The notes beneath the pieces are model-generated. The model saw nothing but the letters and a program-made list of their open reading frames with translations. It ran no database searches and had not been told where the DNA came from. This document shows positions 1 through 64,000 of a stretch of 64,000 nucleotides of DNA, one piece after another (position 1 is the first letter of the stretch; every line of letters starts with the position of its first letter). A program made the translations under genes and the position numbers. The DNA lies in the NCBI GenBank assembly GCA_030650275.1, contig JAUSEK010000023.1:34189-98188 (forward strand), read 5' to 3'. This DNA is from Candidatus Omnitrophota bacterium (GTDB lineage Bacteria; Omnitrophota; Gorgyraeia; Zapsychrales; Fredricksoniimonadaceae).

Positions 1-9200: not shown

Positions 9201-10778
9201 GTGATCAAAGTCAAGCGCGCCCTCATTTCCGTTTCTGACAAGGCCGGGTTGGCGCCATTCGCCCAGGGCCTTGACCGTTTGGGCGTTGAGATCATCTCCA
9301 CCGGCGGCACCGCCAAATTCCTGCGCGCCTTGAAAATCCCCGTCATTGAAGTTTCCGATTATACCGGATTTCCTGAAATGCTCGACGGCCGGGTCAAGAC
9401 CCTGCATCCGAAGATCCACGGCGGGCTTTTGGCCGTGCGCGACAATCCCGAACACCTCAAACAACTCAAAGAACAAAGCATCGGCCTCATTGACATGGTC
9501 GTTGTGAACCTGTACCCGTTCGAGAACGTCGTACAGAAAAAGAACGTCTCGCTGGACGATGCCGTGAAAAACATCGACGTGGGCGGACCGGCCATGCTGC
9601 GCTCGGCGGCGAAGAACTATAAAAGTGTTGCCGTCATCTGTAATCCCGCGCGCTATTCGGAAGTCCTGCAGGAATTGAAAAACAACAGCGGCATCCTGTC
9701 CGGCAAGGTCCTGGTCAATCTGGCCCTCGAAGTTTTTGAGCGCACCGGCACGTATGACGCCGCCATCCACGCGTTCTTGCACAGCCGTTTCAAAGGCGAC
9801 AATGCTTTTTCCGAGTTCCCCAAAGACATCCTTTTGCGTTTTTCCAAAATGCAGGACCTGCGTTACGGCGAGAACCCCCATCAGGCCGCGGCGTTTTATA
9901 CCGACCCCGCCGTCGGCGGGGCAGGCGGGGCCAGGCCGGGCCTGGCCGGCATGAAGCAATTGCACGGCAAAGAACTTTCCTTTAATAATATCCTCGACAT
10001 TCAGGCCGCCGCGGCGATCGTGCGCGATTGCGACGGGCCCGCGGCCGTCATCATCAAACACAGCAGTCCCTGCGGCGCGGCCCAGGCCGTGTCTTTGGAC
10101 AAAGCGTACCGCAAGGCCTTTGCCTGCGACCCTTTGTCCGCCTTCGGGGGTATCATCGGCCTCAATCGTTCCGTCGACGTCAAGACGGCCCGGGCCATCG
10201 TTCAAAGCGGGTTCATGGAATGCATCGTGGCCCCGCAATTTGAAAAAGCAGCGTTCGCGCTGTTGTCGCAAAAAAAGAATGTACGGCTTTTGGAACTGGA
10301 CATCTCCAGCCTGCCCGAGGAAAAATACGATTTCAAGAAGGTCATGGGAGGGCTGTTGCTTCAGGACAAAGACAATCGTATTTTGAAGGCCGAAGAATTG
10401 AAGGTTGTCACCAAAGTAAAACCCGACAAGGCCCTTCTTGAAGCCATGCTGTTCGGCTGGAAACTCATCAAACACGTCAGGTCCAATGCCATTGCCGTCA
10501 TCAAGGGCACGCAAGCCGTCGGCATCGGCGCGGGCCAGACCAGCCGTGTTGACAGCGCCATCCATGCCCTGCGCAAAGCAGGCAAAGCGGCCAAAGGCGC
10601 TGTTCTGGTTTCCGACGCTTTTCTGCCCAAGCCCGATACCGTCACCATCGCGGCCAAAGCCGGGATCAAGGTCATCGTCCAGACCGGCGGGTCCATCATG
10701 GACCTGGATGTCATCAAAGAAGCGGACAAACGCAAAGTCGCCATGGTGTTCACCGGCGTGCGCCACTTCAAACACTGA
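9201..10778 (+). CDS. purH: bifunctional AICAR transformylase / IMP cyclohydrolase
   Basis: GTG start; MGS-like N-domain (KRALISVSDKAGL) and AICARFT domain; 525 aa. Confidence 0.9.
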   Translation: MIKVKRALISVSDKAGLAPFAQGLDRLGVEIISTGGTAKFLRALKIPVIEVSDYTGFPEMLDGRVKTLHPKIHGGLLAVRDNPEHLKQLKEQSIGLIDMVVVNLYPFENVVQKKNVSLDDAVKNIDVGGPAMLRSAAKNYKSVAVICNPARYSEVLQELKNNSGILSGKVLVNLALEVFERTGTYDAAIHAFLHSRFKGDNAFSEFPKDILLRFSKMQDLRYGENPHQAAAFYTDPAVGGAGGARPGLAGMKQLHGKELSFNNILDIQAAAAIVRDCDGPAAVIIKHSSPCGAAQAVSLDKAYRKAFACDPLSAFGGIIGLNRSVDVKTARAIVQSGFMECIVAPQFEKAAFALLSQKKNVRLLELDISSLPEEKYDFKKVMGGLLLQDKDNRILKAEELKVVTKVKPDKALLEAMLFGWKLIKHVRSNAIAVIKGTQAVGIGAGQTSRVDSAIHALRKAGKAAKGAVLVSDAFLPKPDTVTIAAKAGIKVIVQTGGSIMDLDVIKEADKRKVAMVFTGVRHFKH

Positions 10779-12070
10779 TGGTTGCTTTTGATCCCCACCA
10801 ATACCTGAATTCCTTTACGAATTTTGAGAACACCCTGCATCAGCTTAAGGACAAGGATTTTAATCTGGCCCGTGTCGTCGAGTTATTGGATCTTCTGGGC
10901 CGGCCGGACAAAGATCTCAAGATCATCCACGTTGCCGGCACCAAGGGCAAGGGCTCAACGTGCGTATTTTTAAGTTATATTTTGGCGGCAGCGGGTTTTC
11001 GCGTCGGCCTTTACACTTCCCCGCATTTGCACCGGATCAATGAACGCATCCGCGTTCTGGACAAGGACAGCGTTGAGCGCCGCGAAGATTTTGCCGGGAT
11101 GATCACCGAGGAACAGCTGGCCCAGACCGTCAGCGTCCTGCGCGGGCACATCGCGGCCATGATGAACCGGGGTTCATTCCTGACTTATTTTGAGGTATTG
11201 ACCGCGGCGGCGCTATATTTTTTCAGTCAGCAGCGCCTGGATTGGGTCATTTTGGAGACCGGTTTGGGCGGGCGCCTGGACGCGACCAACGCGGTGGACG
11301 CGCTGGTGGCGGTCTTGACGCCGGTCAGTCTGGACCACACGCATATTTTAGGCAAGACGCTGGAGCTGATCACCGTCGAGAAATCAGGGATCATCAAAAG
11401 TTCCCGCCAAAGGGCCGTGATCGCGCCCCAGGACGAAAAAGTCATGGCCCTGATCTTGAACCGCTGCCGCGAATTCGGTATCCCGCCGATCGTGGTGGAC
11501 ACGGCCAGATATCAGGACCTGAAGGTTTCTTTAAAAGGAGAACATCAGAAGGTCAACGCGTCCACGGCCGTGCATGTGATCGAGTTATTGCGCCATTGGG
11601 GGTATAAGGTCCCCGATGAGGCGATCGCCAAGGGGTTAAAACGGGCCCGGTGGCCGGGGCGATTTGAGGTCTTGCAGAAAAAACCCGTGGTCATTGTTGA
11701 TAGCGCGCATAACGCGGCCTCGGCCAGGGTTTTGGCCAAAACAGTAGCGGATGGATATTCCGGACGGGCGGTGATCCTGGTCCTGGGCGTATCTTTGGAC
11801 AAAGATATTCAGGGGATGGCGAGGGAATTAAAGGCAATGGCCGCGCGCGTTATTCTGACCCGGGCCGACCACCCGCGCGCGTATACGTTTGGCCGCGACG
11901 AGGCCGGAACATTGTTTCAGGATAAAGAATGGTCCGTGACCCAAACAGTCAACGAAGCTCTGGACCTGGCATTGTCCGAAGCCAAGGACAATGATGTGAT
12001 CGTGGTGGCCGGTTCAGTATTCGTCATCGCTGAAACCAGGAGTATAATGGGGACATCCACCGTAACCTGA
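10778..12070 (+). CDS. folC: folylpolyglutamate synthase / dihydrofolate synthase
   Basis: Mur-ligase P-loop GTKGKGST; ATG overlaps purH stop (TGATG). Confidence 0.85.
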   Translation: MVAFDPHQYLNSFTNFENTLHQLKDKDFNLARVVELLDLLGRPDKDLKIIHVAGTKGKGSTCVFLSYILAAAGFRVGLYTSPHLHRINERIRVLDKDSVERREDFAGMITEEQLAQTVSVLRGHIAAMMNRGSFLTYFEVLTAAALYFFSQQRLDWVILETGLGGRLDATNAVDALVAVLTPVSLDHTHILGKTLELITVEKSGIIKSSRQRAVIAPQDEKVMALILNRCREFGIPPIVVDTARYQDLKVSLKGEHQKVNASTAVHVIELLRHWGYKVPDEAIAKGLKRARWPGRFEVLQKKPVVIVDSAHNAASARVLAKTVADGYSGRAVILVLGVSLDKDIQGMARELKAMAARVILTRADHPRAYTFGRDEAGTLFQDKEWSVTQTVNEALDLALSEAKDNDVIVVAGSVFVIAETRSIMGTSTVT

Positions 12071-12109
12071 ATTCCGTAGACTTGAATTCGGGTTACGGTG
12101 GGTGTCCCC
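12049..12109 (+). repeat. 19-bp-stem hairpin (one G:T) with 23-nt loop containing two GAATTC; spans folC stop, ends 10 nt before mnmE ATG
   Basis: GGGGACATCCACCGTAACC ... GGTTACGGTGGGTGTCCCC inverted repeat read directly; no U-tract. Confidence 0.5.
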
Positions 12110-12118
12110 GTAATTCAT

Positions 12119-13510
12119 ATGTATCAATACAAATCATTAGAAGACACGATCGTCGCCATCGCCACCCCGCCGGGCCAGGGGGGCATCGGCATTGTGCGTT
12201 TGAGCGGCACGCAGGCGCTGGCGGTTGCTGACCGTATTTTTCAGACAAAAAACGGCAGGAAGATCGCGCGCGCGTTGACGCACACGGTGCATTATGGCCG
12301 CATTGTCCATGGGGACAAGACCATCGACGAGGGATTGATCACCGTGATGCGCGCGCCTAAAAGTTACACGACCGAGGATGTGGCGGAGATCAATTGCCAC
12401 GGCGGTATGGCCGCGGTGCGCGCGGTCCTGGAAGCGGCGCTGGACGCCGGCGCGCGCCTGGCTGAACCCGGGGAATTCACCAAACGGGCGTTCATCCACG
12501 GCCGCATTGATCTGCCACAGGCCGAGGCCGTTCTGGATATTATCCAGGCAAAGACGCAGGCATTTTTGCGCGCCGGCCATGCGCATTTGCAGGGTGAATT
12601 GTCCGCCGCGCTGGGCGGGATCCGCGACGCGTTGATGGAAATTTATACGGTCATTGAGGCCCTCATCAATTTTCCCGAAGATGATATTGATGCTAAGGGC
12701 AGGAATGCTCTTGTCCAACAGATGCAGGCGCAGGAACAAGAAGTTGAACATTTGGTGAGGTCCGCGGACCAGGGGCGCCTTTTAAAAGAAGGCCTGCGCA
12801 TTGTCCTGTGCGGACGGCCCAACGTGGGCAAATCATCACTGCTGAACGTGCTTTTAAAACATGACCGCGCCATTGTCAGCCCCATGCCCGGGACCACCCG
12901 CGACCCGCTGGAAGAATACGCGCAAATTAAAGGTATTCCTTTTCAGATCATCGACACAGCCGGTATTTTGGAACCGCGCGATGTCGTGGAACAAGAGGCG
13001 GTCAAGCGCAGCCGGCGGCACATGGAGGACGCGGACATCGTTCTTTTGATCCTGGACGCCGGTGAGCCGCTTTCAAAAGAAGATACGCGTTTGGCCGGAC
13101 AGATCAAGGGCCGGAAGGTCATTGTTGTTTTAAATAAAAGCGATCTTCCCGCGCGGGTCACGGGTGAAGACATCAGGCGCTTGTTTCCCGACAGTCCCGC
13201 GGTGCGCGTCAGCGCGCTTAAAAAGACAGGCATTGAGGATCTTGGATCCGCTCTCATCACATGCGCGGGGCAGGCCAACCATTTTGACGGGCAGGGGATC
13301 CTGATCAGCAATATCCGCCACGTGCAGGCCCTTAAGTCCGCGCAAGAGCGCCTTGCCCACGCCGTCACCTTGACGGAACAGGGCACTTCCTGGGAATTCG
13401 TTTCCGAGGAGATCAAGGGCGCAATCAATCAGCTGGATGCCGTCACCGGCCGCAACATCGACGCCGATCTCCTGGACCGCATCTTTTCCTCATTCTGCAT
13501 CGGTAAATAG
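12119..13510 (+). CDS. mnmE: tRNA modification GTPase MnmE (TrmE)
   Basis: N-terminal IATPPGQGGIGIVRLSG, G-domain GRPNVGKSSLLN, C-terminal CIGK; ATG 12119 preferred over table GTG 12098, which lies inside the hairpin. Confidence 0.85.
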   Translation: MYQYKSLEDTIVAIATPPGQGGIGIVRLSGTQALAVADRIFQTKNGRKIARALTHTVHYGRIVHGDKTIDEGLITVMRAPKSYTTEDVAEINCHGGMAAVRAVLEAALDAGARLAEPGEFTKRAFIHGRIDLPQAEAVLDIIQAKTQAFLRAGHAHLQGELSAALGGIRDALMEIYTVIEALINFPEDDIDAKGRNALVQQMQAQEQEVEHLVRSADQGRLLKEGLRIVLCGRPNVGKSSLLNVLLKHDRAIVSPMPGTTRDPLEEYAQIKGIPFQIIDTAGILEPRDVVEQEAVKRSRRHMEDADIVLLILDAGEPLSKEDTRLAGQIKGRKVIVVLNKSDLPARVTGEDIRRLFPDSPAVRVSALKKTGIEDLGSALITCAGQANHFDGQGILISNIRHVQALKSAQERLAHAVTLTEQGTSWEFVSEEIKGAINQLDAVTGRNIDADLLDRIFSSFCIGK

Positions 13511-13534
13511 AGGCAGCTGCTGCCTTAATCCTAC

Positions 13535-14173
13535 TTAATCTTTCTGCTGGATCTGGGTGTAGGCGGACAGGAGTTTCTGGATGAACTGCGGGTCCTGGGC
13601 GGATTCCATGACCTTGGGATTGGACATGAGCGTGACATAATCCCTTCTTTGAAGGGCCCTGACAACGCCCGGGTCCTTGAGCAAGGCCTGCATGCGTTCG
13701 TCCTCATGCAGGTCCTTGACGGCATCAGTATGTCCGGCCGGTTGGGCAGGAATAAAAGGCGTCAGAAGAGAGTAGGAAAAGGACCGGTGGATGTCCTTAC
13801 GCAGGGCTGTTATGGATGGATGGATCGGCGGCAAAAATGCCAGGACAAAGACAATCGGCAGCGCCAGGACAGCAACCCACAAAGCCGTGATCATAGCTCC
13901 GGCCAACCGTGAAAAGAAGCCCGACTGGACCCTGCCGGAGGCATTGATCGATCCCAGGATCATTTTAAGGATCAAACTCAAGGCAATGGGGCCCAACAGC
14001 CCGATGGCAAGGCTGACAGCGATATCTTTTGTCACCCTATAATAGAGAAAAGCAACACCTGTACCGATGATCAGAGCACAGGGGCCGATCACTGAACGGG
14101 CAAACCCGCAGCTGGCGCCGCGCAACAGCGCCAACGCTTCGATTAAAAGCAGGCAAATGTCGGTAACAGCCAT
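13535..14173 (-). CDS. cvpA: CvpA-family membrane protein
   Basis: Four TM helices followed by soluble C-terminal tail, typical of CvpA. Confidence 0.5.
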   Translation of the reverse strand: MAVTDICLLLIEALALLRGASCGFARSVIGPCALIIGTGVAFLYYRVTKDIAVSLAIGLLGPIALSLILKMILGSINASGRVQSGFFSRLAGAMITALWVAVLALPIVFVLAFLPPIHPSITALRKDIHRSFSYSLLTPFIPAQPAGHTDAVKDLHEDERMQALLKDPGVVRALQRRDYVTLMSNPKVMESAQDPQFIQKLLSAYTQIQQKD

Positions 14174-14375
14174 GATTTGATTATATCAGAGAAAAATTGT
14201 TTAAAAAATATTATTTTTTCATTCAAGGATTGTGGTAACCTCAATCAGGCCAACTATTTTGGAATAAATAAAAAGTTGCGATTTTATTTGCACTTTTGCC
14301 GGGATGTTTTACAATACCATTAGTAAGAAAGCGTTTTCGCCGTCATCATTTTTTCATACCTTTGTAGGTGGAAGT

Positions 14376-14708
14376 ATGGCAGACGTCAAAAATAAGCGCA
14401 GCGAAGACCGCCTGGACTGTTTTGTGCCGGTGGAAGGCAAAGCCGGGTCCGCATTTGACCAGACACAGACCGTGGACATCAGCCGCAACGGCATCGGTTT
14501 TGTTTCCTCCCACCCCCATCAAGTCAACGAAAAAGTCGCCATCGAGATCCAATTGAAGCCCAATGCCGAGCCGGTTTTGGTGCTGGGGGTCGTTAAATGG
14601 GTGAGTAAACTTTCGGATTCCAAGAATTACCGGATAGGGCTTAATTTTGCCGAAGTCCTTTCCGGTTCCCCAACCCGCCTGGACAGGTATTTTGACGAGG
14701 CGGGATAG
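14376..14708 (+). CDS. PilZ-domain protein (c-di-GMP receptor-like)
   Basis: RxxxR (KRSEDR) and DxSxxG (DISRNGIGF) PilZ motifs; ATG 14376 with SD-like GGTGGAAG. Confidence 0.65.
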   Translation: MADVKNKRSEDRLDCFVPVEGKAGSAFDQTQTVDISRNGIGFVSSHPHQVNEKVAIEIQLKPNAEPVLVLGVVKWVSKLSDSKNYRIGLNFAEVLSGSPTRLDRYFDEAG

Positions 14709-14728
14709 TTTCGCGAAGGATCTCTTTC

Positions 14729-15052
14729 ATGCCCGAACGCCGCCTTTTTGAACGTTTTTGGGCGCGTTATCCCGCCAAATTTAAGGATTCACGCAATGAA
14801 TACGGGACCGATGTTTTTCTAAGGGATGCCTCTGCCGAGGGCGTGCGCATCAACACCCGCGAGCGGATGTTTTTGGATGATCCCGTTACTTTGGAAGTTG
14901 AAGTTCCCGATGGCACCTCGCCGATGGTCCTCTCCGGCAGGGTGAGGTGGACCAGGGCGGCCGGTTCGTCGGCGTGGGATGTCGGCGTGCAATTTCCCCA
15001 GGTGGATTTTATGAAGATGAGCCGCCTTTTTCAACTGACCCTCCAGCCCTAA
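14729..15052 (+). CDS. PilZ-domain protein (second tandem copy)
   Basis: ERRLFER and DASAEGVRI PilZ motifs. Confidence 0.6.
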   Translation: MPERRLFERFWARYPAKFKDSRNEYGTDVFLRDASAEGVRINTRERMFLDDPVTLEVEVPDGTSPMVLSGRVRWTRAAGSSAWDVGVQFPQVDFMKMSRLFQLTLQP

Positions 15053-15060
15053 AACCAATC

Positions 15061-17790
15061 ATGGACGAAAAAGCACTTTATACCTACGGCCCCGACGGGA
15101 TCACGTTTGTTTCCGCGGCCGCGGGGGCGATCAAGACCATTTACGCCCCCCTATGCGGGGCGGACGCCTCCTCTTTGAAATCCGCGATCACGCCCTCTTT
15201 GAGCGGGGACATCAAATTGGATAAATTGCATTATGTCACCAAACCCGCGTCCCGTGAGGACCTGCGCCGGCCGTCGCGCGAATTTTTTGTTTCCGTCAAG
15301 GGCAAAGGGACCTGTTCGCTGGCCAAAGACAGCGCTCCGGATACGGCCACCGTCGCAATCGGACAATTGTGGCACCAGGTGACCCGCCGTCATCCGTCCT
15401 GCGGGCTTAGCCTTGAGGCCGTTCATTTCATTCCCGTCACCGATGAGACGGTTGAGCTCATGCGCGTGACGGTCAAAAACATTTCGCGCAGGAACATCAC
15501 CTTGACCCCCACCGCGGCCATTCCCATTTTCGGCCGTTCTCTGGCCAATAAACACGACCACGAACACGTCACCGCGCTTTTACACCGCATCCAACAGAAC
15601 AAGGACGGGGTGCTGGTCGAGCCCACCATGGTTTTTAATGAAGAAGGCCACGGGCAGGCGCAGTGCGTGTATTTTGTCTACGGCGCCGATGGCGCCGGCG
15701 CGCCCCCATCGGGAACTTTTCCGACGGTAGATACGTTTTTGGGGGATGCCGGCAACCTGGACGCCCCGCAGGCGGTCATGGAAGGCCATCGACCCGTTCA
15801 ATGTTCTGATGAGGCCTTGCAGGGCAAGGAAGCCGTTGGTGCTTTGCGTTTCAAAGAGATCACATTGAAACCCGGAGGGACTAAAGAATATTTCATTGTT
15901 GTGGGACTGGCGCCTGACGCTGCCGGGGCCCGCGCGTTCTTCAAACGTTTCGCCTCTCCCCAAGCGTTCAAAGAGGCCTGGGCGCTCAACAGGAAATTCT
16001 GGGAGGACAAGACCGGCACGATCCGTTTTAAGACCGGCGACGAGGGTTTTAATGCCTGGATGCGCTGGGTCACCCTGCAGCCGATCCTGCGGCGTATTTT
16101 CGGCTGTTCATTTTTGCCTGACCACGATTACGGCAAGGGAGGCAAGGGCTGGCGCGACATCTGGCAGGACCTTTTGTCGCTCATCCTCATCGAGCCCTCC
16201 GCCGTGCGCGGGGCTTTGCTCAACAATTGCGCGGGGATCCGCATTGACGGCAGCAATGCCACCATCATCGGCGCCAAACCCGGGGAATTCATCGCGGACC
16301 GCAATGCCATCACCCGCGTCTGGATGGACCACGGCTGCTGGCCGCTGGTGACCCTGCTTTTGTATATCAACCAAAGCGGCGATTTTGATGTTCTTCTGGA
16401 AAAGGTCCCGTATTTCCGCGACCCGCAAATGTTCAGGACCTTTGAGAAAGACTTAGGCTGGCTGGCGCGCTACGGCCATAAACTGGTGGACAAAAAAGGC
16501 CATACGTACGAAGGCACCGTCCTCGAGCACATTTTGGTGCAGAACCTGACCCAGTTCTTTAACGTCGGGGAACACAATTGCATCCGCCTGGAAAGCGCGG
16601 ACTGGAATGACGGGCTGGACATGGCTTTCGCGCGCGGGGAAAGCGCGGCGTTCACGGCCTTTTACGGCGGCAACCTTTTGAAGATCGCCGACATCATCGA
16701 GGGCCTGGCCGGACATAAAGGCATTGCGGCCGTTGAAGTGGCCAAAGAAATCTTGCTTTTATTGGACACCCTTAGCGGCGATCCCATAAATTACGACCAT
16801 CCCAGGGACAAACATCAGCTGTTGTTCGACCGTTATTTCAGGGCCGTCCAGCCGGCATTGAGCGGGGAAAAAGTGTCCGTCAGCGTCCAGGGCCTTGTCA
16901 AAGACCTGCGCCACAAAGGCCGCTGGCTTTTTTCCCATTTGCGCCATCAGGAGAAAATTACTGTCGAGGATAAGGGCAAGAACTACACCTGGTTCAATGG
17001 GTATTATGACAATCAGGCCCAACGGGTGGAAGGTAAAAAAGACGGCACGGTGCGCATGACTTTGACGGCCCAGGTTTTCGCCATCATGAGCGGCATGGCC
17101 GAGACCAGGGAGATCGAGGACATTATGACAAGTGTTGATCGATTTCTGCGGGATAAGAATTTGGGCGGATACCGTTTGAATACCGATTTCGGCATCCGTC
17201 ATTATCCGGATCTGGGGCGGGCGTTCGCTTTTGCCTACGGCACCAAGGAGAACGGTGCCTTCTTCAGCCACATGACGGTGATGTACGCGTACGCGCTGTA
17301 TGAACGCGGCTTTGCCCGTCAGGGGCACGAAGTGCTGCGTTCGATCACCCGCATGGCCGTCGATGGCAGGCGCAGTAAGATCTATCCGGGCATCCCGGAA
17401 TATTTTGATCCCGAAGGCCGGGGGATGTACCATTATTTGACCGGGTCTGCCAGCTGGTTTGTCCTGACCCAATTGACGCAGGCATTCGGCGTGCGCGGTC
17501 TTCGCGGTGACCTGGCCCTATCTCCGCAATTAGTCAGGGAAGAATTTGACGCGAAGGGCAACGCGTCCGTGACCTGTCCTTTTGCCGGGCACACGATCAC
17601 GGTGCAATACCGTAATCCAAAGAAGCTGGATGCCGGGTCCTATACTATTAAAGAGATCAGCTTTCAGGGAAAGCCCTTAGGCCTTGAACGTTCCCCCCGG
17701 GGGGAGACGCTCATCAGGCGTTCCCGCCTGCGCGCCGACCTTGCATCGGCTAAGCCGCTTGTCCTGGATGTGATGTTGGGAACACGATAA
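15061..17790 (+). CDS. GH94-like (cellobiose/chitobiose phosphorylase-type) glycoside phosphorylase/hydrolase, (alpha/alpha)6 barrel
   Basis: About 909 aa; motif ESADWNDGLD and overall GT36/GH94-like architecture; ATG 15061 (table start 14947 overlaps the PilZ gene). Confidence 0.5.
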   Translation: MDEKALYTYGPDGITFVSAAAGAIKTIYAPLCGADASSLKSAITPSLSGDIKLDKLHYVTKPASREDLRRPSREFFVSVKGKGTCSLAKDSAPDTATVAIGQLWHQVTRRHPSCGLSLEAVHFIPVTDETVELMRVTVKNISRRNITLTPTAAIPIFGRSLANKHDHEHVTALLHRIQQNKDGVLVEPTMVFNEEGHGQAQCVYFVYGADGAGAPPSGTFPTVDTFLGDAGNLDAPQAVMEGHRPVQCSDEALQGKEAVGALRFKEITLKPGGTKEYFIVVGLAPDAAGARAFFKRFASPQAFKEAWALNRKFWEDKTGTIRFKTGDEGFNAWMRWVTLQPILRRIFGCSFLPDHDYGKGGKGWRDIWQDLLSLILIEPSAVRGALLNNCAGIRIDGSNATIIGAKPGEFIADRNAITRVWMDHGCWPLVTLLLYINQSGDFDVLLEKVPYFRDPQMFRTFEKDLGWLARYGHKLVDKKGHTYEGTVLEHILVQNLTQFFNVGEHNCIRLESADWNDGLDMAFARGESAAFTAFYGGNLLKIADIIEGLAGHKGIAAVEVAKEILLLLDTLSGDPINYDHPRDKHQLLFDRYFRAVQPALSGEKVSVSVQGLVKDLRHKGRWLFSHLRHQEKITVEDKGKNYTWFNGYYDNQAQRVEGKKDGTVRMTLTAQVFAIMSGMAETREIEDIMTSVDRFLRDKNLGGYRLNTDFGIRHYPDLGRAFAFAYGTKENGAFFSHMTVMYAYALYERGFARQGHEVLRSITRMAVDGRRSKIYPGIPEYFDPEGRGMYHYLTGSASWFVLTQLTQAFGVRGLRGDLALSPQLVREEFDAKGNASVTCPFAGHTITVQYRNPKKLDAGSYTIKEISFQGKPLGLERSPRGETLIRRSRLRADLASAKPLVLDVMLGTR

Positions 17791-17884
17791 GTATTAATTG
17801 CGTGATGCGCGTTTATTTGTTAAAATCCGTTTTCTTATTTTTAAACAGGCGTTGATCTCTCCATAAGCAGGATGAAGGAGTTTT

Positions 17885-19312
17885 ATGGGAAAAGTCCCGG
17901 CGCATTCTCACCACGTCACCGCCCCTGAAGACCGCATTCCATTTTTTCAACAAGCCGCGTACAGCATAGGAGCACTTGTCAACCAGATGCAGGCGGCGGC
18001 TTTGACCGCCATGGTCCTGGTCCTCAATCTTGGTTTGGGGATGGATCCCGCCAAGGTGGGGATCATCGGGACGGTCCCGCGCCTGATCGACGCCTTCACC
18101 GACCCCTTGATCGGTTACACGTCGGACAATACCCGCACGCGGTATGGACGCCGCCGGCCCTTCATGTTATTCGGGGCCGTGATCTCAGGCCTTTTATTCA
18201 TCCTGATGTTCCAGCTGCATAAAGAAAGCCCGGAAAGTTACAGTTTTTGGTATTTTCTGATCATCCAGTGCTTGTATGTGGTCGCCTTCGCCTTCTTCGC
18301 CATTCCCTTTATTGCCTTAGGGTTTGAAATGACCCCTGATTATCACGAACGCACGCGTCTGCAGGGGGCCTGCAACACCATCGGCCAGATCGCCTGGGTC
18401 ATTTCTCCCTGGCTGTTCGCATTCATGTATAGCAGCAAGGACCTCGTGCATGGCGTACGGGTGCTAGCGGTTATTTTTGGCGTCTTCATCATCGCCGGCG
18501 GGCTTTTCCCGGTATTTGTCAACAAAGAGCGTTCTACCCATCTGCCCAGTGTCAAGAAACGCAAGGCGATGGAGGTGATGAAGGATTTCTTCTCCGGCTG
18601 CAAGATCGCCTTCAAGAACCGGCCCTTCGTTCAGCTGTGCACCATTACGTTCCTGGTCTTCAACGGGTTCATGCTGGCTTCCTCGTTCACGGCCTATGTC
18701 ATTTTCTTTTACGTGTTCGGCGGCGATTACGGCAAGGGGGGGCAACTGCTTGGGTGGAACGGGACGGTGGCGGCGGTCGCGAGCTTCTTTGTCATCTTCC
18801 CTTTGATCACGTGGATCGCGACCAGGCTCGGCAAGCGCAACACCCTGCTCATTACTATTCCCTTGTCCATGGTCGGGTACGCCATGAAATGGTGGGGTTA
18901 TAACCCGCAGCATCCCTACCTGCTCTTGGTGGCGGCGCCATTGATCGCCTTCAGTTTGGGGTCGATCTTCACTGTTGTCACCTCCATGCTGGCCGATGTC
19001 TGCGATTTTGACGAACTTGAGAACGGTTCCCGCCGGGAGGGTATTTTCGGCGCCATTTATTGGTGGATGATCAAGCTCGGACAGGCGGCCGCCTCGTTGA
19101 TGTCCGGTTTTCTGCTCAACTGGACGGGCTTCAAGGAATCCTTGCACGGCGCCCAGACCGCGCATACCTTGTTATGGCTGCGGCTTTTTGATATCGGCAT
19201 CCCCATCGCGGCCTCATTGATCGCGATCTATTTTATCGCGACCTTCGAGATCTCCGAGGACAGGGCTTACGATATTCGCAAGCAGCTGGAACAAAGACGG
19301 GGGAAAACGTAG
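17885..19312 (+). CDS. glycoside-pentoside-hexuronide (GPH) family cation symporter (MFS)
   Basis: 12 TM; GPH signature region DPLIGYTSDNTRTRYGRRRPF. Confidence 0.75.
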   Translation: MGKVPAHSHHVTAPEDRIPFFQQAAYSIGALVNQMQAAALTAMVLVLNLGLGMDPAKVGIIGTVPRLIDAFTDPLIGYTSDNTRTRYGRRRPFMLFGAVISGLLFILMFQLHKESPESYSFWYFLIIQCLYVVAFAFFAIPFIALGFEMTPDYHERTRLQGACNTIGQIAWVISPWLFAFMYSSKDLVHGVRVLAVIFGVFIIAGGLFPVFVNKERSTHLPSVKKRKAMEVMKDFFSGCKIAFKNRPFVQLCTITFLVFNGFMLASSFTAYVIFFYVFGGDYGKGGQLLGWNGTVAAVASFFVIFPLITWIATRLGKRNTLLITIPLSMVGYAMKWWGYNPQHPYLLLVAAPLIAFSLGSIFTVVTSMLADVCDFDELENGSRREGIFGAIYWWMIKLGQAAASLMSGFLLNWTGFKESLHGAQTAHTLLWLRLFDIGIPIAASLIAIYFIATFEISEDRAYDIRKQLEQRRGKT

Positions 19313-19313
19313 T

Positions 19314-20606
19314 ATGCCAAGAGGCGCGCCGCTTGCCCTTTGTTGCGCGTGGATATTGATGGCCCTGACCGGGTGCTCCCCGTCCCCCTCTAAAAGCAAT
19401 ACCATCCTCCTGTGGCACTGGATGACGGACCGTCACGACACCCTCGAGCAGTTAGCGGAAAAATACAAACAAGAGACAGGCATCGAAGTCACGGTCCAGT
19501 TGTTCGCCCCTTCCGAAGCGTATTCGCAGAAAGTGATCGCCGCGGCGCAGGGCAATGTCCTGCCGGACATTTACGGCGTTCTGGACAAGAAATCCATCGT
19601 GGCTGATTTCATCCAGGCGGGACTTATCGCCGATCTGACGAACGCAATGGAAGCGGACGGGGGGAGGTGGAAGAACAGCCTGTTTGACAAGGCCCTGGCC
19701 GACAGGCGCTTTGACGCCGGCAACATCTATGGGGTAAAGCCCGGGATCTACGGGGTCCCCATCGACGTGACCAGTCAGCAGATGCTCTACAACAGGAAAC
19801 TCCTAGCCAAGGCGGGCATCACGGCGCCGCCTAAGACCTGGGACGAATGGATCAGGGACTGCCAGGCGCTGCGGCGTGTGGGGATCACACCGTTCGTGTC
19901 CGGCTGGGGCGAGCTCTGGTTGCTGGATTGTTTCGCCTCCAATTATGCGTTCAATATCATGGGGGAAGCGAAGGTTTTCGCCACCTACCGGGGAGAAGTC
20001 AAGTACACTGACCCTGACTGGATCAGGGTCTTGGGGCTCTTCGAAGAATTACGCGGCAAGAATGCCCTCATGGAAGGCATCGTGACCAAGGGCAATAAAT
20101 ACGCCGAGCAGGATTTCGCCCTGGAGCGCGCCGCTTTCACCTTCAACGGGTCCTGGTGCGTCAATGTTTATAAGGACATGAATCCGAAACTGGACTACGG
20201 GGTCATGCTCCCGCCGCCATTGGACACGGCGTTCCCGCTTAAGATCTGGGGAGGGGCCGGCTCCTCTTTTGTGGTCAATAGCACCTCTCCTCATAAGGAC
20301 AAGGCCACGGCGTTCTTGAAGTGGTTGACCGCCAAGGAACAGCAAGCGGTGCTGTCCAAGAATACCAACAATTTGCCCGCAAACCGCGAGGCCATGGCGT
20401 TGATCCCACCCATCCTCGAGGAGTTTGCCAAGGGCATGGAAAATTCAACGCACCCGAACACCTGGCCGGTCCATGAAGATCCGCTGGTTGCGGAAACTCT
20501 TGACAAGGGCATCCAGAACATCATCATCGGCGAGAAAACCCCTGGGCAGGTGGCCGCTGATGTGCAACGGGTCAAGGACCGTCAAATGTCCAAAGGGAGC
20601 CGTTAG
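19314..20606 (+). CDS. ABC sugar transporter substrate-binding lipoprotein
   Basis: Lipobox LTGCSP; family-1 solute-binding protein features. Confidence 0.75.
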   Translation: MPRGAPLALCCAWILMALTGCSPSPSKSNTILLWHWMTDRHDTLEQLAEKYKQETGIEVTVQLFAPSEAYSQKVIAAAQGNVLPDIYGVLDKKSIVADFIQAGLIADLTNAMEADGGRWKNSLFDKALADRRFDAGNIYGVKPGIYGVPIDVTSQQMLYNRKLLAKAGITAPPKTWDEWIRDCQALRRVGITPFVSGWGELWLLDCFASNYAFNIMGEAKVFATYRGEVKYTDPDWIRVLGLFEELRGKNALMEGIVTKGNKYAEQDFALERAAFTFNGSWCVNVYKDMNPKLDYGVMLPPPLDTAFPLKIWGGAGSSFVVNSTSPHKDKATAFLKWLTAKEQQAVLSKNTNNLPANREAMALIPPILEEFAKGMENSTHPNTWPVHEDPLVAETLDKGIQNIIIGEKTPGQVAADVQRVKDRQMSKGSR

Positions 20607-20607
20607 C

Positions 20608-21522
20608 ATGGACCGGAAGTTCAGGAATGCCGCCGTTGCCAGGGACCATTTGGAGAATTTCCTGTTCGTTGTTCCCGCCGTCGCTATTTTCTGCATTTTT
20701 TACATTTACCCGTTTTACAAGATGATCAACCTTTCCTTGTTCGAATGGAAAGGGATCGGCCCCATGCATTTCGTGGGATTGGCCAATTACAAAGAGCTGA
20801 TGGGAGACCATCTCTGGTGGGATTCCATCGGCCACGCCGGATACATCACCCTCATCGCCTTGATCTTCCAGAATCTCCTGGCGTTCGCGCTGGCCTTGGC
20901 CTGCGACCGGGAGATCCGCTTGAAGGGCTTCTACCGCGCGGTCTTCTTCATCCCGCCGGTGCTTTCGGAAGTCGTTGTCGGTCTCATCTGGAACTGGATC
21001 CTCAACCCTCAAATGCAGAACAACCAGCCCGTGGGACTGCTGAATCATTTCCTGTATGCCACGGGTTTCCCCCAGTTGGTGCATAACTGGTTGGGGGACC
21101 CCAAGACGGCCCTGACCACCATCGCCGTCGTCAATGCCTGGAAAGGGTTTGGCTGGGGCTTCATCATGTTCCTGGCCGGCCTGCAGACCATCGACAAACA
21201 GCTCTATGAAGCGGCCAGGGTCGACGGGGCAGGGGCATGGAAAACCTTCACCAACGTGACCGTCCCCATGATGCTGCCGGTGATCCTGGTGGTCGTCATC
21301 CTGACGGTGTTGGGGTGCATGCAGGTCTTTGTCCTTATCCTGGCCTTGGTCAGCGAGGGGCTGGTCAATCACACGGACGTGCCCGTGACGCGCATTTTCT
21401 CGGCGATGCAAAGCACCAACCGCTTTGGCTATGCCTGTGCCGAGGCGGTCATTTTCGGGGCCACCCTCATCTGCATCTCTTTCATCCTGAAAAAACTGGC
21501 GGACAGGACGAGGCAATTGTAG
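20608..21522 (+). CDS. ABC sugar transporter permease (MalF/UgpA-like)
   Basis: ATG 20608 right after SBP stop; EAA-loop region EAARVDGAGAWKTFTNVTVP. Confidence 0.75.
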   Translation: MDRKFRNAAVARDHLENFLFVVPAVAIFCIFYIYPFYKMINLSLFEWKGIGPMHFVGLANYKELMGDHLWWDSIGHAGYITLIALIFQNLLAFALALACDREIRLKGFYRAVFFIPPVLSEVVVGLIWNWILNPQMQNNQPVGLLNHFLYATGFPQLVHNWLGDPKTALTTIAVVNAWKGFGWGFIMFLAGLQTIDKQLYEAARVDGAGAWKTFTNVTVPMMLPVILVVVILTVLGCMQVFVLILALVSEGLVNHTDVPVTRIFSAMQSTNRFGYACAEAVIFGATLICISFILKKLADRTRQL

Positions 21523-21524
21523 AT

Positions 21525-22370
21525 ATGCGCGTGAACAGATACATCCTCTGGAGAATGACCAAATCGACGTTCATCCACCTTTTCCTGGGCACAGTGACGC
21601 TGGTGTGCCTGTTCCCCCTCTTTTGGATGATACGCTGCTCGCTGATGAGCAATGAGACCATCTTCGTTGACACGGGGCTGCTGCCGCATCACATCAACTT
21701 CGGTAATTTCGCCATCGCGTGGACCAAGGGCCATCTGGCCGGGTTTTTCTTCAACAGCGTCATTTATACGGCCTGCGTCGTCAGTGGCATCGTGCTCATT
21801 TCTTCGCTCGCGGCTTTTGCCTTTTCGCGGCTGGAATTCCCGGGCAAGAACGTCCTGTTCTACCTGTTCGTTGCGGCCATGATGATCCCTTTGCCGGGAA
21901 GCTTCGTGGCGTTGTTCGTGCTGATGGCCAAACTGCACCTGGTCAATACCCGTATCGGCTATATCCTGTGCATGATCAACGTCGGGCTGTCCATGAGCAT
22001 TCTTTTATTGAAAACATTTTTTGACAAGATGCCCCGTGACCTGGAAGACGCAGCCCGCATCGACGGCTGCTCCAAACTGGGGATCTGGTGGAACGTGGCC
22101 CTGCCCCTGGCCCGGCCGGCCATTGCGGTCATTGTGATCTTCAATTCACTGACCGTCTGGAATGAATATATCCTGGCAACCCTGCTGTTGGGGGACACCA
22201 GCCTCATGCCCTTGCAACGGGGGCTGATGGTTTTTCAGGGAGCCAACAGCGTTGATTACCCGGTCTTGATGGCCGGCCTCACCATGGCGGCAGTGCCTAT
22301 TGTTATGGTATACTTGGCCATGCAGAAACATATTATCAAAGGCCTGTCTTCGGGAGCTGTGGTCGGTTAG
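21525..22370 (+). CDS. ABC sugar transporter permease (MalG/UgpE-like)
   Basis: ATG 21525; EAA motif EDAARIDGCSKLGIWWNVALP. Confidence 0.75.
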   Translation: MRVNRYILWRMTKSTFIHLFLGTVTLVCLFPLFWMIRCSLMSNETIFVDTGLLPHHINFGNFAIAWTKGHLAGFFFNSVIYTACVVSGIVLISSLAAFAFSRLEFPGKNVLFYLFVAAMMIPLPGSFVALFVLMAKLHLVNTRIGYILCMINVGLSMSILLLKTFFDKMPRDLEDAARIDGCSKLGIWWNVALPLARPAIAVIVIFNSLTVWNEYILATLLLGDTSLMPLQRGLMVFQGANSVDYPVLMAGLTMAAVPIVMVYLAMQKHIIKGLSSGAVVG

Positions 22371-22374
22371 AATT

Positions 22375-24705
22375 ATGGGGACACAATACTTAATTCAACA
22401 CAACACTTCATCAGGAATTAAGCATTATGTCCCCATAATTTTGCTGTCTGTTTTTCTTGCATCATGGGGTTTTTGTGCCTTTGCCGAGGACGTTCCTGCC
22501 GCCACATCCTCTGAAGAGCTCGTCCGCCTGTCCTGGAAGGCCTCCAACGAGGGGAATATCGACGCCCTCAACAAACTTTACGACGTAATGATCGCCGCCT
22601 ACGATGCCGAGGCCCGCCTGCAGGCGGGCCGTTTGACCGGTTTCCCCCCACGGGACCAGGCTGAAAGTTATCGCATCATGGACGATGTGGCCACCGTCAT
22701 GTTCATCAAGGCCGAGACCTTGATGCACCAAGGCAAGAATGACGAGGCCAAGGTCCTCTTTGAGCAGGTCAGCGCGCAATACCCGTGGGCCCAGAGTTGG
22801 GACCCCAGCCGCGGTTCATTCTGGTCGGTCAAAGAAAAAGCCCAGGCGAGCATCAAGACCATGTCCGGCCAGGCCCCGGACCAGGAAGCGGCTGTTGAGC
22901 GCAAAGTCCCGCGCACGGTCCCTCATCTTGCTTTCCCGGGCAAACGGGTCGTGGATTATCTGAAGTACGGCCGTTTCCTTAATGCCGGCACAAAAGGTTA
23001 TCATTATCAGGTCACGGACCCAAAAGGGCTTAAGGCCGCCGCCGGAGAAGCTATTTATCCCAACCTCACGGACATGTATCGGGACCCCGCGTACAAAAAG
23101 GCCTTGCAGGAAGGCCGGCTGGAGGGCAGCCACTGGGATTTCGTCAATACCGATGACATGCAAGCCGCTATTTTCAAATGGGCCACGGCCCCGGAACCCT
23201 GGGGCACGCGGCTTTTTTATATGGGCGTCATTTTTGAAAAGGCCAAAATGTATCATGAGGCCATCAAGGCCTACCACGCCGTTGTCGTGTTCTTTCCAGA
23301 GACGGTTGCATGGACATATTGGCAAACTCCCTGGTATCCGGGCCAGGCCGCCGTCGCCAAGATCCAGTATATTATCCGCACGCATCCGGAATTAAAACTG
23401 GAATTCAAGGGGGCGAAAATTCAGATCCTGAATTCTTTTGACAATGACCCGAAAAACGACGTGACCATGACCAGTCCCGGGACCGTCACCAGGGCCAGCA
23501 CGAAATTACGCGTGGAACAGATGCAAGTCCCGTTGGGCGAACCGGTCAAGACCGTTGGCACAGGCCTGGTGCAGCTGGTCAAATATTCAAGCGGTCCCTG
23601 GCAGATGACCGTTGACGGCAAGCCGTTCTTGATCAAAGGCATGAGCTATATGCCCAACAAGGTCGGCCAGAGCCCGGACAAGGGCACCCTGACCAATTGG
23701 ATGGAACAGGACGAGAATGCCAACGGGCTCATCGACGCCCCTGATGAGGCGTGGGTGGACAAGAACCACAACGATCAGCAGGACCCTGATGAGCCGTCCG
23801 TCGGTGATTTTGCTTTGATGAAAGACGTGGGCGTCAATACCATCCGCTTGTACCATCACCCCATGAAACCCAACAAAGCGCTCCTGGAAAAAATGTTCAA
23901 GGACCACGGGTTGATGGTCGTCCTGGGGGATTTCATCGGCAAATACGCCATCGGGTCCGGAGCATCCTGGTCGGAGGGGACCGATTATGAAAATCCAGAG
24001 CATCTCAAGGCCATGATGGACAGCGTCCGGCAGATGGTCATGGAATACAAGGACGAGCCGTACATTTTGATGTGGATCTTAGGCAATGAGAACAATTACG
24101 GGGTCGCGTCCAATGCCGACAAAAAACCGGACGCGTATTACAAATTCGTCAATGAACTCGCGCTTATGATCAAGTCCATGGACCCCGATCATCCGGTTGC
24201 CCTGTGCAACGGGGACACTCTGTATCTGGATAAGTTCGCCCAATTCGCGCCGGACGTGGACATTTATGCCGGCAACGTGTATCGGGGCGATTACGGGTTT
24301 GGGTCATTCTGGCAGCAGGTGGCCGAGGTCGCGGACAAGCCGGCGTTCATTTCCGAATACGGTGCCCCGGCCTTTGCTCCGCCCATGTCTTATGAAGAGG
24401 CCCAGCAGGCCCAGGCCGATTATCACCGCGGCAACTGGTTAGACATCCAATACAACAGCGCCGGTTACGGGGACGGAGCAGGTAATGCCATCGGCGGCAT
24501 TGCCTTTGAGTGGCTGGATGAATGGTGGAAGAATTATGAACCATCCATCCACGACACCAAGGCCGATGTGGTGGGGCCTTTCGCGGGCGGGTATTATTAT
24601 GAGGAATGGTTCGGTATTTTCGGCCAGGGGGACGGCAAAAGCAGCCCTTTTCTGCGCGAACCCAGAAAGGTTCACAATACTTATAAGGAACTTTGGAAAA
24701 ACTGA
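22375..24705 (+). CDS. secreted clan GH-A TIM-barrel glycoside hydrolase (GH2/GH5-like) with N-terminal WDPxGxFW helical domain
   Basis: Signal peptide IILLSVFLASWGFCAFA; catalytic-looking ILGNENNY (acid/base) and ISEYGAP (nucleophile) motifs; N-terminal domain homologous to repeats of 28447..29310. Confidence 0.6.
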   Translation: MGTQYLIQHNTSSGIKHYVPIILLSVFLASWGFCAFAEDVPAATSSEELVRLSWKASNEGNIDALNKLYDVMIAAYDAEARLQAGRLTGFPPRDQAESYRIMDDVATVMFIKAETLMHQGKNDEAKVLFEQVSAQYPWAQSWDPSRGSFWSVKEKAQASIKTMSGQAPDQEAAVERKVPRTVPHLAFPGKRVVDYLKYGRFLNAGTKGYHYQVTDPKGLKAAAGEAIYPNLTDMYRDPAYKKALQEGRLEGSHWDFVNTDDMQAAIFKWATAPEPWGTRLFYMGVIFEKAKMYHEAIKAYHAVVVFFPETVAWTYWQTPWYPGQAAVAKIQYIIRTHPELKLEFKGAKIQILNSFDNDPKNDVTMTSPGTVTRASTKLRVEQMQVPLGEPVKTVGTGLVQLVKYSSGPWQMTVDGKPFLIKGMSYMPNKVGQSPDKGTLTNWMEQDENANGLIDAPDEAWVDKNHNDQQDPDEPSVGDFALMKDVGVNTIRLYHHPMKPNKALLEKMFKDHGLMVVLGDFIGKYAIGSGASWSEGTDYENPEHLKAMMDSVRQMVMEYKDEPYILMWILGNENNYGVASNADKKPDAYYKFVNELALMIKSMDPDHPVALCNGDTLYLDKFAQFAPDVDIYAGNVYRGDYGFGSFWQQVAEVADKPAFISEYGAPAFAPPMSYEEAQQAQADYHRGNWLDIQYNSAGYGDGAGNAIGGIAFEWLDEWWKNYEPSIHDTKADVVGPFAGGYYYEEWFGIFGQGDGKSSPFLREPRKVHNTYKELWKN

Positions 24706-24845
24706 ATACCCCGCATTTTTGACCTTCCATAGGAATAATTTCAGAAATATTTTTTAATTTAGTCGTAACTAATTGATATTAATATTGTTACGTCATTTCC
24801 TTTTATTTGCACATTCCCCAAAAGCATGTTATCTTTGAACGTTAT

Positions 24846-24863
24846 CCGGGAAACGTTTCCCGG
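24846..24863 (+). promoter_or_regulatory. perfect 18-bp palindrome CCGGGAAACGTTTCCCGG (LacI/PurR-type operator-like, central AAACGTTT)
   Basis: Read directly; lies between AT-rich promoter region and ATG 24919. Confidence 0.45.
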
Positions 24864-24870
24864 CCCAAAG

Positions 24871-24900
24871 GATGTCATTCCCGCGTAGGCGGGAATCCAG
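24871..24900 (+). repeat. hairpin repeat family copy 1 (GATGTCATTCCCGC-GTAG-GCGGGAATCCAG)
   Basis: 8-bp stem ATTCCCGC/GCGGGAAT with conserved flanks; recurs at 25884 and 52266. Confidence 0.7.
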
Positions 24901-24918
24901 AACATAGAGATTAAATCA

Positions 24919-27900
24919 ATGTTTAAAAAATCCCTGAGCATTGCCCTCATTGTTGCTTTTTTCCTGACCTCCCTGGGGCCTATTCCCAAAGCTCATGCCG
25001 ACGTCCTTAATCTTCCCATCCCCGGCACCATGGTCAACTTAAGTCCTGCCTATGAGCCGGTGATGATCAAGGGCTTGACCGTCCACAAAGACAATCCCTT
25101 TTTGTTTGACTTTATCGTGGATGTGGGTGATTCAGGATTGTCCGTAGGGAACGCAGATCTGCGTTCCCTACAAGATGAATCAACCAAATTAATCAAATAT
25201 TTCCTTGCTTCTTTAGCCATTCCTGAAAAAGACCTTTGGGTCAACTTATCTCCATATGAGAAAGACCGCACCATCCCCGAAGAACTCTCCAAGACCGACA
25301 TGGGCCGTGACCTATTAGCCCAGGACTATATCCTCAAACAGATCACCGCCTCACTCATTTATCCTGAAAAGGCCTTAGGAAAAACATTCTGGGACAAGGT
25401 CTATACCAAAGCCCAACAACTCTACGGCACCACAGAAGTTCCCGTCAACACCTTCAACAAGGTCTGGATCATGGCAGACAAGGCAGAGGTGTTTGAACGC
25501 AACAACACCGCATTCGTTACCGACAGCCATCTTAAAGTAATGTTGGAAGAGGATTACCTGGCCCTTGAGCATCAAGGGCGGGTCCTGCAAAGCCACGATG
25601 GAACCCGGCCTGCTCACCAGCTCGCAGGCGCGCTAAGCGGTCCGGCTTATTCGCCGGACCAGCGCCCCGCACCACGCATGGATGCCCACACTCTGGCAAG
25701 CGACATCGTGCGTCAAATAATCCTCCCCGAACTAGAAAAAGAAGTCAACACCGGCAAGAACTTCGCTAATCTTCGTCAAATATTCAACTCCCTCATCCTT
25801 GCCTCCTGGTACAAGAAAAACCTCAAAGAAGCCCTCCTTAACCAGGTTTATTCCAATCAATCAAAGGTCAAAGGCATAGAAAGGGATGTCATTCCCGCGA
25901 AAGCGGGAATCCAATCCAAGGACGATGTGGAAGCCATCTACAACCAGTACCTTGCCGCCTACAAGAAGGGCGTGTTCAATTACATCAAAGAGGACATAGA
26001 CAAAGCCAAAGGCACGACGATACCGAGGAAGTATTTTTCGGGTGGGATGCAGATAGCTCCGCATGATGTGGCCATGACAACCGATCCGCAGAAACTGGCC
26101 AACGCCTTGCCAAAAGACAGGGCCCTGGTGTCTTTTCAAACAGGGATGATGGACCATGTTGTGGCTGTGACGCCGACACCAGACCGGGCGATGATAAACG
26201 AGATGCCGGAGAAGTTACGGGGAATATTTTTTTTCACGGACAAGGGGGCGGTCTTAAGATTGCCCCATTGGGAAAGGTTCGTCAGGGATGTTCCTGTCAA
26301 AGAAATTGATGAAATCATTGATTTTTTGGCCCCCATAATGAGGGAAAATGATTCTTACGCTTCCATAATGAGGAAAAGGCTCTCATCATCGGTGGAAGAA
26401 AGACCCAAAAGACCTTCCGGATCTCAGGAGGCTACTATTAAGAGAGTCATACTTTTATTGGCTGCGCAAGGATATTACTTCCCTGTTGGGAGCGAAAACA
26501 GTAAAGAGCCTTTTTCTGTTATGGAGATAACTTTCGACTCCGGGGCACGTAACTATTATTTGACGCTTAATGATGCGGACGGAAAACCCAGGGAAGATTT
26601 AACAGCGCAGGAGAGGTCAAGATTGATAGGGAATGTACGAACCGCGTTAAGGCTCTTTAAAAGAGATCTTGGTGAAGCAACGTCGCTTCAGGGTAAGGAA
26701 GCGTCACGCCGATCCGATGCCCCGGACCGGGCGATGACGGCGAGGCCGGCCGCATTGGTTCAGATACCGGTAGAAATACAATTATGGATCAATGTATCGG
26801 CTGGCAGCGCCAGGCCTGAAAAATGGATTCCATCGGAAACGGTTGTGGCGGAAATGACCGACATGATTGAAGGCGTTTCACCCCAAAGGTCCGAATCAGG
26901 AAGGATCCGTGCCTGGGTGGACCGTACAAAAGAAAAACTCAGTCAAGAAAAACGCGATCCATTAATAGGGTTGAGAGAAGCGATTTCCATGACTGGATCT
27001 TCGCCGGACCAGCCCATATCCAGCAAATTGAGATCCACGGTCAAAAGACGAGTTTTTCTTCATGTCTCGTCCATTCCCGGGGATGAGCGGACTTCGCCTG
27101 AAACCGTTATTGCCGTCATCAATGAGATGATCAGCAAACAGGTTCCTCTTATGGATGAAACGTCAGATTCGATTCGGCAGTGGGTGAGGTCGCAACAACA
27201 AAGATATCCCGGTGATCAAGAAGAACAACTTGTGCAATTGCGGGAAGGTATTACCCGTGCTGTCGCAGCCGCCGCCCCGGACCGGGCGATGGTGGGCAAG
27301 CCACGGACATTGGATGGAATGATGGATCTTGAAGTTGCACGCATGGTGGTACGAATCAAGCGGTCTATGGAGCTCGTAGAAAGAACAATGGAGAGCGCAG
27401 GCAGGATTGTGCGGTGGTATTCCACAAATAAAAGCGGGTTGACCCCGCAAAGCATAGGAAGCCTTCAGGAGGCGCACACAATATTAGAGTATTATTTGGC
27501 TATATGGAAAATAGATTTAGAAAAATTGGAAACTGTTTTTACGGGTTCTTCCCCGGAAGATTATCAGACCATTGCACCGGCCCTACGCGCCGATATCCGG
27601 CAGGCGAGATCATTAATAGAGAGAATAGCATCCTTACTTCCCAGAGAAAGCGCTGTAGCACCGGACCAGGCGATGATGGGACCGAACCAGCCCAGGTCGC
27701 AGAGCGAAGCCTTGAACATGGCCCTTCAAATCCTGGATCATATTACTGGCACGGATTATCAAAATGCCAAGAGGATTCTTTTTGAAAAGATCCTTGAATT
27801 AAAATTTGGGGCGTTCGGTGAGGCAGTGGTTATCAAGGACCCGCAGCACATCCTTCCTTTATTTGAACTGACCAGAATAGATCCGCCCAGGGCCGAGATC

Positions 27901-28359
27901 ATGGAGGGGCTGGCGGACCTGATCAGTGATGGCATCCTTGATCCCGAGGCTGTGCGTGACATTGTGACCATGGAGGATATCAGGCACTACCGGCGGATAA
28001 ACGCCATGCAAATAGAAACAATAGGGGCAGGGTCACCGGCGGGAGATCTTATACATGCGTTGGAGATATTTGTCGGCGTGGTCACAGATGACAGCGTGTC
28101 CGGCGCCAAAGGCCCGGACCAGGCGATGGCGGCCAAGGGTGGTATTGACCTGAACGCCGGAAACATGAAGTGGAGCGTCCGTAAGGATGGGAGCGGTGTT
28201 GAGATGAAGGTTGACCCGGCCCTGATCGAGCGCATCAAACGCGAAGGCATTGACAGTTTGACGCCGGTGATCTTTCGCGTCACGCCGGTGGTGAGTATTT
28301 GGCCTTTGGTTGGTTTAGATCCGCCCAAAAAGGAAGAAGAGCGTTTGGTCGGGGTGTAA
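24919..28359 (+). CDS. 1146-aa secreted protein with seven reiterated [AP]PD[RQ]AM motifs; no recognised catalytic domain
   Basis: Signal peptide then long ORF with strong coding periodicity; repeated DNA core CCGGACCGGGCGATG / CCGGACCAGGCGATG at 25641, 26175, 26716, 27001, 27285, 27661, 28117. Confidence 0.6.
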   Translation: MFKKSLSIALIVAFFLTSLGPIPKAHADVLNLPIPGTMVNLSPAYEPVMIKGLTVHKDNPFLFDFIVDVGDSGLSVGNADLRSLQDESTKLIKYFLASLAIPEKDLWVNLSPYEKDRTIPEELSKTDMGRDLLAQDYILKQITASLIYPEKALGKTFWDKVYTKAQQLYGTTEVPVNTFNKVWIMADKAEVFERNNTAFVTDSHLKVMLEEDYLALEHQGRVLQSHDGTRPAHQLAGALSGPAYSPDQRPAPRMDAHTLASDIVRQIILPELEKEVNTGKNFANLRQIFNSLILASWYKKNLKEALLNQVYSNQSKVKGIERDVIPAKAGIQSKDDVEAIYNQYLAAYKKGVFNYIKEDIDKAKGTTIPRKYFSGGMQIAPHDVAMTTDPQKLANALPKDRALVSFQTGMMDHVVAVTPTPDRAMINEMPEKLRGIFFFTDKGAVLRLPHWERFVRDVPVKEIDEIIDFLAPIMRENDSYASIMRKRLSSSVEERPKRPSGSQEATIKRVILLLAAQGYYFPVGSENSKEPFSVMEITFDSGARNYYLTLNDADGKPREDLTAQERSRLIGNVRTALRLFKRDLGEATSLQGKEASRRSDAPDRAMTARPAALVQIPVEIQLWINVSAGSARPEKWIPSETVVAEMTDMIEGVSPQRSESGRIRAWVDRTKEKLSQEKRDPLIGLREAISMTGSSPDQPISSKLRSTVKRRVFLHVSSIPGDERTSPETVIAVINEMISKQVPLMDETSDSIRQWVRSQQQRYPGDQEEQLVQLREGITRAVAAAAPDRAMVGKPRTLDGMMDLEVARMVVRIKRSMELVERTMESAGRIVRWYSTNKSGLTPQSIGSLQEAHTILEYYLAIWKIDLEKLETVFTGSSPEDYQTIAPALRADIRQARSLIERIASLLPRESAVAPDQAMMGPNQPRSQSEALNMALQILDHITGTDYQNAKRILFEKILELKFGAFGEAVVIKDPQHILPLFELTRIDPPRAEIMEGLADLISDGILDPEAVRDIVTMEDIRHYRRINAMQIETIGAGSPAGDLIHALEIFVGVVTDDSVSGAKGPDQAMAAKGGIDLNAGNMKWSVRKDGSGVEMKVDPALIERIKREGIDSLTPVIFRVTPVVSIWPLVGLDPPKKEEERLVGV
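25884..25913 (+). repeat. hairpin repeat family copy 2, in-frame inside the 1146-aa gene (encodes ...RDVIPAKAGIQ...)
   Basis: GGATGTCATTCCCGC-GAAA-GCGGGAATCCA, near-identical to copy 1 except loop. Confidence 0.7.
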
Positions 28360-28446
28360 CGCGTCGGGCTTGCCGAATCCGGAAAGATGTATTATACTTC
28401 TAGGGTGTAAGTTCAGTTTGAATAACAATCAAGATGGAGGTTGGAT

Positions 28447-29310
28447 ATGAAGAAGTTAGGTTTAACGGTTTTATTGTTGAGTGCTGTTTGTGCCGGCGCC
28501 TTGCCGGTTTGGTCAGCAGAGGCCTATAATTTCGGTGATTACCGTTCGGTCACCCTGATCTCCAAAGCGTGGCCGGCGCTGGAAAAAGGCGACATTGAGG
28601 CGGTGTTGGCCTACACCAACAAATGCATTGAGCTGTACGCACAGCAGGCCCGCCAGATGCAAGCCGGGCTGAAAGATTATGTCACGGGGCCCACCAAGGA
28701 CGACACTTTCAATTTGTGGGCGCTCAATGACGTGGCCGCCGCTTATTACATCCAGGGCGAGGCCTACCGCAGGGCCAACATGAAAGCCGAATCCAAAGAG
28801 GCCTTCAGCAAATTGATCAATGAATATTCTTTCGGGCAGGTCTGGGACCCCAAGGGTTGGTTCTGGAAACCCGCCGAGGCCGCCAAGGAAAAGATCGCCA
28901 TGGCCGAGGCCGGCGTGAACGTGGATTTCGGTGATTATACGTCCGCCCAGTTGACGTTAAAAGCATGGACCGCTCTGGCCGCCAATGACCTCAACGCGGT
29001 CGTGATCTATACGAACAAGGTCCTGGAACTTTATGCGCCCAAGGCCAAGGAGATGCAGGCCTCTTTGAAAGAATATGCCTGGGAAAGCAAAGAGAGCACC
29101 TTCAGTTATTGGGCGCTTAATGACGTCGGGACCGCTTTGTTCATCCAGGGCGAGGCCTACCGTAGCGCCGGCAAGAAAAAGGAAGCCGCCGAGGCCTACA
29201 AGAAGGTCATCAACGAGTATTTTTACGCCCAGTGCTGGGACCCGGCTGGCTGGTTCTGGAAACCCGCCGAAGTTGCCCAACAGAAGTTAAGTGAATTGGA
29301 TAATGTTTAG
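28447..29310 (+). CDS. secreted protein made of two tandem ~125-aa WDPxGWFWKPAE-domain repeats
   Basis: SD GGAGG 8 nt upstream of ATG 28447; signal peptide; internal duplication (NFGDYRSVTL...WDPKGWFWKPAEAA and DFGDYTSAQL...WDPAGWFWKPAEVA). Confidence 0.65.
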   Translation: MKKLGLTVLLLSAVCAGALPVWSAEAYNFGDYRSVTLISKAWPALEKGDIEAVLAYTNKCIELYAQQARQMQAGLKDYVTGPTKDDTFNLWALNDVAAAYYIQGEAYRRANMKAESKEAFSKLINEYSFGQVWDPKGWFWKPAEAAKEKIAMAEAGVNVDFGDYTSAQLTLKAWTALAANDLNAVVIYTNKVLELYAPKAKEMQASLKEYAWESKESTFSYWALNDVGTALFIQGEAYRSAGKKKEAAEAYKKVINEYFYAQCWDPAGWFWKPAEVAQQKLSELDNV

Positions 29311-29905
29311 GATTTTTGTTCTGGTTTTATTGACCGGCGTTCCCCTTTTGGCTTTGGCCAAAGATCAGGGGGACGCCGTTGCTTTTGTCCCTTTCATCGT
29401 CTACCGCGACAATGCTTCGCCCAACCGCTATATTTCGTCTGGTTACATGCCGACCGGCGAATGCATCAAGCAGGATAATGCGTATACCCAAAATTGCGCC
29501 GAGGGCAAGAGCTGCATCAAGGTCGTTTACGACACGGCCTGTTCGGCCAAAAGCCGGCGCTGGGCCGGGGTGTACTGGCTCAACCCGGCCGACAATTGGG
29601 GCGAGCGCAAAGGCGGGTATGATCTCAACGGGGCCAGGAAACTCGTGTTCTGGGCCAAAGGGGAAAAGGGCGGGGAAGAGATCGCCGAGTTCAAGATCGG
29701 CGGTGTCGGCTCCAGCCGCGAATTCCCCGACACCGATGCCGCCTCCATCGGCCCGGTCATCCTCTCCAAGGACTGGCGGGAGTATTCTATCGATTTGCGC
29801 GGCAAGGACTTATCCTCTATCATCGGCGGTTTCGCGTGGATCGCCAGTGTCGACGCCAACCCCGGACCCTGCACCTTCTTTCTCGACAACATCCGTTTTG
29901 AATAA
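29303..29905 (+). CDS. secreted beta-sandwich protein, carbohydrate-binding-module-like
   Basis: ATG 29303 overlaps upstream stop; signal peptide; CBM-like segments (AGVYWLNPADNWGERKGGYDLNGARKLVFWAKG, DWREYSIDLRG, TFFLDNIRFE). Confidence 0.45.
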   Translation: MFRIFVLVLLTGVPLLALAKDQGDAVAFVPFIVYRDNASPNRYISSGYMPTGECIKQDNAYTQNCAEGKSCIKVVYDTACSAKSRRWAGVYWLNPADNWGERKGGYDLNGARKLVFWAKGEKGGEEIAEFKIGGVGSSREFPDTDAASIGPVILSKDWREYSIDLRGKDLSSIIGGFAWIASVDANPGPCTFFLDNIRFE

Positions 29906-29990
29906 TTTTTAAAAAAACGTAAAATCCCTTGTCTTGGGCTTGGGCATTTGTTATATTCTTTAGTGTCTGTATAACTTTTAAGGAGAATTT

Positions 29991-31238
29991 ATGTCCCAGG
30001 CCGTCCGCCGTGGCATTATTTTACTTGCCGCTTTGTTGCTTGTCCTCGCCGTGATCTCCGTCGCTATTTTTACCCAGAAAAGGTCCCTGGAAGAGCAGAA
30101 CCGGAACCTGCAGGCCCAGCTGACCGAATACCAGAATAAAGAAAGCCAGCTGCTGGCCAAAACCAAGAAATTGCAGGACGACAGCAAGGCCATGAACGAC
30201 CGCGTCGCGCAGAAGGACAAGGAGAAGGCCGAAGTCCAGGGCATATATGACGAGCTCAAGTCCAAGTATGACGCCGTCGACGGGCAGATGGCGCAGGTCG
30301 CCCGCGAGCGCGACGATTGGAAAAGCCGTCTGGAGACCACCCGCCGCGAGCGCGACGAGTTGATGAAAAAACTGCGCAACCAGCCCGAAAAGATCGTCTA
30401 TAAAGAACGCGAGCCGGCCGCGGTTGCCGCGCCGCAGGGGGAAGGTTACTGGGCCCAGGTCCTTAAGGAAAAGGCCGTGCTGCAGCTGGAACTGGAGAAG
30501 GTCAAGTCCGACCTCGACCAGAGCGTCCTGGAGATCGTGGACTTAAAGAAGAAGAATTCCGACATGCAGTTGGAGATCAAGACCATTCAAAACGAAAAAG
30601 AAGAGATCGTCCGCAAGATCAAATACGGCGAGGACCTCGCCAACAACCTTTCCGTTGAGGTGGCCCGCGCCCGCAATGACCAGAAGATGACCAATGAGCG
30701 CGCCGATAAATTAAAAGATCAGAATCAGCAATTGCAGGACCAGATCAAACAATTGACCACGACCAAGGTGGCTTTGGAAAGAAGCCTCACGCGCCTGAGC
30801 GAAGACAAAGACAAAATGGGTAAGAAGCTCACCCAGACGGAAAGCGTCATCCAGGGCCGCATCGACGAGATCTGGCAGATCAAGCAGAACCTTGACCAGA
30901 AGATCACCGACCTTCCCATAAAACCTTCACCGACTGAAGTGGAATTGTCTCCGATCATTGTCAATGCCGTTCCGGTGGGCCCTGCCCCCGCTGTTGGTCC
31001 CGCGGCGGCCGCCCCTAGGGAAAAACAGCACACCGTCATCAGCATCAATGAGACCAATAATTTTGTCATTGTTGACCTTGGTGAGGCCGACGGCAGCCGG
31101 GTCGGACAGGCATTGAAGGTGTATCGCGGCGGCAATGACATCGCCTCCCTGGAAGTCATTCAGGTCCGCAAAGATATTTCCGCCGCAGACATCAAGAACA
31201 AGTCCGTGCAGCTGAAGGTCGGAGACATTGTCCGCTAA
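29991..31238 (+). CDS. membrane-anchored long coiled-coil protein with C-terminal beta domain
   Basis: N-terminal TM helix, about 270 aa of heptad-rich coiled coil, then a Pro/Ala linker. Confidence 0.5.
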   Translation: MSQAVRRGIILLAALLLVLAVISVAIFTQKRSLEEQNRNLQAQLTEYQNKESQLLAKTKKLQDDSKAMNDRVAQKDKEKAEVQGIYDELKSKYDAVDGQMAQVARERDDWKSRLETTRRERDELMKKLRNQPEKIVYKEREPAAVAAPQGEGYWAQVLKEKAVLQLELEKVKSDLDQSVLEIVDLKKKNSDMQLEIKTIQNEKEEIVRKIKYGEDLANNLSVEVARARNDQKMTNERADKLKDQNQQLQDQIKQLTTTKVALERSLTRLSEDKDKMGKKLTQTESVIQGRIDEIWQIKQNLDQKITDLPIKPSPTEVELSPIIVNAVPVGPAPAVGPAAAAPREKQHTVISINETNNFVIVDLGEADGSRVGQALKVYRGGNDIASLEVIQVRKDISAADIKNKSVQLKVGDIVR

Positions 31239-31249
31239 TGCTTCGACTC

Positions 31250-31284
31250 GCCCCTTCGGGGCTCGCTCAGCACAAGTAGCGAGC
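31250..31284 (+). promoter_or_regulatory. two adjacent short hairpins (GCCCC-TTC-GGGGC and GCTCGCT-n11-AGCGAGC) in the 48-nt gap before lacI-family gene
   Basis: Read directly; no U-tract, so terminator function is doubtful. Confidence 0.3.
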
Positions 31285-31289
31285 AATTG

Positions 31290-32300
31290 ATGAACACTCC
31301 AAAAAAGATCAGCATTGTGGACGTGGCCCGCCGCGCGAAGGTTTCCATCACCACGGTTTCGCGCGTCCTGAATAAATTTCCCACCGTCAACAAAGACATC
31401 GCCGCGCGCGTCCAGGAAGCCATCGGTTTCCTGAAATTCAAACCGAATCCGACGGCCCAGCGTTTGGCCAAGGGCGGGGCCAACACCGCGGTGGGGTTTG
31501 TCATCCCGGGATTTCCCGGCATTTTCCATTCCTTTTACGCGGTGGAACTCATGCGCGGCATCGGCCACGGCTGTGAGACCCTGCGCCTCGACCTCATCTT
31601 TCACATCACCGACGGACACAATCCCTTAAAATCCAATTATGCCGGCGGGCTTATTTTCGCCGACATCATCGAGAACCGTTCCCAGGTCGAGGAGGCCCTC
31701 TCCCAGGGGGTCCCGTGCCTGGTCATCAATCACATGGTCAAGGACCTGGAGGTCAGTTACATCGCGGTGGACAACGTCAAGGGCGGGGCCATGGCCGCGG
31801 AATACCTTATCAATCTGGGACATAAGCGCATCGCGACCGTGACGGGCAATATCCAGACCCAGGCGGGCATTGACCGTTTGGAGGGTTTCCAGAAGGCCCT
31901 GATGAAAAAAGACATCGCGCTTGATCCGAAATATGTTTTTAAAGGCGATTATTCCCGCCGCTCGGCCCGCACGGCCGGCGAACGTTTTTTTGCCCTGGAT
32001 GATCCTCCCACGGCCGTTTTCGCCGCCAGCGACGATATGGCCCTTGAGATCATCTCCGTGGCCATGGAACACGGCATCAAGGTCCCCGAAGACATTTCCG
32101 TCGTCGGTTTTGATGACAACCCCGCGGGTCTTTTCGGCCCGGTTTCGCTGACGACCATCAAACAGCCGCTGTTTGCCATGGGGGAAGAAGCGGTTAAAGT
32201 CCTCTACGACATCATGCAGGGCAGGCAGGAAGGCCTTGTCCGCAAGGTCCTGATCCCCGAACTCATCGTGCGCGAATCCTGCGGCGCCCCCTCGTCATAA
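31290..32300 (+). CDS. LacI-family transcriptional regulator
   Basis: N-terminal HTH VSITTVSRVLN; periplasmic-binding-like effector domain. Confidence 0.8.
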   Translation: MNTPKKISIVDVARRAKVSITTVSRVLNKFPTVNKDIAARVQEAIGFLKFKPNPTAQRLAKGGANTAVGFVIPGFPGIFHSFYAVELMRGIGHGCETLRLDLIFHITDGHNPLKSNYAGGLIFADIIENRSQVEEALSQGVPCLVINHMVKDLEVSYIAVDNVKGGAMAAEYLINLGHKRIATVTGNIQTQAGIDRLEGFQKALMKKDIALDPKYVFKGDYSRRSARTAGERFFALDDPPTAVFAASDDMALEIISVAMEHGIKVPEDISVVGFDDNPAGLFGPVSLTTIKQPLFAMGEEAVKVLYDIMQGRQEGLVRKVLIPELIVRESCGAPSS

Positions 32301-32348
32301 TCAGTTGACAGTTCCCCCATTTTCCTGTAAATTTCTAATCACCAAATT

Positions 32349-34184
32349 ATGTCTAATCAATATGACTGTATCGTGATCGGCGGCGGACACGCCGGTATTG
32401 AGGCGGCCCTGGCCTCCAGCCGCATGGGGACCAAAACCCTCATGGTGACGTTTTCTTTTTCCACCATCGGCCAGATGAGCTGCAACCCCGCCGTCGGCGG
32501 GGTGGGCAAAGGCCAGCTGGTCAAGGAGATCGATGCTTTGGGCGGGGAAATGGGCCTGGCCGCTGACCGCACCGGCATCCAGTTCCGTCAATTGAACGCG
32601 TCCAAGGGACAGGCCGTGCGTTCTTCCCGTTGCCAGTCGGACCGCAAGCAATACCGGCTTTACATGCAAAATGCGGTGGCCCGCGCGCCCAACCTCTCCG
32701 TTAAAGAAGATAAGGTCCAAGAATTGATCGTGCGCCACGGGAGGATCACGGGCATCAAGACCGCGGACGGCAGTGTCATTGAAACCAAGACCCTGGTCAT
32801 CACGACCGGGACTTTTCTCAACGGCCGCATCCACCTCGGCTCCCGGATCACACCCGGCGGGCGCGTCGGGGAAGATGCGTCCAACCGGCTGGCGGACTCC
32901 ATCCGGGACCTGGGATTTGAGGTCATGATGTTCAAGACCGGAACACCGCCGCGTCTTGACGGGCGCACCATCAATTTTGAAAATTTGGTCCGCCAGGATT
33001 CCGATGAGCCGCCGGTGCCGTTCTCGTTCCGCACGCCGGAAATTCCCAAGACGCAGAAACTTTTGCCGTGCCATATCACGCGCACGACATCGCAGACGCA
33101 CGACATCATCCGCGCGAATTTCCATTTGTCGCCCATGTATTCCGGCCAGATCCAGGCCACGGGCGTGCGTTATTGCCCGTCCATCGAGGACAAGTTAAAG
33201 AAATTCGCCGACAAGGACAGTCATCACGTTTTTTTGGAACCCGAGGGCCTGGACACGTCCGAGTATTATCCCAACGGCATCTCGACGGGCTTGCCTGCCG
33301 GTGTGCAGGAACAGATGGTGCATTCCATTCCCGGTTTGGAGAGGGCGGTCATGGTCCGTCCCGGATATTCCATTGAGCACGGCGTTATCCCGGCGACGGA
33401 ATTGAAAGCGACGCTGGAGACCAAGAGGGTGAAGGGTTTATTCCTGGCCGGGCAGATCAACGGCACCACGGGTTATGAGGAAGCCGGCGCCCAGGGGCTC
33501 GTGGCCGGCATCAACGCTGCCTTGCAGGTTCAGGGCAAAGAGCCGTTCGTCCTCGGCCGTCATGAATCTTATATCGGTGTTCTCATCGACGATCTGGTGA
33601 CCAAGGGCACCGAGGAGCCATACCGCATGTTCACCTCGCGCGTGGAGTACCGGCTCATCGTGCGCGAGGACAATGCGGACATCCGTCTGGCCAAATACGG
33701 GCATGCCTTCGGGCTTTTGTCCGACGGGGAATACAGACAGGTCATTGATAAATACGAGACCGTTGAACGCCATATCGAACATTTGCGGCATGTCAAACGG
33801 GACGGGAAAAGCCTTTATGATCTGCTCAAAAGGCCGGAAGTCACCTACGACACGATCAGGGCCTATGATGACAGTTTCAAGGATTGCGGCGCCTCAACCG
33901 CGTCCCAGGTCGAGTATGCCATTAAATACGAAGGGTTCATTTCCCGTCAGATGAAGGAAATTGAGAAGTTCCGCCACATTGAATACATCCGCATTCCCGA
34001 CGGGTTTGATTTTGAAGCGGTGCCGGGCCTGTCCAAAGAGGTCCGTGAGAAATTCAAACGTTTTACCCCGGCGACGCTGGGCCAGGCCAACCGCATTTCG
34101 GGCGTTACCCCGGCTTCGATCACGCTGATGATGGTTTATTTGAAAAAATACAAACAAGGAGAACGGAATGAAAATCGCAAATGA
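32349..34184 (+). CDS. mnmG: tRNA uridine 5-carboxymethylaminomethyl modification enzyme MnmG (GidA)
   Basis: FAD motif [18 protein letters not shown]; 611 aa. Confidence 0.9.
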
Positions 34185-35100
34185 CATTATGGAACTGATC
34201 GGCAATACGCCCCTGGTGCGCCTCAACAAGGTCACCCAGGGCTGCCAGGCCACGGTCGTGGCAAAACTGGAATTTTACAACCCTTTAAGTTCCGTCAAGG
34301 ACCGCATCGGGTTCAACATGATCCGCGATGCCGAGAAAAAGGGAAAGATCAAAAAGGACACGGTGATCATTGAGCCGACCTCCGGCAATACCGGTATAGC
34401 CCTGGCGTTCGTTTGCGCGGTCAAAGGGTATAAACTCGTTTTGACCATGCCCGAGACCATGAGTTTGGAACGCCGCGCGCTGTTAAAGGCGATGGGCGCT
34501 GAACTCATTTTGACGCCGGGCGCGGAAGGCATGAAAGGGGCGATCAGGAAGGCCAAGGAGATCCATGATTCGGACCCGAAGTATTTCATGCCCCAGCAGT
34601 TTGACAATCCGGCCAACGTGGAGATCCACCGCCTGACCACCGCCGAGGAGATCTGGCGCGATACCGACGGGAAAGCGGATTTCCTGGTCGCGGGTGTGGG
34701 CACCGGCGGCACCATCACCGGTGTCGCGCAGGTCATCAAACCCCGCAAGCCGTCTTTTAAGGCGATCGCTGTAGAGCCGGTCACGTCCCCGGTCCTTTCC
34801 GGCGGCCAGCCCGGCCCCCATAAAATTCAGGGGATCGGCGCGGGATTCATTCCCAGCATTCTGGACATGAAGCTCGTGGATGAGGTTATCCAGGTGACCA
34901 ATGAAGAGTCCTTTGCCATGGCCAAACGCCTGATCCGCGAAGAGGGAATATTATGCGGTATATCTTCCGGCGCCAATGTGGTCGCGGCCATCAAGGTGGC
35001 GAGTCGCCCGGAGAATAAAGGCAAGCTCATCGTGACCGTTGTTCCGTCCACCGGCGAGCGTTATTTGAGCACTGATCTGTTCGCCGAATTCCGTAGCTGA
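34168..35100 (+). CDS. cysK: cysteine synthase A (O-acetylserine sulfhydrylase)
   Basis: PLP-lysine motif SVKDRIG, GTGGT loop; overlaps mnmG stop. Confidence 0.85.
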
Positions 35101-35105
35101 CGGGC

Positions 35106-36239
35106 ATGAAATTTAACCGCAATGAATGGGCCGGCGCCTTTGGGGACATAGGCACGGACTTCCCGCTTTTGGTCGGCATGATCCTGGCCTCCGGCCTTGA
35201 CCCGGCCTGTGTGCTGACCGTCTATGGCGTCATGCAGGTGATGACCGGCATCATTTACCGCCGGCCCATGCCTGTCCAGCCCCTGAAAGCCGTTGCCCTC
35301 CTTGTCATCACCCAGAAAATACCGGCAGACACGATTTATGGCGGAGGCCTGGCCATTGCCCTCATCATGCTGGCCCTGACCGTCAGCGGGTCTTTGTCGC
35401 GGCTGGCCCGTCATATCCCAAAGTCCGTCGTGCGCGGCATTCAACTGGGGCTTGGGATCAGTTTGGCCCTTTTGGCCCTGAAGGATTATCTGCCCCGCGA
35501 CGGCGTTATCGGATACGTTTGGGGCGGATGCATTTTCGTTCTCATCCTGGTGCTTTTAAAGAACAGGCGGTTTCCGGCGGCGCTCGCCGCCATTCTTTTG
35601 GGGTTGGTGTATGCGTTTGTATTTAAGATCAATCCTGCGGGTTTTTCCGGCGCTGTCGGATTTCATTTACCCGTTGCGCGCATGCCGGGGTGGGGCGCGG
35701 TGGGAACAGGTTTTATTCTTTTGGCCTTGCCGCAAATTCCTCTGTCTTTGGGCAATTCCATTTTAGCCACGCGTCAGCTCAACGAAGACCTTTTCCCCGA
35801 GCGGCCGCTGACCGTTAATAAGATCGGATGGACCTATACGCTCATGAACATCGTGAGCCCTTTGTTCGGCGGCGTGCCTGTCTGCCACGGTTCAGGAGGG
35901 ATGATGGGGCATTACACGTTCGGCGCGCGCACCGGCGGGTCGCTTCTCATCTACGGCGGGATGTATCTGCTGTTGGGGCTGTTGTTCAGCCAGACCTTCG
36001 CGCAGGTGATCCAGATATTCCCCATGCCTGTCCTGGCGGCGATCCTGTTCGTCGAGGCCTTATCGTTGATGGCGCTGGTGCGGGATCTCTCGTCGGACAG
36101 GGCCGGCTTGTGGGTCGCTTGTATGGTGGGGCTGATGGCCTGCGCTTTGCCTTACGGCTTTATCGTGGGCATGGCTGCCGGTGTCGTCGTTGAGCTGTTC
36201 TTTCGGAAGAATTTAACTTCCAGGGCCAGGGACGCTTAA
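35106..36239 (+). CDS. MOT1-family (MFS_MOT1) putative molybdate transporter
   Basis: Both MOT1 signature motifs: PMPVQPLKAVALLVI and FGGVPVCHGSGGMMGHYTFGARTGGS. Confidence 0.6.
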   Translation: MKFNRNEWAGAFGDIGTDFPLLVGMILASGLDPACVLTVYGVMQVMTGIIYRRPMPVQPLKAVALLVITQKIPADTIYGGGLAIALIMLALTVSGSLSRLARHIPKSVVRGIQLGLGISLALLALKDYLPRDGVIGYVWGGCIFVLILVLLKNRRFPAALAAILLGLVYAFVFKINPAGFSGAVGFHLPVARMPGWGAVGTGFILLALPQIPLSLGNSILATRQLNEDLFPERPLTVNKIGWTYTLMNIVSPLFGGVPVCHGSGGMMGHYTFGARTGGSLLIYGGMYLLLGLLFSQTFAQVIQIFPMPVLAAILFVEALSLMALVRDLSSDRAGLWVACMVGLMACALPYGFIVGMAAGVVVELFFRKNLTSRARDA

Positions 36240-36419
36240 AGCGCCGGGGTCAACGATGCGTTCGTTGTGGGAGTCCTGGATCTCTTCGTCCCATATTTTG
36301 AAATGGGCGTTGATGGAGCGAAGGACATACGGGCCCATGACCACGATCCCCAGGATGACCAAAAGGACGATGAGGGAATATTCGATCAAGGATTGGCCGT
36401 GCCGATGATGTGCGCGCAT
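36213..36419 (-). CDS. Flp-family (type IVb) pilin-like small protein
   Basis: 68 aa from ATG 36419; Flp motif GQSLIEYSLIVLLVILGIVVMG; overlaps 3' end of MOT1 gene; no tad locus nearby. Confidence 0.35.
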   Translation of the reverse strand: MRAHHRHGQSLIEYSLIVLLVILGIVVMGPYVLRSINAHFKIWDEEIQDSHNERIVDPGALSVPGPGS

Positions 36420-36666
36420 GGTGAAAGTATATACCACATGTCCGCTCCCGGCAAGCGCGATCCTTGACACCCGAATACCGTATCGTTTTATTTCCATTTC
36501 AAAGAAAACTACCCATAGGGCATAAATGTAAAAATAGAAATATACCCCCATATGGGGCTTTCGCTATATTGGGTGAGCTGCGGCTTATTTTCTATTGACA
36601 AAGGGAGAAGATGTGATAAATTGGTCATGTAAAAAAAGTGTATGAGAGTTATTCTAAAGATAACCT

Positions 36667-37467
36667 ATGATACCTGAAAATACATCAAAGACCTTAGGCC
36701 CGATCGAGACCAATATCGTCGCCCGCTTAACATACGAGAAAAAGTTGATCGTCACTGTAGAGGATCTCGATCAATTATTTAAACTCGCCCCAGAGGATAG
36801 AAAACAGGTTGTTTTCAGGCTCAAAAGGAAAAAAATACTGGACCCTATAAAGCGCGGCGTCTATGCCTTTTCCCCGCTTGAAGCCGGCCCGGAAGGGACA
36901 GGGATCGATGAACTGCTCATTCCTCCGCTTTTTTTCCCAAAAAAGAATTACTACGTCGGTTACTCAACCATGTTTAATTACTACGGTTTTTCGGAACAAC
37001 TTTTTCAGACCGTATATGTTCTTAATACAACCTTACGTATGGAAAGGATCATTTGCGGTATTTCCTATAAGTTCATAAGAATTCCGGAAAGCCGCATCTA
37101 TGGCCGGGAAATCATTAAAGTGAAAAATACGGATGCCCTCGTCAGCTCTAAAGAGAGGACGCTCATCGACCTTCTTTATTTTAACAAGCCGGTCGGCGGC
37201 ATTAATAACGCCGTCCAGATCTTCAAACAAGTTGTTGAAGAAAAGAAATGTGATATCAAGAAGCTCATTCAATACGCCGCACGTTTTCCAAATATCACGA
37301 CCAGAAAACGCGTCGGCCTGATCCTTGATGATTTAGGCATTACCGAAACCACCCTTAGCCCGCTTATCAAAAGCGTGGCAAAAACCGCGCTGAGTTCGCT
37401 GACTGGATCGCGCAAAGGAACGCTCAACAAAAAATGGAGAGTCATTGTTAATGATCCACAAAAATAA
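36667..37467 (+). CDS. abiEi: AbiEi-family antitoxin / transcriptional regulator (type IV TA, abortive infection)
   Basis: AbiEi_4-like architecture; overlaps downstream AbiEii gene by 23 nt; AT-rich context. Confidence 0.6.
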   Translation: MIPENTSKTLGPIETNIVARLTYEKKLIVTVEDLDQLFKLAPEDRKQVVFRLKRKKILDPIKRGVYAFSPLEAGPEGTGIDELLIPPLFFPKKNYYVGYSTMFNYYGFSEQLFQTVYVLNTTLRMERIICGISYKFIRIPESRIYGREIIKVKNTDALVSSKERTLIDLLYFNKPVGGINNAVQIFKQVVEEKKCDIKKLIQYAARFPNITTRKRVGLILDDLGITETTLSPLIKSVAKTALSSLTGSRKGTLNKKWRVIVNDPQK

Positions 37468-38329
37468 AGAAGAATTTATAAAAACCCTTGAAAGAGCGTC
37501 CAGGAAGAAAGAGTTTTTATTGCCTCTATTGGAAAAAGATTACTATTTAACGTTGGTCCTTTCCCGGGTGCACGAGCTTTCAGAAGACCTCATTTTTAAA
37601 GGAGGGACATGCTTAAATAAGATTTATTACGCATATTATCGTTTGAGCGAAGATCTTGATTTTAGTATGAAGCTCCCACAGTACGAAGCGACGCGCGGCG
37701 AAAGACGCAAGTGTATCCAGTCGGTGAAGGACCATATAAAGAAGTTTGTGGAGCCATTAGATATAAAGATCGATGGATCGGACAATCCTGGGCGCAACGA
37801 ATCCAAGCAGTATGTATATTATTTTGTTTATCAATCAGCTCTACGCCAGGTCGAAGCAAAAATTAAATTTGAGATCGGCCTTAGGTATAATCCGATCCAC
37901 GCGACAGAGAAACGCCAAGTCCAACATAATTTTTTGCATCCCTTTACCGGAGAACCGTTATTTGATGGAGGCAAGGTCAATTGTTTGTCCTTAAAAGAGA
38001 TCGTGAGTGAAAAGCTCCGGGCCGCGGCCTTAAGGAAGACCATCGCGCCGCGCGATTTCTATGACCTCGATTTTATTTTGCGTAATCAATTCAACCTTGC
38101 GGACCAGGAAGTGATAGATCTTTTTGAGAAAAAGATTAAGGAAGATGGCGGAGATCCGGATTTAGCAAAGTATCGCACCAATCTCGGGCGATCCAATGAT
38201 GAAATCAAGGACATGCGTTCACGGATTGAAAATGAATTATTTGACGTATTAACGCCGGGCGAACGTGAGCATTTTGATCTCGACAAGGCGCTGATGAGGA
38301 TAAATGAGGCTTTAAAAGGGCTGAAATAA
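37445..38329 (+). CDS. abiEii: AbiEii/AbiGii-family nucleotidyltransferase toxin (DUF1814)
   Basis: Motif GGTCLNKIYYAYYRLSEDLDF (GGTxL...R.SxDxDF nucleotidyltransferase signature). Confidence 0.7.
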   Translation: MLMIHKNKEEFIKTLERASRKKEFLLPLLEKDYYLTLVLSRVHELSEDLIFKGGTCLNKIYYAYYRLSEDLDFSMKLPQYEATRGERRKCIQSVKDHIKKFVEPLDIKIDGSDNPGRNESKQYVYYFVYQSALRQVEAKIKFEIGLRYNPIHATEKRQVQHNFLHPFTGEPLFDGGKVNCLSLKEIVSEKLRAAALRKTIAPRDFYDLDFILRNQFNLADQEVIDLFEKKIKEDGGDPDLAKYRTNLGRSNDEIKDMRSRIENELFDVLTPGEREHFDLDKALMRINEALKGLK

Positions 38330-39285
38330 TGATGCCGGTTATCCGCGCGGATGAGAAAGTGACCTCTCTCGCGCTTCCCCAACCGTTCCTGGAACGCTTG
38401 CGTTCCATCATTCCAGTTCCCCTCTTGCCGCAGGTCGAGGGTTCTTTTTCTGCAAAGACCCACGCGGGACTTCGCGTCAATACCCTTAAGACCACGGTGC
38501 CGGAAGCGAAAGCATTCCTTAAAGGTATGGACATCTCCTGGCAGGAGGTGCCGTGGTGCTCCTACGCTTTGTGGGTGCCGGTACCATCGCTTAAGGAAAT
38601 TTTAGCGTCGTCGTGGGCTTCGGAAGGAAAATTGTACAGCCAGGGTGTTGAAAGCCAGATCCCGGTTTTGGTTTTGGATCCCAGGCCCGGGGAAACGGTT
38701 TTGGACTTATGCGCCGCGCCGGGCAGTAAGACGACACAGATCGCCGCTCATATGAACAATGAAGGCACGCTGGTGGCCAACGAACCGGTGCGGGACAGGT
38801 TTTTCCGGCTAAGATCCGTCGTGGACTTGATGGGCGCGCGGGTCACTCTCAAGATGGTGGACGGACAGCGTTTTGACGGCCGCGGGACCCTGTTCAACCG
38901 TATTTTGGTGGATGCCCCGTGCAGTTCGGAGGGCCGTTTTAACGTCCATGAACCCAAGACCACCCGGTATTGGAGTGTGCGAAAGGTCCATGAAATGGCG
39001 CACAAGCAAAAAGGCCTGCTCCTGAACGCCAGCCGTCTTTTAAAACCCGGCGGGATTTTGGTCTACGCCACGTGCACGTTCGCCGTGGAAGAAAATGAAG
39101 CGGTGGTGGACTGGTTATTGCGCAAGACACAAGGCCTCCTGTCTTTGGAGCCGGTCGCTTTGGACGGCGTGCCGTCTTATCTGGCCCAAACACCCGTCGC
39201 CCCTCAAGCGGCGCGCTGTTTAAGGGTATTGCCGGATGGGCGCATGGAAGGTTTTTTTACGGCCAAATTTGTTTTAACAGGTTAA
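38329..39285 (+). CDS. RsmB/RsmF (NOP2/Sun) family rRNA cytosine-C5 methyltransferase
   Basis: SAM motif LDLCAAPGSKT, catalytic region DAPCSSEG and TCT/ATCTF. Confidence 0.8.
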   Translation: MMPVIRADEKVTSLALPQPFLERLRSIIPVPLLPQVEGSFSAKTHAGLRVNTLKTTVPEAKAFLKGMDISWQEVPWCSYALWVPVPSLKEILASSWASEGKLYSQGVESQIPVLVLDPRPGETVLDLCAAPGSKTTQIAAHMNNEGTLVANEPVRDRFFRLRSVVDLMGARVTLKMVDGQRFDGRGTLFNRILVDAPCSSEGRFNVHEPKTTRYWSVRKVHEMAHKQKGLLLNASRLLKPGGILVYATCTFAVEENEAVVDWLLRKTQGLLSLEPVALDGVPSYLAQTPVAPQAARCLRVLPDGRMEGFFTAKFVLTG

Positions 39286-39323
39286 ATTCTTGACCATCCC
39301 GTGAATTTGTACGAAAATGACAC

Positions 39324-40088
39324 ATGATTTGCTTTCGGATATCCACTATGCGCCGCATGTTGTTTCTTTTATTTTTTGTCGTTTTTTATTCCCCTGCTAT
39401 TTTTGCCCAGCAAGGACCGTCAGAGAGCCTGACGCTGGACATTAACGTCGTCCAGATCGTGCTCAATGATGAACACCGCGACGGGGTGGACTGGGAGGCC
39501 ATTGTTTCGGATTTTCACGTACTCCCCTTAAAAAAAGAGGACAATTCTTTCTGGATGGATAAAAGATACCGTTTAAGCGCCGGCACCGTTTCCGCCGAGG
39601 ATTACGCGGTTTTGCTGGACGCTTTGGACACCGTCGGAAAGATGTCGCAGATCCCGCAGGAAAGCGTGCGCTTGACGATGGATGAACCCCTGGCTTCTAC
39701 TTTAAGTTTAGGCGAAGGCAAGGAGCAGACGGTACGGCTTGGACTGCGTTTTGCCTCTTCGGTCCATGCGGGCCCGTCCATCGTCATCGAGCCGGCCATC
39801 GGGGTGATCTTCAAAGACGGGGGCAAGCCGCCGGTGGCCCTGACCTTAAAGACCCAGACCCAGGCCGCGATCAAGGAAAACACGATCATTATCCTGGGCG
39901 GACTTACGGAGGAAACCGAGATCACCAAAATGCATAAATTCCCCATTTTGGGCAACCTGCCTTTGGTCGGTCTGGTTTTTCGTAACCAGGGCCGCTGGAT
40001 GCAAAAGACCGAGACCGTGATCTTTCTGATCCCGCGCGCGCAGGCCGTTGACGCAGAACAACCACAGCAGCCCCCTCAAACCCAATGA
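39324..40088 (+). CDS. short periplasmic protein carrying only a C-terminal secretin domain
   Basis: Signal peptide; C-terminal secretin motif IIILGGLTEETEITKMHKFPILGNLPLVGLVFRNQGRWMQKTETVIFLIPR. Confidence 0.5.
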   Translation: MICFRISTMRRMLFLLFFVVFYSPAIFAQQGPSESLTLDINVVQIVLNDEHRDGVDWEAIVSDFHVLPLKKEDNSFWMDKRYRLSAGTVSAEDYAVLLDALDTVGKMSQIPQESVRLTMDEPLASTLSLGEGKEQTVRLGLRFASSVHAGPSIVIEPAIGVIFKDGGKPPVALTLKTQTQAAIKENTIIILGGLTEETEITKMHKFPILGNLPLVGLVFRNQGRWMQKTETVIFLIPRAQAVDAEQPQQPPQTQ

Positions 40089-41128
40089 CAGTCCGTCTTT
40101 TAAAGGCGATGGCATGTTCATGTCTTTTGTTTTTCGTCAGCGGTTGTGCCACTGTGCCCCTGCCCGTGAGCGCGCCGTTGCCGGGAGTGTCATTGAACAG
40201 CGTGTGCGACCGTTATGGCGTGGCCTGGGAATTTGACGGTGTAACACAGGTGGTCCTGTTGGAATACAAAGGGGCCATGGCCAAAGCGCTCGTCGGAAGT
40301 CCGGTGGTCTTAGTCGGCAAGGAAAAGGTCATCTTAAGCGCGCCCTTGCGCCGCCGGCAGAGCGTTATTTACGTACCGGAGGATTTTGAGTCCAGGGTCC
40401 TGGCGCCTTTTGGAGTGGTGCTGGGACGCAGGGGGCTGGTCGCCGACATGTCGATGTCTAAGGTCCGCACCATTGTGGTCGATGCGGGCCACGGCGGCAG
40501 AGATCCGGGTGCCACCGGAACGACCGGCACTAAAGAAAAGAACGTGGTCCTGGACATCGCCAAACGATTGAGGGGCCTGCTGGAAGGGGCCGGTTTCAAG
40601 GTCATCATGACGCGCACCCGTGATGAATTTATACCGCTCGCCGATCGCACCGTGATCGCGTCCCGGCCGGACATTGATCTTTTCGTCAGCATTCATGCCA
40701 ACTCCAATCCGTCGGCCAAGACCAGGGGGGTGGAGACCTATTACGTCAAGACCGTTGACCAGAAAGACCTGGACGAGGACCAGCGTCAGAGGAATGAAAA
40801 GGTCTTTGCCAGAAGTTTGAACATGGAATATTCGCCGCTGTTGGCCGGCATCGTCGCGCAGATGATGTACGACCACAAGATCGGCGAATCCCGCAAACTC
40901 GCCGAAGAGATAGCCCGCGGCGTTTCCCGCGATGTGAGCGTTCCCAACCGCGGGGCAAGGGCCTCCCGGTTTTTTGTCGTGCGCAACACCATCACTCCGG
41001 CCGTCCTGGTTGAAACGGGGTTTTTGACCAATGCCCGGGAAGAAGAAAAACTTAATTCCGGCGGATACCGTCAGCGCATGGCCGAAGCCATCACCCGCAG
41101 CATCATTGATTATGCCACAGCCCTTTAG
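40085..41128 (+). CDS. N-acetylmuramoyl-L-alanine amidase (AmiC-like, AMIN plus Amidase_3)
   Basis: Lipoprotein-like signal; Amidase_3 motifs VVDAGHGGRDPGA and SIHANS. Confidence 0.8.
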   Translation: MTVRLLKAMACSCLLFFVSGCATVPLPVSAPLPGVSLNSVCDRYGVAWEFDGVTQVVLLEYKGAMAKALVGSPVVLVGKEKVILSAPLRRRQSVIYVPEDFESRVLAPFGVVLGRRGLVADMSMSKVRTIVVDAGHGGRDPGATGTTGTKEKNVVLDIAKRLRGLLEGAGFKVIMTRTRDEFIPLADRTVIASRPDIDLFVSIHANSNPSAKTRGVETYYVKTVDQKDLDEDQRQRNEKVFARSLNMEYSPLLAGIVAQMMYDHKIGESRKLAEEIARGVSRDVSVPNRGARASRFFVVRNTITPAVLVETGFLTNAREEEKLNSGGYRQRMAEAITRSIIDYATAL

Positions 41129-41927
41129 TTCCGACGCTCCCATTGGTGTCTTTGATTCCGGTCTCGGCGGCCTGACCGTGGTCAAGGAGATCACCCATGC
41201 CCTGCCCAATGAGCGGGTGGTGTATTTCGGGGACACCGCGCATGTGCCTTACGGCAACAAGTCCAAAGAAACCATCATCCGTTTTGCGACCCGGATCGTC
41301 ACCATCCTTTTGAAATACAAGGTCAAGATGGTGGTGGTGGCCTGCAATACCGCCTCCAGTTTGGCCCTGGAGACCCTTCAAAGGAAATTTTCCGTGCCCA
41401 TCGTCGGGGTCATCGAGCCCGGCGCCCGCAAAGCGGCCGTATCAACAAGGAACAAAAAAGTCGGTATCATTGCTACCCAGAGCACGATCAAAAGCGGACG
41501 CTATGTCCGCAAGATCCTCGAGCTTGACGGGCGCATCATGGTCACCAGCAAGGCCTGCCCGCTGTTCGTGCCTTTGGTTGAGGAGGGGTGGTTTGACCAC
41601 CCGGTGACCGTTTCGGTCGCGCAAGAATATTTAAAGGACATGAAGAGGGCCAAGGTGGACACTCTTATTTTGGGCTGTACCCATTACCCGCTGTTAAAAG
41701 GGGTGCTGGGCCGTGTCGTCGGGCCCAAGGTCAACCTGGTGGATTCCGCCACGGAAGTGGCGGGTGCCGTGAAAGACATCCTCGTTCGCAAAGGACTGCT
41801 GCGCATGGCCCTTAAGCCCGCCCGCCACACCTATCTGGTCAGCGACGAGCCGGAATTGTTCAAACGCCTGGCCGTCCGATTTTTAGGCAACAGCGTCAAG
41901 AATGTCCAAAGGTACCGCGATGTTTGA
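41112..41927 (+). CDS. murI: glutamate racemase
   Basis: VFDSGLGGLTV and LGCTHYPLL active-site cysteine regions; ATG 41112 (table start 41031 overlaps amidase). Confidence 0.85.
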   Translation: MPQPFSSDAPIGVFDSGLGGLTVVKEITHALPNERVVYFGDTAHVPYGNKSKETIIRFATRIVTILLKYKVKMVVVACNTASSLALETLQRKFSVPIVGVIEPGARKAAVSTRNKKVGIIATQSTIKSGRYVRKILELDGRIMVTSKACPLFVPLVEEGWFDHPVTVSVAQEYLKDMKRAKVDTLILGCTHYPLLKGVLGRVVGPKVNLVDSATEVAGAVKDILVRKGLLRMALKPARHTYLVSDEPELFKRLAVRFLGNSVKNVQRYRDV

Positions 41928-42282
41928 AGTGACGGTCAAAGACCATGTCGCCTCCGCCCACCGGCTGGCAGGGTATGAAGGTCCCTGCAAGGACCTGCAC
42001 GGCCACACCTGGCATGTGGAGATTGCCGTCGTCGGGGACCAATTGGATGCGGTGGGCCTGCTTGCGGATTTTAAGGTCCTGAAGAAAAAATTGAAGGATG
42101 TCCTGGATCCTCTGGACCACGCGTATTTGAACGATCTGCCCGCTTTCAAGGGCGTTAATCCCACCACCGAGAACCTGGCCCGCCACGTTTATCGTGCCTT
42201 GGCCCCGGCTGTCAGGCCGCTGAAACTCAAGCACGTGCGCGTATGGGAAAGCGAAACCGCCAGCGTGATTTATTATGAATAA
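41920..42282 (+). CDS. queD: 6-carboxy-5,6,7,8-tetrahydropterin synthase
   Basis: PTPS fold motifs (HRLAGYEGPCKDLHGHTWHVE); overlaps murI stop. Confidence 0.8.
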   Translation: MFEVTVKDHVASAHRLAGYEGPCKDLHGHTWHVEIAVVGDQLDAVGLLADFKVLKKKLKDVLDPLDHAYLNDLPAFKGVNPTTENLARHVYRALAPAVRPLKLKHVRVWESETASVIYYE

Positions 42283-42991
42283 AGCAGTTGTCTTATTGTC
42301 CGGGGGGCTTGATTCCTCGACGACGTTATATCATGCCCTTCAAAAAGGGTATGCCTGTCATTGCCTGGTCTTTGATTACGGCCAGAGGCATAAGAAGGAA
42401 ATACGTTCTGCTGTTGCCGTAGCCAAGGCCGCCGGTTGTCCCTATGAGATCGTCCGCATCGGCTTACCGTGGAAAGGCTCCGCCTTGCTGGACAAAAAAG
42501 TCAAGGTCCCCGAGGGCCGGCGTCTGGATGCCAAAGATATCCCCGTGACCTATGTTCCTGGCCGGAACATCATTTTTTTAAGTTTCGCCGCTTCTTTTGC
42601 CGAGGCCGTGGGGGCCGGGGTCATTTTCATCGGGGCCAATGCCGTGGATTACTCGGGCTATCCTGATTGCCGTCCGGAGTTTTTCAAGGCCTATGCCGGA
42701 GTGCTGGCGCGCGGGCTTAAGGCCTGTGTTGAGGGACGGACGATCAAGGTTGAGACGCCGCTCATTCATTTGAGCAAATCACAGATCGTGCGCCTGGCCC
42801 AACGGCTGAAGGTGCCCACCCATCTGACATGGTCGTGTTATCAAGGCGGACAAAAACCCTGCGGCGTATGCGATAGCTGCCGTTTACGAGCCAAGGGTTT
42901 TGCAGGGTCGGGATTGCAAGATTCATGCGTGGTGCGGGTGACTTCGGTGGGGGCCCCCCGGCGCGCGCAGGAACGAGCACGACGGGGGTGA
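42275..42991 (+). CDS. queC: 7-cyano-7-deazaguanine synthase
   Basis: PP-loop LLSGGLDSST and zinc-cysteine cluster CGVCDSCRLR; C-terminal ~30 aa read into the inverted-repeat element. Confidence 0.85.
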   Translation: MNKAVVLLSGGLDSSTTLYHALQKGYACHCLVFDYGQRHKKEIRSAVAVAKAAGCPYEIVRIGLPWKGSALLDKKVKVPEGRRLDAKDIPVTYVPGRNIIFLSFAASFAEAVGAGVIFIGANAVDYSGYPDCRPEFFKAYAGVLARGLKACVEGRTIKVETPLIHLSKSQIVRLAQRLKVPTHLTWSCYQGGQKPCGVCDSCRLRAKGFAGSGLQDSCVVRVTSVGAPRRAQERARRG

Positions 42992-43016
42992 CCGAAGACA
43001 GGACCCGCCCTTAGTG
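42938..43016 (+). repeat. left copy of ~80-bp inverted repeat flanking queE
   Basis: GTGACTTCGGTGGGGGCCCCCCGGC...GGGGGTGACCGAAGACAGGACCCGCCCTT; reverse complement matches 43721..43800 at about 90% identity. Confidence 0.75.
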
Positions 43017-43017
43017 A

Positions 43018-43716
43018 TTGGACAAAATGAACGCAAAAATCATGGAAATATTCCCGTCGGTGCAGGGAGAAGGTACATATGCCGGAGTACGGCAAGTATT
43101 TGTCCGTTTCTTCGAATGTAATATGCACTGCACGTGGTGTGATACGCCCAATTCCATCGGCGACACCGTGCGCAATTATCAGGAGATGGGGCCGGATGAA
43201 GTTGAGGCCAAGGTCCGCGCCTGCGCGTCCGGATGCCACTCGGCGAGTTTGACCGGAGGCGAACCGCTGCTGCACAAGGACTTTATCCGGGCGTTCGCGC
43301 CCCGTTTAAAAGCCATGGGCCTGAAAAATTATCTGGAAACCAATGGCACCCTTCCTGATGCTTTGGCCGAAGTGATCGATGTCATGGACATCATCGCCAT
43401 GGACATCAAACTGCCCAGTTCAACGAAAGAAAAGCCGTTCTGGCAGGAACATAAGGATTTTTTGCGCATCGCCCGGCGCAAAGAGGTGTTCATCAAGACG
43501 GTCATCACCAATGATACGGAGGCCTCCGACGTGCGGCAAGCCGCCCTGCTCGTGGCCGGCGTTGACGCGTGCATCCCGTTCATCCTTCAGCCCAATTATT
43601 TTGAAATGAAGCAGGGCGTCGTGGCCAAATGCGGGGACCTGGCAAAAGAGTGTGCAAAAATTTTGAGCGATGTTAGAATACTGCCCCAGATCCACAAATT
43701 CATGAAATTAAGATAA
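43018..43716 (+). CDS. queE: 7-carboxy-7-deazaguanine synthase (radical SAM)
   Basis: CNMHCTWCDT radical-SAM cluster motif; 232 aa. Confidence 0.85.
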   Translation: MDKMNAKIMEIFPSVQGEGTYAGVRQVFVRFFECNMHCTWCDTPNSIGDTVRNYQEMGPDEVEAKVRACASGCHSASLTGGEPLLHKDFIRAFAPRLKAMGLKNYLETNGTLPDALAEVIDVMDIIAMDIKLPSSTKEKPFWQEHKDFLRIARRKEVFIKTVITNDTEASDVRQAALLVAGVDACIPFILQPNYFEMKQGVVAKCGDLAKECAKILSDVRILPQIHKFMKLR

Positions 43717-43720
43717 TGGC

Positions 43721-43800
43721 AAGGGCGGGTCCTGTCTTCGGTCACCCCCGTCGGTGCTCGCACCAGCTGCGCGCCGCCGGGGGGCCCCCACCGAAGCCAC
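43721..43800 (+). repeat. right copy (inverted) of ~80-bp repeat flanking queE
   Basis: AAGGGCGGGTCCTGTCTTCGGTCACCCCCG...CCGGGGGGCCCCCACCGAAGCCAC. Confidence 0.75.
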
Positions 43801-43826
43801 CCGCACCACGCCATAGGAAGGAAGGA

Positions 43827-44216
43827 ATGAAAAGCTCCTACGAAGGCCTGCAAAAGAACATCCGCAAATTGAAGACCCCGGCCATCGAGGTGTGGGACAA
43901 TCAATATCCCGACCGCGATTATACGGTGGACATTGCCATCCCGGAATTCACCTGCATCTGTCCCAAGACAGGTCTGCCGGATTTCGCCACCATCAACATC
44001 AGTTACAAGCCCGCCAAGACCTGCCTGGAATTAAAATCTTTGAAGATGCATTGCGTGTCCTACCGTAGCGTGGGCATCTTCCACGAACATCTGGCCAATA
44101 AATTTTTGGATGATTGTGTCAGGGCCTGCCATCCGCGCTGGATGAAAATAGAGGTCGTGATGAACCCGCGCGGCGGCATCGCTACGACCGTGACCGCGGA
44201 GTATGCATACACGTAG
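43827..44216 (+). CDS. queF: NADPH-dependent 7-cyano-7-deazaguanine reductase (type I, single-domain)
   Basis: ATG 43827 with SD AGGAAGGA; QueF motif EFTCICPKTGLPDFA; table start 43716 is read-through of the repeat. Confidence 0.85.
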   Translation: MKSSYEGLQKNIRKLKTPAIEVWDNQYPDRDYTVDIAIPEFTCICPKTGLPDFATINISYKPAKTCLELKSLKMHCVSYRSVGIFHEHLANKFLDDCVRACHPRWMKIEVVMNPRGGIATTVTAEYAYT

Positions 44217-44820
44217 AGGTGCCGTGAAAGAATTGATCGTCGCGTCCCGCAACAAAGGCAAGGTCAATGAGATCAAGGAATTGTTGGCCGACCTGCCCGT
44301 CAAAGTCACATCTCTCCTGGATTATCCTAAGATTTCCGACGTGGTCGAGGACGGAAAGACCTACAAGGCCAATGCGTTAAAGAAAGCCGTGGCCGTCGCC
44401 AAAGCCACCGGCAAGATGGCCTTGGCCGACGATTCCGGCATAGAAGTTGCGGCGCTGGGGAATGCGCCGGGGATCTACTCCTCGCGTTTTGCGGGCAAGG
44501 GGGCCGGTGAGAAAGACAAAAACCGAAAATTATTTGAAATGCTTCAAGGCATGCCGATGTCCAAACGCCGGGCGCGTTACCGTTGCGTTGTTGCCCTGGT
44601 GGATGGCAAGGCCAAAGAGATCAGCGTTGCGCAGGGGACATGCGGCGGGTATATCACTACAGAAGAGCGCGGTACCAATGGTTTCGGTTTTGACCCGGTT
44701 TTTCTTTTAAAACGTTACGGCAGGACCTTTGGGGAATTATCACCGTCTTTAAAAGCAAAGATATCCCACCGCGCGCGGGCGCTCAAAAAGATCAAGGACG
44801 TCATTCAAAGATCGATTTGA
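44203..44820 (+). CDS. rdgB: non-canonical purine NTP pyrophosphatase (RdgB/HAM1)
   Basis: Ham1 motifs (ASRNKGKVNE, FGFDPVF). Confidence 0.8.
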   Translation: MHTRRGAVKELIVASRNKGKVNEIKELLADLPVKVTSLLDYPKISDVVEDGKTYKANALKKAVAVAKATGKMALADDSGIEVAALGNAPGIYSSRFAGKGAGEKDKNRKLFEMLQGMPMSKRRARYRCVVALVDGKAKEISVAQGTCGGYITTEERGTNGFGFDPVFLLKRYGRTFGELSPSLKAKISHRARALKKIKDVIQRSI

Positions 44821-47482
44821 GGATGGTGTTGATGACCCTGGGGACGGAGATCTTTCTGTCAAACTTCGGGTTGGTGATCTTATCGTAGATATGCACGGTT
44901 AAGGTCTGAAGCACGTCCTGGGCGATGGGCGGCACTATTCCGCTGGTCATGTCCACCACGATCGTCAGATCGCAGATCTGGTCAAAATCCACCCACCCCT
45001 GGCCCAGCAGGACGATGGTCGGGCTTTTCATGCGCAGATTGTCCGTCATGATCTTCCGGTCCTTGACCGTAAAATTGCCCTCCACGTCGGTGATCATCAA
45101 CTGGCCCAGGCGCAGGGCTTCGTTGAGAACATCCAAAAGCCCTTTGAATATTTTGAATTCCGTTAAGAAGCCCTCCCGAATGGCCAAAGACCCTTTGGCC
45201 TCCAGACCTTTGATATCAGACAGCATCCCCTTGGACAACATGGTCATGTAAAACTTGCCGTTGATCTCTTCCGCCTTGAGGTTGGGGATGTCATTTTTAA
45301 GTTTATGCAGGTCCAGCCCGTCAATGTTCAAGGCCAGATCAAAGGGGATACCCGCGCCGTTCAGGTCGCCTGAACCCACGGCATGGAGCTTTCCATCATA
45401 GACATTGGCGTCCGCCGTCAGGTTGCTGATCGTTCCTTCGCGCTGGCCGACGGTGATGTGAAGGTCATTGGCCGTGTACCCCAAAATGGAAACGGACGCG
45501 CTTTGGAGGGTGGCATCGGTGGTCCAACGTTTCCAGTCCGGTACCGGGCCTTTGATGGCCGCGTTGACATTGAGGGTGCCGGACGGTTTAAGCGCCTCAA
45601 AGGCCTTTTTTTGTTCTTCGGGCAAAAGAACGGCAACGTCTTCCAGACGAAAAGTCATTGTGGTGTTAATGTTCAGGACCGGCGGATCGGCTGGCGACAG
45701 GACGGCATTGCCGCTGGCGCCAAAGGCGATGTTCAAATATTTTCCGGTCAATTCATTGATGGTCAGGGTGTCCCCGTTTTTGCGGATATCAACTTTTAAC
45801 TGCACGTCTGCTCCGTCCAGCGTGGTTTTGATGACGGGATCCTTGAAATCATTAAGGCCTCCGGTCAACGTGTAGGCCTTGCCCAGATAAGTCCCGGTAA
45901 AATTGTTCCATGTCAGCGCGTCGGGGGCGCCATCCAGGTGTCCGGAGATGCCCGTGACGCTCTGGTTGAATGTTTTGCTGGCCACGTTCACGCCGGCAAG
46001 TTCGGCCGTGGCTTTGATCTTCGCGCTTGAGGGGTCCCCGGCAAGACCCTCGAATTGCACCTGGAACGATGCTGTTCCGCTGACTTCAAGCCCGTACTGA
46101 TCCATGATCTGAGGGAACGCATCTTTGAGTTTGGCAAGGTTGATCCTGTCCGCTCCTGCCCGGATGTTCAGGACAGGCGTCTTGAAATTCAATACTGTTC
46201 CCGTTGCTTTGATGTCGGTGTCCAATACCTGAAGGACAAGGCTTTTGATGGTCAGTTCATCGGTTTTGAACGCGGCGTCGAGGCTGATGTTCTTGAATGG
46301 CGCGAAGGGGAAACCGTTGGCCTGGCCATCAGCCACGCTCACGTGCCCGGTATAGGTCAAGGCCTGCGGGTCTTTCAGGGGATAAGAGGCCTCGACGTTC
46401 ATGGTGATGTTGCCGGTCAAGGACTGTTGTGCGTCAAGGACAACGGCGGCATTGTCCGCCTTGATGTCCGTCAGCATTTCAATGCTGCGCTCATTTTTCA
46501 TTTGGATGATCAGCGGCTTCAGGGTGAAGTTCCCGCGGACTGTTTGAGCGTCCATCCGGATATCCGTATTCTTTGTCGTCATGGTCGCGGTGATCTGAAG
46601 ACCGTTTTTGTCCTGACGGGCCTTAATGTCTTCTAAAGCGACGTCGCTTTTGATGCTTTGGTCTTTAAAGGAAACATCCAGGCCTTTGAGGGCCGCGTTG
46701 GCGCGCACGGTGAGGGTGTTCCCGCCATGGTCAATGCTCAATTGGACTTTCTCGACGGTGCCGGCCTTCCATGACAGCCCCTCAACGGGAGGCAGGAAGC
46801 GCAGGTATTCGGCGGGGCGGATGTTCTTGAGATCAACGTCCGCGTGCAGGTCCTGGTTGAGCGGCTGATAATACCCACGGGTGGTGACCAGGCCCTGTGT
46901 CCGGGGTAAAGAGGCCGACACATCAAAAGCAATGCCTTTGTAAGACAGGGATATTTTCAGGTTGAGGTTGCCTAGAATTTCCGTCCAGTTACGGCCGTTG
47001 GAAACATCATTGATGCGGACCTGTCCATTGCTGATATTGATCCCGGTCACGGTCACGGCCACAGGCGGCCCCCCAGCCGGCGGCGCAAGGAGGTCGCTGA
47101 AATTCCATTCATCCACCCCTCGACGTATGATATGCACAAAGGGATGTTCCAGGTTGATAAACGGGATGGTGACCTTGTATTGTTTGGCCCCGGGGATGAC
47201 AATGAGGCCGAAGGACAGGCGATCGGCTTGCAGGAAGACCTGATCTTGCGAGCCCTTTTGGTAAACCTTGAGTTTTTCGACGATAAATCCTTTGACCCAG
47301 TTGAAATGCAGGGCTTCGAATTCAACTTTGCGTTTGAGGAACGCCTCGGCCTGGGAGGTGACGAATTTCTTGGCCTGGACCGGGAGGATGACGCGGTTCA
47401 CGTAGACCGTCAGCGCGGTCAGGAAAAAGACGACGGCGGCAATGATGATCAGGGGCTTTTGCCACTTCATAAGCACCGGCAT
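44801..47482 (-). CDS. AsmA-family outer-membrane biogenesis protein (about 890 aa)
   Basis: N-terminal TM anchor (KPLIIIAAVVFFLTALTVYV) then long beta-rich AsmA/TamB-like body; table start 47551 runs through the tRNA-Pro gene, real start at 47482 or 47470. Confidence 0.6.
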   Translation of the reverse strand: MPVLMKWQKPLIIIAAVVFFLTALTVYVNRVILPVQAKKFVTSQAEAFLKRKVEFEALHFNWVKGFIVEKLKVYQKGSQDQVFLQADRLSFGLIVIPGAKQYKVTIPFINLEHPFVHIIRRGVDEWNFSDLLAPPAGGPPVAVTVTGINISNGQVRINDVSNGRNWTEILGNLNLKISLSYKGIAFDVSASLPRTQGLVTTRGYYQPLNQDLHADVDLKNIRPAEYLRFLPPVEGLSWKAGTVEKVQLSIDHGGNTLTVRANAALKGLDVSFKDQSIKSDVALEDIKARQDKNGLQITATMTTKNTDIRMDAQTVRGNFTLKPLIIQMKNERSIEMLTDIKADNAAVVLDAQQSLTGNITMNVEASYPLKDPQALTYTGHVSVADGQANGFPFAPFKNISLDAAFKTDELTIKSLVLQVLDTDIKATGTVLNFKTPVLNIRAGADRINLAKLKDAFPQIMDQYGLEVSGTASFQVQFEGLAGDPSSAKIKATAELAGVNVASKTFNQSVTGISGHLDGAPDALTWNNFTGTYLGKAYTLTGGLNDFKDPVIKTTLDGADVQLKVDIRKNGDTLTINELTGKYLNIAFGASGNAVLSPADPPVLNINTTMTFRLEDVAVLLPEEQKKAFEALKPSGTLNVNAAIKGPVPDWKRWTTDATLQSASVSILGYTANDLHITVGQREGTISNLTADANVYDGKLHAVGSGDLNGAGIPFDLALNIDGLDLHKLKNDIPNLKAEEINGKFYMTMLSKGMLSDIKGLEAKGSLAIREGFLTEFKIFKGLLDVLNEALRLGQLMITDVEGNFTVKDRKIMTDNLRMKSPTIVLLGQGWVDFDQICDLTIVVDMTSGIVPPIAQDVLQTLTVHIYDKITNPKFDRKISVPRVINTILKSIFE

Positions 47483-47492
47483 TCTGTTAAGA

Positions 47493-47566
47493 TCGGGGGA
47501 CAGGGATTCGAACCCTGGACCTCTTGCTCCCAAAGCAAGCGCGCTAGCCAACTGCGCTATCCCCCG
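47493..47566 (-). tRNA. tRNA-Pro (anticodon UGG)
   Basis: Manual fold of reverse complement: 7-bp acceptor CGGGGGA/UCCCCCG, D stem GCGC, anticodon stem CUUGC/GCAAG, loop UUUGGGA, T stem CAGGG/CCCUG, discriminator A; CCA not encoded. Confidence 0.85.
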
Positions 47567-47650
47567 TCGTGAAGCAGATAAATCAGTATTTTTTAGTATA
47601 CCATGTTAAAACATTGAAATCAAAACGAAGGTCTATATAATAGAGGCATC

Positions 47651-49900
47651 ATGAAACGCGACCACGCCAAACTCATCTGCGATGTCGGTGAACTGACCGG
47701 GCTTTTCCATGACGCGCCGGGCATGGAGGATTTTCTTAGGAAAATAACCGCCATGATCACCCGGCACATGGCCTGCGAGGTCTGTTCCATCTACCTTTAT
47801 TATCAGGACAGCCGCGAGCTTGTCCTGAAAGCCACCACCGGATTGAACCCGTCTTGCGTCGGGCATGTGAGAATGCGCCTGGGGGAAGGATTGACGGGTC
47901 AGGCCCTCAAGGAGCGCCGGCCCATCTGCGAAGGCCGGGCCAAAGATAACCCGCATTTCCGTTATTTCCCCGGGATCGGCGAGGAGAAGTTTGAATCGTT
48001 CCTGGCCGTGCCCATTTTGCGCGGCACCGTTGAAATAGGGGTCATGGTCATCCAGAGCGAGAAGAAAAATTATTTCACGCCCGAGGACATCCAGATCTTC
48101 CGCGCCGTGACCTCCCAATTGGCCGCCACCATTGAGACCGCCCGGCTTCTCATCACCCTCAACGACAAGGAACGTCAAAAGCGCGCCCCCGCCGTTGCCG
48201 CGGACCTGAAATTCGTCAAAGGCCGTTCGGGGGCCGAAGGCGTGGCCCTGGGCAATGCCGTTGTCGTGGATGAGGCCATGACAGACCTGCAGCGGTTCAC
48301 CCAGACCTCCCACACGCACACCGAAGATGATTTTCACAAAGCCGTGCAAGCGACCGAGGCACAATTGGAGGACCTTCAGGAGCAGGTCGAGACAACACTG
48401 TTTGACGTGGCCGCGCTCATCTTTACGGCGCAGATCCTTATGCTTAAGGACAAAGGATTTTCAGATGTCATCGCCGCTCAGATCCGCCATGGCGTCGATC
48501 CGCCGCAGGCGGTCGTGTCCGTGGTGCAGGAATATGTCCGCAAATTCGCGTCCATCAACGACAGTTATTTGAGGGAAAAAATTTACGACGTCAAGGACAT
48601 GGGCCGGCGCGTCCTGGAGAACATGACTGGTTTAAAAGACCCTCACGCGGATTTCGAGGGCCGCATCGTCATTGCCCGTGAACTTTTTCCGTCGGATGTG
48701 CTGAAACTTTTTTCGCAAAAAGTCAAAGGCATCATCCTGCTCAACGGCGGGGTGACCTCGCACGTGGCGATCCTGTCGCGTTCATTGAACATTCCTCTGG
48801 TCATCGCCGATGAACCCGGGCTTTTAGCTGTGCCCGGCGGCACCCGGGTCCTTTTGGACGCGGTCATGGGCACCATCCATATCAATCCTGATGAGGACAC
48901 GGTCCGCAAGGTCCTGGACCGTGAGGACCTCAACAAAGACCTGGACCGCCTCAAACGCCTGATCCGGGAACATCCGAAGACGAAAGACGGCGTTGCCGTC
49001 AAACTCATGGCCAACATCAATCTGTTGGGGGACCTGAAGGCCGCCAACGAATTCAAGGCCGACGGCATCGGGCTTTACCGCACGGAATTCCCGTTTTTGA
49101 TCCGCAGCAATTTTCCGTTGGAAGAAGAACAGTATCTGATCTACCGCCGTCTTGTGCAAGGCATGCCAGGCAAAGAGATCACGTTTCGCACGCTCGATAT
49201 CGGCGGGGACAAGATCCTGCTGCATTACAATTACGGCAGGGAAGAGAACCCGTTTTTGGGTCTGCGGTCCATCCGTTTTTCCTTAAAACACAAGGATGTG
49301 TTCATCCAGCAGATACGGGCGATCCTGCGCGCGGGCCACGGCCACGACATGCGTGTTTTGTTCCCCATGATCTCTTCGGTGGACGAATTTTTGGAAGCCA
49401 AAGGCATTGTGCAGGAATGCGCCCATGACCTGGCCAAAGAAGGCATAAAATATATTAAAGACCCGCCCATAGGGACCATGATCGAATTGCCTTCGGTCAT
49501 TGAGATCATTGACGAATTGGCCCAGGAAGCGGACTTTTTGAGCATCGGCACCAATGACCTCATCCAGTATCTGCTCGCCGTGGACCGCAACAATGAAAAG
49601 GTGGCGGACTTGTATATGCCTTATCATCCGGCGGTGTTAAGGGCGCTCAAGAAAGTGGCGGATGCCGGACTCAAATACGGCAAGGACGTGTCCGTTTGCG
49701 GGGACATGGCCCATTCCGTCCAATTCCTGCCGTTTTTATTAGGGATCGGTTTGCGGCGTTTCAGTATGGACGCGCGGTATTTACCCAGTGTGCATGAAAA
49801 GTTAAGCACCATTGTTCTGGCCGAGGCCGAAATCAAAACGCGGGAGATCCTTCAACAGAGCAAGGCTGTCCGCACCGCCCAATTGCTGGACGATTTCTAA
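47651..49900 (+). CDS. ptsP: phosphoenolpyruvate-protein phosphotransferase with N-terminal GAF domain (EI-Ntr)
   Basis: GAF domain then PEP-utilising enzyme domains; 749 aa. Confidence 0.85.
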   Translation: MKRDHAKLICDVGELTGLFHDAPGMEDFLRKITAMITRHMACEVCSIYLYYQDSRELVLKATTGLNPSCVGHVRMRLGEGLTGQALKERRPICEGRAKDNPHFRYFPGIGEEKFESFLAVPILRGTVEIGVMVIQSEKKNYFTPEDIQIFRAVTSQLAATIETARLLITLNDKERQKRAPAVAADLKFVKGRSGAEGVALGNAVVVDEAMTDLQRFTQTSHTHTEDDFHKAVQATEAQLEDLQEQVETTLFDVAALIFTAQILMLKDKGFSDVIAAQIRHGVDPPQAVVSVVQEYVRKFASINDSYLREKIYDVKDMGRRVLENMTGLKDPHADFEGRIVIARELFPSDVLKLFSQKVKGIILLNGGVTSHVAILSRSLNIPLVIADEPGLLAVPGGTRVLLDAVMGTIHINPDEDTVRKVLDREDLNKDLDRLKRLIREHPKTKDGVAVKLMANINLLGDLKAANEFKADGIGLYRTEFPFLIRSNFPLEEEQYLIYRRLVQGMPGKEITFRTLDIGGDKILLHYNYGREENPFLGLRSIRFSLKHKDVFIQQIRAILRAGHGHDMRVLFPMISSVDEFLEAKGIVQECAHDLAKEGIKYIKDPPIGTMIELPSVIEIIDELAQEADFLSIGTNDLIQYLLAVDRNNEKVADLYMPYHPAVLRALKKVADAGLKYGKDVSVCGDMAHSVQFLPFLLGIGLRRFSMDARYLPSVHEKLSTIVLAEAEIKTREILQQSKAVRTAQLLDDF

Positions 49901-51453
49901 TGCGCGACCGTGTCCTGACGATCCTCCTGCTTGTTTTTCTGTTCGGCCTGTTCGCCGCGGACCTGGCCCGGCCCATCAATTTGACGGCGGTGGACATCGG
50001 CCGTCACGTCAAGAACGGGGAACTTCTCCTGCAGGGGCAATGGGACCTCCTGCACAGGAATTTTTATTCCTTCACGCATCCCGATCATCCGTTCATCAAC
50101 CATCACTGGCTGTTCGGTGTCCTGTCCTACGGCGTGCATCAATGCGCCGGGTTCACGGGCCTGTCCATCGTTTATATCGGGGTATTGCTGGGGGCTTTGT
50201 TCTTTTTTTTGCGCGCGGCCGCTTTGCGCGGACATTTCGCGCTGGCCATCTTTTTCGCGTTTTTGTCCCTGCCCATTCTGGCCGACCGACGGGAGATACG
50301 CCCCGAGGGGTTAAGCCTTTTATTCATGGGGCTGTATTTTTATCTGTTGACCAAACTGTCTTTGGGGCAGGTCCGGCAACGGACGGTCTTGATCATTTTG
50401 GGAATAACGCAGGTCATTTGGGTCAATACCCATATTTTCTTTTTTATGGGGCCGTTGCTGACGGCGATATTCTTGTGGGAAGGGTATGCGCGCAAATGCA
50501 GTGTATGTGTGCGCGCCCTGTGGCCTTTGCTGATCCTGCTGTCGGCGGTCGATCTCATTAACCCCTCGGGATTGGCCGGCGCCTTGACGCCGTTGAACAT
50601 TTTTAAGGAATTCGGATACCGTCTTGCGGAAAATCAGACGGTGTTTTTTATGATGGACCGTTTCCCGGGCCAGAAGGAATACGCGTATTATCTGGGGCTG
50701 GTCCTCGTTGCCGTCGTCGGGATCATTTTGGCCGTGCGCGCGCGGGGATGGAAGGCCAACGCGCCGTTCATTCTGCTGGCCGTGTTCGCGGCCTGCGCCG
50801 GCCTTAAAGCCGTGCGCCTGATGACGCCCTTCGCGTTTTTTCTGGTCCCGCTGGGGTCTTTTTTTTACGGCCAGGCCGAGGGGAAGTTACCGCCAAAAAT
50901 ACAGAAAACCATCCGCGTATTTTTGCTCGCCGCCGCCCTCGTCCTGGGCGTTATCCAGGCGTCGGGTTTGCGCAACAGCCCCATCGGTGTGGGTCTGGCC
51001 CCCGGGGTGAATGTGTCAGCGGAGTTTTTCAAGCAAACCGGCATCCAAGGGCCGGTGTTCAGCAATTACGATATCGGCGGATATTTGATCTATCATTTGT
51101 ACGGCCGGGAGCCGGTGTTCGTGGACAATCGGCAGGAGGCCTTCCCGCCGGAATTTTTTAAGGGAACGTATGTCCCGATGCAGGAGGACAAAGAGGTCTG
51201 GAAAAAAGCGGACGGCCGCTGGGGGTTTAACGCGGTGTATTTTTACCGGCATGACCTGACCCCGTGGGGACAGGCCTTCCTTGTCCGGCTGGTGGACGAC
51301 CCGGACTGGGCCCCGGTGTTCGTGGATGGATATACGATCATTTTTTTAAAACGCAACGGCCCCAACCAGCGCGTCATTGACCGTTTCCAACTGCCGCGGT
51401 CCATGTTTTCGGCGTCCGGCCCCGCCGTTGGCGGGGCTGGACAGGCCGGATGA
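49900..51453 (+). CDS. polytopic membrane protein, possible GT-C-fold glycosyltransferase
   Basis: About 11 TM helices plus periplasmic C-terminal domain; ATG overlaps ptsP stop (TAATG); family uncertain. Confidence 0.4.
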   Translation: MRDRVLTILLLVFLFGLFAADLARPINLTAVDIGRHVKNGELLLQGQWDLLHRNFYSFTHPDHPFINHHWLFGVLSYGVHQCAGFTGLSIVYIGVLLGALFFFLRAAALRGHFALAIFFAFLSLPILADRREIRPEGLSLLFMGLYFYLLTKLSLGQVRQRTVLIILGITQVIWVNTHIFFFMGPLLTAIFLWEGYARKCSVCVRALWPLLILLSAVDLINPSGLAGALTPLNIFKEFGYRLAENQTVFFMMDRFPGQKEYAYYLGLVLVAVVGIILAVRARGWKANAPFILLAVFAACAGLKAVRLMTPFAFFLVPLGSFFYGQAEGKLPPKIQKTIRVFLLAAALVLGVIQASGLRNSPIGVGLAPGVNVSAEFFKQTGIQGPVFSNYDIGGYLIYHLYGREPVFVDNRQEAFPPEFFKGTYVPMQEDKEVWKKADGRWGFNAVYFYRHDLTPWGQAFLVRLVDDPDWAPVFVDGYTIIFLKRNGPNQRVIDRFQLPRSMFSASGPAVGGAGQAG

Positions 51454-51489
51454 ATTTTGTTAGGATTGAGGCCTGATTATTCAACATAT

Positions 51490-51760
51490 GCGCCTGTAGC
51501 TCAGTTGGATAGAGCAACAGCCTTCAACAGGAGCCTTCATGGGGAAAAAGAACCCATGAAGTGGACGTCGCTAAGTCGGTAGATACCCTTTAGGGGGCAA
51601 TACCGAGCTACCCAAGTGGGGAGTGTAGAGACTTTACACGGCGGGGCTGAGATGCCCAAGAGAAAGTCCGGCCAGCAACTCCCGCTTTTGCGGGACGGTT
51701 AAGGCAACTTAATGCTGGAAGCTAAGCTGTAGGTCGCACGTTCGATCCGTGCCAGGCGCG
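51490..51760 (+). tRNA. tRNA-Arg (anticodon UCU) interrupted by a group I intron between U34 and C35
   Basis: Exons 51490..51524 and 51722..51760 join to a 74-nt tRNA nearly identical to E. coli argU (AGCTCAGTTGGATAGAGCAAC...CCTTCTAAG); acceptor GCGCCTG/CAGGCGC, anticodon stem ACAGC/GCTGT, T-arm GCACG-TTCGATC-CGTGC. Confidence 0.8.
51525..51721 (+). ncRNA. 197-nt group I intron (IC3-like, similar to Azoarcus tRNA-Ile intron) without internal ORF
   Basis: Conserved core strings GUGUAGAGACU and UUAAGGCAAC, and GGCAAUACCGAGC...AAG, match the Azoarcus ribozyme; 5' exon ends in U, intron ends in G (omega-G 51721). Confidence 0.7.
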
Positions 51761-51776
51761 TTTTTTATTTAACTCG

Positions 51777-52190
51777 ATGCATCATACAAAAGATAAAGCA
51801 GATATAGGTTTTTGTAAGGTCATTACGGATCTTACGATGAAGGGGTATGTGCCATGCATACCTTTTTCAGAACATCAAGCGTTTGATCTTGTTGTGGTTG
51901 GGCGGGACGGCACCACTTTCAGGATCCAGATTAAATACTCAACATTAAGGAAGAATGGGTCTGTGGATGTCCGGTATAGGAGAAACTGGGCGGATAAGCA
52001 CGGCGTACACACCAGAATTTATTCAAAAGACGAATTCGATTATTACGCGATTTATTGTCCAGAGAAAGATGCAGTGCTTTATGTCCGTAATACTCCGGAT
52101 TGCCCGAAGTCGATCCGTTTTGATAAGCCAGCCAACAATCAGATGCGGCATATTAAATGGGCAAATGACTATTTGAAAATCAAGAAATGA
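51777..52190 (+). CDS. PD-(D/E)xK nuclease-fold protein, 16 nt downstream of the intron-containing tRNA (candidate free-standing homing-endonuclease-like gene)
   Basis: Motif order E(SEHQ)...D(FDLVVVGRDG)...IQIK consistent with PD-(D/E)xK; AT-rich, low-GC context. Confidence 0.4.
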   Translation: MHHTKDKADIGFCKVITDLTMKGYVPCIPFSEHQAFDLVVVGRDGTTFRIQIKYSTLRKNGSVDVRYRRNWADKHGVHTRIYSKDEFDYYAIYCPEKDAVLYVRNTPDCPKSIRFDKPANNQMRHIKWANDYLKIKK

Positions 52191-52265
52191 TATCAGTTGG
52201 GCGGCGTTATTCTTGTTGAGTGTTTTTGGGTTTTTTGGTAATGTATTGCCCTTTTCAGTACTGTT

Positions 52266-52297
52266 GTCATTCCCGAATGTTTCTGTCGGGAATCCAG
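52266..52297 (+). repeat. hairpin repeat family copy 3 (GTCATTCCCGA-ATGTTTCTG-TCGGGAATCCAG)
   Basis: Same conserved flanks as 24871 and 25884 copies with a different loop. Confidence 0.6.
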
Positions 52298-52402
52298 ACA
52301 CGGCTTTATCGTACAATGGTGGGTGCCCCGCATGTCTGGAATAAACATTATGGAATGCGGGACGACCAACCACTTTTTCTGGGACAAAAAAACGTAGTAA
52401 GT

Positions 52403-52480
52403 GGTGGGTGTAGCTCAGTTGGTTAGAGCGGAAGATTGTGGATCTTCAGGTCGCGGGTTCAAATCCCGTCACTCACCCCA
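52403..52480 (+). tRNA. tRNA-His (anticodon GUG), with encoded G-1 and 3' CCA
   Basis: Manual fold: G-1, acceptor GTGGGTG/CACTCAC (one G:U), D stem GCTC/GAGC, anticodon stem GAAGA/TCTTC, loop UUGUGGA, discriminator C73. Confidence 0.85.
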
Positions 52481-52558
52481 TTTTGACCCTTAATCTGTTA
52501 TAAGGAGCATTGAATTTTGCCTTGACATATGTCAGGATGTAACATAAGATGTTAAATT

Positions 52559-53776
52559 ATGACAATCTATCAACCGCGTGAAATTACGAAAACATTAATT
52601 GAGTCGCTTGAAAACATGCCAGTGGTGGTGCTTTCCGGAATGCGCCAGACGGGTAAAAGCACCCTTCTTTTAAACCAGCCGCAATTAAAGAAAAGAAGGT
52701 ATGTCAGCTTCGATGATTTTAACACTCTCGAATTAGCCCGCAGTAATCCGGAGGAGCTCCTGTCCGGTAAAGAACCCATTACTATTGATGAAGCGCAAAA
52801 GTATCCTGAGATCTTAAATGTTATCAAGAAAGAAGTGGATAGAAATCGCAAGCCCGGGAGATTTCTCTTAAGCGGATCGGCTAATTTCTTGCTCCTTAAA
52901 AAAGTCGCCGAAAGCCTGGCTGGCAGGGCAGTCTATATGACTCTTCATCCATTTACTCGAAGGGAAATGTTAGGGGTTATTAAAGAAAAACCGGCCCTCG
53001 CGTGTTTTATTGATACCGGCGCGTTTCCTAAACGTGAAATCAATCCTGTTTCGTTAAAGGAAATCTTAAAAGGCGGTATGCCTTCCGTATGCCTTGGCCA
53101 GGTAAAAAAGCCAGAGGTGTGGTTTCGCGGCTATGAACAAACATATCTGGAGCGTGATATACGCTCCTTAGCTCAAGTGGCGGATTTGGTATCATTTCGA
53201 AATCTTTTGCATCTGGTGGCTCTTCGGAATACAAAGATCTTAAACATAAGTGAGCTTGCTCGTGACGCGAAACTAAACGTTGTCACTGCCTCGCGCTATC
53301 TTTCGCTTATGGAAGCTTCATTTATTTTAAGCCGAGTTCAGCCCCATTTTAAAAATAAAACAACCCGGCTTATTAAATCTCCTAAAGTATATTTATCCGA
53401 TACAGGGCTGTCCGCTTACCTTGAGGAGATCAAAGATTCAAATGTAAACGAGATGGCAAGAGGGGCGTTGTTGGAAAGTTACGTGGCGCAGAATTTAGAG
53501 GGAATATTTTCCGCTTATTATCCCGACGCGAAGATTACCTATTGGAATATTCAAGGCAGATACGAGGTCGATTTTATTATAGAGGTGGGTGGCAAAACGC
53601 TCGCGATTGAAGTAAAAAGCGGCAGCCGGTGGAAAGAAAGCGATCTGGCAGGCATAAAAGCGTATTTAGCCAGCAATAAAGAATGCCTTGGCGGATTATT
53701 GGCTTACAATGGCCGCGATGTTTTAAGGCTTGGCAAAAACATATGGGCTGTTCCGGTTAATTTATTGTTAAGTTAG
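52559..53776 (+). CDS. AAA+ ATPase with C-terminal DUF4143-type domain
   Basis: Walker A GMRQTGKST; architecture typical of the AAA_14 plus DUF4143 family; lower-GC gene. Confidence 0.65.
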   Translation: MTIYQPREITKTLIESLENMPVVVLSGMRQTGKSTLLLNQPQLKKRRYVSFDDFNTLELARSNPEELLSGKEPITIDEAQKYPEILNVIKKEVDRNRKPGRFLLSGSANFLLLKKVAESLAGRAVYMTLHPFTRREMLGVIKEKPALACFIDTGAFPKREINPVSLKEILKGGMPSVCLGQVKKPEVWFRGYEQTYLERDIRSLAQVADLVSFRNLLHLVALRNTKILNISELARDAKLNVVTASRYLSLMEASFILSRVQPHFKNKTTRLIKSPKVYLSDTGLSAYLEEIKDSNVNEMARGALLESYVAQNLEGIFSAYYPDAKITYWNIQGRYEVDFIIEVGGKTLAIEVKSGSRWKESDLAGIKAYLASNKECLGGLLAYNGRDVLRLGKNIWAVPVNLLLS

Positions 53777-53888
53777 CCCAATGTTAAGAGGCCATTAAAC
53801 AGGCCTGCCTGCCGTCAGGCAGGTTCTGACCTGTTTGAGCCAGCGACCCCCCAGTAATTTTCAGCAAAGAGGAATGGAGTTTTAAAAA

Positions 53889-54470
53889 ATGGATCTACTT
53901 ATTTTCGCCGGCTCTCTGCGGGCCGACTCTTGTAATAAAAAATTTGCCCGGGAAGCGCTGCGTTTAGCCAAAGAAGCCGGGGTTGAGGGCGAATTCCTGG
54001 ATCTAAAGGATTACCCCATGCCACCCTATGATGGAGACATTGAAGCCGCCTCCGGCATTCCCGAAACAACGATCCGTCTTGGAAAGAAAATTGCCTCTGC
54101 GGATGCCCTGCTGATCTCCACCCCGGAATATAACGGCAGTATTCCGGGAGTTCTTAAGAATGTTGTGGATTGGCTTTCCCGCGAAAAGCCGGTATCTTTA
54201 AGCGGCAAGCATTTGCTGCTTTTGGCGGCCTCTCCGGGCGCTTTGGGTGGTGTTCGCAGTTTGTGGCATTCACGTCAACCGTTCGAAGTGCTCGGCGTAC
54301 ACGTGTTTCCCGCGATGGTGGGTTTACCTAATGCTTACAGCGCGTTTGATGAACAAGGTCAATTAAAAGAGGAAAAAACCCTGCAGAATTTGCGGAAAAT
54401 ATTGGACCAATTTATTAAACATGCAAGCACAAACCTGGGAAAAAGTCTATCTGATCCGCCCCACACTTGA
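53889..54470 (+). CDS. NAD(P)H-dependent FMN reductase-family flavoprotein
   Basis: FMN_red fold motifs (LLIFAGSLR, STPEYNGSIPGVLKN). Confidence 0.7.
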   Translation: MDLLIFAGSLRADSCNKKFAREALRLAKEAGVEGEFLDLKDYPMPPYDGDIEAASGIPETTIRLGKKIASADALLISTPEYNGSIPGVLKNVVDWLSREKPVSLSGKHLLLLAASPGALGGVRSLWHSRQPFEVLGVHVFPAMVGLPNAYSAFDEQGQLKEEKTLQNLRKILDQFIKHASTNLGKSLSDPPHT

Positions 54471-54705
54471 CCCCGCACTTGTTGCCAATGCGAAACCGAA
54501 AGGCGGAGAGATTACCATGAAATAATAAATTGATATTTTCATTTTTCATGGTATGGAATGTCGCGCCTTTCACAACTTCATTGGGGGTAGCGGTACTTCA
54601 TGGAAAAGCTATTCATAAAAAGATCGATGTCGTACCGTTTGAAACTATTACAGGCGGGATGAAGGCGATGTTCTAGCAGGACAACAAAGAAAGTAATTAA
54701 AAGTA

Positions 54706-55527
54706 ATGATAATACCTGCCAAGCCGGTTACCAGAAGCATTGCCAACATCGACCGTTTTCAAATTCCTTACCGGATATACGGGCGAGGAGCCGAAGTCCT
54801 CGTTTGTATTAACGGGATCCAGCAGTCCATGGCGATTTGGATTGACTTTGTCCGCCGGTTCTCTCATAAATATAAAATCCTGCTTTTTGATTTTCCCCAT
54901 CAGGGTAAAGGCCTGGTTAACGCGGGTTCTGCGGATGTTACTCTGTCCGAGCAGGTTGAGATCTTAAATGAATTGCTTATGACCGCCGGGATCCAAGAGA
55001 AGCTCACGTTATGTTCGGCCTCGTGGGGAGGCGTAGTTGCGGCGAGTTTCACCATTCGTTACCCCCACCGGACCAAAAAACTTATTTTGGCCGGGATCGG
55101 CACCAAACCAAATCAAACAATGATCGATACGATCACGCGGGGATCGCGACTTCCCATGGAAAACCGCCTGGAAATAGCCGAAACATTGATCAGTAGTTTT
55201 GGCCAAGACCTGCCTTTAAAAGTAAAAGCCGCCATTATCAGCCAATTTGAACGTATGGACCAAAAAGCGTTAGCTTCCTTTTACCAGCACGGCTCGTTTA
55301 TTCTTGCCTGCGGGGCCCTGCATAAAGTGATCGATCTAAAGAGCATCACCTGCAAAACCATCCTGTTAAGGGGCGAAAATGATACGATCATTGACCCGGA
55401 AGATCTTATTTTATTGGCCTCTGAGATCCCCGGCTCACAGATCAGGACGATCAAGGGGGCGGGCCACTTCCTTCACCTGGAAAATGATAAACTTCTGGAC
55501 GCCTACGCAGATATCCTGGGCTCGTAA
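54706..55527 (+). CDS. alpha/beta-hydrolase fold esterase/hydrolase
   Basis: Nucleophile elbow region LCSASWGGV and HGxP-like N-terminal region. Confidence 0.6.
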   Translation: MIIPAKPVTRSIANIDRFQIPYRIYGRGAEVLVCINGIQQSMAIWIDFVRRFSHKYKILLFDFPHQGKGLVNAGSADVTLSEQVEILNELLMTAGIQEKLTLCSASWGGVVAASFTIRYPHRTKKLILAGIGTKPNQTMIDTITRGSRLPMENRLEIAETLISSFGQDLPLKVKAAIISQFERMDQKALASFYQHGSFILACGALHKVIDLKSITCKTILLRGENDTIIDPEDLILLASEIPGSQIRTIKGAGHFLHLENDKLLDAYADILGS

Positions 55528-55536
55528 GAGACCACC

Positions 55537-56655
55537 ATGAACATAGTCCATTTTATTATCAAAGATATTTTCCGGAAAAAGATACGCGTGTTTTTAACGA
55601 TCCTTGGGATCAGCGTCGGTATTTGCGTGTGCATCATGATGCTGGGGGTGGGAGAAAGCATTAAGAGTTCATTTCAGGACACCTACAGCAAGCGTCAGAT
55701 CGATCTGATCATTCAAGAGAAGGACCAGCTGAGTATTTTGTTAAGCAGGGTCGATGCCGGTATCGCCAAGCAAATAAAAAACAATCCAGCGGTCGAAGAT
55801 TCCTCCGCGACGCTTCTTTACATCCATAAACTTAAGGATTCAGCGGTGCCGGTCTTTGGCTGGGAACCGGACAGCTTTTTATTTGATGCGGTCAAGATCA
55901 CGGCGGGGCGGCGTCCGGTCCTTGATCAGAAAGAAGCCATCGCCGGACAAGCGCTCATGCGCAGCCTTAAGAAAGAAAATACCCGGCAGATAAAGATCAA
56001 GGGCGTGTCTTTTGATGTTGTCGGTGAGTACAAAAGCACGAGCCCTTTTGAACAGTATGCGGCCGTGCTCCCGCTGGCGGATCTTCAAACAGCCATCCAC
56101 GAACAGGGCAAAGCGAGTTTTATTAATATCAAACTGAAGCCCGCTGATCGTACCGACGCGGCCATGGAGAATATAACCAGGGAAATAGAAAACAGCGCGC
56201 CGCTGGTTTCGGTCATGCGTTCCGATGTCTTTATCGCCGAAAAAACAAAGTTTATCGTCGTGGGCGAGAAATTCTCGTTCCTGATCAGCATCATTACCAT
56301 TATCGCGGTGGCCTTAGGATTGGCCAATACGATGGTGACCTCTATGTTTGAAAAAAGGAAATTCCTGGCCATTTTGCTTGCGTTGGGCTGGCAGAAGATC
56401 GAGATCGCCGCACTATTTGTGTGTGAATCTCTGGTCGTGTCCTTGATCGGAGGCATGATAGGGATCTTTTTGGGCTTTAAAGGGATCACGTATGTCTTTG
56501 GCCTGACCAGCATCCAGGCCTTTGTCCCTGTACTGGATCTTGTTTTAATAAGTAAAATAGTGGTGATGATCCTGGTCAGCGCCATATTTGCCGCGATCGT
56601 TCCCATATGGATAACGTTAAATTCTAACCCCATTGAGGTCATCCGTGGCGAATAG
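55537..56655 (+). CDS. ABC transporter permease, FtsX/MacB/LolE-like
   Basis: N-terminal TM, large periplasmic domain, three C-terminal TMs. Confidence 0.7.
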   Translation: MNIVHFIIKDIFRKKIRVFLTILGISVGICVCIMMLGVGESIKSSFQDTYSKRQIDLIIQEKDQLSILLSRVDAGIAKQIKNNPAVEDSSATLLYIHKLKDSAVPVFGWEPDSFLFDAVKITAGRRPVLDQKEAIAGQALMRSLKKENTRQIKIKGVSFDVVGEYKSTSPFEQYAAVLPLADLQTAIHEQGKASFINIKLKPADRTDAAMENITREIENSAPLVSVMRSDVFIAEKTKFIVVGEKFSFLISIITIIAVALGLANTMVTSMFEKRKFLAILLALGWQKIEIAALFVCESLVVSLIGGMIGIFLGFKGITYVFGLTSIQAFVPVLDLVLISKIVVMILVSAIFAAIVPIWITLNSNPIEVIRGE

Positions 56656-57346
56656 AGATGCCGTCCGGAAAGAAATTTTTCGCACGGTCCATTTGCGCAA
56701 ATATTATCCGCAAACCCAATCGTCGGCCCTGCATGACGTTAGCTTAACGATCATGAAGGGGGAATTCGTCGGGATCAAAGGGCCCAGCGGCAGCGGCAAG
56801 AGCACCCTGCTTTATATTTTAGGAGGCCTAATTCCTCCGACTTCCGGTGAGGTTTATTTTTATGATCAGCCGCTTCACGGCATAAAGAACAAGGCCATAT
56901 ACCGCCGGGAAAATTTGGGTTTTATATTCCAGGATTTTTATCTGTATCCGCATTTCACGGTATTGGAGAACATGCTTTTCCCACTTCTGCACCATCTGAT
57001 CATTCCCAAGAACATCATCAAAAAAGCGGAAATGCATCTGGAATATTTAGGCCTGGGCGCAAAGAAGACAATGCCGGTGGAAGTTCTTTCAGCCGGAGAG
57101 CGCCAGCGGGTTTGCATCGCACGGGCATTACTGCATGATCCCCAATGTATTTTGGCCGATGAGCCCACCGGAAATTTAGACAGTCAGAACGCTAAGAATA
57201 TCCTCGATCTCCTGCAAAAGATCAACAGGGAGTACGGGACCACCATCCTCATGGTGACCCACGATGATCAGGTGTCCCATTACGCCCATCGCCTGGTCCA
57301 CATGGTGGATGGGAAATTAAATATTTGTGGCATATTAAACTTTTAG
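56633..57346 (+). CDS. ABC transporter ATP-binding protein (LolD/MacB-type)
   Basis: Walker A GPSGSGKST, signature LSAGERQR, Walker B ILADEPT. Confidence 0.85.
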   Translation: MRSSVANRDAVRKEIFRTVHLRKYYPQTQSSALHDVSLTIMKGEFVGIKGPSGSGKSTLLYILGGLIPPTSGEVYFYDQPLHGIKNKAIYRRENLGFIFQDFYLYPHFTVLENMLFPLLHHLIIPKNIIKKAEMHLEYLGLGAKKTMPVEVLSAGERQRVCIARALLHDPQCILADEPTGNLDSQNAKNILDLLQKINREYGTTILMVTHDDQVSHYAHRLVHMVDGKLNICGILNF

Positions 57347-57362
57347 ATGGTTTTAATTATCT

Positions 57363-58268
57363 ATGTTACGGTTTTCTAAAAAGCGTCAGAACCAATTGAT
57401 CAACGGGTCTCTGCGGTCGGTCAAGTGGGCCATGAAGGTCCTGCCCAGGGGACTGATCGAGTTTTTTGTGAAAGGCCTGTTTTCCGTCGCCTCTTTAGGG
57501 ACCAAAAGATTGAAGGAGATCTGCGTCAGGAATTTACAATTGGTCTATGGGAACTCCAAGAACGAGGCGCAATATAAAGCAATAGCCGAAAAATACCTTA
57601 GGTCCATCGGCTATTCCATGATGGACCTTCTTTACTATGTTGACCGGCCCAAAGAGTTGTCAAAGATCGTGCATTTTGAACATGAAGACCATTTGAAGAA
57701 GGCCCTTGAGTCAGGTCAGGGCGTTATTGCCGTATCCGCCCACATGAGCAATTTCCCTTTGATGTTCGTTTCTCTGGTCCAAAAAGGGTATAAGGTCAAT
57801 GTGATCATCCGCACCATGCGCGACGAGAACTTCAGTCAATTTATGTATCATTTGTGCGGTCAATGGGACATCCATATGATCCAGACCTCCCCAAGAAAGG
57901 AATTTTTAAGAGACAGTTTGGGGGCTTTACAGCGCAATGAGCTGTTGTTCATCCTCCTGGACGAAGTGGTTGCCAAAGAAAACGGTATTCAGGTAAAATT
58001 TCTCGGCCGTGAGGTCACGAGGGCAACGGGGCCGGTCTTATTTCTTCAGCGGACGGGCTCGCCCATCCTGCCGATGTTCATCGCGCAAGACGAGCAAAAA
58101 CATTTTAAGATTTTCATTGAACAGCCGTTTAAGGTCCACGGGGAAGGCGGCAAACAGGAAAATATGCTCAAGAACATTACGGGGCTGACAAATATCATTG
58201 AGGGTTTTGTTAAACAATATCCTCTGCAGTGGGGCGGTTGGCTTAATAAAAGATGGGCTTTGGAATAG
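57363..58268 (+). CDS. LpxL/HtrB-family lysophospholipid (lipid A) acyltransferase
   Basis: Lip_A_acyltrans-like layout with HxxxxD-type box SAHMSNFP. Confidence 0.55.
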   Translation: MLRFSKKRQNQLINGSLRSVKWAMKVLPRGLIEFFVKGLFSVASLGTKRLKEICVRNLQLVYGNSKNEAQYKAIAEKYLRSIGYSMMDLLYYVDRPKELSKIVHFEHEDHLKKALESGQGVIAVSAHMSNFPLMFVSLVQKGYKVNVIIRTMRDENFSQFMYHLCGQWDIHMIQTSPRKEFLRDSLGALQRNELLFILLDEVVAKENGIQVKFLGREVTRATGPVLFLQRTGSPILPMFIAQDEQKHFKIFIEQPFKVHGEGGKQENMLKNITGLTNIIEGFVKQYPLQWGGWLNKRWALE

Positions 58269-58285
58269 CACTCAAGGGGGGACCG

Positions 58286-58966
58286 ATGCGAAGGATCGTA
58301 TTATATTTTTTGTTTTATTTTTGTATTCCCGGCTTGAGTTACGCGGCGCCGTGTTATGGCCCCAAAATGCCCGAACAGAAACAATTTTTTCTGGGGCTTC
58401 AAACATATTCGGTTTTTAACCGGTCTTTGGGAACGGACTATGGAAAAGTGAGCAGCCTTCAGGAATTCTTTCTGATCTCATACGGGGTCTTTGATTGGCT
58501 TTCTCTGGACATGAAAGGCGGGGCGGGAAACATAAAACAGCGTTCCGGGGTGGGCGGTGATATGAATTACCCCGCTTTTTTAGGGGGCGGGTATGGTTTT
58601 CGCCTCAAGCTTTATGACCGTGAAGCGTCAAAAATGGTTTTCGGGTTCCAGCACATCAGCATCCACCCGCAGACGGTATCCGTGGGCGCTTCAAAGAACA
58701 AGGCCGTATTGGATGACTGGCAATTTTCTTTCTTAGTGTCCCATGACGTTTTCAACGTCACGCCTTATGTGGGGACGCGGTGGTCCTGGATGAATAAGAT
58801 CCACTGGACCGATGGTGAGAGAAAGCTGGAAAAGTCGGACCTGAATAAAAGCGTGGGGTTGATCGCCGGAGTTGATATTCCCTTGAGCAAAAAGACATGG
58901 CTTAATGTGGAAGGTCAATTTTTTGACGCGACAGCCCTGGCCGGAAGCATCAATGTCGCTTTTTGA
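58286..58966 (+). CDS. outer-membrane beta-barrel protein
   Basis: Signal peptide (ATG 58286); alternating amphipathic beta strands; C-terminal aromatic ...INVAF. Confidence 0.5.
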   Translation: MRRIVLYFLFYFCIPGLSYAAPCYGPKMPEQKQFFLGLQTYSVFNRSLGTDYGKVSSLQEFFLISYGVFDWLSLDMKGGAGNIKQRSGVGGDMNYPAFLGGGYGFRLKLYDREASKMVFGFQHISIHPQTVSVGASKNKAVLDDWQFSFLVSHDVFNVTPYVGTRWSWMNKIHWTDGERKLEKSDLNKSVGLIAGVDIPLSKKTWLNVEGQFFDATALAGSINVAF

Positions 58967-59078
58967 CATCGCAAAGGGTTTTCTTGTTTTAACGGGGAAG
59001 ATGTGTTACAGTAGCTTTGGAAGTAGGATCAACAATGGGTACCTCTTTTAAAGGGGGTATCACTAAAACGGAGGCAAC

Positions 59079-59240
59079 ATGGCTTTTCAAGGTGGTGGGT
59101 ACGACAGAGGTCCAAGAGAGATGCACAAGGCAGTTTGCGCGGATTGCAAAAAAGAGTGTGAAGTTCCTTTCAAGCCCAGAGAAGACCGTCCGGTCTATTG
59201 CAAGGAATGTTTCTCAAAGCACAAGGACAGCGGTCGTTAA
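59079..59240 (+). CDS. small zinc-ribbon protein (CxxC-x17-CxxC, zf-trcl-like), 53 aa
   Basis: SD GGAGG 4 nt before ATG 59079; MAFQGGGYDRGPREMHKAVCADCKKECEVPFKPREDRPVYCKECFSKHKDSGR; followed by a terminator; conflicts with the +1-frame table ORF 59017..59247. Confidence 0.5.
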   Translation: MAFQGGGYDRGPREMHKAVCADCKKECEVPFKPREDRPVYCKECFSKHKDSGR

Positions 59241-59263
59241 AAGATAGCAAAGTTTCTTGATCT

Positions 59264-59306
59264 AAACCCCCTTGCAGTTAAAAAACTGCGGGGGGTTTTT
59301 GTTTTT
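59264..59306 (+). terminator. rho-independent terminator (CCCCCTTGCAG-loop-CTGCGGGGGG then TTTTTGTTTTT)
   Basis: GC stem with one internal mismatch followed by a U-tract, read directly. Confidence 0.65.
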
Positions 59307-59322
59307 CGGGGTATAATGCGGC

Positions 59323-60840
59323 ATGAATAAAACAGAAATACAGGCATGCATCGCATTGCTTGAAGATCTGGTCGCTCACAGCATTGAGCTGGCCCATTTA
59401 TCTGATGAACAAAGGATCGCCCTTCTGAAGGCGGCGGGGCAGATCTCCCGTCCGGACCGGGAGGAAATTCGAAAAAGAATAAGGGACAGGGCCCGGCTTA
59501 AACGCCAGAAGATCGATCACCATGAACGGACTGCCCGGGCCCGCACCGGCATCCGCTCTGCCCGTAAGGACGCTGTATTCACGGCCCCTGAACAGATCAC
59601 GCATGCCCGCGCCCAAGAGGTATCCAAGGCCCTTGAACTGATCAATCCGCGCGCCTGCTATATCTGCAAGAGTGAGTTTACGCGGCTGCATTTCTTTTAT
59701 GACGCGCTGTGTCCGGGCTGCGCGCAGTTGAACTACTCCAAACGCTTTCAGACGGCTTCTCTTAAAGGCCAGGTCGCGTTGATCACGGGGTCGCGCTTGA
59801 AGATCGGCTATCAGGCGGCGCTGATGATGTTGCGCGCCGGGGCCCACGTGATCGCCACCACGCGATTCCCGGTGGATGCAGCACTTCGCTATTGCCGTGA
59901 AAAAGATTTCCACCAGTGGGGCGGGCGCCTGCATATTTATGGATTAGACCTGCGGCATACGCCCAGCGTGGAACTTTTCTGTAACTATGTGGAACAAAAA
60001 TATGCCCGCCTGGACCTGCTGATCAATAACGCGGCGCAAACGGTCCGCAGGCCGCCGGGTTTTTACGCGCATCTCATGGCGAATGAAACCCTCCATTTTG
60101 AAGAATTGCCCCCGGACGTTCAGCCGCTGCTTCGTCCTTTTGAGGAATGTAAAGTCAGGTTGATACCGAGCGTCCGATCCACAGGATCATCGGTGCCCAC
60201 ACTCGCCTGGAATGGAACAATGCCCGGCATCGGGCTAAGCGCGTCAGCCAAGCTTTCCCAGGTCCCGTATACGCACGACCATGCCCTGCCGCTGGAAAAA
60301 GTTTTTCCTAAAGGACGGTTGGACGCGGACCTGCAGCAGGTGGACCTGCGGCAAACCAACAGCTGGCGGCTGGGACTGGGGGAGATCCCCACCGCGGAGA
60401 TGATCGAACTCCAGCTGGTCAATGCCATAGCGCCTTTTGTTTTGTGCAATAAATTGTCAACCATGATGAAGCGCGAGAATACCGGGCAAAAACATATTGT
60501 GAACGTATCCGCCATGGAAGGAAAGTTCCACCGCTATACAAAAACAGACCGTCATCCGCACACCAATATGGCTAAAGCGGCTTTGAATATGCTGACCCAT
60601 ACGTCGGCCAGCGATCTGGTCAAATACGGGATCTACATGAATGCCGTGGACACCGGATGGGTCACTGACGAAGACCCCATGGCTTTAGCCATGCGCAAAC
60701 AGGAGAACCATGATTTTCAGCCCCCTTTGGACATCGTGGATGGAGCGGCCCGGGTCTGCGACCCGTTCTTTCACGGCATTCTGACGGGGACGCATTGGTG
60801 CGGCAGGTTTCTCAAGGATTATTATCCGGTTGACTGGTGA
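59323..60840 (+). CDS. short-chain dehydrogenase/reductase with ~170-aa N-terminal extension containing a CxxC...CxxC zinc-finger-like motif
   Basis: SDR Rossmann motif [13 protein letters not shown]; catalytic [14 protein letters not shown] (YxxxK); N-terminal CYICKSEF...CPGCAQ. Confidence 0.6.
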
Positions 60841-60914
60841 GCAAGAAAGTTTACTAATAAGCCGCAAATAGAGTTATAATGATTGTCAATGATCGCAAGG
60901 GCACAAGGAGCACT

Positions 60915-61205
60915 ATGAGCGTTGAAAAAGAGATCGATATCCGCATCCACAGGAGCGGCACGGGCTATCCCGGATGGTATGTGGGGATTGCGGCCAATCC
61001 GCGCAAACGGTTATTTGAAGGCCATAATGTCAGTGAGCGCAGCGGGGCATGGCTTCACCGGGATGCCGGTTCAGAATTGATGGCCAAGGCCATTGAGACC
61101 ATTTTTATGAAGAAGGGCTGTAAAGGCGGGCCCGGCGGTGGAAATAGTCCGCACCATGTCTATGCTTATAGAATGACGCGAACAACACGGGGGAGTCAGG
61201 GTTAA
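60915..61205 (+). CDS. hypothetical conserved small protein
   Basis: ORF 60879..61205; GYPGWYVGIAANPRKRLFEGHNVSE region looks like a conserved core; no family assignable. Confidence 0.3.
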   Translation: MSVEKEIDIRIHRSGTGYPGWYVGIAANPRKRLFEGHNVSERSGAWLHRDAGSELMAKAIETIFMKKGCKGGPGGGNSPHHVYAYRMTRTTRGSQG

Positions 61206-61219
61206 AGGGAGGTATTGAG

Positions 61220-61498
61220 ATGGCAAAATTTTTGATGTTGGGCAAGTATTCCGTGCAAGGGGTCCAAGGGATTGCGGCAGAACGCACGAAGAAAGTGGTG
61301 GATATCATTCAAAAGTCCGGCGGCAAAGTCAACGCGATGTACGCGTTATTGGGCTGCCATGACGCGGCCCTGGTCGTTGATTTTCCAGGCAATACCGATG
61401 CCATGAAGGCCTCCATTGCCATAACGAAATTGACCGCCATTGGGTTCACCACTTACCCGGCACTACCCATTGAGGAATTTGACAAGATCTTAGGATAA
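61220..61498 (+). CDS. GYD-domain protein
   Basis: 92 aa with GYD-family beta-alpha-beta layout (MAKFLMLGKYS...). Confidence 0.6.
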   Translation: MAKFLMLGKYSVQGVQGIAAERTKKVVDIIQKSGGKVNAMYALLGCHDAALVVDFPGNTDAMKASIAITKLTAIGFTTYPALPIEEFDKILG

Positions 61499-61527
61499 AG
61501 CAGGGCCGGTCACGCTGCAAAAACTTA

Positions 61528-61597
61528 GTGACAATTGTTTTGCGCGCGGTAGAATACAGACGCAGGAGAACCAGAGATACATTCTCTGGTTTTTTTA
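61528..61597 (+). promoter_or_regulatory. candidate promoter (GTGACA-16nt-TAGAAT) then a leader hairpin CCAGAGA-TACATT-CTCTGG plus U8 run ending 12 nt before the permease ATG
   Basis: Read directly; terminator-like structure inside a 5' leader. Confidence 0.4.
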
Positions 61598-61609
61598 TTG
61601 GAGCCCAAT

Positions 61610-63565
61610 ATGTTTAGCGCGTTAAGGAACTTGATCATCGGCAGGCCGAAAAACCCGCAGGACCGGCGCGTATTCCATAGCCTGTCCCTGATCGCTTTCT
61701 TTGCCTGGGTGGGCTTGGGCGCGGACGGTTTGTCTTCCTCGTCTTATGGTCCGGAAGAAGCGTTTTTGGCTTTAGGCGAGCACAGGTATCTGGGTATTTT
61801 CGTGGCCTTTTTGACCGCCGCCACCGTCTTTTTGATCAGCGCCGGCTATTCACAGATCATCGAGCTTTTTCCAGGCGGCGGGGGCGGGTATCTGGTGGCC
61901 AGCAAATTGCTTAACCCAACGCTGGGCATGATCTCCGGATGCGCGCTTTTGATCGATTATGTTCTGACCATTTCCATTTCCATCGCCAGCGGAACGGACG
62001 CGCTGTTCAGCTTTTTGCCTGCAGGACTTCACGAGCCGAAACTCATTGTCGCCACGGCCGGCGTTATTCTGCTGATGGTCATGAACATGCGCGGGGTCAA
62101 AGAATCTGTTGTCCTCTTGACACCCATTTTCCTCATTTTTATTTTTACCCATTTTTTTGCCGTTGTCCATGCCTTCATGACCCACAGCGGACAAATTCCC
62201 TCCATGATGACGGCCGGGAACGCGGACATTGCCAATCTGCATGGTCAGGTCGGCACGTTCGGCATCCTGTTTTTGATCCTGCGCGCCTACAGCTTGGGCG
62301 CGGGAACGTTCACCGGGATTGAGTCGGTCAGCAACGGCATGCCTCTTTTAAGGGAACCCAAGGTTGCCACCGGCAAAAGGACCATGCTGTACATGTCTTT
62401 CTCGCTGGCATTCACCGTCTTCGGGTTGATGGTCGCCTATTTGCTTCTGGACGTGCACAAAGACCCGCACAAGACATTGAACGCCACGCTTTTCGAAGGA
62501 TTGACCGGTTCATGGCCCCAGCCGTGGGGGCACGCGTTTGTCCTGCTGACCCTGGTATCGGAAGCTGCGCTGCTCTTCGTGGCCGCGCAAGCCGGGTTCT
62601 TAAGCGGGCCGCGGGTTTTAGCCAACATGGCCATGGACCGCTGGATGCCGACGAGTTTTGCGGCTTTGAGCGACCGGCTGGTCACCCAGAACGGGGTGAT
62701 CCTGATGGGCGCCATGGCCCTGGCGACCCTGATATTGACCAAGGGATCGGTCAAGACCCTGGTCATCCTTTACAGTATCAATGTTTTTATCACTTTTTGT
62801 TTGTCGCAGGCGGGGATGGTGCGCCATTGGTGGCAGGTCCGGCGCGAGCAAAGGAACTGGTGGAAAAAAATGCTCATCAACGGCCCGGGTTTCGTGGCCA
62901 CGACGTTCATCCTTTGCGCCGTCGTTATTTTGAAATTCCATGAGGGCGGATGGGTGACGCTGTTGATCACGGGCATTTTGGCGGTATTTGCCGGCATCAT
63001 CAAGAGTCATTATCGGGACACGATCAGGATGCTCAAACGTTTGGACCCGCTGGTGGAGATCGCCGCGGGCATTCCCCAAGGCCAGGGTTCGTCGGCGCAG
63101 CCGGATCCCACGGGCAAGACCGCGGTGATCCTGGTCAACGGTTTTAACGGACTGGGGCTTCACACCATGATGGCGGTGGCCAGGTATTTCGGCACCTCTT
63201 TCAAGAATTACGTTTTCATCCAGGTGGGGGTGGTTGACGCCGGTAATTTCAAAGGGGCCCAGGAGATGGAGAGGCTTGAGGCCTCGGTCCGCAACGACCT
63301 CGGCCGCTATGTCCAGTTCATGCGCCATAACGGCTATTATTCGCAAAGTTATTATGCCACGGGTACGGACGTTACGCTGGAAGTGGAGGGCCTGGCCAAG
63401 GAGGTTATGGCCAAGTATCCGGACTGCGTGTTTTTCGGCGGGCAACTGGTTTTCCCGCACGAAACGTTCATGACCCGGCTTTTGCACAACCACACGGTTT
63501 TTACCATCCAGAAACGGCTGTATCCTCAAGGCATCCCGTTCATGGTCCTGCCCGTGCGGGTGTAG
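61610..63565 (+). CDS. APC-superfamily amino-acid permease with ~200-aa cytoplasmic C-terminal domain
   Basis: 12 TM helices; ATG 61610 (table start 61598 is TTG inside the U-run). Confidence 0.75.
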   Translation: MFSALRNLIIGRPKNPQDRRVFHSLSLIAFFAWVGLGADGLSSSSYGPEEAFLALGEHRYLGIFVAFLTAATVFLISAGYSQIIELFPGGGGGYLVASKLLNPTLGMISGCALLIDYVLTISISIASGTDALFSFLPAGLHEPKLIVATAGVILLMVMNMRGVKESVVLLTPIFLIFIFTHFFAVVHAFMTHSGQIPSMMTAGNADIANLHGQVGTFGILFLILRAYSLGAGTFTGIESVSNGMPLLREPKVATGKRTMLYMSFSLAFTVFGLMVAYLLLDVHKDPHKTLNATLFEGLTGSWPQPWGHAFVLLTLVSEAALLFVAAQAGFLSGPRVLANMAMDRWMPTSFAALSDRLVTQNGVILMGAMALATLILTKGSVKTLVILYSINVFITFCLSQAGMVRHWWQVRREQRNWWKKMLINGPGFVATTFILCAVVILKFHEGGWVTLLITGILAVFAGIIKSHYRDTIRMLKRLDPLVEIAAGIPQGQGSSAQPDPTGKTAVILVNGFNGLGLHTMMAVARYFGTSFKNYVFIQVGVVDAGNFKGAQEMERLEASVRNDLGRYVQFMRHNGYYSQSYYATGTDVTLEVEGLAKEVMAKYPDCVFFGGQLVFPHETFMTRLLHNHTVFTIQKRLYPQGIPFMVLPVRV

Positions 63566-63628
63566 GTTTTAGGGAACCAGCGCCCCCCTTGCGTTGACAA
63601 ATCTTGGTAACTATGTTAGATTTACCCG

Positions 63629-64000
63629 ATGATATTCCGGCGCCAGGTTGCTCTGCTCCTGTTATTTTTCTTTGCTTTTTCCCCCTTCAGCCATGCCGTC
63701 TGGATCTGGACGCCCGAAACAGGCAAGTTCATCAATCCCAAAATGTCGGTCAAGTCCACTCCGAAGGAGCAGTTGGAATTTTCCCGTTCTTTGATGGAGA
63801 GCAAGAAATATCCCGAGGCGCTCTCTGAATTCAAGAAACTCATCCGTCATTATCCCCGCGCCAAGGAAGCCCCCGAGGCCCAGTATTACATCGGCCAGAT
63901 CCACGAAGAATTGAATAAGCCCTATGAGGCCTATAGGGCCTATCAGGTCGTCATTGATAAATACCCTTTCAGCGAGCGCGCCGGCGAGATCGTCCAACTG
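63629..64000 (+). CDS. TPR/YbgF-like secreted or lipoprotein, 3'-truncated at window edge (absent from ORF track)
   Basis: ATG 63629; signal peptide MIFRRQVALLLLFFFAFSPFSHA then TPR-like helices; open to window end. Confidence 0.5.
   Translation, partial: MIFRRQVALLLLFFFAFSPFSHAVWIWTPETGKFINPKMSVKSTPKEQLEFSRSLMESKKYPEALSEFKKLIRHYPRAKEAPEAQYYIGQIHEELNKPYEAYRAYQVVIDKYPFSERAGEIVQL

Follow-up and report, generated by a model that had tools for sequence, protein, structure and literature searches.

The gene queE of this Candidatus Omnitrophota bacterium is bracketed by two inverted copies, A and B, of a GC-rich repeat, and these copies are most probably separate insertions of a low-copy GC-rich hairpin element, with a bracket that is incidental and does not serve the control of queE. 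The element would be a small, non-autonomous palindromic repeat, present in few and scattered copies in genomes of Candidatus Omnitrophota, and A and B would each have inserted singly, in opposite orientations, into formerly overlapping gene junctions beside queE. The bracket itself would then be the by-product of two insertions at the few sites which tolerate extra DNA in a tight operon. Because it is lineage-specific, it is of little importance as a queE regulator. Its value is rather that of a clean, datable case from an uncultured phylum, in which small palindromic repeats have remodelled an operon of tightly coupled genes.

Inverted repeats around queE

In the window (the whole 64-kb stretch of DNA analysed here), Pfam searches uphold the gene assignments made by the sequence-only reading, with a PTPS/queD gene, queC, the radical SAM enzyme gene queE and queF, followed by a Ham1/RdgB gene. 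The que genes and the two copies are arranged as follows:

41920-42282, + strand: queD, 6-pyruvoyl-tetrahydropterin synthase family (Pfam PF01242, E = 1e-38)
42275-42991, + strand: queC, 238 aa (Pfam PF06508, E = 2e-72, residues 3-210)
42927-43012, + strand: copy A, 86 nt, 75% GC, 105 bits with covariance model R1
43027-43716, + strand: queE, 7-carboxy-7-deazaguanine synthase, radical SAM, 229 aa (Pfam PF04055/PF13353)
43721-43811, - strand: copy B, 91 nt, 78% GC, inverted, in the queE-queF spacer, 90.9 bits with R1
43827-44216, + strand: queF, 129 aa from the ATG at 43827, preceded by GGAAGGAAGGA (Pfam PF14489)

The inverted repeat, first described as about 80 nt long, proved slightly larger, 42927-43012 (+) and 43721-43811 (-) being 91% reverse-complementary. 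A repeat search resolved two pairs of arms, 42927-42963/43775-43811 (37 nt, 97% complementary) and 42980-43012/43721-43753 (33 nt, 100% complementary), which BLAST within the window merged into a single match of 42927-43012 with 43811-43721 (91.2%, 91 columns, E = 2e-23). The two copies differ by one substitution in the arms and three small central indels, the centre of B reading AGCTGGTGCGAGCA against AGGAACGAGCA in A. No second inverted repeat comparable to A/B was found in the 64-kb window, where the runner-up has 43 nt at 74%. The palindrome reported within each copy is present as GGGGGCCCCCC at 42949 and GGGGGGCCCCC at 43779, and the predicted hairpins reach -42.4 kcal/mol for A and -51.5/-52.3 kcal/mol for the two strands of B.

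Both copies fill the gene borders almost entirely. The new 3' end of queC, with the TGA stop codon at 42989-42991, lies within copy A, as does most of the queC-queE spacer; 14 nt separate the copy from the queE ATG at 43027. Copy B begins 4 nt beyond the stop codon of queE (43714-43716), and 15 nt remain between its end and the queF ATG. In the operon transcript, each copy would likely form a stable hairpin, and A could pair with B over 85 bp. By analogy with the Correia elements of Neisseria, the hairpins or the A:B duplex are plausible substrates of RNase III.

A dispersed family, apparently at low copy number

A third, diverged copy lies some distance upstream, on the opposite strand of an unrelated gene:

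24919-28359, + strand: gene for a large secreted-type protein, 1146 aa, hosting copy C in a hypervariable linker
25574-25677, - strand: copy C, diverged, 104 nt, 50.5 bits and E = 7e-8 with R1

Both termini of copy C are exact (GCGTGGTGCGGG ... CAGGACCCGCCCTT), while its interior is different and longer. Because of this third window copy and of copies found outside, the element is a family and not a local pair. The outside copies occupy five distinct loci, on contigs of Candidatus Omnitrophota from metagenomes and MAGs: a scan of metagenome contigs for both termini gave six true loci, four of them distinct, under a requirement for exact termini which favours conserved copies, and the fifth copy lies on the MAG contig L017. 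The eight distinct insertions (three in the window and five outside) fall in just four kinds of site, and five of the eight lie within a protein-coding gene. It had been anticipated that dispersed copies would make the pair a generic repeat; the element does occur elsewhere, and by these matches the A/B pair is not a queE-specific structure, but the family appears low-copy and not abundant in the sequence available.

Copy density amounts to three in the 64-kb window, which is the sampled part of the source genome and the stretch to which this copy number applies, versus one non-ascertained copy in about 95 kb of related contigs. That copy comes from the que-operon relatives (about 50 kb), and the 46 kb of other carriers add nothing to their ascertained copy. 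Within the window, two copies out of three are separated by less than 800 nt, a clustering not explained by random insertion alone. A second contig collection returned five matches to the termini, in Actinomycetota, Rhodospirillales and Acidobacteriota (64-72% GC), which are devoid of interior similarity and count as chance-expected for a GC-rich pattern; viral contigs scanned with two patterns gave no matches.

The element core spans 85-104 nt (about 86 nt is typical) and has no autonomous ORF. Its conserved termini, GCGTGGTGCGGG and CAGGACCCGCCCT (the ends are also given as GCGTGGTGCGGG/CAGGACCCGCCC), close a long imperfect hairpin, and the paired termini GG.GCGGGU/ACCCGCCC are invariant in 8/8 copies. 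The first and last 32 nt are imperfect terminal inverted repeats (GCG.GGT...TCTTCGGT...CCCCC). The two halves of the element are only about 65% alike, and a scan with R1 found no single REP units. With 71-78% GC, the copies stand out from their host contigs (48-54% GC). Across the copies, 93.5% of the cells of the hairpin are paired versus 38-55% when the partners are slid, and four pairs show double changes; judged by this pairing, the hairpin is maintained across copies.

Across lineages, the element retains 88-98% nucleotide identity. Copy A shares 97.6% identity with the L013 copy, from which it differs at 2/85 positions although the host proteins are about 64% identical, and 94.1% with the L017 copy, versus 91.1% with copy B. 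A and B are thus not each other's closest relatives, which, along with the third window copy, the five distinct copies elsewhere and the empty sites in close relatives described below, supports the proposal that they are a pair of MITE- or REP-like insertions. Since B is more diverged from the family consensus, it is probably the older of the two insertions, while the nearly consensus sequence of A argues for its youth.

No Rfam family matched the copies at the gathering score, nor under the relaxed cut-off of E <= 1. A promoter and terminator scan of the copies found no such site, and so they are not intrinsic terminators. An integron attC site, whose core consensus is GTTRRRY, was considered and dropped, as the termini of the element are unlike this core and the copies are inverted and not direct.

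Remodelling of the que operon

Junction alignments with related operons delimit two extra blocks in the window:

42922-43026, + strand: extra block relative to the empty site of L014, 105 nt
43719-43829, + strand: extra block relative to L015, 111 nt, 37 codons without in-frame stop

Removal of the first block restores ...GCAAGA|ATGAACGC, in which the queC stop and the queE start overlap (ATGA) as they do in L014, and removal of the second restores TAATG|AAAAGC, a one-base stop/start overlap corresponding to TGATG in L015. Both overlaps, queC/queE and queE/queF, are lost in the window operon: the insertions have turned overlaps into spacers, given one enzyme 22 additional residues and provided a second one with an alternative leader of 37 residues. 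The extension of QueC by the repeat, put at about 30 residues by the sequence-only reading, exists but is shorter, the last 22 residues (SCVVRVTSVGAPRRAQERARRG) of the 238-aa protein coming from the inserted block (216 aa in the nearest relative). This tail is covered by 0 of the 120 best homologs, and 33 residues follow the CxxCxxCxxR motif where the mode among homologs is 14. The upstream extension of the QueF ORF was also correctly noticed and comprises 37 codons, from an in-frame ATG at 43716 which overlaps the queE stop. Translation of queF can accordingly be read either from the new ATG preceded by a Shine-Dalgarno sequence or from the old overlapping ATG, which would add the 37 residues.

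The comparison of queC-queE-queF junctions in relatives, suggested as a check on the pair, revealed mostly empty sites where DNA was read. In L014, queC, queE and queF are 92.5-95.3% identical in nucleotide sequence to the window genes and queC overlaps queE by ATGA. The queC-queE junction is empty in L014, L016, L018, L019 and L020 (DNA) and in the P0152 and P0157 contigs (gene coordinates). Similarly, the queE-queF junction has no copy in L014, L015, L016 and L018 (DNA) nor in the P0152 and P0157 contigs (gene coordinates), and scans of the que loci of relatives with the full model found no copies at the empty sites. A pair flanking queE on both sides is absent from every other que operon examined. 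L017 carries the same element in its queC-queE junction, in the orientation opposite to the window and with different boundaries, and has no copy after queE.

The queE gene has the same orientation in every relative examined, and it shares 94% amino acid and 94.9% nucleotide identity with the gene in the same position of L014; from this comparison, queE is native to the locus. No exact match to the window QueE protein is on record. At the position of copy B, L014 has 22 nt of GC-rich sequence (GGGCGGGGTGCCCCCTCCCGTA), after which comes a ribosome-binding region with homology to that of the window. These 22 nt may be what is left of B, in which case B would predate the split from L014.

The same junctions also receive other sequences. 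The queE-queF junction of L016 harbors an unrelated 197-nt nested palindrome and that of L018 an unrelated palindrome, GTCATTCCCG...CGGGAATCC. On this evidence, que junctions are general landing sites, also for unrelated palindromic elements. By gene coordinates, the P0160 contig has spacers of 47 nt and 95 nt.

A linker hot spot in a large protein

The 1146-aa protein whose gene hosts copy C has no Pfam domain; it belongs to an uncharacterised family of more than 8000 clusters. The element sits in frame in the linker of this protein and in that of four homologous genes, the gene-internal copies being copy C, L007/8, L010/12 and L013. The in-frame segment encodes 29 residues in L007, L010 and L013 and about 35 in the window, where it reads GRVLQSHDGTRPAHQLAGALSGPAYSPDQRPAPR. 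Among 150 homologs, the linker is 21-86 aa long, and most linkers are free of the element. Carriers are scattered among non-carriers: the nearest relatives of the window protein (85-89% identical) lack the element, and the other carriers of a linker insertion are 61-70% identical to it. The element occupies the same codon position in four lineages which are not mutual nearest relatives. Several other families of repeats insert in this linker as well, which makes it a hot spot. Recurrence at the same site, in two lineages for the queC-queE junction and in four for the large-protein codon, points to target preference or selection and not just tolerance, as far as site comparison can tell.

Mobility and likeness to known elements

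Its distribution is what suggests that the element is mobile. Target-site duplications were not detected, 25-nt flanks being no better than shuffled ones at 8/8 copies (P = 0.19-0.94). Imperfect repeats of 9-12 nt noticed by eye at A (GATTGCAAGAT/GATTGGACAAAAT) and B (AAGATAATG/AAGGAATG) were not relied on. No shared target motif was definable from the eight flanks, and Pfam found no transposase, RAYT, integrase or recombinase among the approximately 58 ORFs of the window. The absence of duplication and of a transposase from the window fits, without proving it, a hairpin-recognising enzyme of the HUH/RAYT type acting in trans. Precedents exist for the in-frame insertion and the RNase III processing of such elements (PMC10969869).

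By its sequence features, the element resembles MITEs and REPINs. Like MITEs such as Correia/NEMIS in Neisseria, it is small (under the limit of 500 bp set for MITEs) and non-coding, with inverted pairing ends and a stable stem-loop in the transcript; its copies are dispersed, at sites which are empty in some close relatives (L014, L015, L016, L018 and L019), and include insertions at gene borders inside operons. Cleavage of its hairpin by RNase III would be expected, as has been shown for Correia elements (PMC10969869). In contrast to MITEs, which are typically AT-rich and whose target-site duplications decay with age (PMC10969869), the element has 71-78% GC and no detectable target-site duplication. 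Insertion in AT-rich intergenic DNA is likewise usual for MITEs, though not obligatory. It also differs by its low copy number in available sequence, by the lack of a related insertion sequence or transposase in the window and by the lack of similarity to named families.

REPINs are inverted pairs of REPs mobilised by RAYT transposases; REPs are extragenic by definition, and known cases count tens to hundreds of copies. The layout of the element would fit that of REPINs, with a spacer of about 25 nt between inverted, imperfectly matching units of about 30 nt each and one hairpin of about 90 nt, although its halves are only about 65% alike and single REP units did not turn up; GC richness and the lack of target-site duplication are shared. 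Differences are a seemingly low copy number, the lack of a RAYT gene in the window and copies which are not restricted to extragenic DNA: copy C, L007/8, L010/12 and L013 lie in a gene and A provides the last 22 codons of queC. REPIN-RAYT systems are reported to be conserved across long evolutionary distances (PMC3337134; bioRxiv 10.1101/2022.05.22.493013).

Rickettsia palindromic elements, the classic case of in-frame palindromic insertion (PMC10969869), resemble copy C and the L007, L010 and L013 copies, in which a palindromic repeat is translated in frame in a tolerant region of a coding gene. This likeness is an analogy and not membership, as the hosts of the element are Omnitrophota, an unrelated phylum; the sequence family is presumably unrelated too. 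Rickettsia elements are about 150 bp long, and a further difference is that the linker which hosts the present element attracts several other repeat families. Like the preQ1 riboswitch and comparable cis-regulatory RNAs of que operons, the element is a structured RNA within a queuosine biosynthesis operon; it differs by the lack of an Rfam match (E <= 1), by a position and orientation which are not conserved, by its intergenic location instead of a leader and by its presence in an unrelated gene.

Alternative readings

The sequence-only reading left three possibilities side by side, and it is partly supported: MITE- or REP-like insertions are favored, the long-range stem is predicted by folding while the other que operons examined lack the pair, and the cassette finds no support. 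The latter would make A and B the ends of a composite mobile or invertible unit carrying queE, either a MITE-flanked module or an invertible segment. Inverted copies of one element lie directly at both ends of a single gene, and integrons flanked by identical MITEs are known in Acinetobacter (PMC10969869). However, queE is found in the same place and orientation, and 94.9% identical in nucleotides, in the copy-free L014, and also in the other relatives examined; the whole unit has no flanking duplication, the window encodes no recombinase, integrase or transposase, and indels as well as different nearest relatives set A apart from B. The pair departs from known invertible segments in the same respects, with no recombinase in the window and a single orientation of queE in all relatives examined. 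The cassette is thus largely refuted and retains hardly any credence.

That the pair is a selected RNA device, in which the 85-bp A:B stem would loop out queE and the stem or its cleavage by RNase III would set queE relative to queC and queF, appears highly improbable. The pairing itself is well predicted: both the minimum free energy and the centroid folds of 42880-43860 pair A with B (z = -9.3), the A:B duplex is calculated at -195.2 kcal/mol versus -93.9 kcal/mol for two local hairpins, two of the three window copies flank queE, and Correia-element hairpins in Neisseria transcripts are cleaved by RNase III (PMC10969869). Such a fold is nevertheless expected from any inverted repeat of 91% and is thus not evidence of selection. 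The pair is absent from the other que operons examined, the L017 copy being single, in the other orientation and with no counterpart after queE, and A is nearer to copies of other genomes than to B, so that the arms do not co-evolve. Moreover, the first 65 nt of A are translated within queC, the hairpin of A can form about 700 nt ahead of the transcription of B, and the same element is found antisense inside an unrelated protein gene.

Insertion could also be read in reverse, the que-junction copies being ancestral and repeatedly lost in relatives. Palindromes are prone to deletion, the 22-nt GC-rich stretch of L014 lies exactly at the position of B with a homologous ribosome-binding region after it, and the queC-queE junction of L017 is likewise occupied by a copy. 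This scenario is quite unlikely, as losses would need to recreate the ATGA and TGATG overlaps precisely, and to do so in several lineages without flanking direct repeats; the L017 copy has the opposite orientation and different boundaries, the model finds no relic in L014-L016, and the near-consensus sequence of A argues for youth.

A site-specific (homing) hairpin element or functional nucleic-acid module, retained at or targeted to queE borders and the large-protein linker and with its identity held by selection or by recent horizontal spread, is unlikely but deserves some weight. In its fuller form, to which the same limited credence is given, a site-seeking element of Omnitrophota would keep 88-98% nucleotide identity despite host proteins which are 60-70% identical, would occupy the same codon position in at least three entries and the queC-queE junction in two, and the 85-bp A:B double-stranded RNA of the window would be the first such case around a queuosine gene, with RNase III separating queE from its neighbours. 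The restriction of eight distinct insertions to four kinds of site, the scatter of linker carriers among non-carriers, the 2/85 differences between A and the L013 copy in host proteins about 64% identical, the compensatory changes preserving the hairpin and the missing target-site duplication, which fits HUH-type single-strand transposition, are all in its favor. Against it, unrelated palindromic elements fill the same sites elsewhere, which suggests permissive sites and a high flux of many families, the eight flanks yield no shared target motif, the exact-terminus search is biased to conserved copies and no enzyme was found.

Separate insertions of a low-copy element therefore stay the preferred reading, and the better lead lies in the repeated landing of this element and of other palindromic families at queE borders and in one large-protein linker. 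If targeting and not tolerance lay behind this landing, it would point to a mechanism of insertion so far undescribed in Omnitrophota. Annotations should mark the tail of QueC and the long ORF of QueF as derived from the repeat.

The Inverted Repeat Around queE

The sequence-only reading proposed that GC-rich inverted repeats bracket queE within the que operon, and this was borne out by a repeat search and by BLAST within the window. Pfam gives the gene order murI, queD (PTPS), queC, queE (radical SAM), queF and rdgB/Ham1. Three copies of the repeated element are considered here:

42927-43012, + strand: copy A, upstream of queE
43721-43811, - strand: copy B, downstream of queE
25574-25677, - strand: copy C, within a 1146-aa ORF

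The repeat search resolved two pairs of arms, one of 37 nt with 97% complementarity (42927-42963 with 43775-43811) and one of 33 nt with 100% complementarity (42980-43012 with 43721-43753). No comparable inverted repeat occurs elsewhere in the 64-kb window, the next best being 43 nt at 74%. When copy A was compared with the window by BLAST, both arm pairs joined as a single match (91.2% over 91 columns, E = 2e-23), copies A and B differing by one substitution and three small central indels. The queE ATG at 43027 lies 14 nt past the end of copy A; copy B starts 4 nt past the queE stop codon, and 15 nt separate its end from the queF ATG at 43827. The same BLAST also matched both ends of the element at a spacing of ~107 nt (25574-25680, minus strand). 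This third copy, C, has the same termini as A and B, GCGTGGTGCGGG and CAGGACCCGCCCTT, and a different, longer interior.

A Family of Hairpin Elements

A covariance model was made from seven copies and the window scanned without filters, which returned exactly three copies, at 105, 90.9 and 50.5 bits for A, B and C, respectively, the next-best match reaching 17.6 bits (E = 0.25). Public collections were then scanned for both termini at 55-85 nt separation. Metagenome contigs yielded six true copies, which reduce to four distinct ones (L007 = L008, L009, L010 = L012 and L013), with 82-98% identity to A or B; the viral contigs scanned contained no match to the termini. Rfam has no match to the copies at gathering score or at E <= 1. 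The element is a family and not a local pair. In species-representative genomes, only five matches to the termini were found and were attributed to chance; all are in genomes of 64-72% GC and have no interior similarity.

In the fold of every copy, the conserved termini close a single long, imperfect hairpin (-42 to -57 kcal/mol). Across eight copies, standard pairs occupy 93.5% of pair cells, versus 38-55% when partners are slid, and four pairs are changed on both sides, a level matched by only 3-4 of 500 shuffles. This gives modest support for maintenance of the hairpin itself, with the caveats of a small sample and of a structure derived from copy A. GC content is 71-78% in the copies, compared with 48-54% in the contigs carrying them.

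Copy A has 97.6% identity with the L013 copy, 94.1% with one in L017, a que-operon contig of a relative, and only 91.1% with B, which shares with C a variant centre (AGCTGGTG.GAGCA). A and B are thus not a recent duplication of each other, nor are their arms co-evolving.

Insertion Into a Compact Operon

Searches with QueE and QueC homologs placed the window in Candidatus Omnitrophota and provided a ladder of relatives.

Junctions of queE in contigs of relatives (identity to the window; queC-queE; queE-queF). P0152, P0157 and P0160 are QueE homologs.
L014: queC/queE/queF 92.5/94.9/95.3% nt; queC of 216 aa, ATGA overlap with queE; ~37 nt to conserved queF ATG, 31 nt to called start
L015: queE 91% nt; compared at queE-queF only; one-base overlap (TGATG)
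P0152 contig: QueE 83% aa; 4-nt overlap; 4 nt
P0157 contig: QueE 83% aa; 11 nt; 4 nt
L016: QueE 83% aa; 11 nt; 235 nt with an unrelated 197-nt nested palindrome
L017: QueC 88% aa; full element copy in opposite orientation; queF not adjacent
L019: QueC 87% aa; compact; compared at queC-queE only
L020: QueC 81% aa; 11 nt; compared at queC-queE only
L018: QueC 80% aa; overlap; 85 nt with a GTCATTCCCG...CGGGAATCC palindrome
P0160 contig: QueE 76% aa; 47 nt; 95 nt (gene coordinates)

Removing 42922-43026 (105 nt) from the window gives the L014 arrangement and removing 43719-43829 (111 nt) that of L015; A and B were therefore added to an operon that was ancestrally compact and translationally coupled. 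A full-model scan found no copy in L014-L016 or L018-L020. In L017 (GCA_041643055.1), whose queC and queE are 88-91% identical to those of the window at the nucleotide level, the copy (98.1 bits, other strand) lies directly after the queC stop codon, so that QueC is still 220 aa; no copy was found past queE in the 107 nt up to the contig end. Since the element recurs at queC-queE in L017 and unrelated palindromes occupy queE-queF in L016 and L018, the borders of queE are recurrent landing sites for several families of small palindromes. A copy on each side of queE, as in the window, is absent from every other que operon examined, and the suggestion of an invertible or excisable queE cassette is not supported.

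Some of these contigs have further features. The palindrome of L016 (867-1063, ~197 nt) fills the queE-queF spacer and has terminal inverted repeats ATTGGCTAA/TTAGCCAAT and CCGTCATTGCTGCGCGACAC/GTGTCGCTTCGCAATGCCGG; between its queF and rdgB genes, this contig carries an inserted ParE-toxin gene pair. In L014, a 22-nt GC-rich stretch (1632-1653, GGGCGGGGTGCCCCCTCCCGTA) stands at the exact position of copy B, followed by a ribosome-binding region homologous to that of the window, and could be an element deletion relic or a small hairpin already there.

Consequences for the que Operon

QueC runs 22 codons into the inserted block and ends at a TGA within the element. Its tail past CxxCxxCxxR is 33 aa, versus a mode of 14 among the best 120 QueC homologs, none of which shares the 22-aa tail. 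In place of the ATGA and TAATG-type couplings, spacers of 35 nt now separate the queC stop from the queE start and of 110 nt the queE stop from the queF start. The former overlap ATG persists at 43716, in frame with queF over 37 stop-free codons, and GGAAGGAAGGA lies ahead of a second queF ATG at 43827. Neither queE nor queF would any longer rely on coupling for its translation, and each copy would form a stable mRNA hairpin.

A long-range RNA stem looping out queE had also been proposed. In a 981-nt fold, copy A pairs with copy B in both the MFE and the centroid structure, and the A:B duplex reaches -195.2 kcal/mol versus -93.9 for two local hairpins, so the copies are predicted to pair together at equilibrium. 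Such a duplex would be the kind of long double-stranded RNA cut by RNase III, as shown for Correia elements (PMC10969869). Its formation in vivo is physically possible; however, A can fold on itself ~700 nt before B is transcribed, and its first 65 nt are translated through by ribosomes. The stem stands as a predicted fold and has no comparative support.

Lengthened C-terminal QueC tails also occur in other Omnitrophota (P0274, P0275, P0279 and L020 7660-7713), for example PDEAERESLSAKAGVKD, coded over the small palindrome GCTGAACGCGAAAGCCTTTCAGC, which indicates that the queC 3' end absorbed small insertions more than once.

Copy C and a Variable Protein Linker

Copy C lies antisense within the 1146-aa ORF (24919-28359), which has no Pfam domain. 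Being in frame and free of stop codons, it is a tolerated insertion, a behaviour for which Rickettsia palindromic elements are known (PMC10969869). The L007/8, L010/12 and L013 copies occupy the corresponding codon position of homologous ORFs and are translated as GRVLSSVTPxVLVPARAGGPPPxPPAPR between conserved DYLALEH and DVNxLGSQIVR. An exhaustive search gave 8036 representative clusters for this family. Among the best 150, a linker of 21-86 aa occupies this site; the element is present in just two representatives, which are identical to the L007 and L010 proteins, and many others have translated different palindromic repeats there (VIPAKAGIQ, VIASEAKQS, VILSEAKDL, PLVGRVREGG). Different members have the linker filled by translated copies of many repeat families, which marks it as a hot spot where repeats insert in frame.

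In P0001-P0150 this hypervariable linker (window 25560-25690) is flanked by DYLALxKH and SQIVRxIILPELE, and the large family is of secreted-type proteins. A second small palindromic repeat (AAAGGATGTCATTCCCGCGTAGGCGGGAATCCA), unrelated to the element, occurs twice, with 91% similarity between the copies. The first (24867-24899) is in intergenic DNA immediately upstream of ORF 24919; the other (25881-25913) is inside it, where its in-frame translation, DVIPAKAGIQSK, is inserted relative to homologs. Its family occurs in the linker of several homologs (VIPAKAGIQ in P0001, P0032 and P0034) and includes the queE-queF palindrome of L018 (11390-11425). A 26-nt motif (CCCGGACCGGGCGATG core) is present four times in the C-terminal two-thirds of the ORF (26711-26736, 27266-27291, 27650-27675 and 28103-28128), 384-555 nt apart; its peptide, PDRAM/PDQAM, suggests a repeated module of the protein.

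Recurrence at Few Sites

The element is low-copy within all sequence covered. The 64-kb window has three copies, ~50 kb of que-operon relatives added a single non-ascertained one, and 46 kb of the other carriers contained no copy apart from the ascertained one. Nevertheless, the eight distinct insertions are confined to four kinds of site. Compared with the linker masked, the four carrier proteins are not mutual nearest relatives. That of the window is 85-89% identical to the non-carriers P0119, P0001 and P0004 and only 61-70% to other carriers, and that of L007 is 82-87% identical to non-carriers. This argues for repeated gain at one site or for exchange of the linker between lineages. The carriers compared were window 24919-28359, L007 5034-8015, L010 3239-5281 and L013 1676-5020.

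Copy A and the L013 copy differ at 2 of 85 positions. Three explanations are possible. The element may prefer these sites, the linker may have been exchanged between lineages, or selection may act on the element at the nucleotide level. That unrelated palindromic families also occur there points to permissive sites with a generally high flux of palindromic elements, though the element may also be targeted. This recurrence is the part worth following, in a system of modest overall interest.

Class of the Element

The proposal that the repeats are MITE/REP-like insertions was right, given the other copies in the window and metagenomes and the compact junctions in relatives. By published MITE criteria (PMC10969869), the element agrees in size, inverted ends, hairpin and presence/absence, but lacks a target-site duplication and has an atypical base composition; no flanking direct repeat was better than shuffled flanks at any copy (P = 0.19-0.94). 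It resembles REPINs (PMC3337134) in its architecture of two inverted units and lack of duplication, although REPs lie outside genes and this element often lies within one. Pfam detected no transposase, RAYT, integrase or recombinase among ~58 window ORFs. We class it as a new family among the small palindromic non-autonomous repeats.

Other Features of the Window

An AT-rich palindrome (22371-22440, AATTATGGGGACACAATACTTAATTC...; 26-nt arms, 92% complementary, 18 nt apart) lies at the annotated 5' end of an 801-aa glycosyl-hydrolase-like ORF (22300-24705), probably upstream of the true start codon. The listed TTG start of a 916-aa YhdP/DUF748-like ORF (44801-47551) overlaps a same-strand tRNA-Pro (47493-47566), and the true start is probably further downstream. 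A 199-nt direct repeat (28695-28893/29088-29286, 73% identical, 393 nt apart) in a TPR-containing ORF (28441-29310) appears to reflect duplication of a protein module within the ORF. Two small accessory-gene islands (36667-38329 and 51777-53776) lie amid a housekeeping region, one being an AbiEi/AbiEii toxin-antitoxin pair and the other consisting of PD-(D/E)XK endonuclease and AAA_14/DUF4143 ATPase genes flanking tRNA-His (52404-52480).

Follow-up and report, generated by a model that had tools for sequence, protein, structure and literature searches.

A compact group I intron in a bacterial tRNA-Arg(UCU) gene and the free-standing endonuclease beside it: a likely case of collaborative homing

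A tRNA-Arg(UCU) gene in the window (the whole 64,000-nt stretch of DNA analysed here) is split by a 197-nt insert and closely followed by a 137-aa ORF, and the question is what the insert is and whether the two work as a pair. When 51490-51524 and 51722-51760 were joined, the spliced sequence was called as a 74-nt tRNA-Arg(tct) with a canonical cloverleaf, and ARAGORN run with its intron option on the raw window returned tRNA-Arg(tct) with a 197-nt intron. By sequence reading the splice boundaries are unique: no other pair puts a U last in exon 1 and a G last in the intron. This functional-looking gene is missed by default tRNA finders and Rfam: default ARAGORN and the Rfam tRNA model reported tRNA-Pro and tRNA-His alone. 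The original prediction had placed exons of 35 and 39 nt, splicing into a canonical 74-nt tRNA, around an insert between U34 and C35 that ends in G, with the 137-aa ORF sixteen nt downstream (51777-52190) in an AT-rich stretch and a hairpin and tRNA-His following; all of this was recovered, the GC content falling from about 0.56 to 0.40-0.45 from 51700 on. Its description of the tRNA as almost identical to E. coli argU went too far: the E. coli tRNA-Arg most similar to the spliced tRNA matches it at 82.4% over 74 nt. The features of the locus are the following.

51438-51466, + strand: promoter-like candidate TGGACA-17-TAGGAT, with TG, 24 nt 5' of the tRNA (consensus scan)
51490-51524, + strand: tRNA-Arg(UCU) exon 1, 35 nt, ending ...GCCUU with U34 (sequence, ARAGORN)
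51525-51721, + strand: group I intron, 197 nt, without ORF, between nucleotides 34 and 35, ending ...GGAAG (lineage model, sequence)
51722-51760, + strand: tRNA-Arg(UCU) exon 2, 39 nt, starting CUAAGCUGU, CCA unencoded (sequence, ARAGORN)
51761-51776, + strand: T-rich 16-nt spacer TTTTTTATTTAACTCG between tRNA-Arg and the ORF (sequence)
51777-52190, + strand: endonuclease gene, 137 aa, PF11645 (PDDEXK_5, I-Ssp6803I family; Pfam, fold, residues)
52266-52297, + strand: REP-like hairpin GTCATTCCCG...CGGGAATCCA, 'copy 3' of the original prediction, in the spacer 5' of tRNA-His (sequence)
52404-52480, + strand: tRNA-His(GUG), conserved downstream neighbour (ARAGORN, Rfam)

The gene order tRNA-Pro, tRNA-Arg, tRNA-His is repeated in related loci. 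Promoter-like sites were not more numerous in the consensus scan than in shuffled sequence, and the weak terminator-like signal called at 51748-51760 with the T run behind it was at chance level.

The insert was folded by applying RNAalifold to 13 short homologues and then mapping the alignment of a covariance model built from homologues (R1) onto the window. Unless stated otherwise, the elements below are placed by model alignment and sequence.

51522-51524/51531-51533, + strand: P1, exon C-U-U with guide GAG
51529-51530/51722-51723, + strand: P10, guide AG with exon CU (placed by eye, outside the counted structure)
51535-51543/51553-51561, + strand: P2
51566-51570/51639-51643, + strand: P3
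51576-51581/51601-51606, + strand: P4
51586-51597, + strand: P5
51607-51624, + strand: P6
51628 (G) and 51630-51633/51665-51669, + strand: P7, with bulged A51629
51644-51647/51654-51657, + strand: P8
51672-51676/51714-51718, + strand: P9
51680-51695, + strand: P9a (placed by eye, outside the counted structure)
51699-51712, + strand: P9b, with GCAA loop
51721, + strand: terminal G (omega G; sequence)

The P4-P6 and P3-P8 domains, the P3/P7 pseudoknot and the guanosine pocket of P7 were thus all placed in the window. The last exon U pairs as a U-G wobble with the guide sequence, as expected from the suggestion that the 5' exon ...GCCUU pairs with an internal guide, and G51721 lies directly before the 3' splice site. 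Of the homologous sequences, 100 have U-G at the splice site and 10 have U-A. In 103 of the 120 listed related loci a G stands immediately ahead of CUAA together with the complementary anticodon-stem strand, a count that is not independent because the search itself required the G. The R1 score of the window, 192 bits, falls among those of the other members.

Covariation supports most of this fold. Across 117 homologous matches, 96.4% of the cells of P1-P9 including the P7 pseudoknot were paired, a figure inflated because the alignment was fitted to the model structure, and 45 of 48 pairs showed two-sided compensatory changes. This bias was countered in two ways: slid controls gave 34-41% of cells paired, and RNAalifold, given a plain MAFFT alignment of the 13 short members that was not structure-fitted, recovered P2, P3, P4, P5, P6, P8 and P9 with compensatory changes in 30 of 50 pairs. 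Even in L121, a near-identical strain, one P2 pair differs by compensatory change (U-A to C-G). P7 is near-invariant (GC 92/94), and covariation therefore tells little about it. Two RNAalifold proposals were rejected, namely a pairing of GUGGA (J2/3) with UCCA (3' strand of P7), in favour of the canonical P7, and a P1 register CCU/AGG, in favour of the register that gives the U-G splice-site pair; covariation cannot choose here because the columns concerned are invariant, and general knowledge of group I introns favours the canonical P7 and the U-G pair. The single-sequence MFE fold of the pre-tRNA gave z = -4.6 and was left out of the helix assignment because a pseudoknot cannot be represented in it. 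On its sequence and fold, the insert at 51525-51721 belongs to the small IC3 group I introns of bacterial tRNA genes and would be spliced from the pre-tRNA, and the original prediction of a small ORF-less group I intron holds.

Rfam did not find it. Intron_gpI (RF00028) gave no match in the window at its gathering score, and none at E <= 10 on 1.1 kb or on 291 nt. In a control the same model recognised 1 of 18 clear homologous introns and missed 17, the one that passed (L045) scoring 55.2 bits where 50 is required, so the miss is uninformative. The RF00028 seeds are non-bacterial according to Williams 2020 (bioRxiv 10.1101/2020.01.27.920355). Of the core elements that the original prediction expected a covariance model to place, RF00028 places none and the lineage-specific model places every one.

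Splicing has been demonstrated experimentally for tRNA-Leu introns, whereas that of the Arg(UCU) intron here is predicted. The tRNA-Leu(UAA) introns (Table S5, PMC13011429) have the same 34/35 site, the same three-pair P1 (CUU/GAG) and the same order from P2 to P9, and in both the anticodon stem of the exons can hold the splice sites together; they differ in host tRNA, and the periphery in the window is different and much shorter. The Azoarcus tRNA-Ile(CAU) IC3 ribozyme is likewise small, ORF-less and of similar size, and shares the J6/7-P7 string GUAGAGACU and the P4-side string GGCAA..CCGAG with the window intron. Its P1 is CAU/GUG and its site is 36/37, as against 34/35 in the window. Two of the core strings that had been matched to Azoarcus, GUAGAGACU and GGCAAUACCGAG, are real core and also occur in tRNA introns labelled IC3 in Table S5 of PMC13011429. 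The third, UUAAGGCAAC, lies here in the peripheral P9b hairpin; its Azoarcus counterpart presumably sits in another element, and the match is probably not positional. The label 'Azoarcus-like' fits only loosely; the introns closest to this one also interrupt tRNA-Arg(UCU), and site and P1 are those of tRNA-Leu(UAA).

An Arg(UCU) host had been thought unusual, which it is not. A 2026 mSystems survey (PMC13011429, Table S5) catalogues introns at 34/35 of Arg(TCT) from Bacillota, Bacteroidota, Campylobacterota and Desulfobacterota; it labels almost all of them IC3, and PF11645 genes are present in some. The class is probably also among the 17 new classes of Williams 2020 (bioRxiv 10.1101/2020.01.27.920355). 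Our genome scan returned at least 120 Arg(UCU) intron loci in genomes labelled with many phyla, and in 103 of them the intron was cleanly delimited, with lengths of 191-675 nt. The window intron belongs to this lineage by its 34/35 insertion, its UCU anticodon and its homology to catalogued members, with which it shares tRNA, insertion site, core and the 5' leader ...CCUU/YAA..AGGAGCCU..(P2)..AGUGGAYR (the slash marking the splice site). Some Table S5 members likewise come with a PF11645 gene. The window intron differs in being among the shortest of the lineage (197 nt), in having a core of a separate sub-type ('type W') that occurs in Omnitrophota-like loci, and in that the endonuclease gene lies outside it. 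The intron class is thus already catalogued and very widespread, and the displaced endonuclease is the less-described arrangement.

The protein encoded at 51777-52190 matched Pfam PF11645 over its full length (residues 2-133 against profile positions 1-136 of 138) with E = 1.1e-28 and 100.4 bits (cut-off 26.1), and matched the sequence of PDB 2OST with E = 0.006. An AlphaFold2 model (pLDDT 87.6) had 2OST as its top Foldseek match (E = 1.2e-8, TM 0.74). Fold and the acidic and QxK residues of a PD-(D/E)xK nuclease are present, with D9, D37 and Q51-x-K53 conserved; across 33 homologues D9, Q51 and K53 never vary, and D37 occurs in at least 90%. We take these four residues to be catalytic, from the structure of I-Ssp6803I and the 2OST alignment. 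By sequence and model, the ORF encodes a free-standing member of the I-Ssp6803I family of PD-(D/E)xK endonucleases, with predicted activity, which is what the original prediction had proposed. A look-up of the exact 137-aa sequence returned no record. No obvious Shine-Dalgarno sequence lies in the 16-nt spacer 51761-51776, and expression of the ORF is uncertain because of this missing ribosome-binding site and the T run after the tRNA.

I-Ssp6803I itself (PDB 2OST), from the Synechocystis tRNA-fMet intron, shares with the window protein the PF11645 family, the fold (TM 0.74) and the D...QxK motif, and is likewise tied to an intron in a tRNA anticodon loop. The presumed target in the window, the DNA of the anticodon stem-loop, is pseudo-palindromic, as is the 23-bp I-Ssp6803I site. 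The two proteins are about 22% identical and belong to different tRNAs and sites (33/34 for I-Ssp6803I, 34/35 here), and I-Ssp6803I is encoded in its intron, whereas the window ORF starts exactly 16 nt past the tRNA, outside the intron, and its activity is predicted.

The association of this endonuclease family with the Arg(UCU) intron is close. The 31 close metagenomic homologues were chosen by protein and independently of the intron, and every one of them lies in or beside this intron. Among the 103 listed loci, searched over the fetched locus of up to 8 kb, the endonuclease was inside the intron in 28, and 14 had it on the tRNA's strand further downstream; none was found in 61, and in none of the 103 was it upstream or on the opposite strand. 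The free-standing layout is therefore seen in the window, in five closely related metagenomic loci (among them L121, L124, L127 and L131) and in 14 of the 103 listed genome loci. These four named loci (98, 75, 72 and 70% identity) repeat the order of intron-bearing tRNA, endonuclease 7-40 nt on, and tRNA-His. Most relatives instead have the gene within the intron, in loop L6; this holds for those no more than 66% identical and for L128 at 72%. Purifying selection on the endonuclease is strong: dN/dS is 0.07-0.11, and among the free-standing copies 68-90% of synonymous sites differ against 12-18% of nonsynonymous sites.

Taken together, the locus is best read as an ORF-less IC3-type intron in tRNA-Arg(UCU) that would be homed collaboratively by the linked free-standing endonuclease, a reading to which we give a probability of about 0.72. 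By established group I chemistry, the pre-tRNA would self-splice: guide GAG (51531-51533) would pair with exon CUU, leaving the U-G wobble at the cleavage site, and free guanosine in the P7 pocket would attack the 5' splice site. The terminal G51721 would then replace the guanosine in the pocket, and the 5' exon, kept beside the 3' exon by the short P10, would attack the 3' splice site, giving a normal 74-nt tRNA. By analogy, the endonuclease would cut tRNA-Arg(UCU) alleles that lack the intron, in the DNA of their unsplit anticodon region, and repair from the donor would copy the intron along with the endonuclease gene tightly linked to it; its own allele would be immune because the intron splits the target site. 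That the target is the intron insertion site we infer from homology to the intron-encoded copies.

The window thus has the layout of collaborative homing, an ORF-less intron with a free-standing endonuclease adjoining the interrupted gene, for which two phage systems are documented (PMC3984707). The same layout, an ORF-less or defunct-ORF intron with an adjoining free-standing endonuclease, is found in the phage pairs F-CphI/psbA intron (cyanophage S-PM2), I-TslI/DNA polymerase intron (T7-like phage) and mobE/I-TevIII (T4) (PMC3984707, PMC2790892, PMC6083498). Unlike these, the window pair lies on a bacterial chromosome, in a tRNA gene, and uses the PD-(D/E)xK family, and its target convergence is putative. 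Its lineage also has homologous endonucleases inside and outside one intron lineage, which is absent from the phage cases.

A further reading, tentative and at somewhat under even odds, is that the endonuclease moved repeatedly between loop L6 and the site 3' of the tRNA while still homing the 'ORF-less' intron in trans. Internal and outside copies at orthologous loci are both under purifying selection, and neighbour-joining support bearing on the inside/outside transitions is moderate (78-82%). The window and each free-standing locus gave a single full-length R1 match, and the R1 search of these sequences found no intron halves flanking the free-standing gene as remnants of relocation. A clean empty site was not found, because in L019 and L057, relatives without the endonuclease, the spacer between tRNA-Arg and tRNA-His is filled by an unrelated gene for a membrane protein of 290-350 aa. 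In the literature searched we found no description of an endonuclease displaced to just past the tRNA.

An unlikely alternative is a free-standing selfish endonuclease gene with intronless homing of its own, aimed at the tRNA-Arg/tRNA-His spacer or another site in genomes without it, its adjacency to the intron being history and not function. Phage free-standing endonucleases that mobilise themselves and their flanks are well known (PMC3984707), the distance from the tRNA is not constant (7-40 nt in the Omnitrophota-like clade against 96-1670 nt in Bacillota), and one distant homologue, L162, abuts tRNA-Ser with no intron detected. Yet all 19 sampled free-standing copies lie downstream of an intron-bearing tRNA-Arg(UCU) on the same strand, and introns of that same tRNA encode their nearest relatives; it is simpler to assume that they have kept a specificity for the Arg(UCU) anticodon region. 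It is less probable again that the endonuclease has lost homing and been domesticated, to the advantage of host or intron, for example as a maturase-like splicing helper, a repair nuclease of the tRNA locus or a defence nuclease. Strong purifying selection across saturated synonymous divergence is unusual for a cycle of gain, decay and loss and would fit such a role, as would a weak fold likeness to the nuclease domain of the SPARDA defence system (E about 0.008-0.05). Against it, PADLOC returned the generic 'homing endonuclease' model alone, the catalytic D...D...QxK residues are retained, as expected of a protein that is still a nuclease, and 61 of the 103 listed loci keep the intron with no endonuclease found in up to 8 kb fetched, so splicing does not depend on it; we know of no maturase activity in the PF11645 family. 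That the insert is a dead remnant in a pseudogene, another tRNA copy doing the work, is very improbable: the missing Rfam match, the view limited to 64 kb of the genome and at least one relative (L021) with an intron-less tRNA-Arg(UCU) copy beside the interrupted one (ARAGORN) would allow it, but all core helices, the U-G pair and the terminal G are intact, 96% of cells are paired in the 117 homologous matches, compensatory change occurs even between near-identical strains (L121) and the exons give a perfect cloverleaf.

With collaborative homing as the preferred reading, the interest of the locus lies in the pair, as the intron alone adds one further member to a catalogued, widespread lineage. 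The 2026 survey sought endonuclease genes only within introns that exceed 500 bp in length, and concluded that most tRNA introns are without one and that horizontal transfer is therefore limited (PMC13011429). A cognate endonuclease lies directly downstream in 14 of the 75 listed Arg(UCU) introns without an internal copy, so this conclusion may understate mobility. If the endonuclease does act in trans from outside, a sizeable share of the 'endonuclease-less', 'immobile' bacterial tRNA introns would be mobile, and L128 compared with the window and L127, one syntenic locus, would form a natural series for the assembly or disassembly of a mobile intron. Endonucleases inside and outside the intron at orthologous loci also offer a testable counterpart, on bacterial chromosomes, of the phage 'collaborative homing' model for the formation of mobile introns. 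The REP-like hairpin at 52266-52297 has related copies at 24867-24899 and 25881-25913 and is probably outside the intron/endonuclease system.

The tRNA-Arg(UCU) gene of the window is interrupted, and both ARAGORN at default settings and Rfam's model for tRNA missed it, calling just tRNA-Pro and tRNA-His. With its intron option, ARAGORN returned tRNA-Arg(tct) with a 197-nt intron from the raw window. The features of the locus are as follows.

47493-47566, minus strand: tRNA-Pro
51438-51466, plus strand: candidate promoter-like site, not above chance
51490-51524, plus strand: tRNA-Arg(UCU) exon 1, GCGCCUGUAGCUCAGUUGGAUAGAGCAACAGCCUU
51525-51721, plus strand: insert between the exons, 197 nt, ending in G
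51722-51760, plus strand: tRNA-Arg(UCU) exon 2, CUAAGCUGUAGGUCGCACGUUCGAUCCGUGCCAGGCGCG
51777-52190, plus strand: endonuclease ORF, 137 aa, starting 16 nt past tRNA-Arg
52404-52480, plus strand: tRNA-His
52559-53776: AAA_14/DUF4143 ATPase gene, 405 aa

The joined exons gave a 74-nt tRNA-Arg(tct) with a regular cloverleaf and the anticodon loop CU-UCU-AA, and the insertion point lies between U34 and C35, as the original prediction had it. The boundary is unique: only here does a U precede the 5' splice site while a G precedes the 3' splice site. Identity to E. coli tRNA-Arg was 82.4% for the spliced product, and its description as almost identical to argU was too strong.

The Rfam Intron_gpI model found no match in the window, not even when a 291-nt slice was scanned at E ≤ 10. 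Taken alone, this speaks against the group I intron of the original prediction, but the same model at gathering score detected just 1 of 18 homologous introns (L045, 55.2 bits). The miss is therefore a sensitivity problem, in agreement with a statement in Williams 2020 (bioRxiv 10.1101/2020.01.27.920355) that the model's seeds include no bacterial sequence. When the window and 12 short homologues were aligned with MAFFT, RNAalifold recovered P2, P3, P4, P5, P6, P8, P9 and P9b, with 30 of 50 predicted pairs preserved through two-sided changes (plain alignment, 13 sequences). The P3/P7 pseudoknot is beyond RNAalifold, and its alternative P7 pairing was replaced by the canonical P7 (plus strand; G51628, bulged A51629 and GACU 51630-33 with AGUCC 51665-69). 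R1, the covariance model derived from this alignment, scored 192 bits on the window and matched about 70 ORF-less loci at full length and ORF-bearing loci in split form. Across 117 matches, 96.4% of the cells in the full P1-P9 structure were paired, 45 of 48 pairs showed two-sided changes, and the covariation score was 0.374 against 0.03-0.06 with partners slid by 1-3 columns; this alignment was fitted to the model and is biased towards pairing, while the slid controls and the 13-sequence fold speak for a real signal. The splice-site pair was U-G in 100 of these sequences. In the guide sequence 5'-AG|GAG-3', GAG pairs with exon CUU to form P1 and the neighbouring AG can pair with exon 2 nucleotides 1-2 to form P10, a canonical layout. 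P2 carries a compensatory U-A to C-G change between the window and the near-identical metagenomic strain L121. On this comparative evidence the insert is a genuine, ORF-less group I intron, and presumably catalytic.

The Arg(UCU) host, earlier thought unusual, proved common. A pattern scan (CCTTYAA..AGGAGCCT..AGTGGAYR; one genome per species) found at least 120 loci, and the labels of the listed records include Bacillota, Bacteroidota, Omnitrophota, Planctomycetia, Deltaproteobacteria, Patescibacteria, Anaerolineales and others; of the 120 loci listed, 103 had an exon 2 that could be matched, with introns of 191-675 nt. 'Arg (TCT) 34/35' introns also appear in a 2026 mSystems survey of 4,934 complete genomes (PMC13011429). 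It labels nearly all of them IC3, reports them from Bacillota, Bacteroidota, Campylobacterota and Desulfobacterota, and notes PF11645 endonuclease genes inside those of Bacteroidota and Campylobacterota. The proposed Azoarcus likeness holds only loosely, as the Azoarcus tRNA-Ile intron sits at 36/37 with another P1. The window intron instead has the 34/35 site and the CUU/GAG P1 of the classical tRNA-Leu(UAA) intron (Leu entries, PMC13011429). It is an ordinary representative of a lineage that is known and widespread. In Sporosarcina soli (L021, 4956-5514, minus strand) an uninterrupted tRNA-Arg(tct) lies immediately upstream of the intron-containing copy, so some genomes carry both alleles in tandem.

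The adjacent ORF is of the I-Ssp6803I type, as predicted. It matched PF11645 (PDDEXK_5) over its full length (E = 1.1e-28) and I-Ssp6803I (2OST) by sequence (E = 0.006), and its AlphaFold2 model (pLDDT 87.6) had I-Ssp6803I as best PDB match (E = 1.2e-8, TM 0.74), with SPARDA nuclease domains and Hjc resolvase far weaker. Among 33 homologues D9, Q51 and K53 were invariant and D37 nearly so. PADLOC returned solely a generic 'homing endonuclease' model, and NCBI titles close homologues 'group I intron-associated PD-(D/E)XK endonuclease [Candidatus Omnitrophota bacterium]'. The free-standing copies show no decay, since synonymous sites are saturated (pS 0.68-0.90), pN is low (0.12-0.18) and dN/dS is 0.07-0.11 where computable.

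The window departs from the catalogued Arg(UCU) cases in the position of this gene. Among the 103 complete-intron loci, from the 120 listed, the endonuclease lay inside the intron in 28 (127-166 nt from the 5' splice site in full-length copies, in loop L6), downstream of the tRNA on the same strand in 14 (96-1670 nt away), and upstream or on the opposite strand in none; 61 had no homologue in the retrieved stretch of up to 8 kb. All 31 metagenomic relatives retrieved by protein (identity ≥ 56%) lay in or beside an Arg(UCU) intron. The window and its closest relatives share one layout, in which the tRNA carries an ORF-less intron, the endonuclease gene follows after 7-40 nt, and tRNA-His comes next. 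The gene is outside in homologues P0001 (98% identity; L121-L123), P0002 (75%; L124-L126) and P0005 (72%; L127) and in the L131 copy (70%), and inside L6 in P0006 (72%; L128, an Omnitrophica MAG) and the remaining 30 metagenomic relatives (each ≤ 66%). L128 is the locus orthologous to the window's, with the same tRNA-Pro (minus strand), tRNA-His and GAF/PEP-utilising enzyme, the last 72% identical to the window's 749-aa ORF. These shared neighbours also point to an Omnitrophota-like bacterium as the source of the window. In a neighbour-joining tree (200 bootstraps), the five free-standing copies grouped with L128 in a clade (78%) that nests within the intron-encoded copies, L127 (outside) paired with L128 (inside) at 82%, and the five outside copies alone were monophyletic in just 2% of replicates. 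Separate free-standing copies occurred within Bacteroidota and Bacillota branches. Position therefore changed more than once, in a direction that bootstrap support does not fix. The free-standing cognate endonuclease, of which no description turned up in the literature searched, is a variant that recurs across phyla.

The window and the 98%-related L121 were near-identical over the tRNA, endonuclease gene and spacer, with no difference over 51630-51829, and 25 of their 87 differences lay in 80 intron nt (P2-P6; window 51550-51629, L121 255-345), with P5 and P6 in effect replaced. This stretch resembles a patch of recombination within the intron. Comparison of window 51525-51721 with L128, L014, L002, L112, L045, L019, L057 and L027 revealed two core types in Omnitrophota-like loci (P7-P3'-P8 identity 93-100% within the window's type, 57-69% between types). 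The window's type accompanies all five free-standing endonucleases, and the other type all three of the intron-encoded ones compared (L128, L014, L002). In the P9 domain, however, the window and L128 are 88% identical, so the introns are mosaics. Many intron-encoded copies (L128 3001-3408; 152-aa homologues such as P0007, P0021 and P0044) read through P6', P7, P3', P8 and J8/7 of the ribozyme core to a tail ...ESSETIRHTPEMVKT whose stop is the UAG of AUAGUCC, and protein and catalytic RNA thus share the same bases. Free-standing copies lack this tail.

Collaborative (trans) homing would probably explain these facts; it is described for two phage systems, where an ORF-less intron and a free-standing endonuclease share one target site (PMC3984707). 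Judged from its intron-encoded homologues and from I-Ssp6803I, a tetramer with a 23-bp pseudo-palindromic binding site, the enzyme would recognise the uninterrupted, partly palindromic anticodon stem-loop DNA (ACAGCCUU|CUAAGCUGU), a predicted target split by the resident intron. A cut intron-less allele would be repaired from a window-type donor, and intron and endonuclease gene would be copied together because both lie within ~250 bp. The strictly downstream, same-strand placement suggests that the gene depends on tRNA transcription. We infer this mechanism as a whole for the locus.

GC content falls from ~0.56 to 0.40-0.45 over window 51700-53800, spanning the endonuclease, tRNA-His and ATPase genes, and this block may be horizontally acquired and larger than the endonuclease gene alone. 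The hairpin repeat noticed originally is REP-like, GTCATTCCCG-(loop)-CGGGAATCCA, with at least three copies (24867-24899, 25881-25913 and 52266-52297). L127, of free-standing layout, has a second nuclease-family gene, a 96-aa GIY-YIG (PF01541) ORF (2470-2760) ending within the tRNA-Arg gene, in its 5' part. At L162, in an AT-rich, phage-like context, a distant PF11645-like homologue (1501-1991, 31% identity) ends 6 nt ahead of a tRNA-Ser(GCU) gene, where neither R1 nor Rfam found an intron. Elsewhere in the window, 199-nt direct repeats (28695-28893 and 29088-29286; 73% identical, 393 nt apart) are probably repeated domains in one gene.
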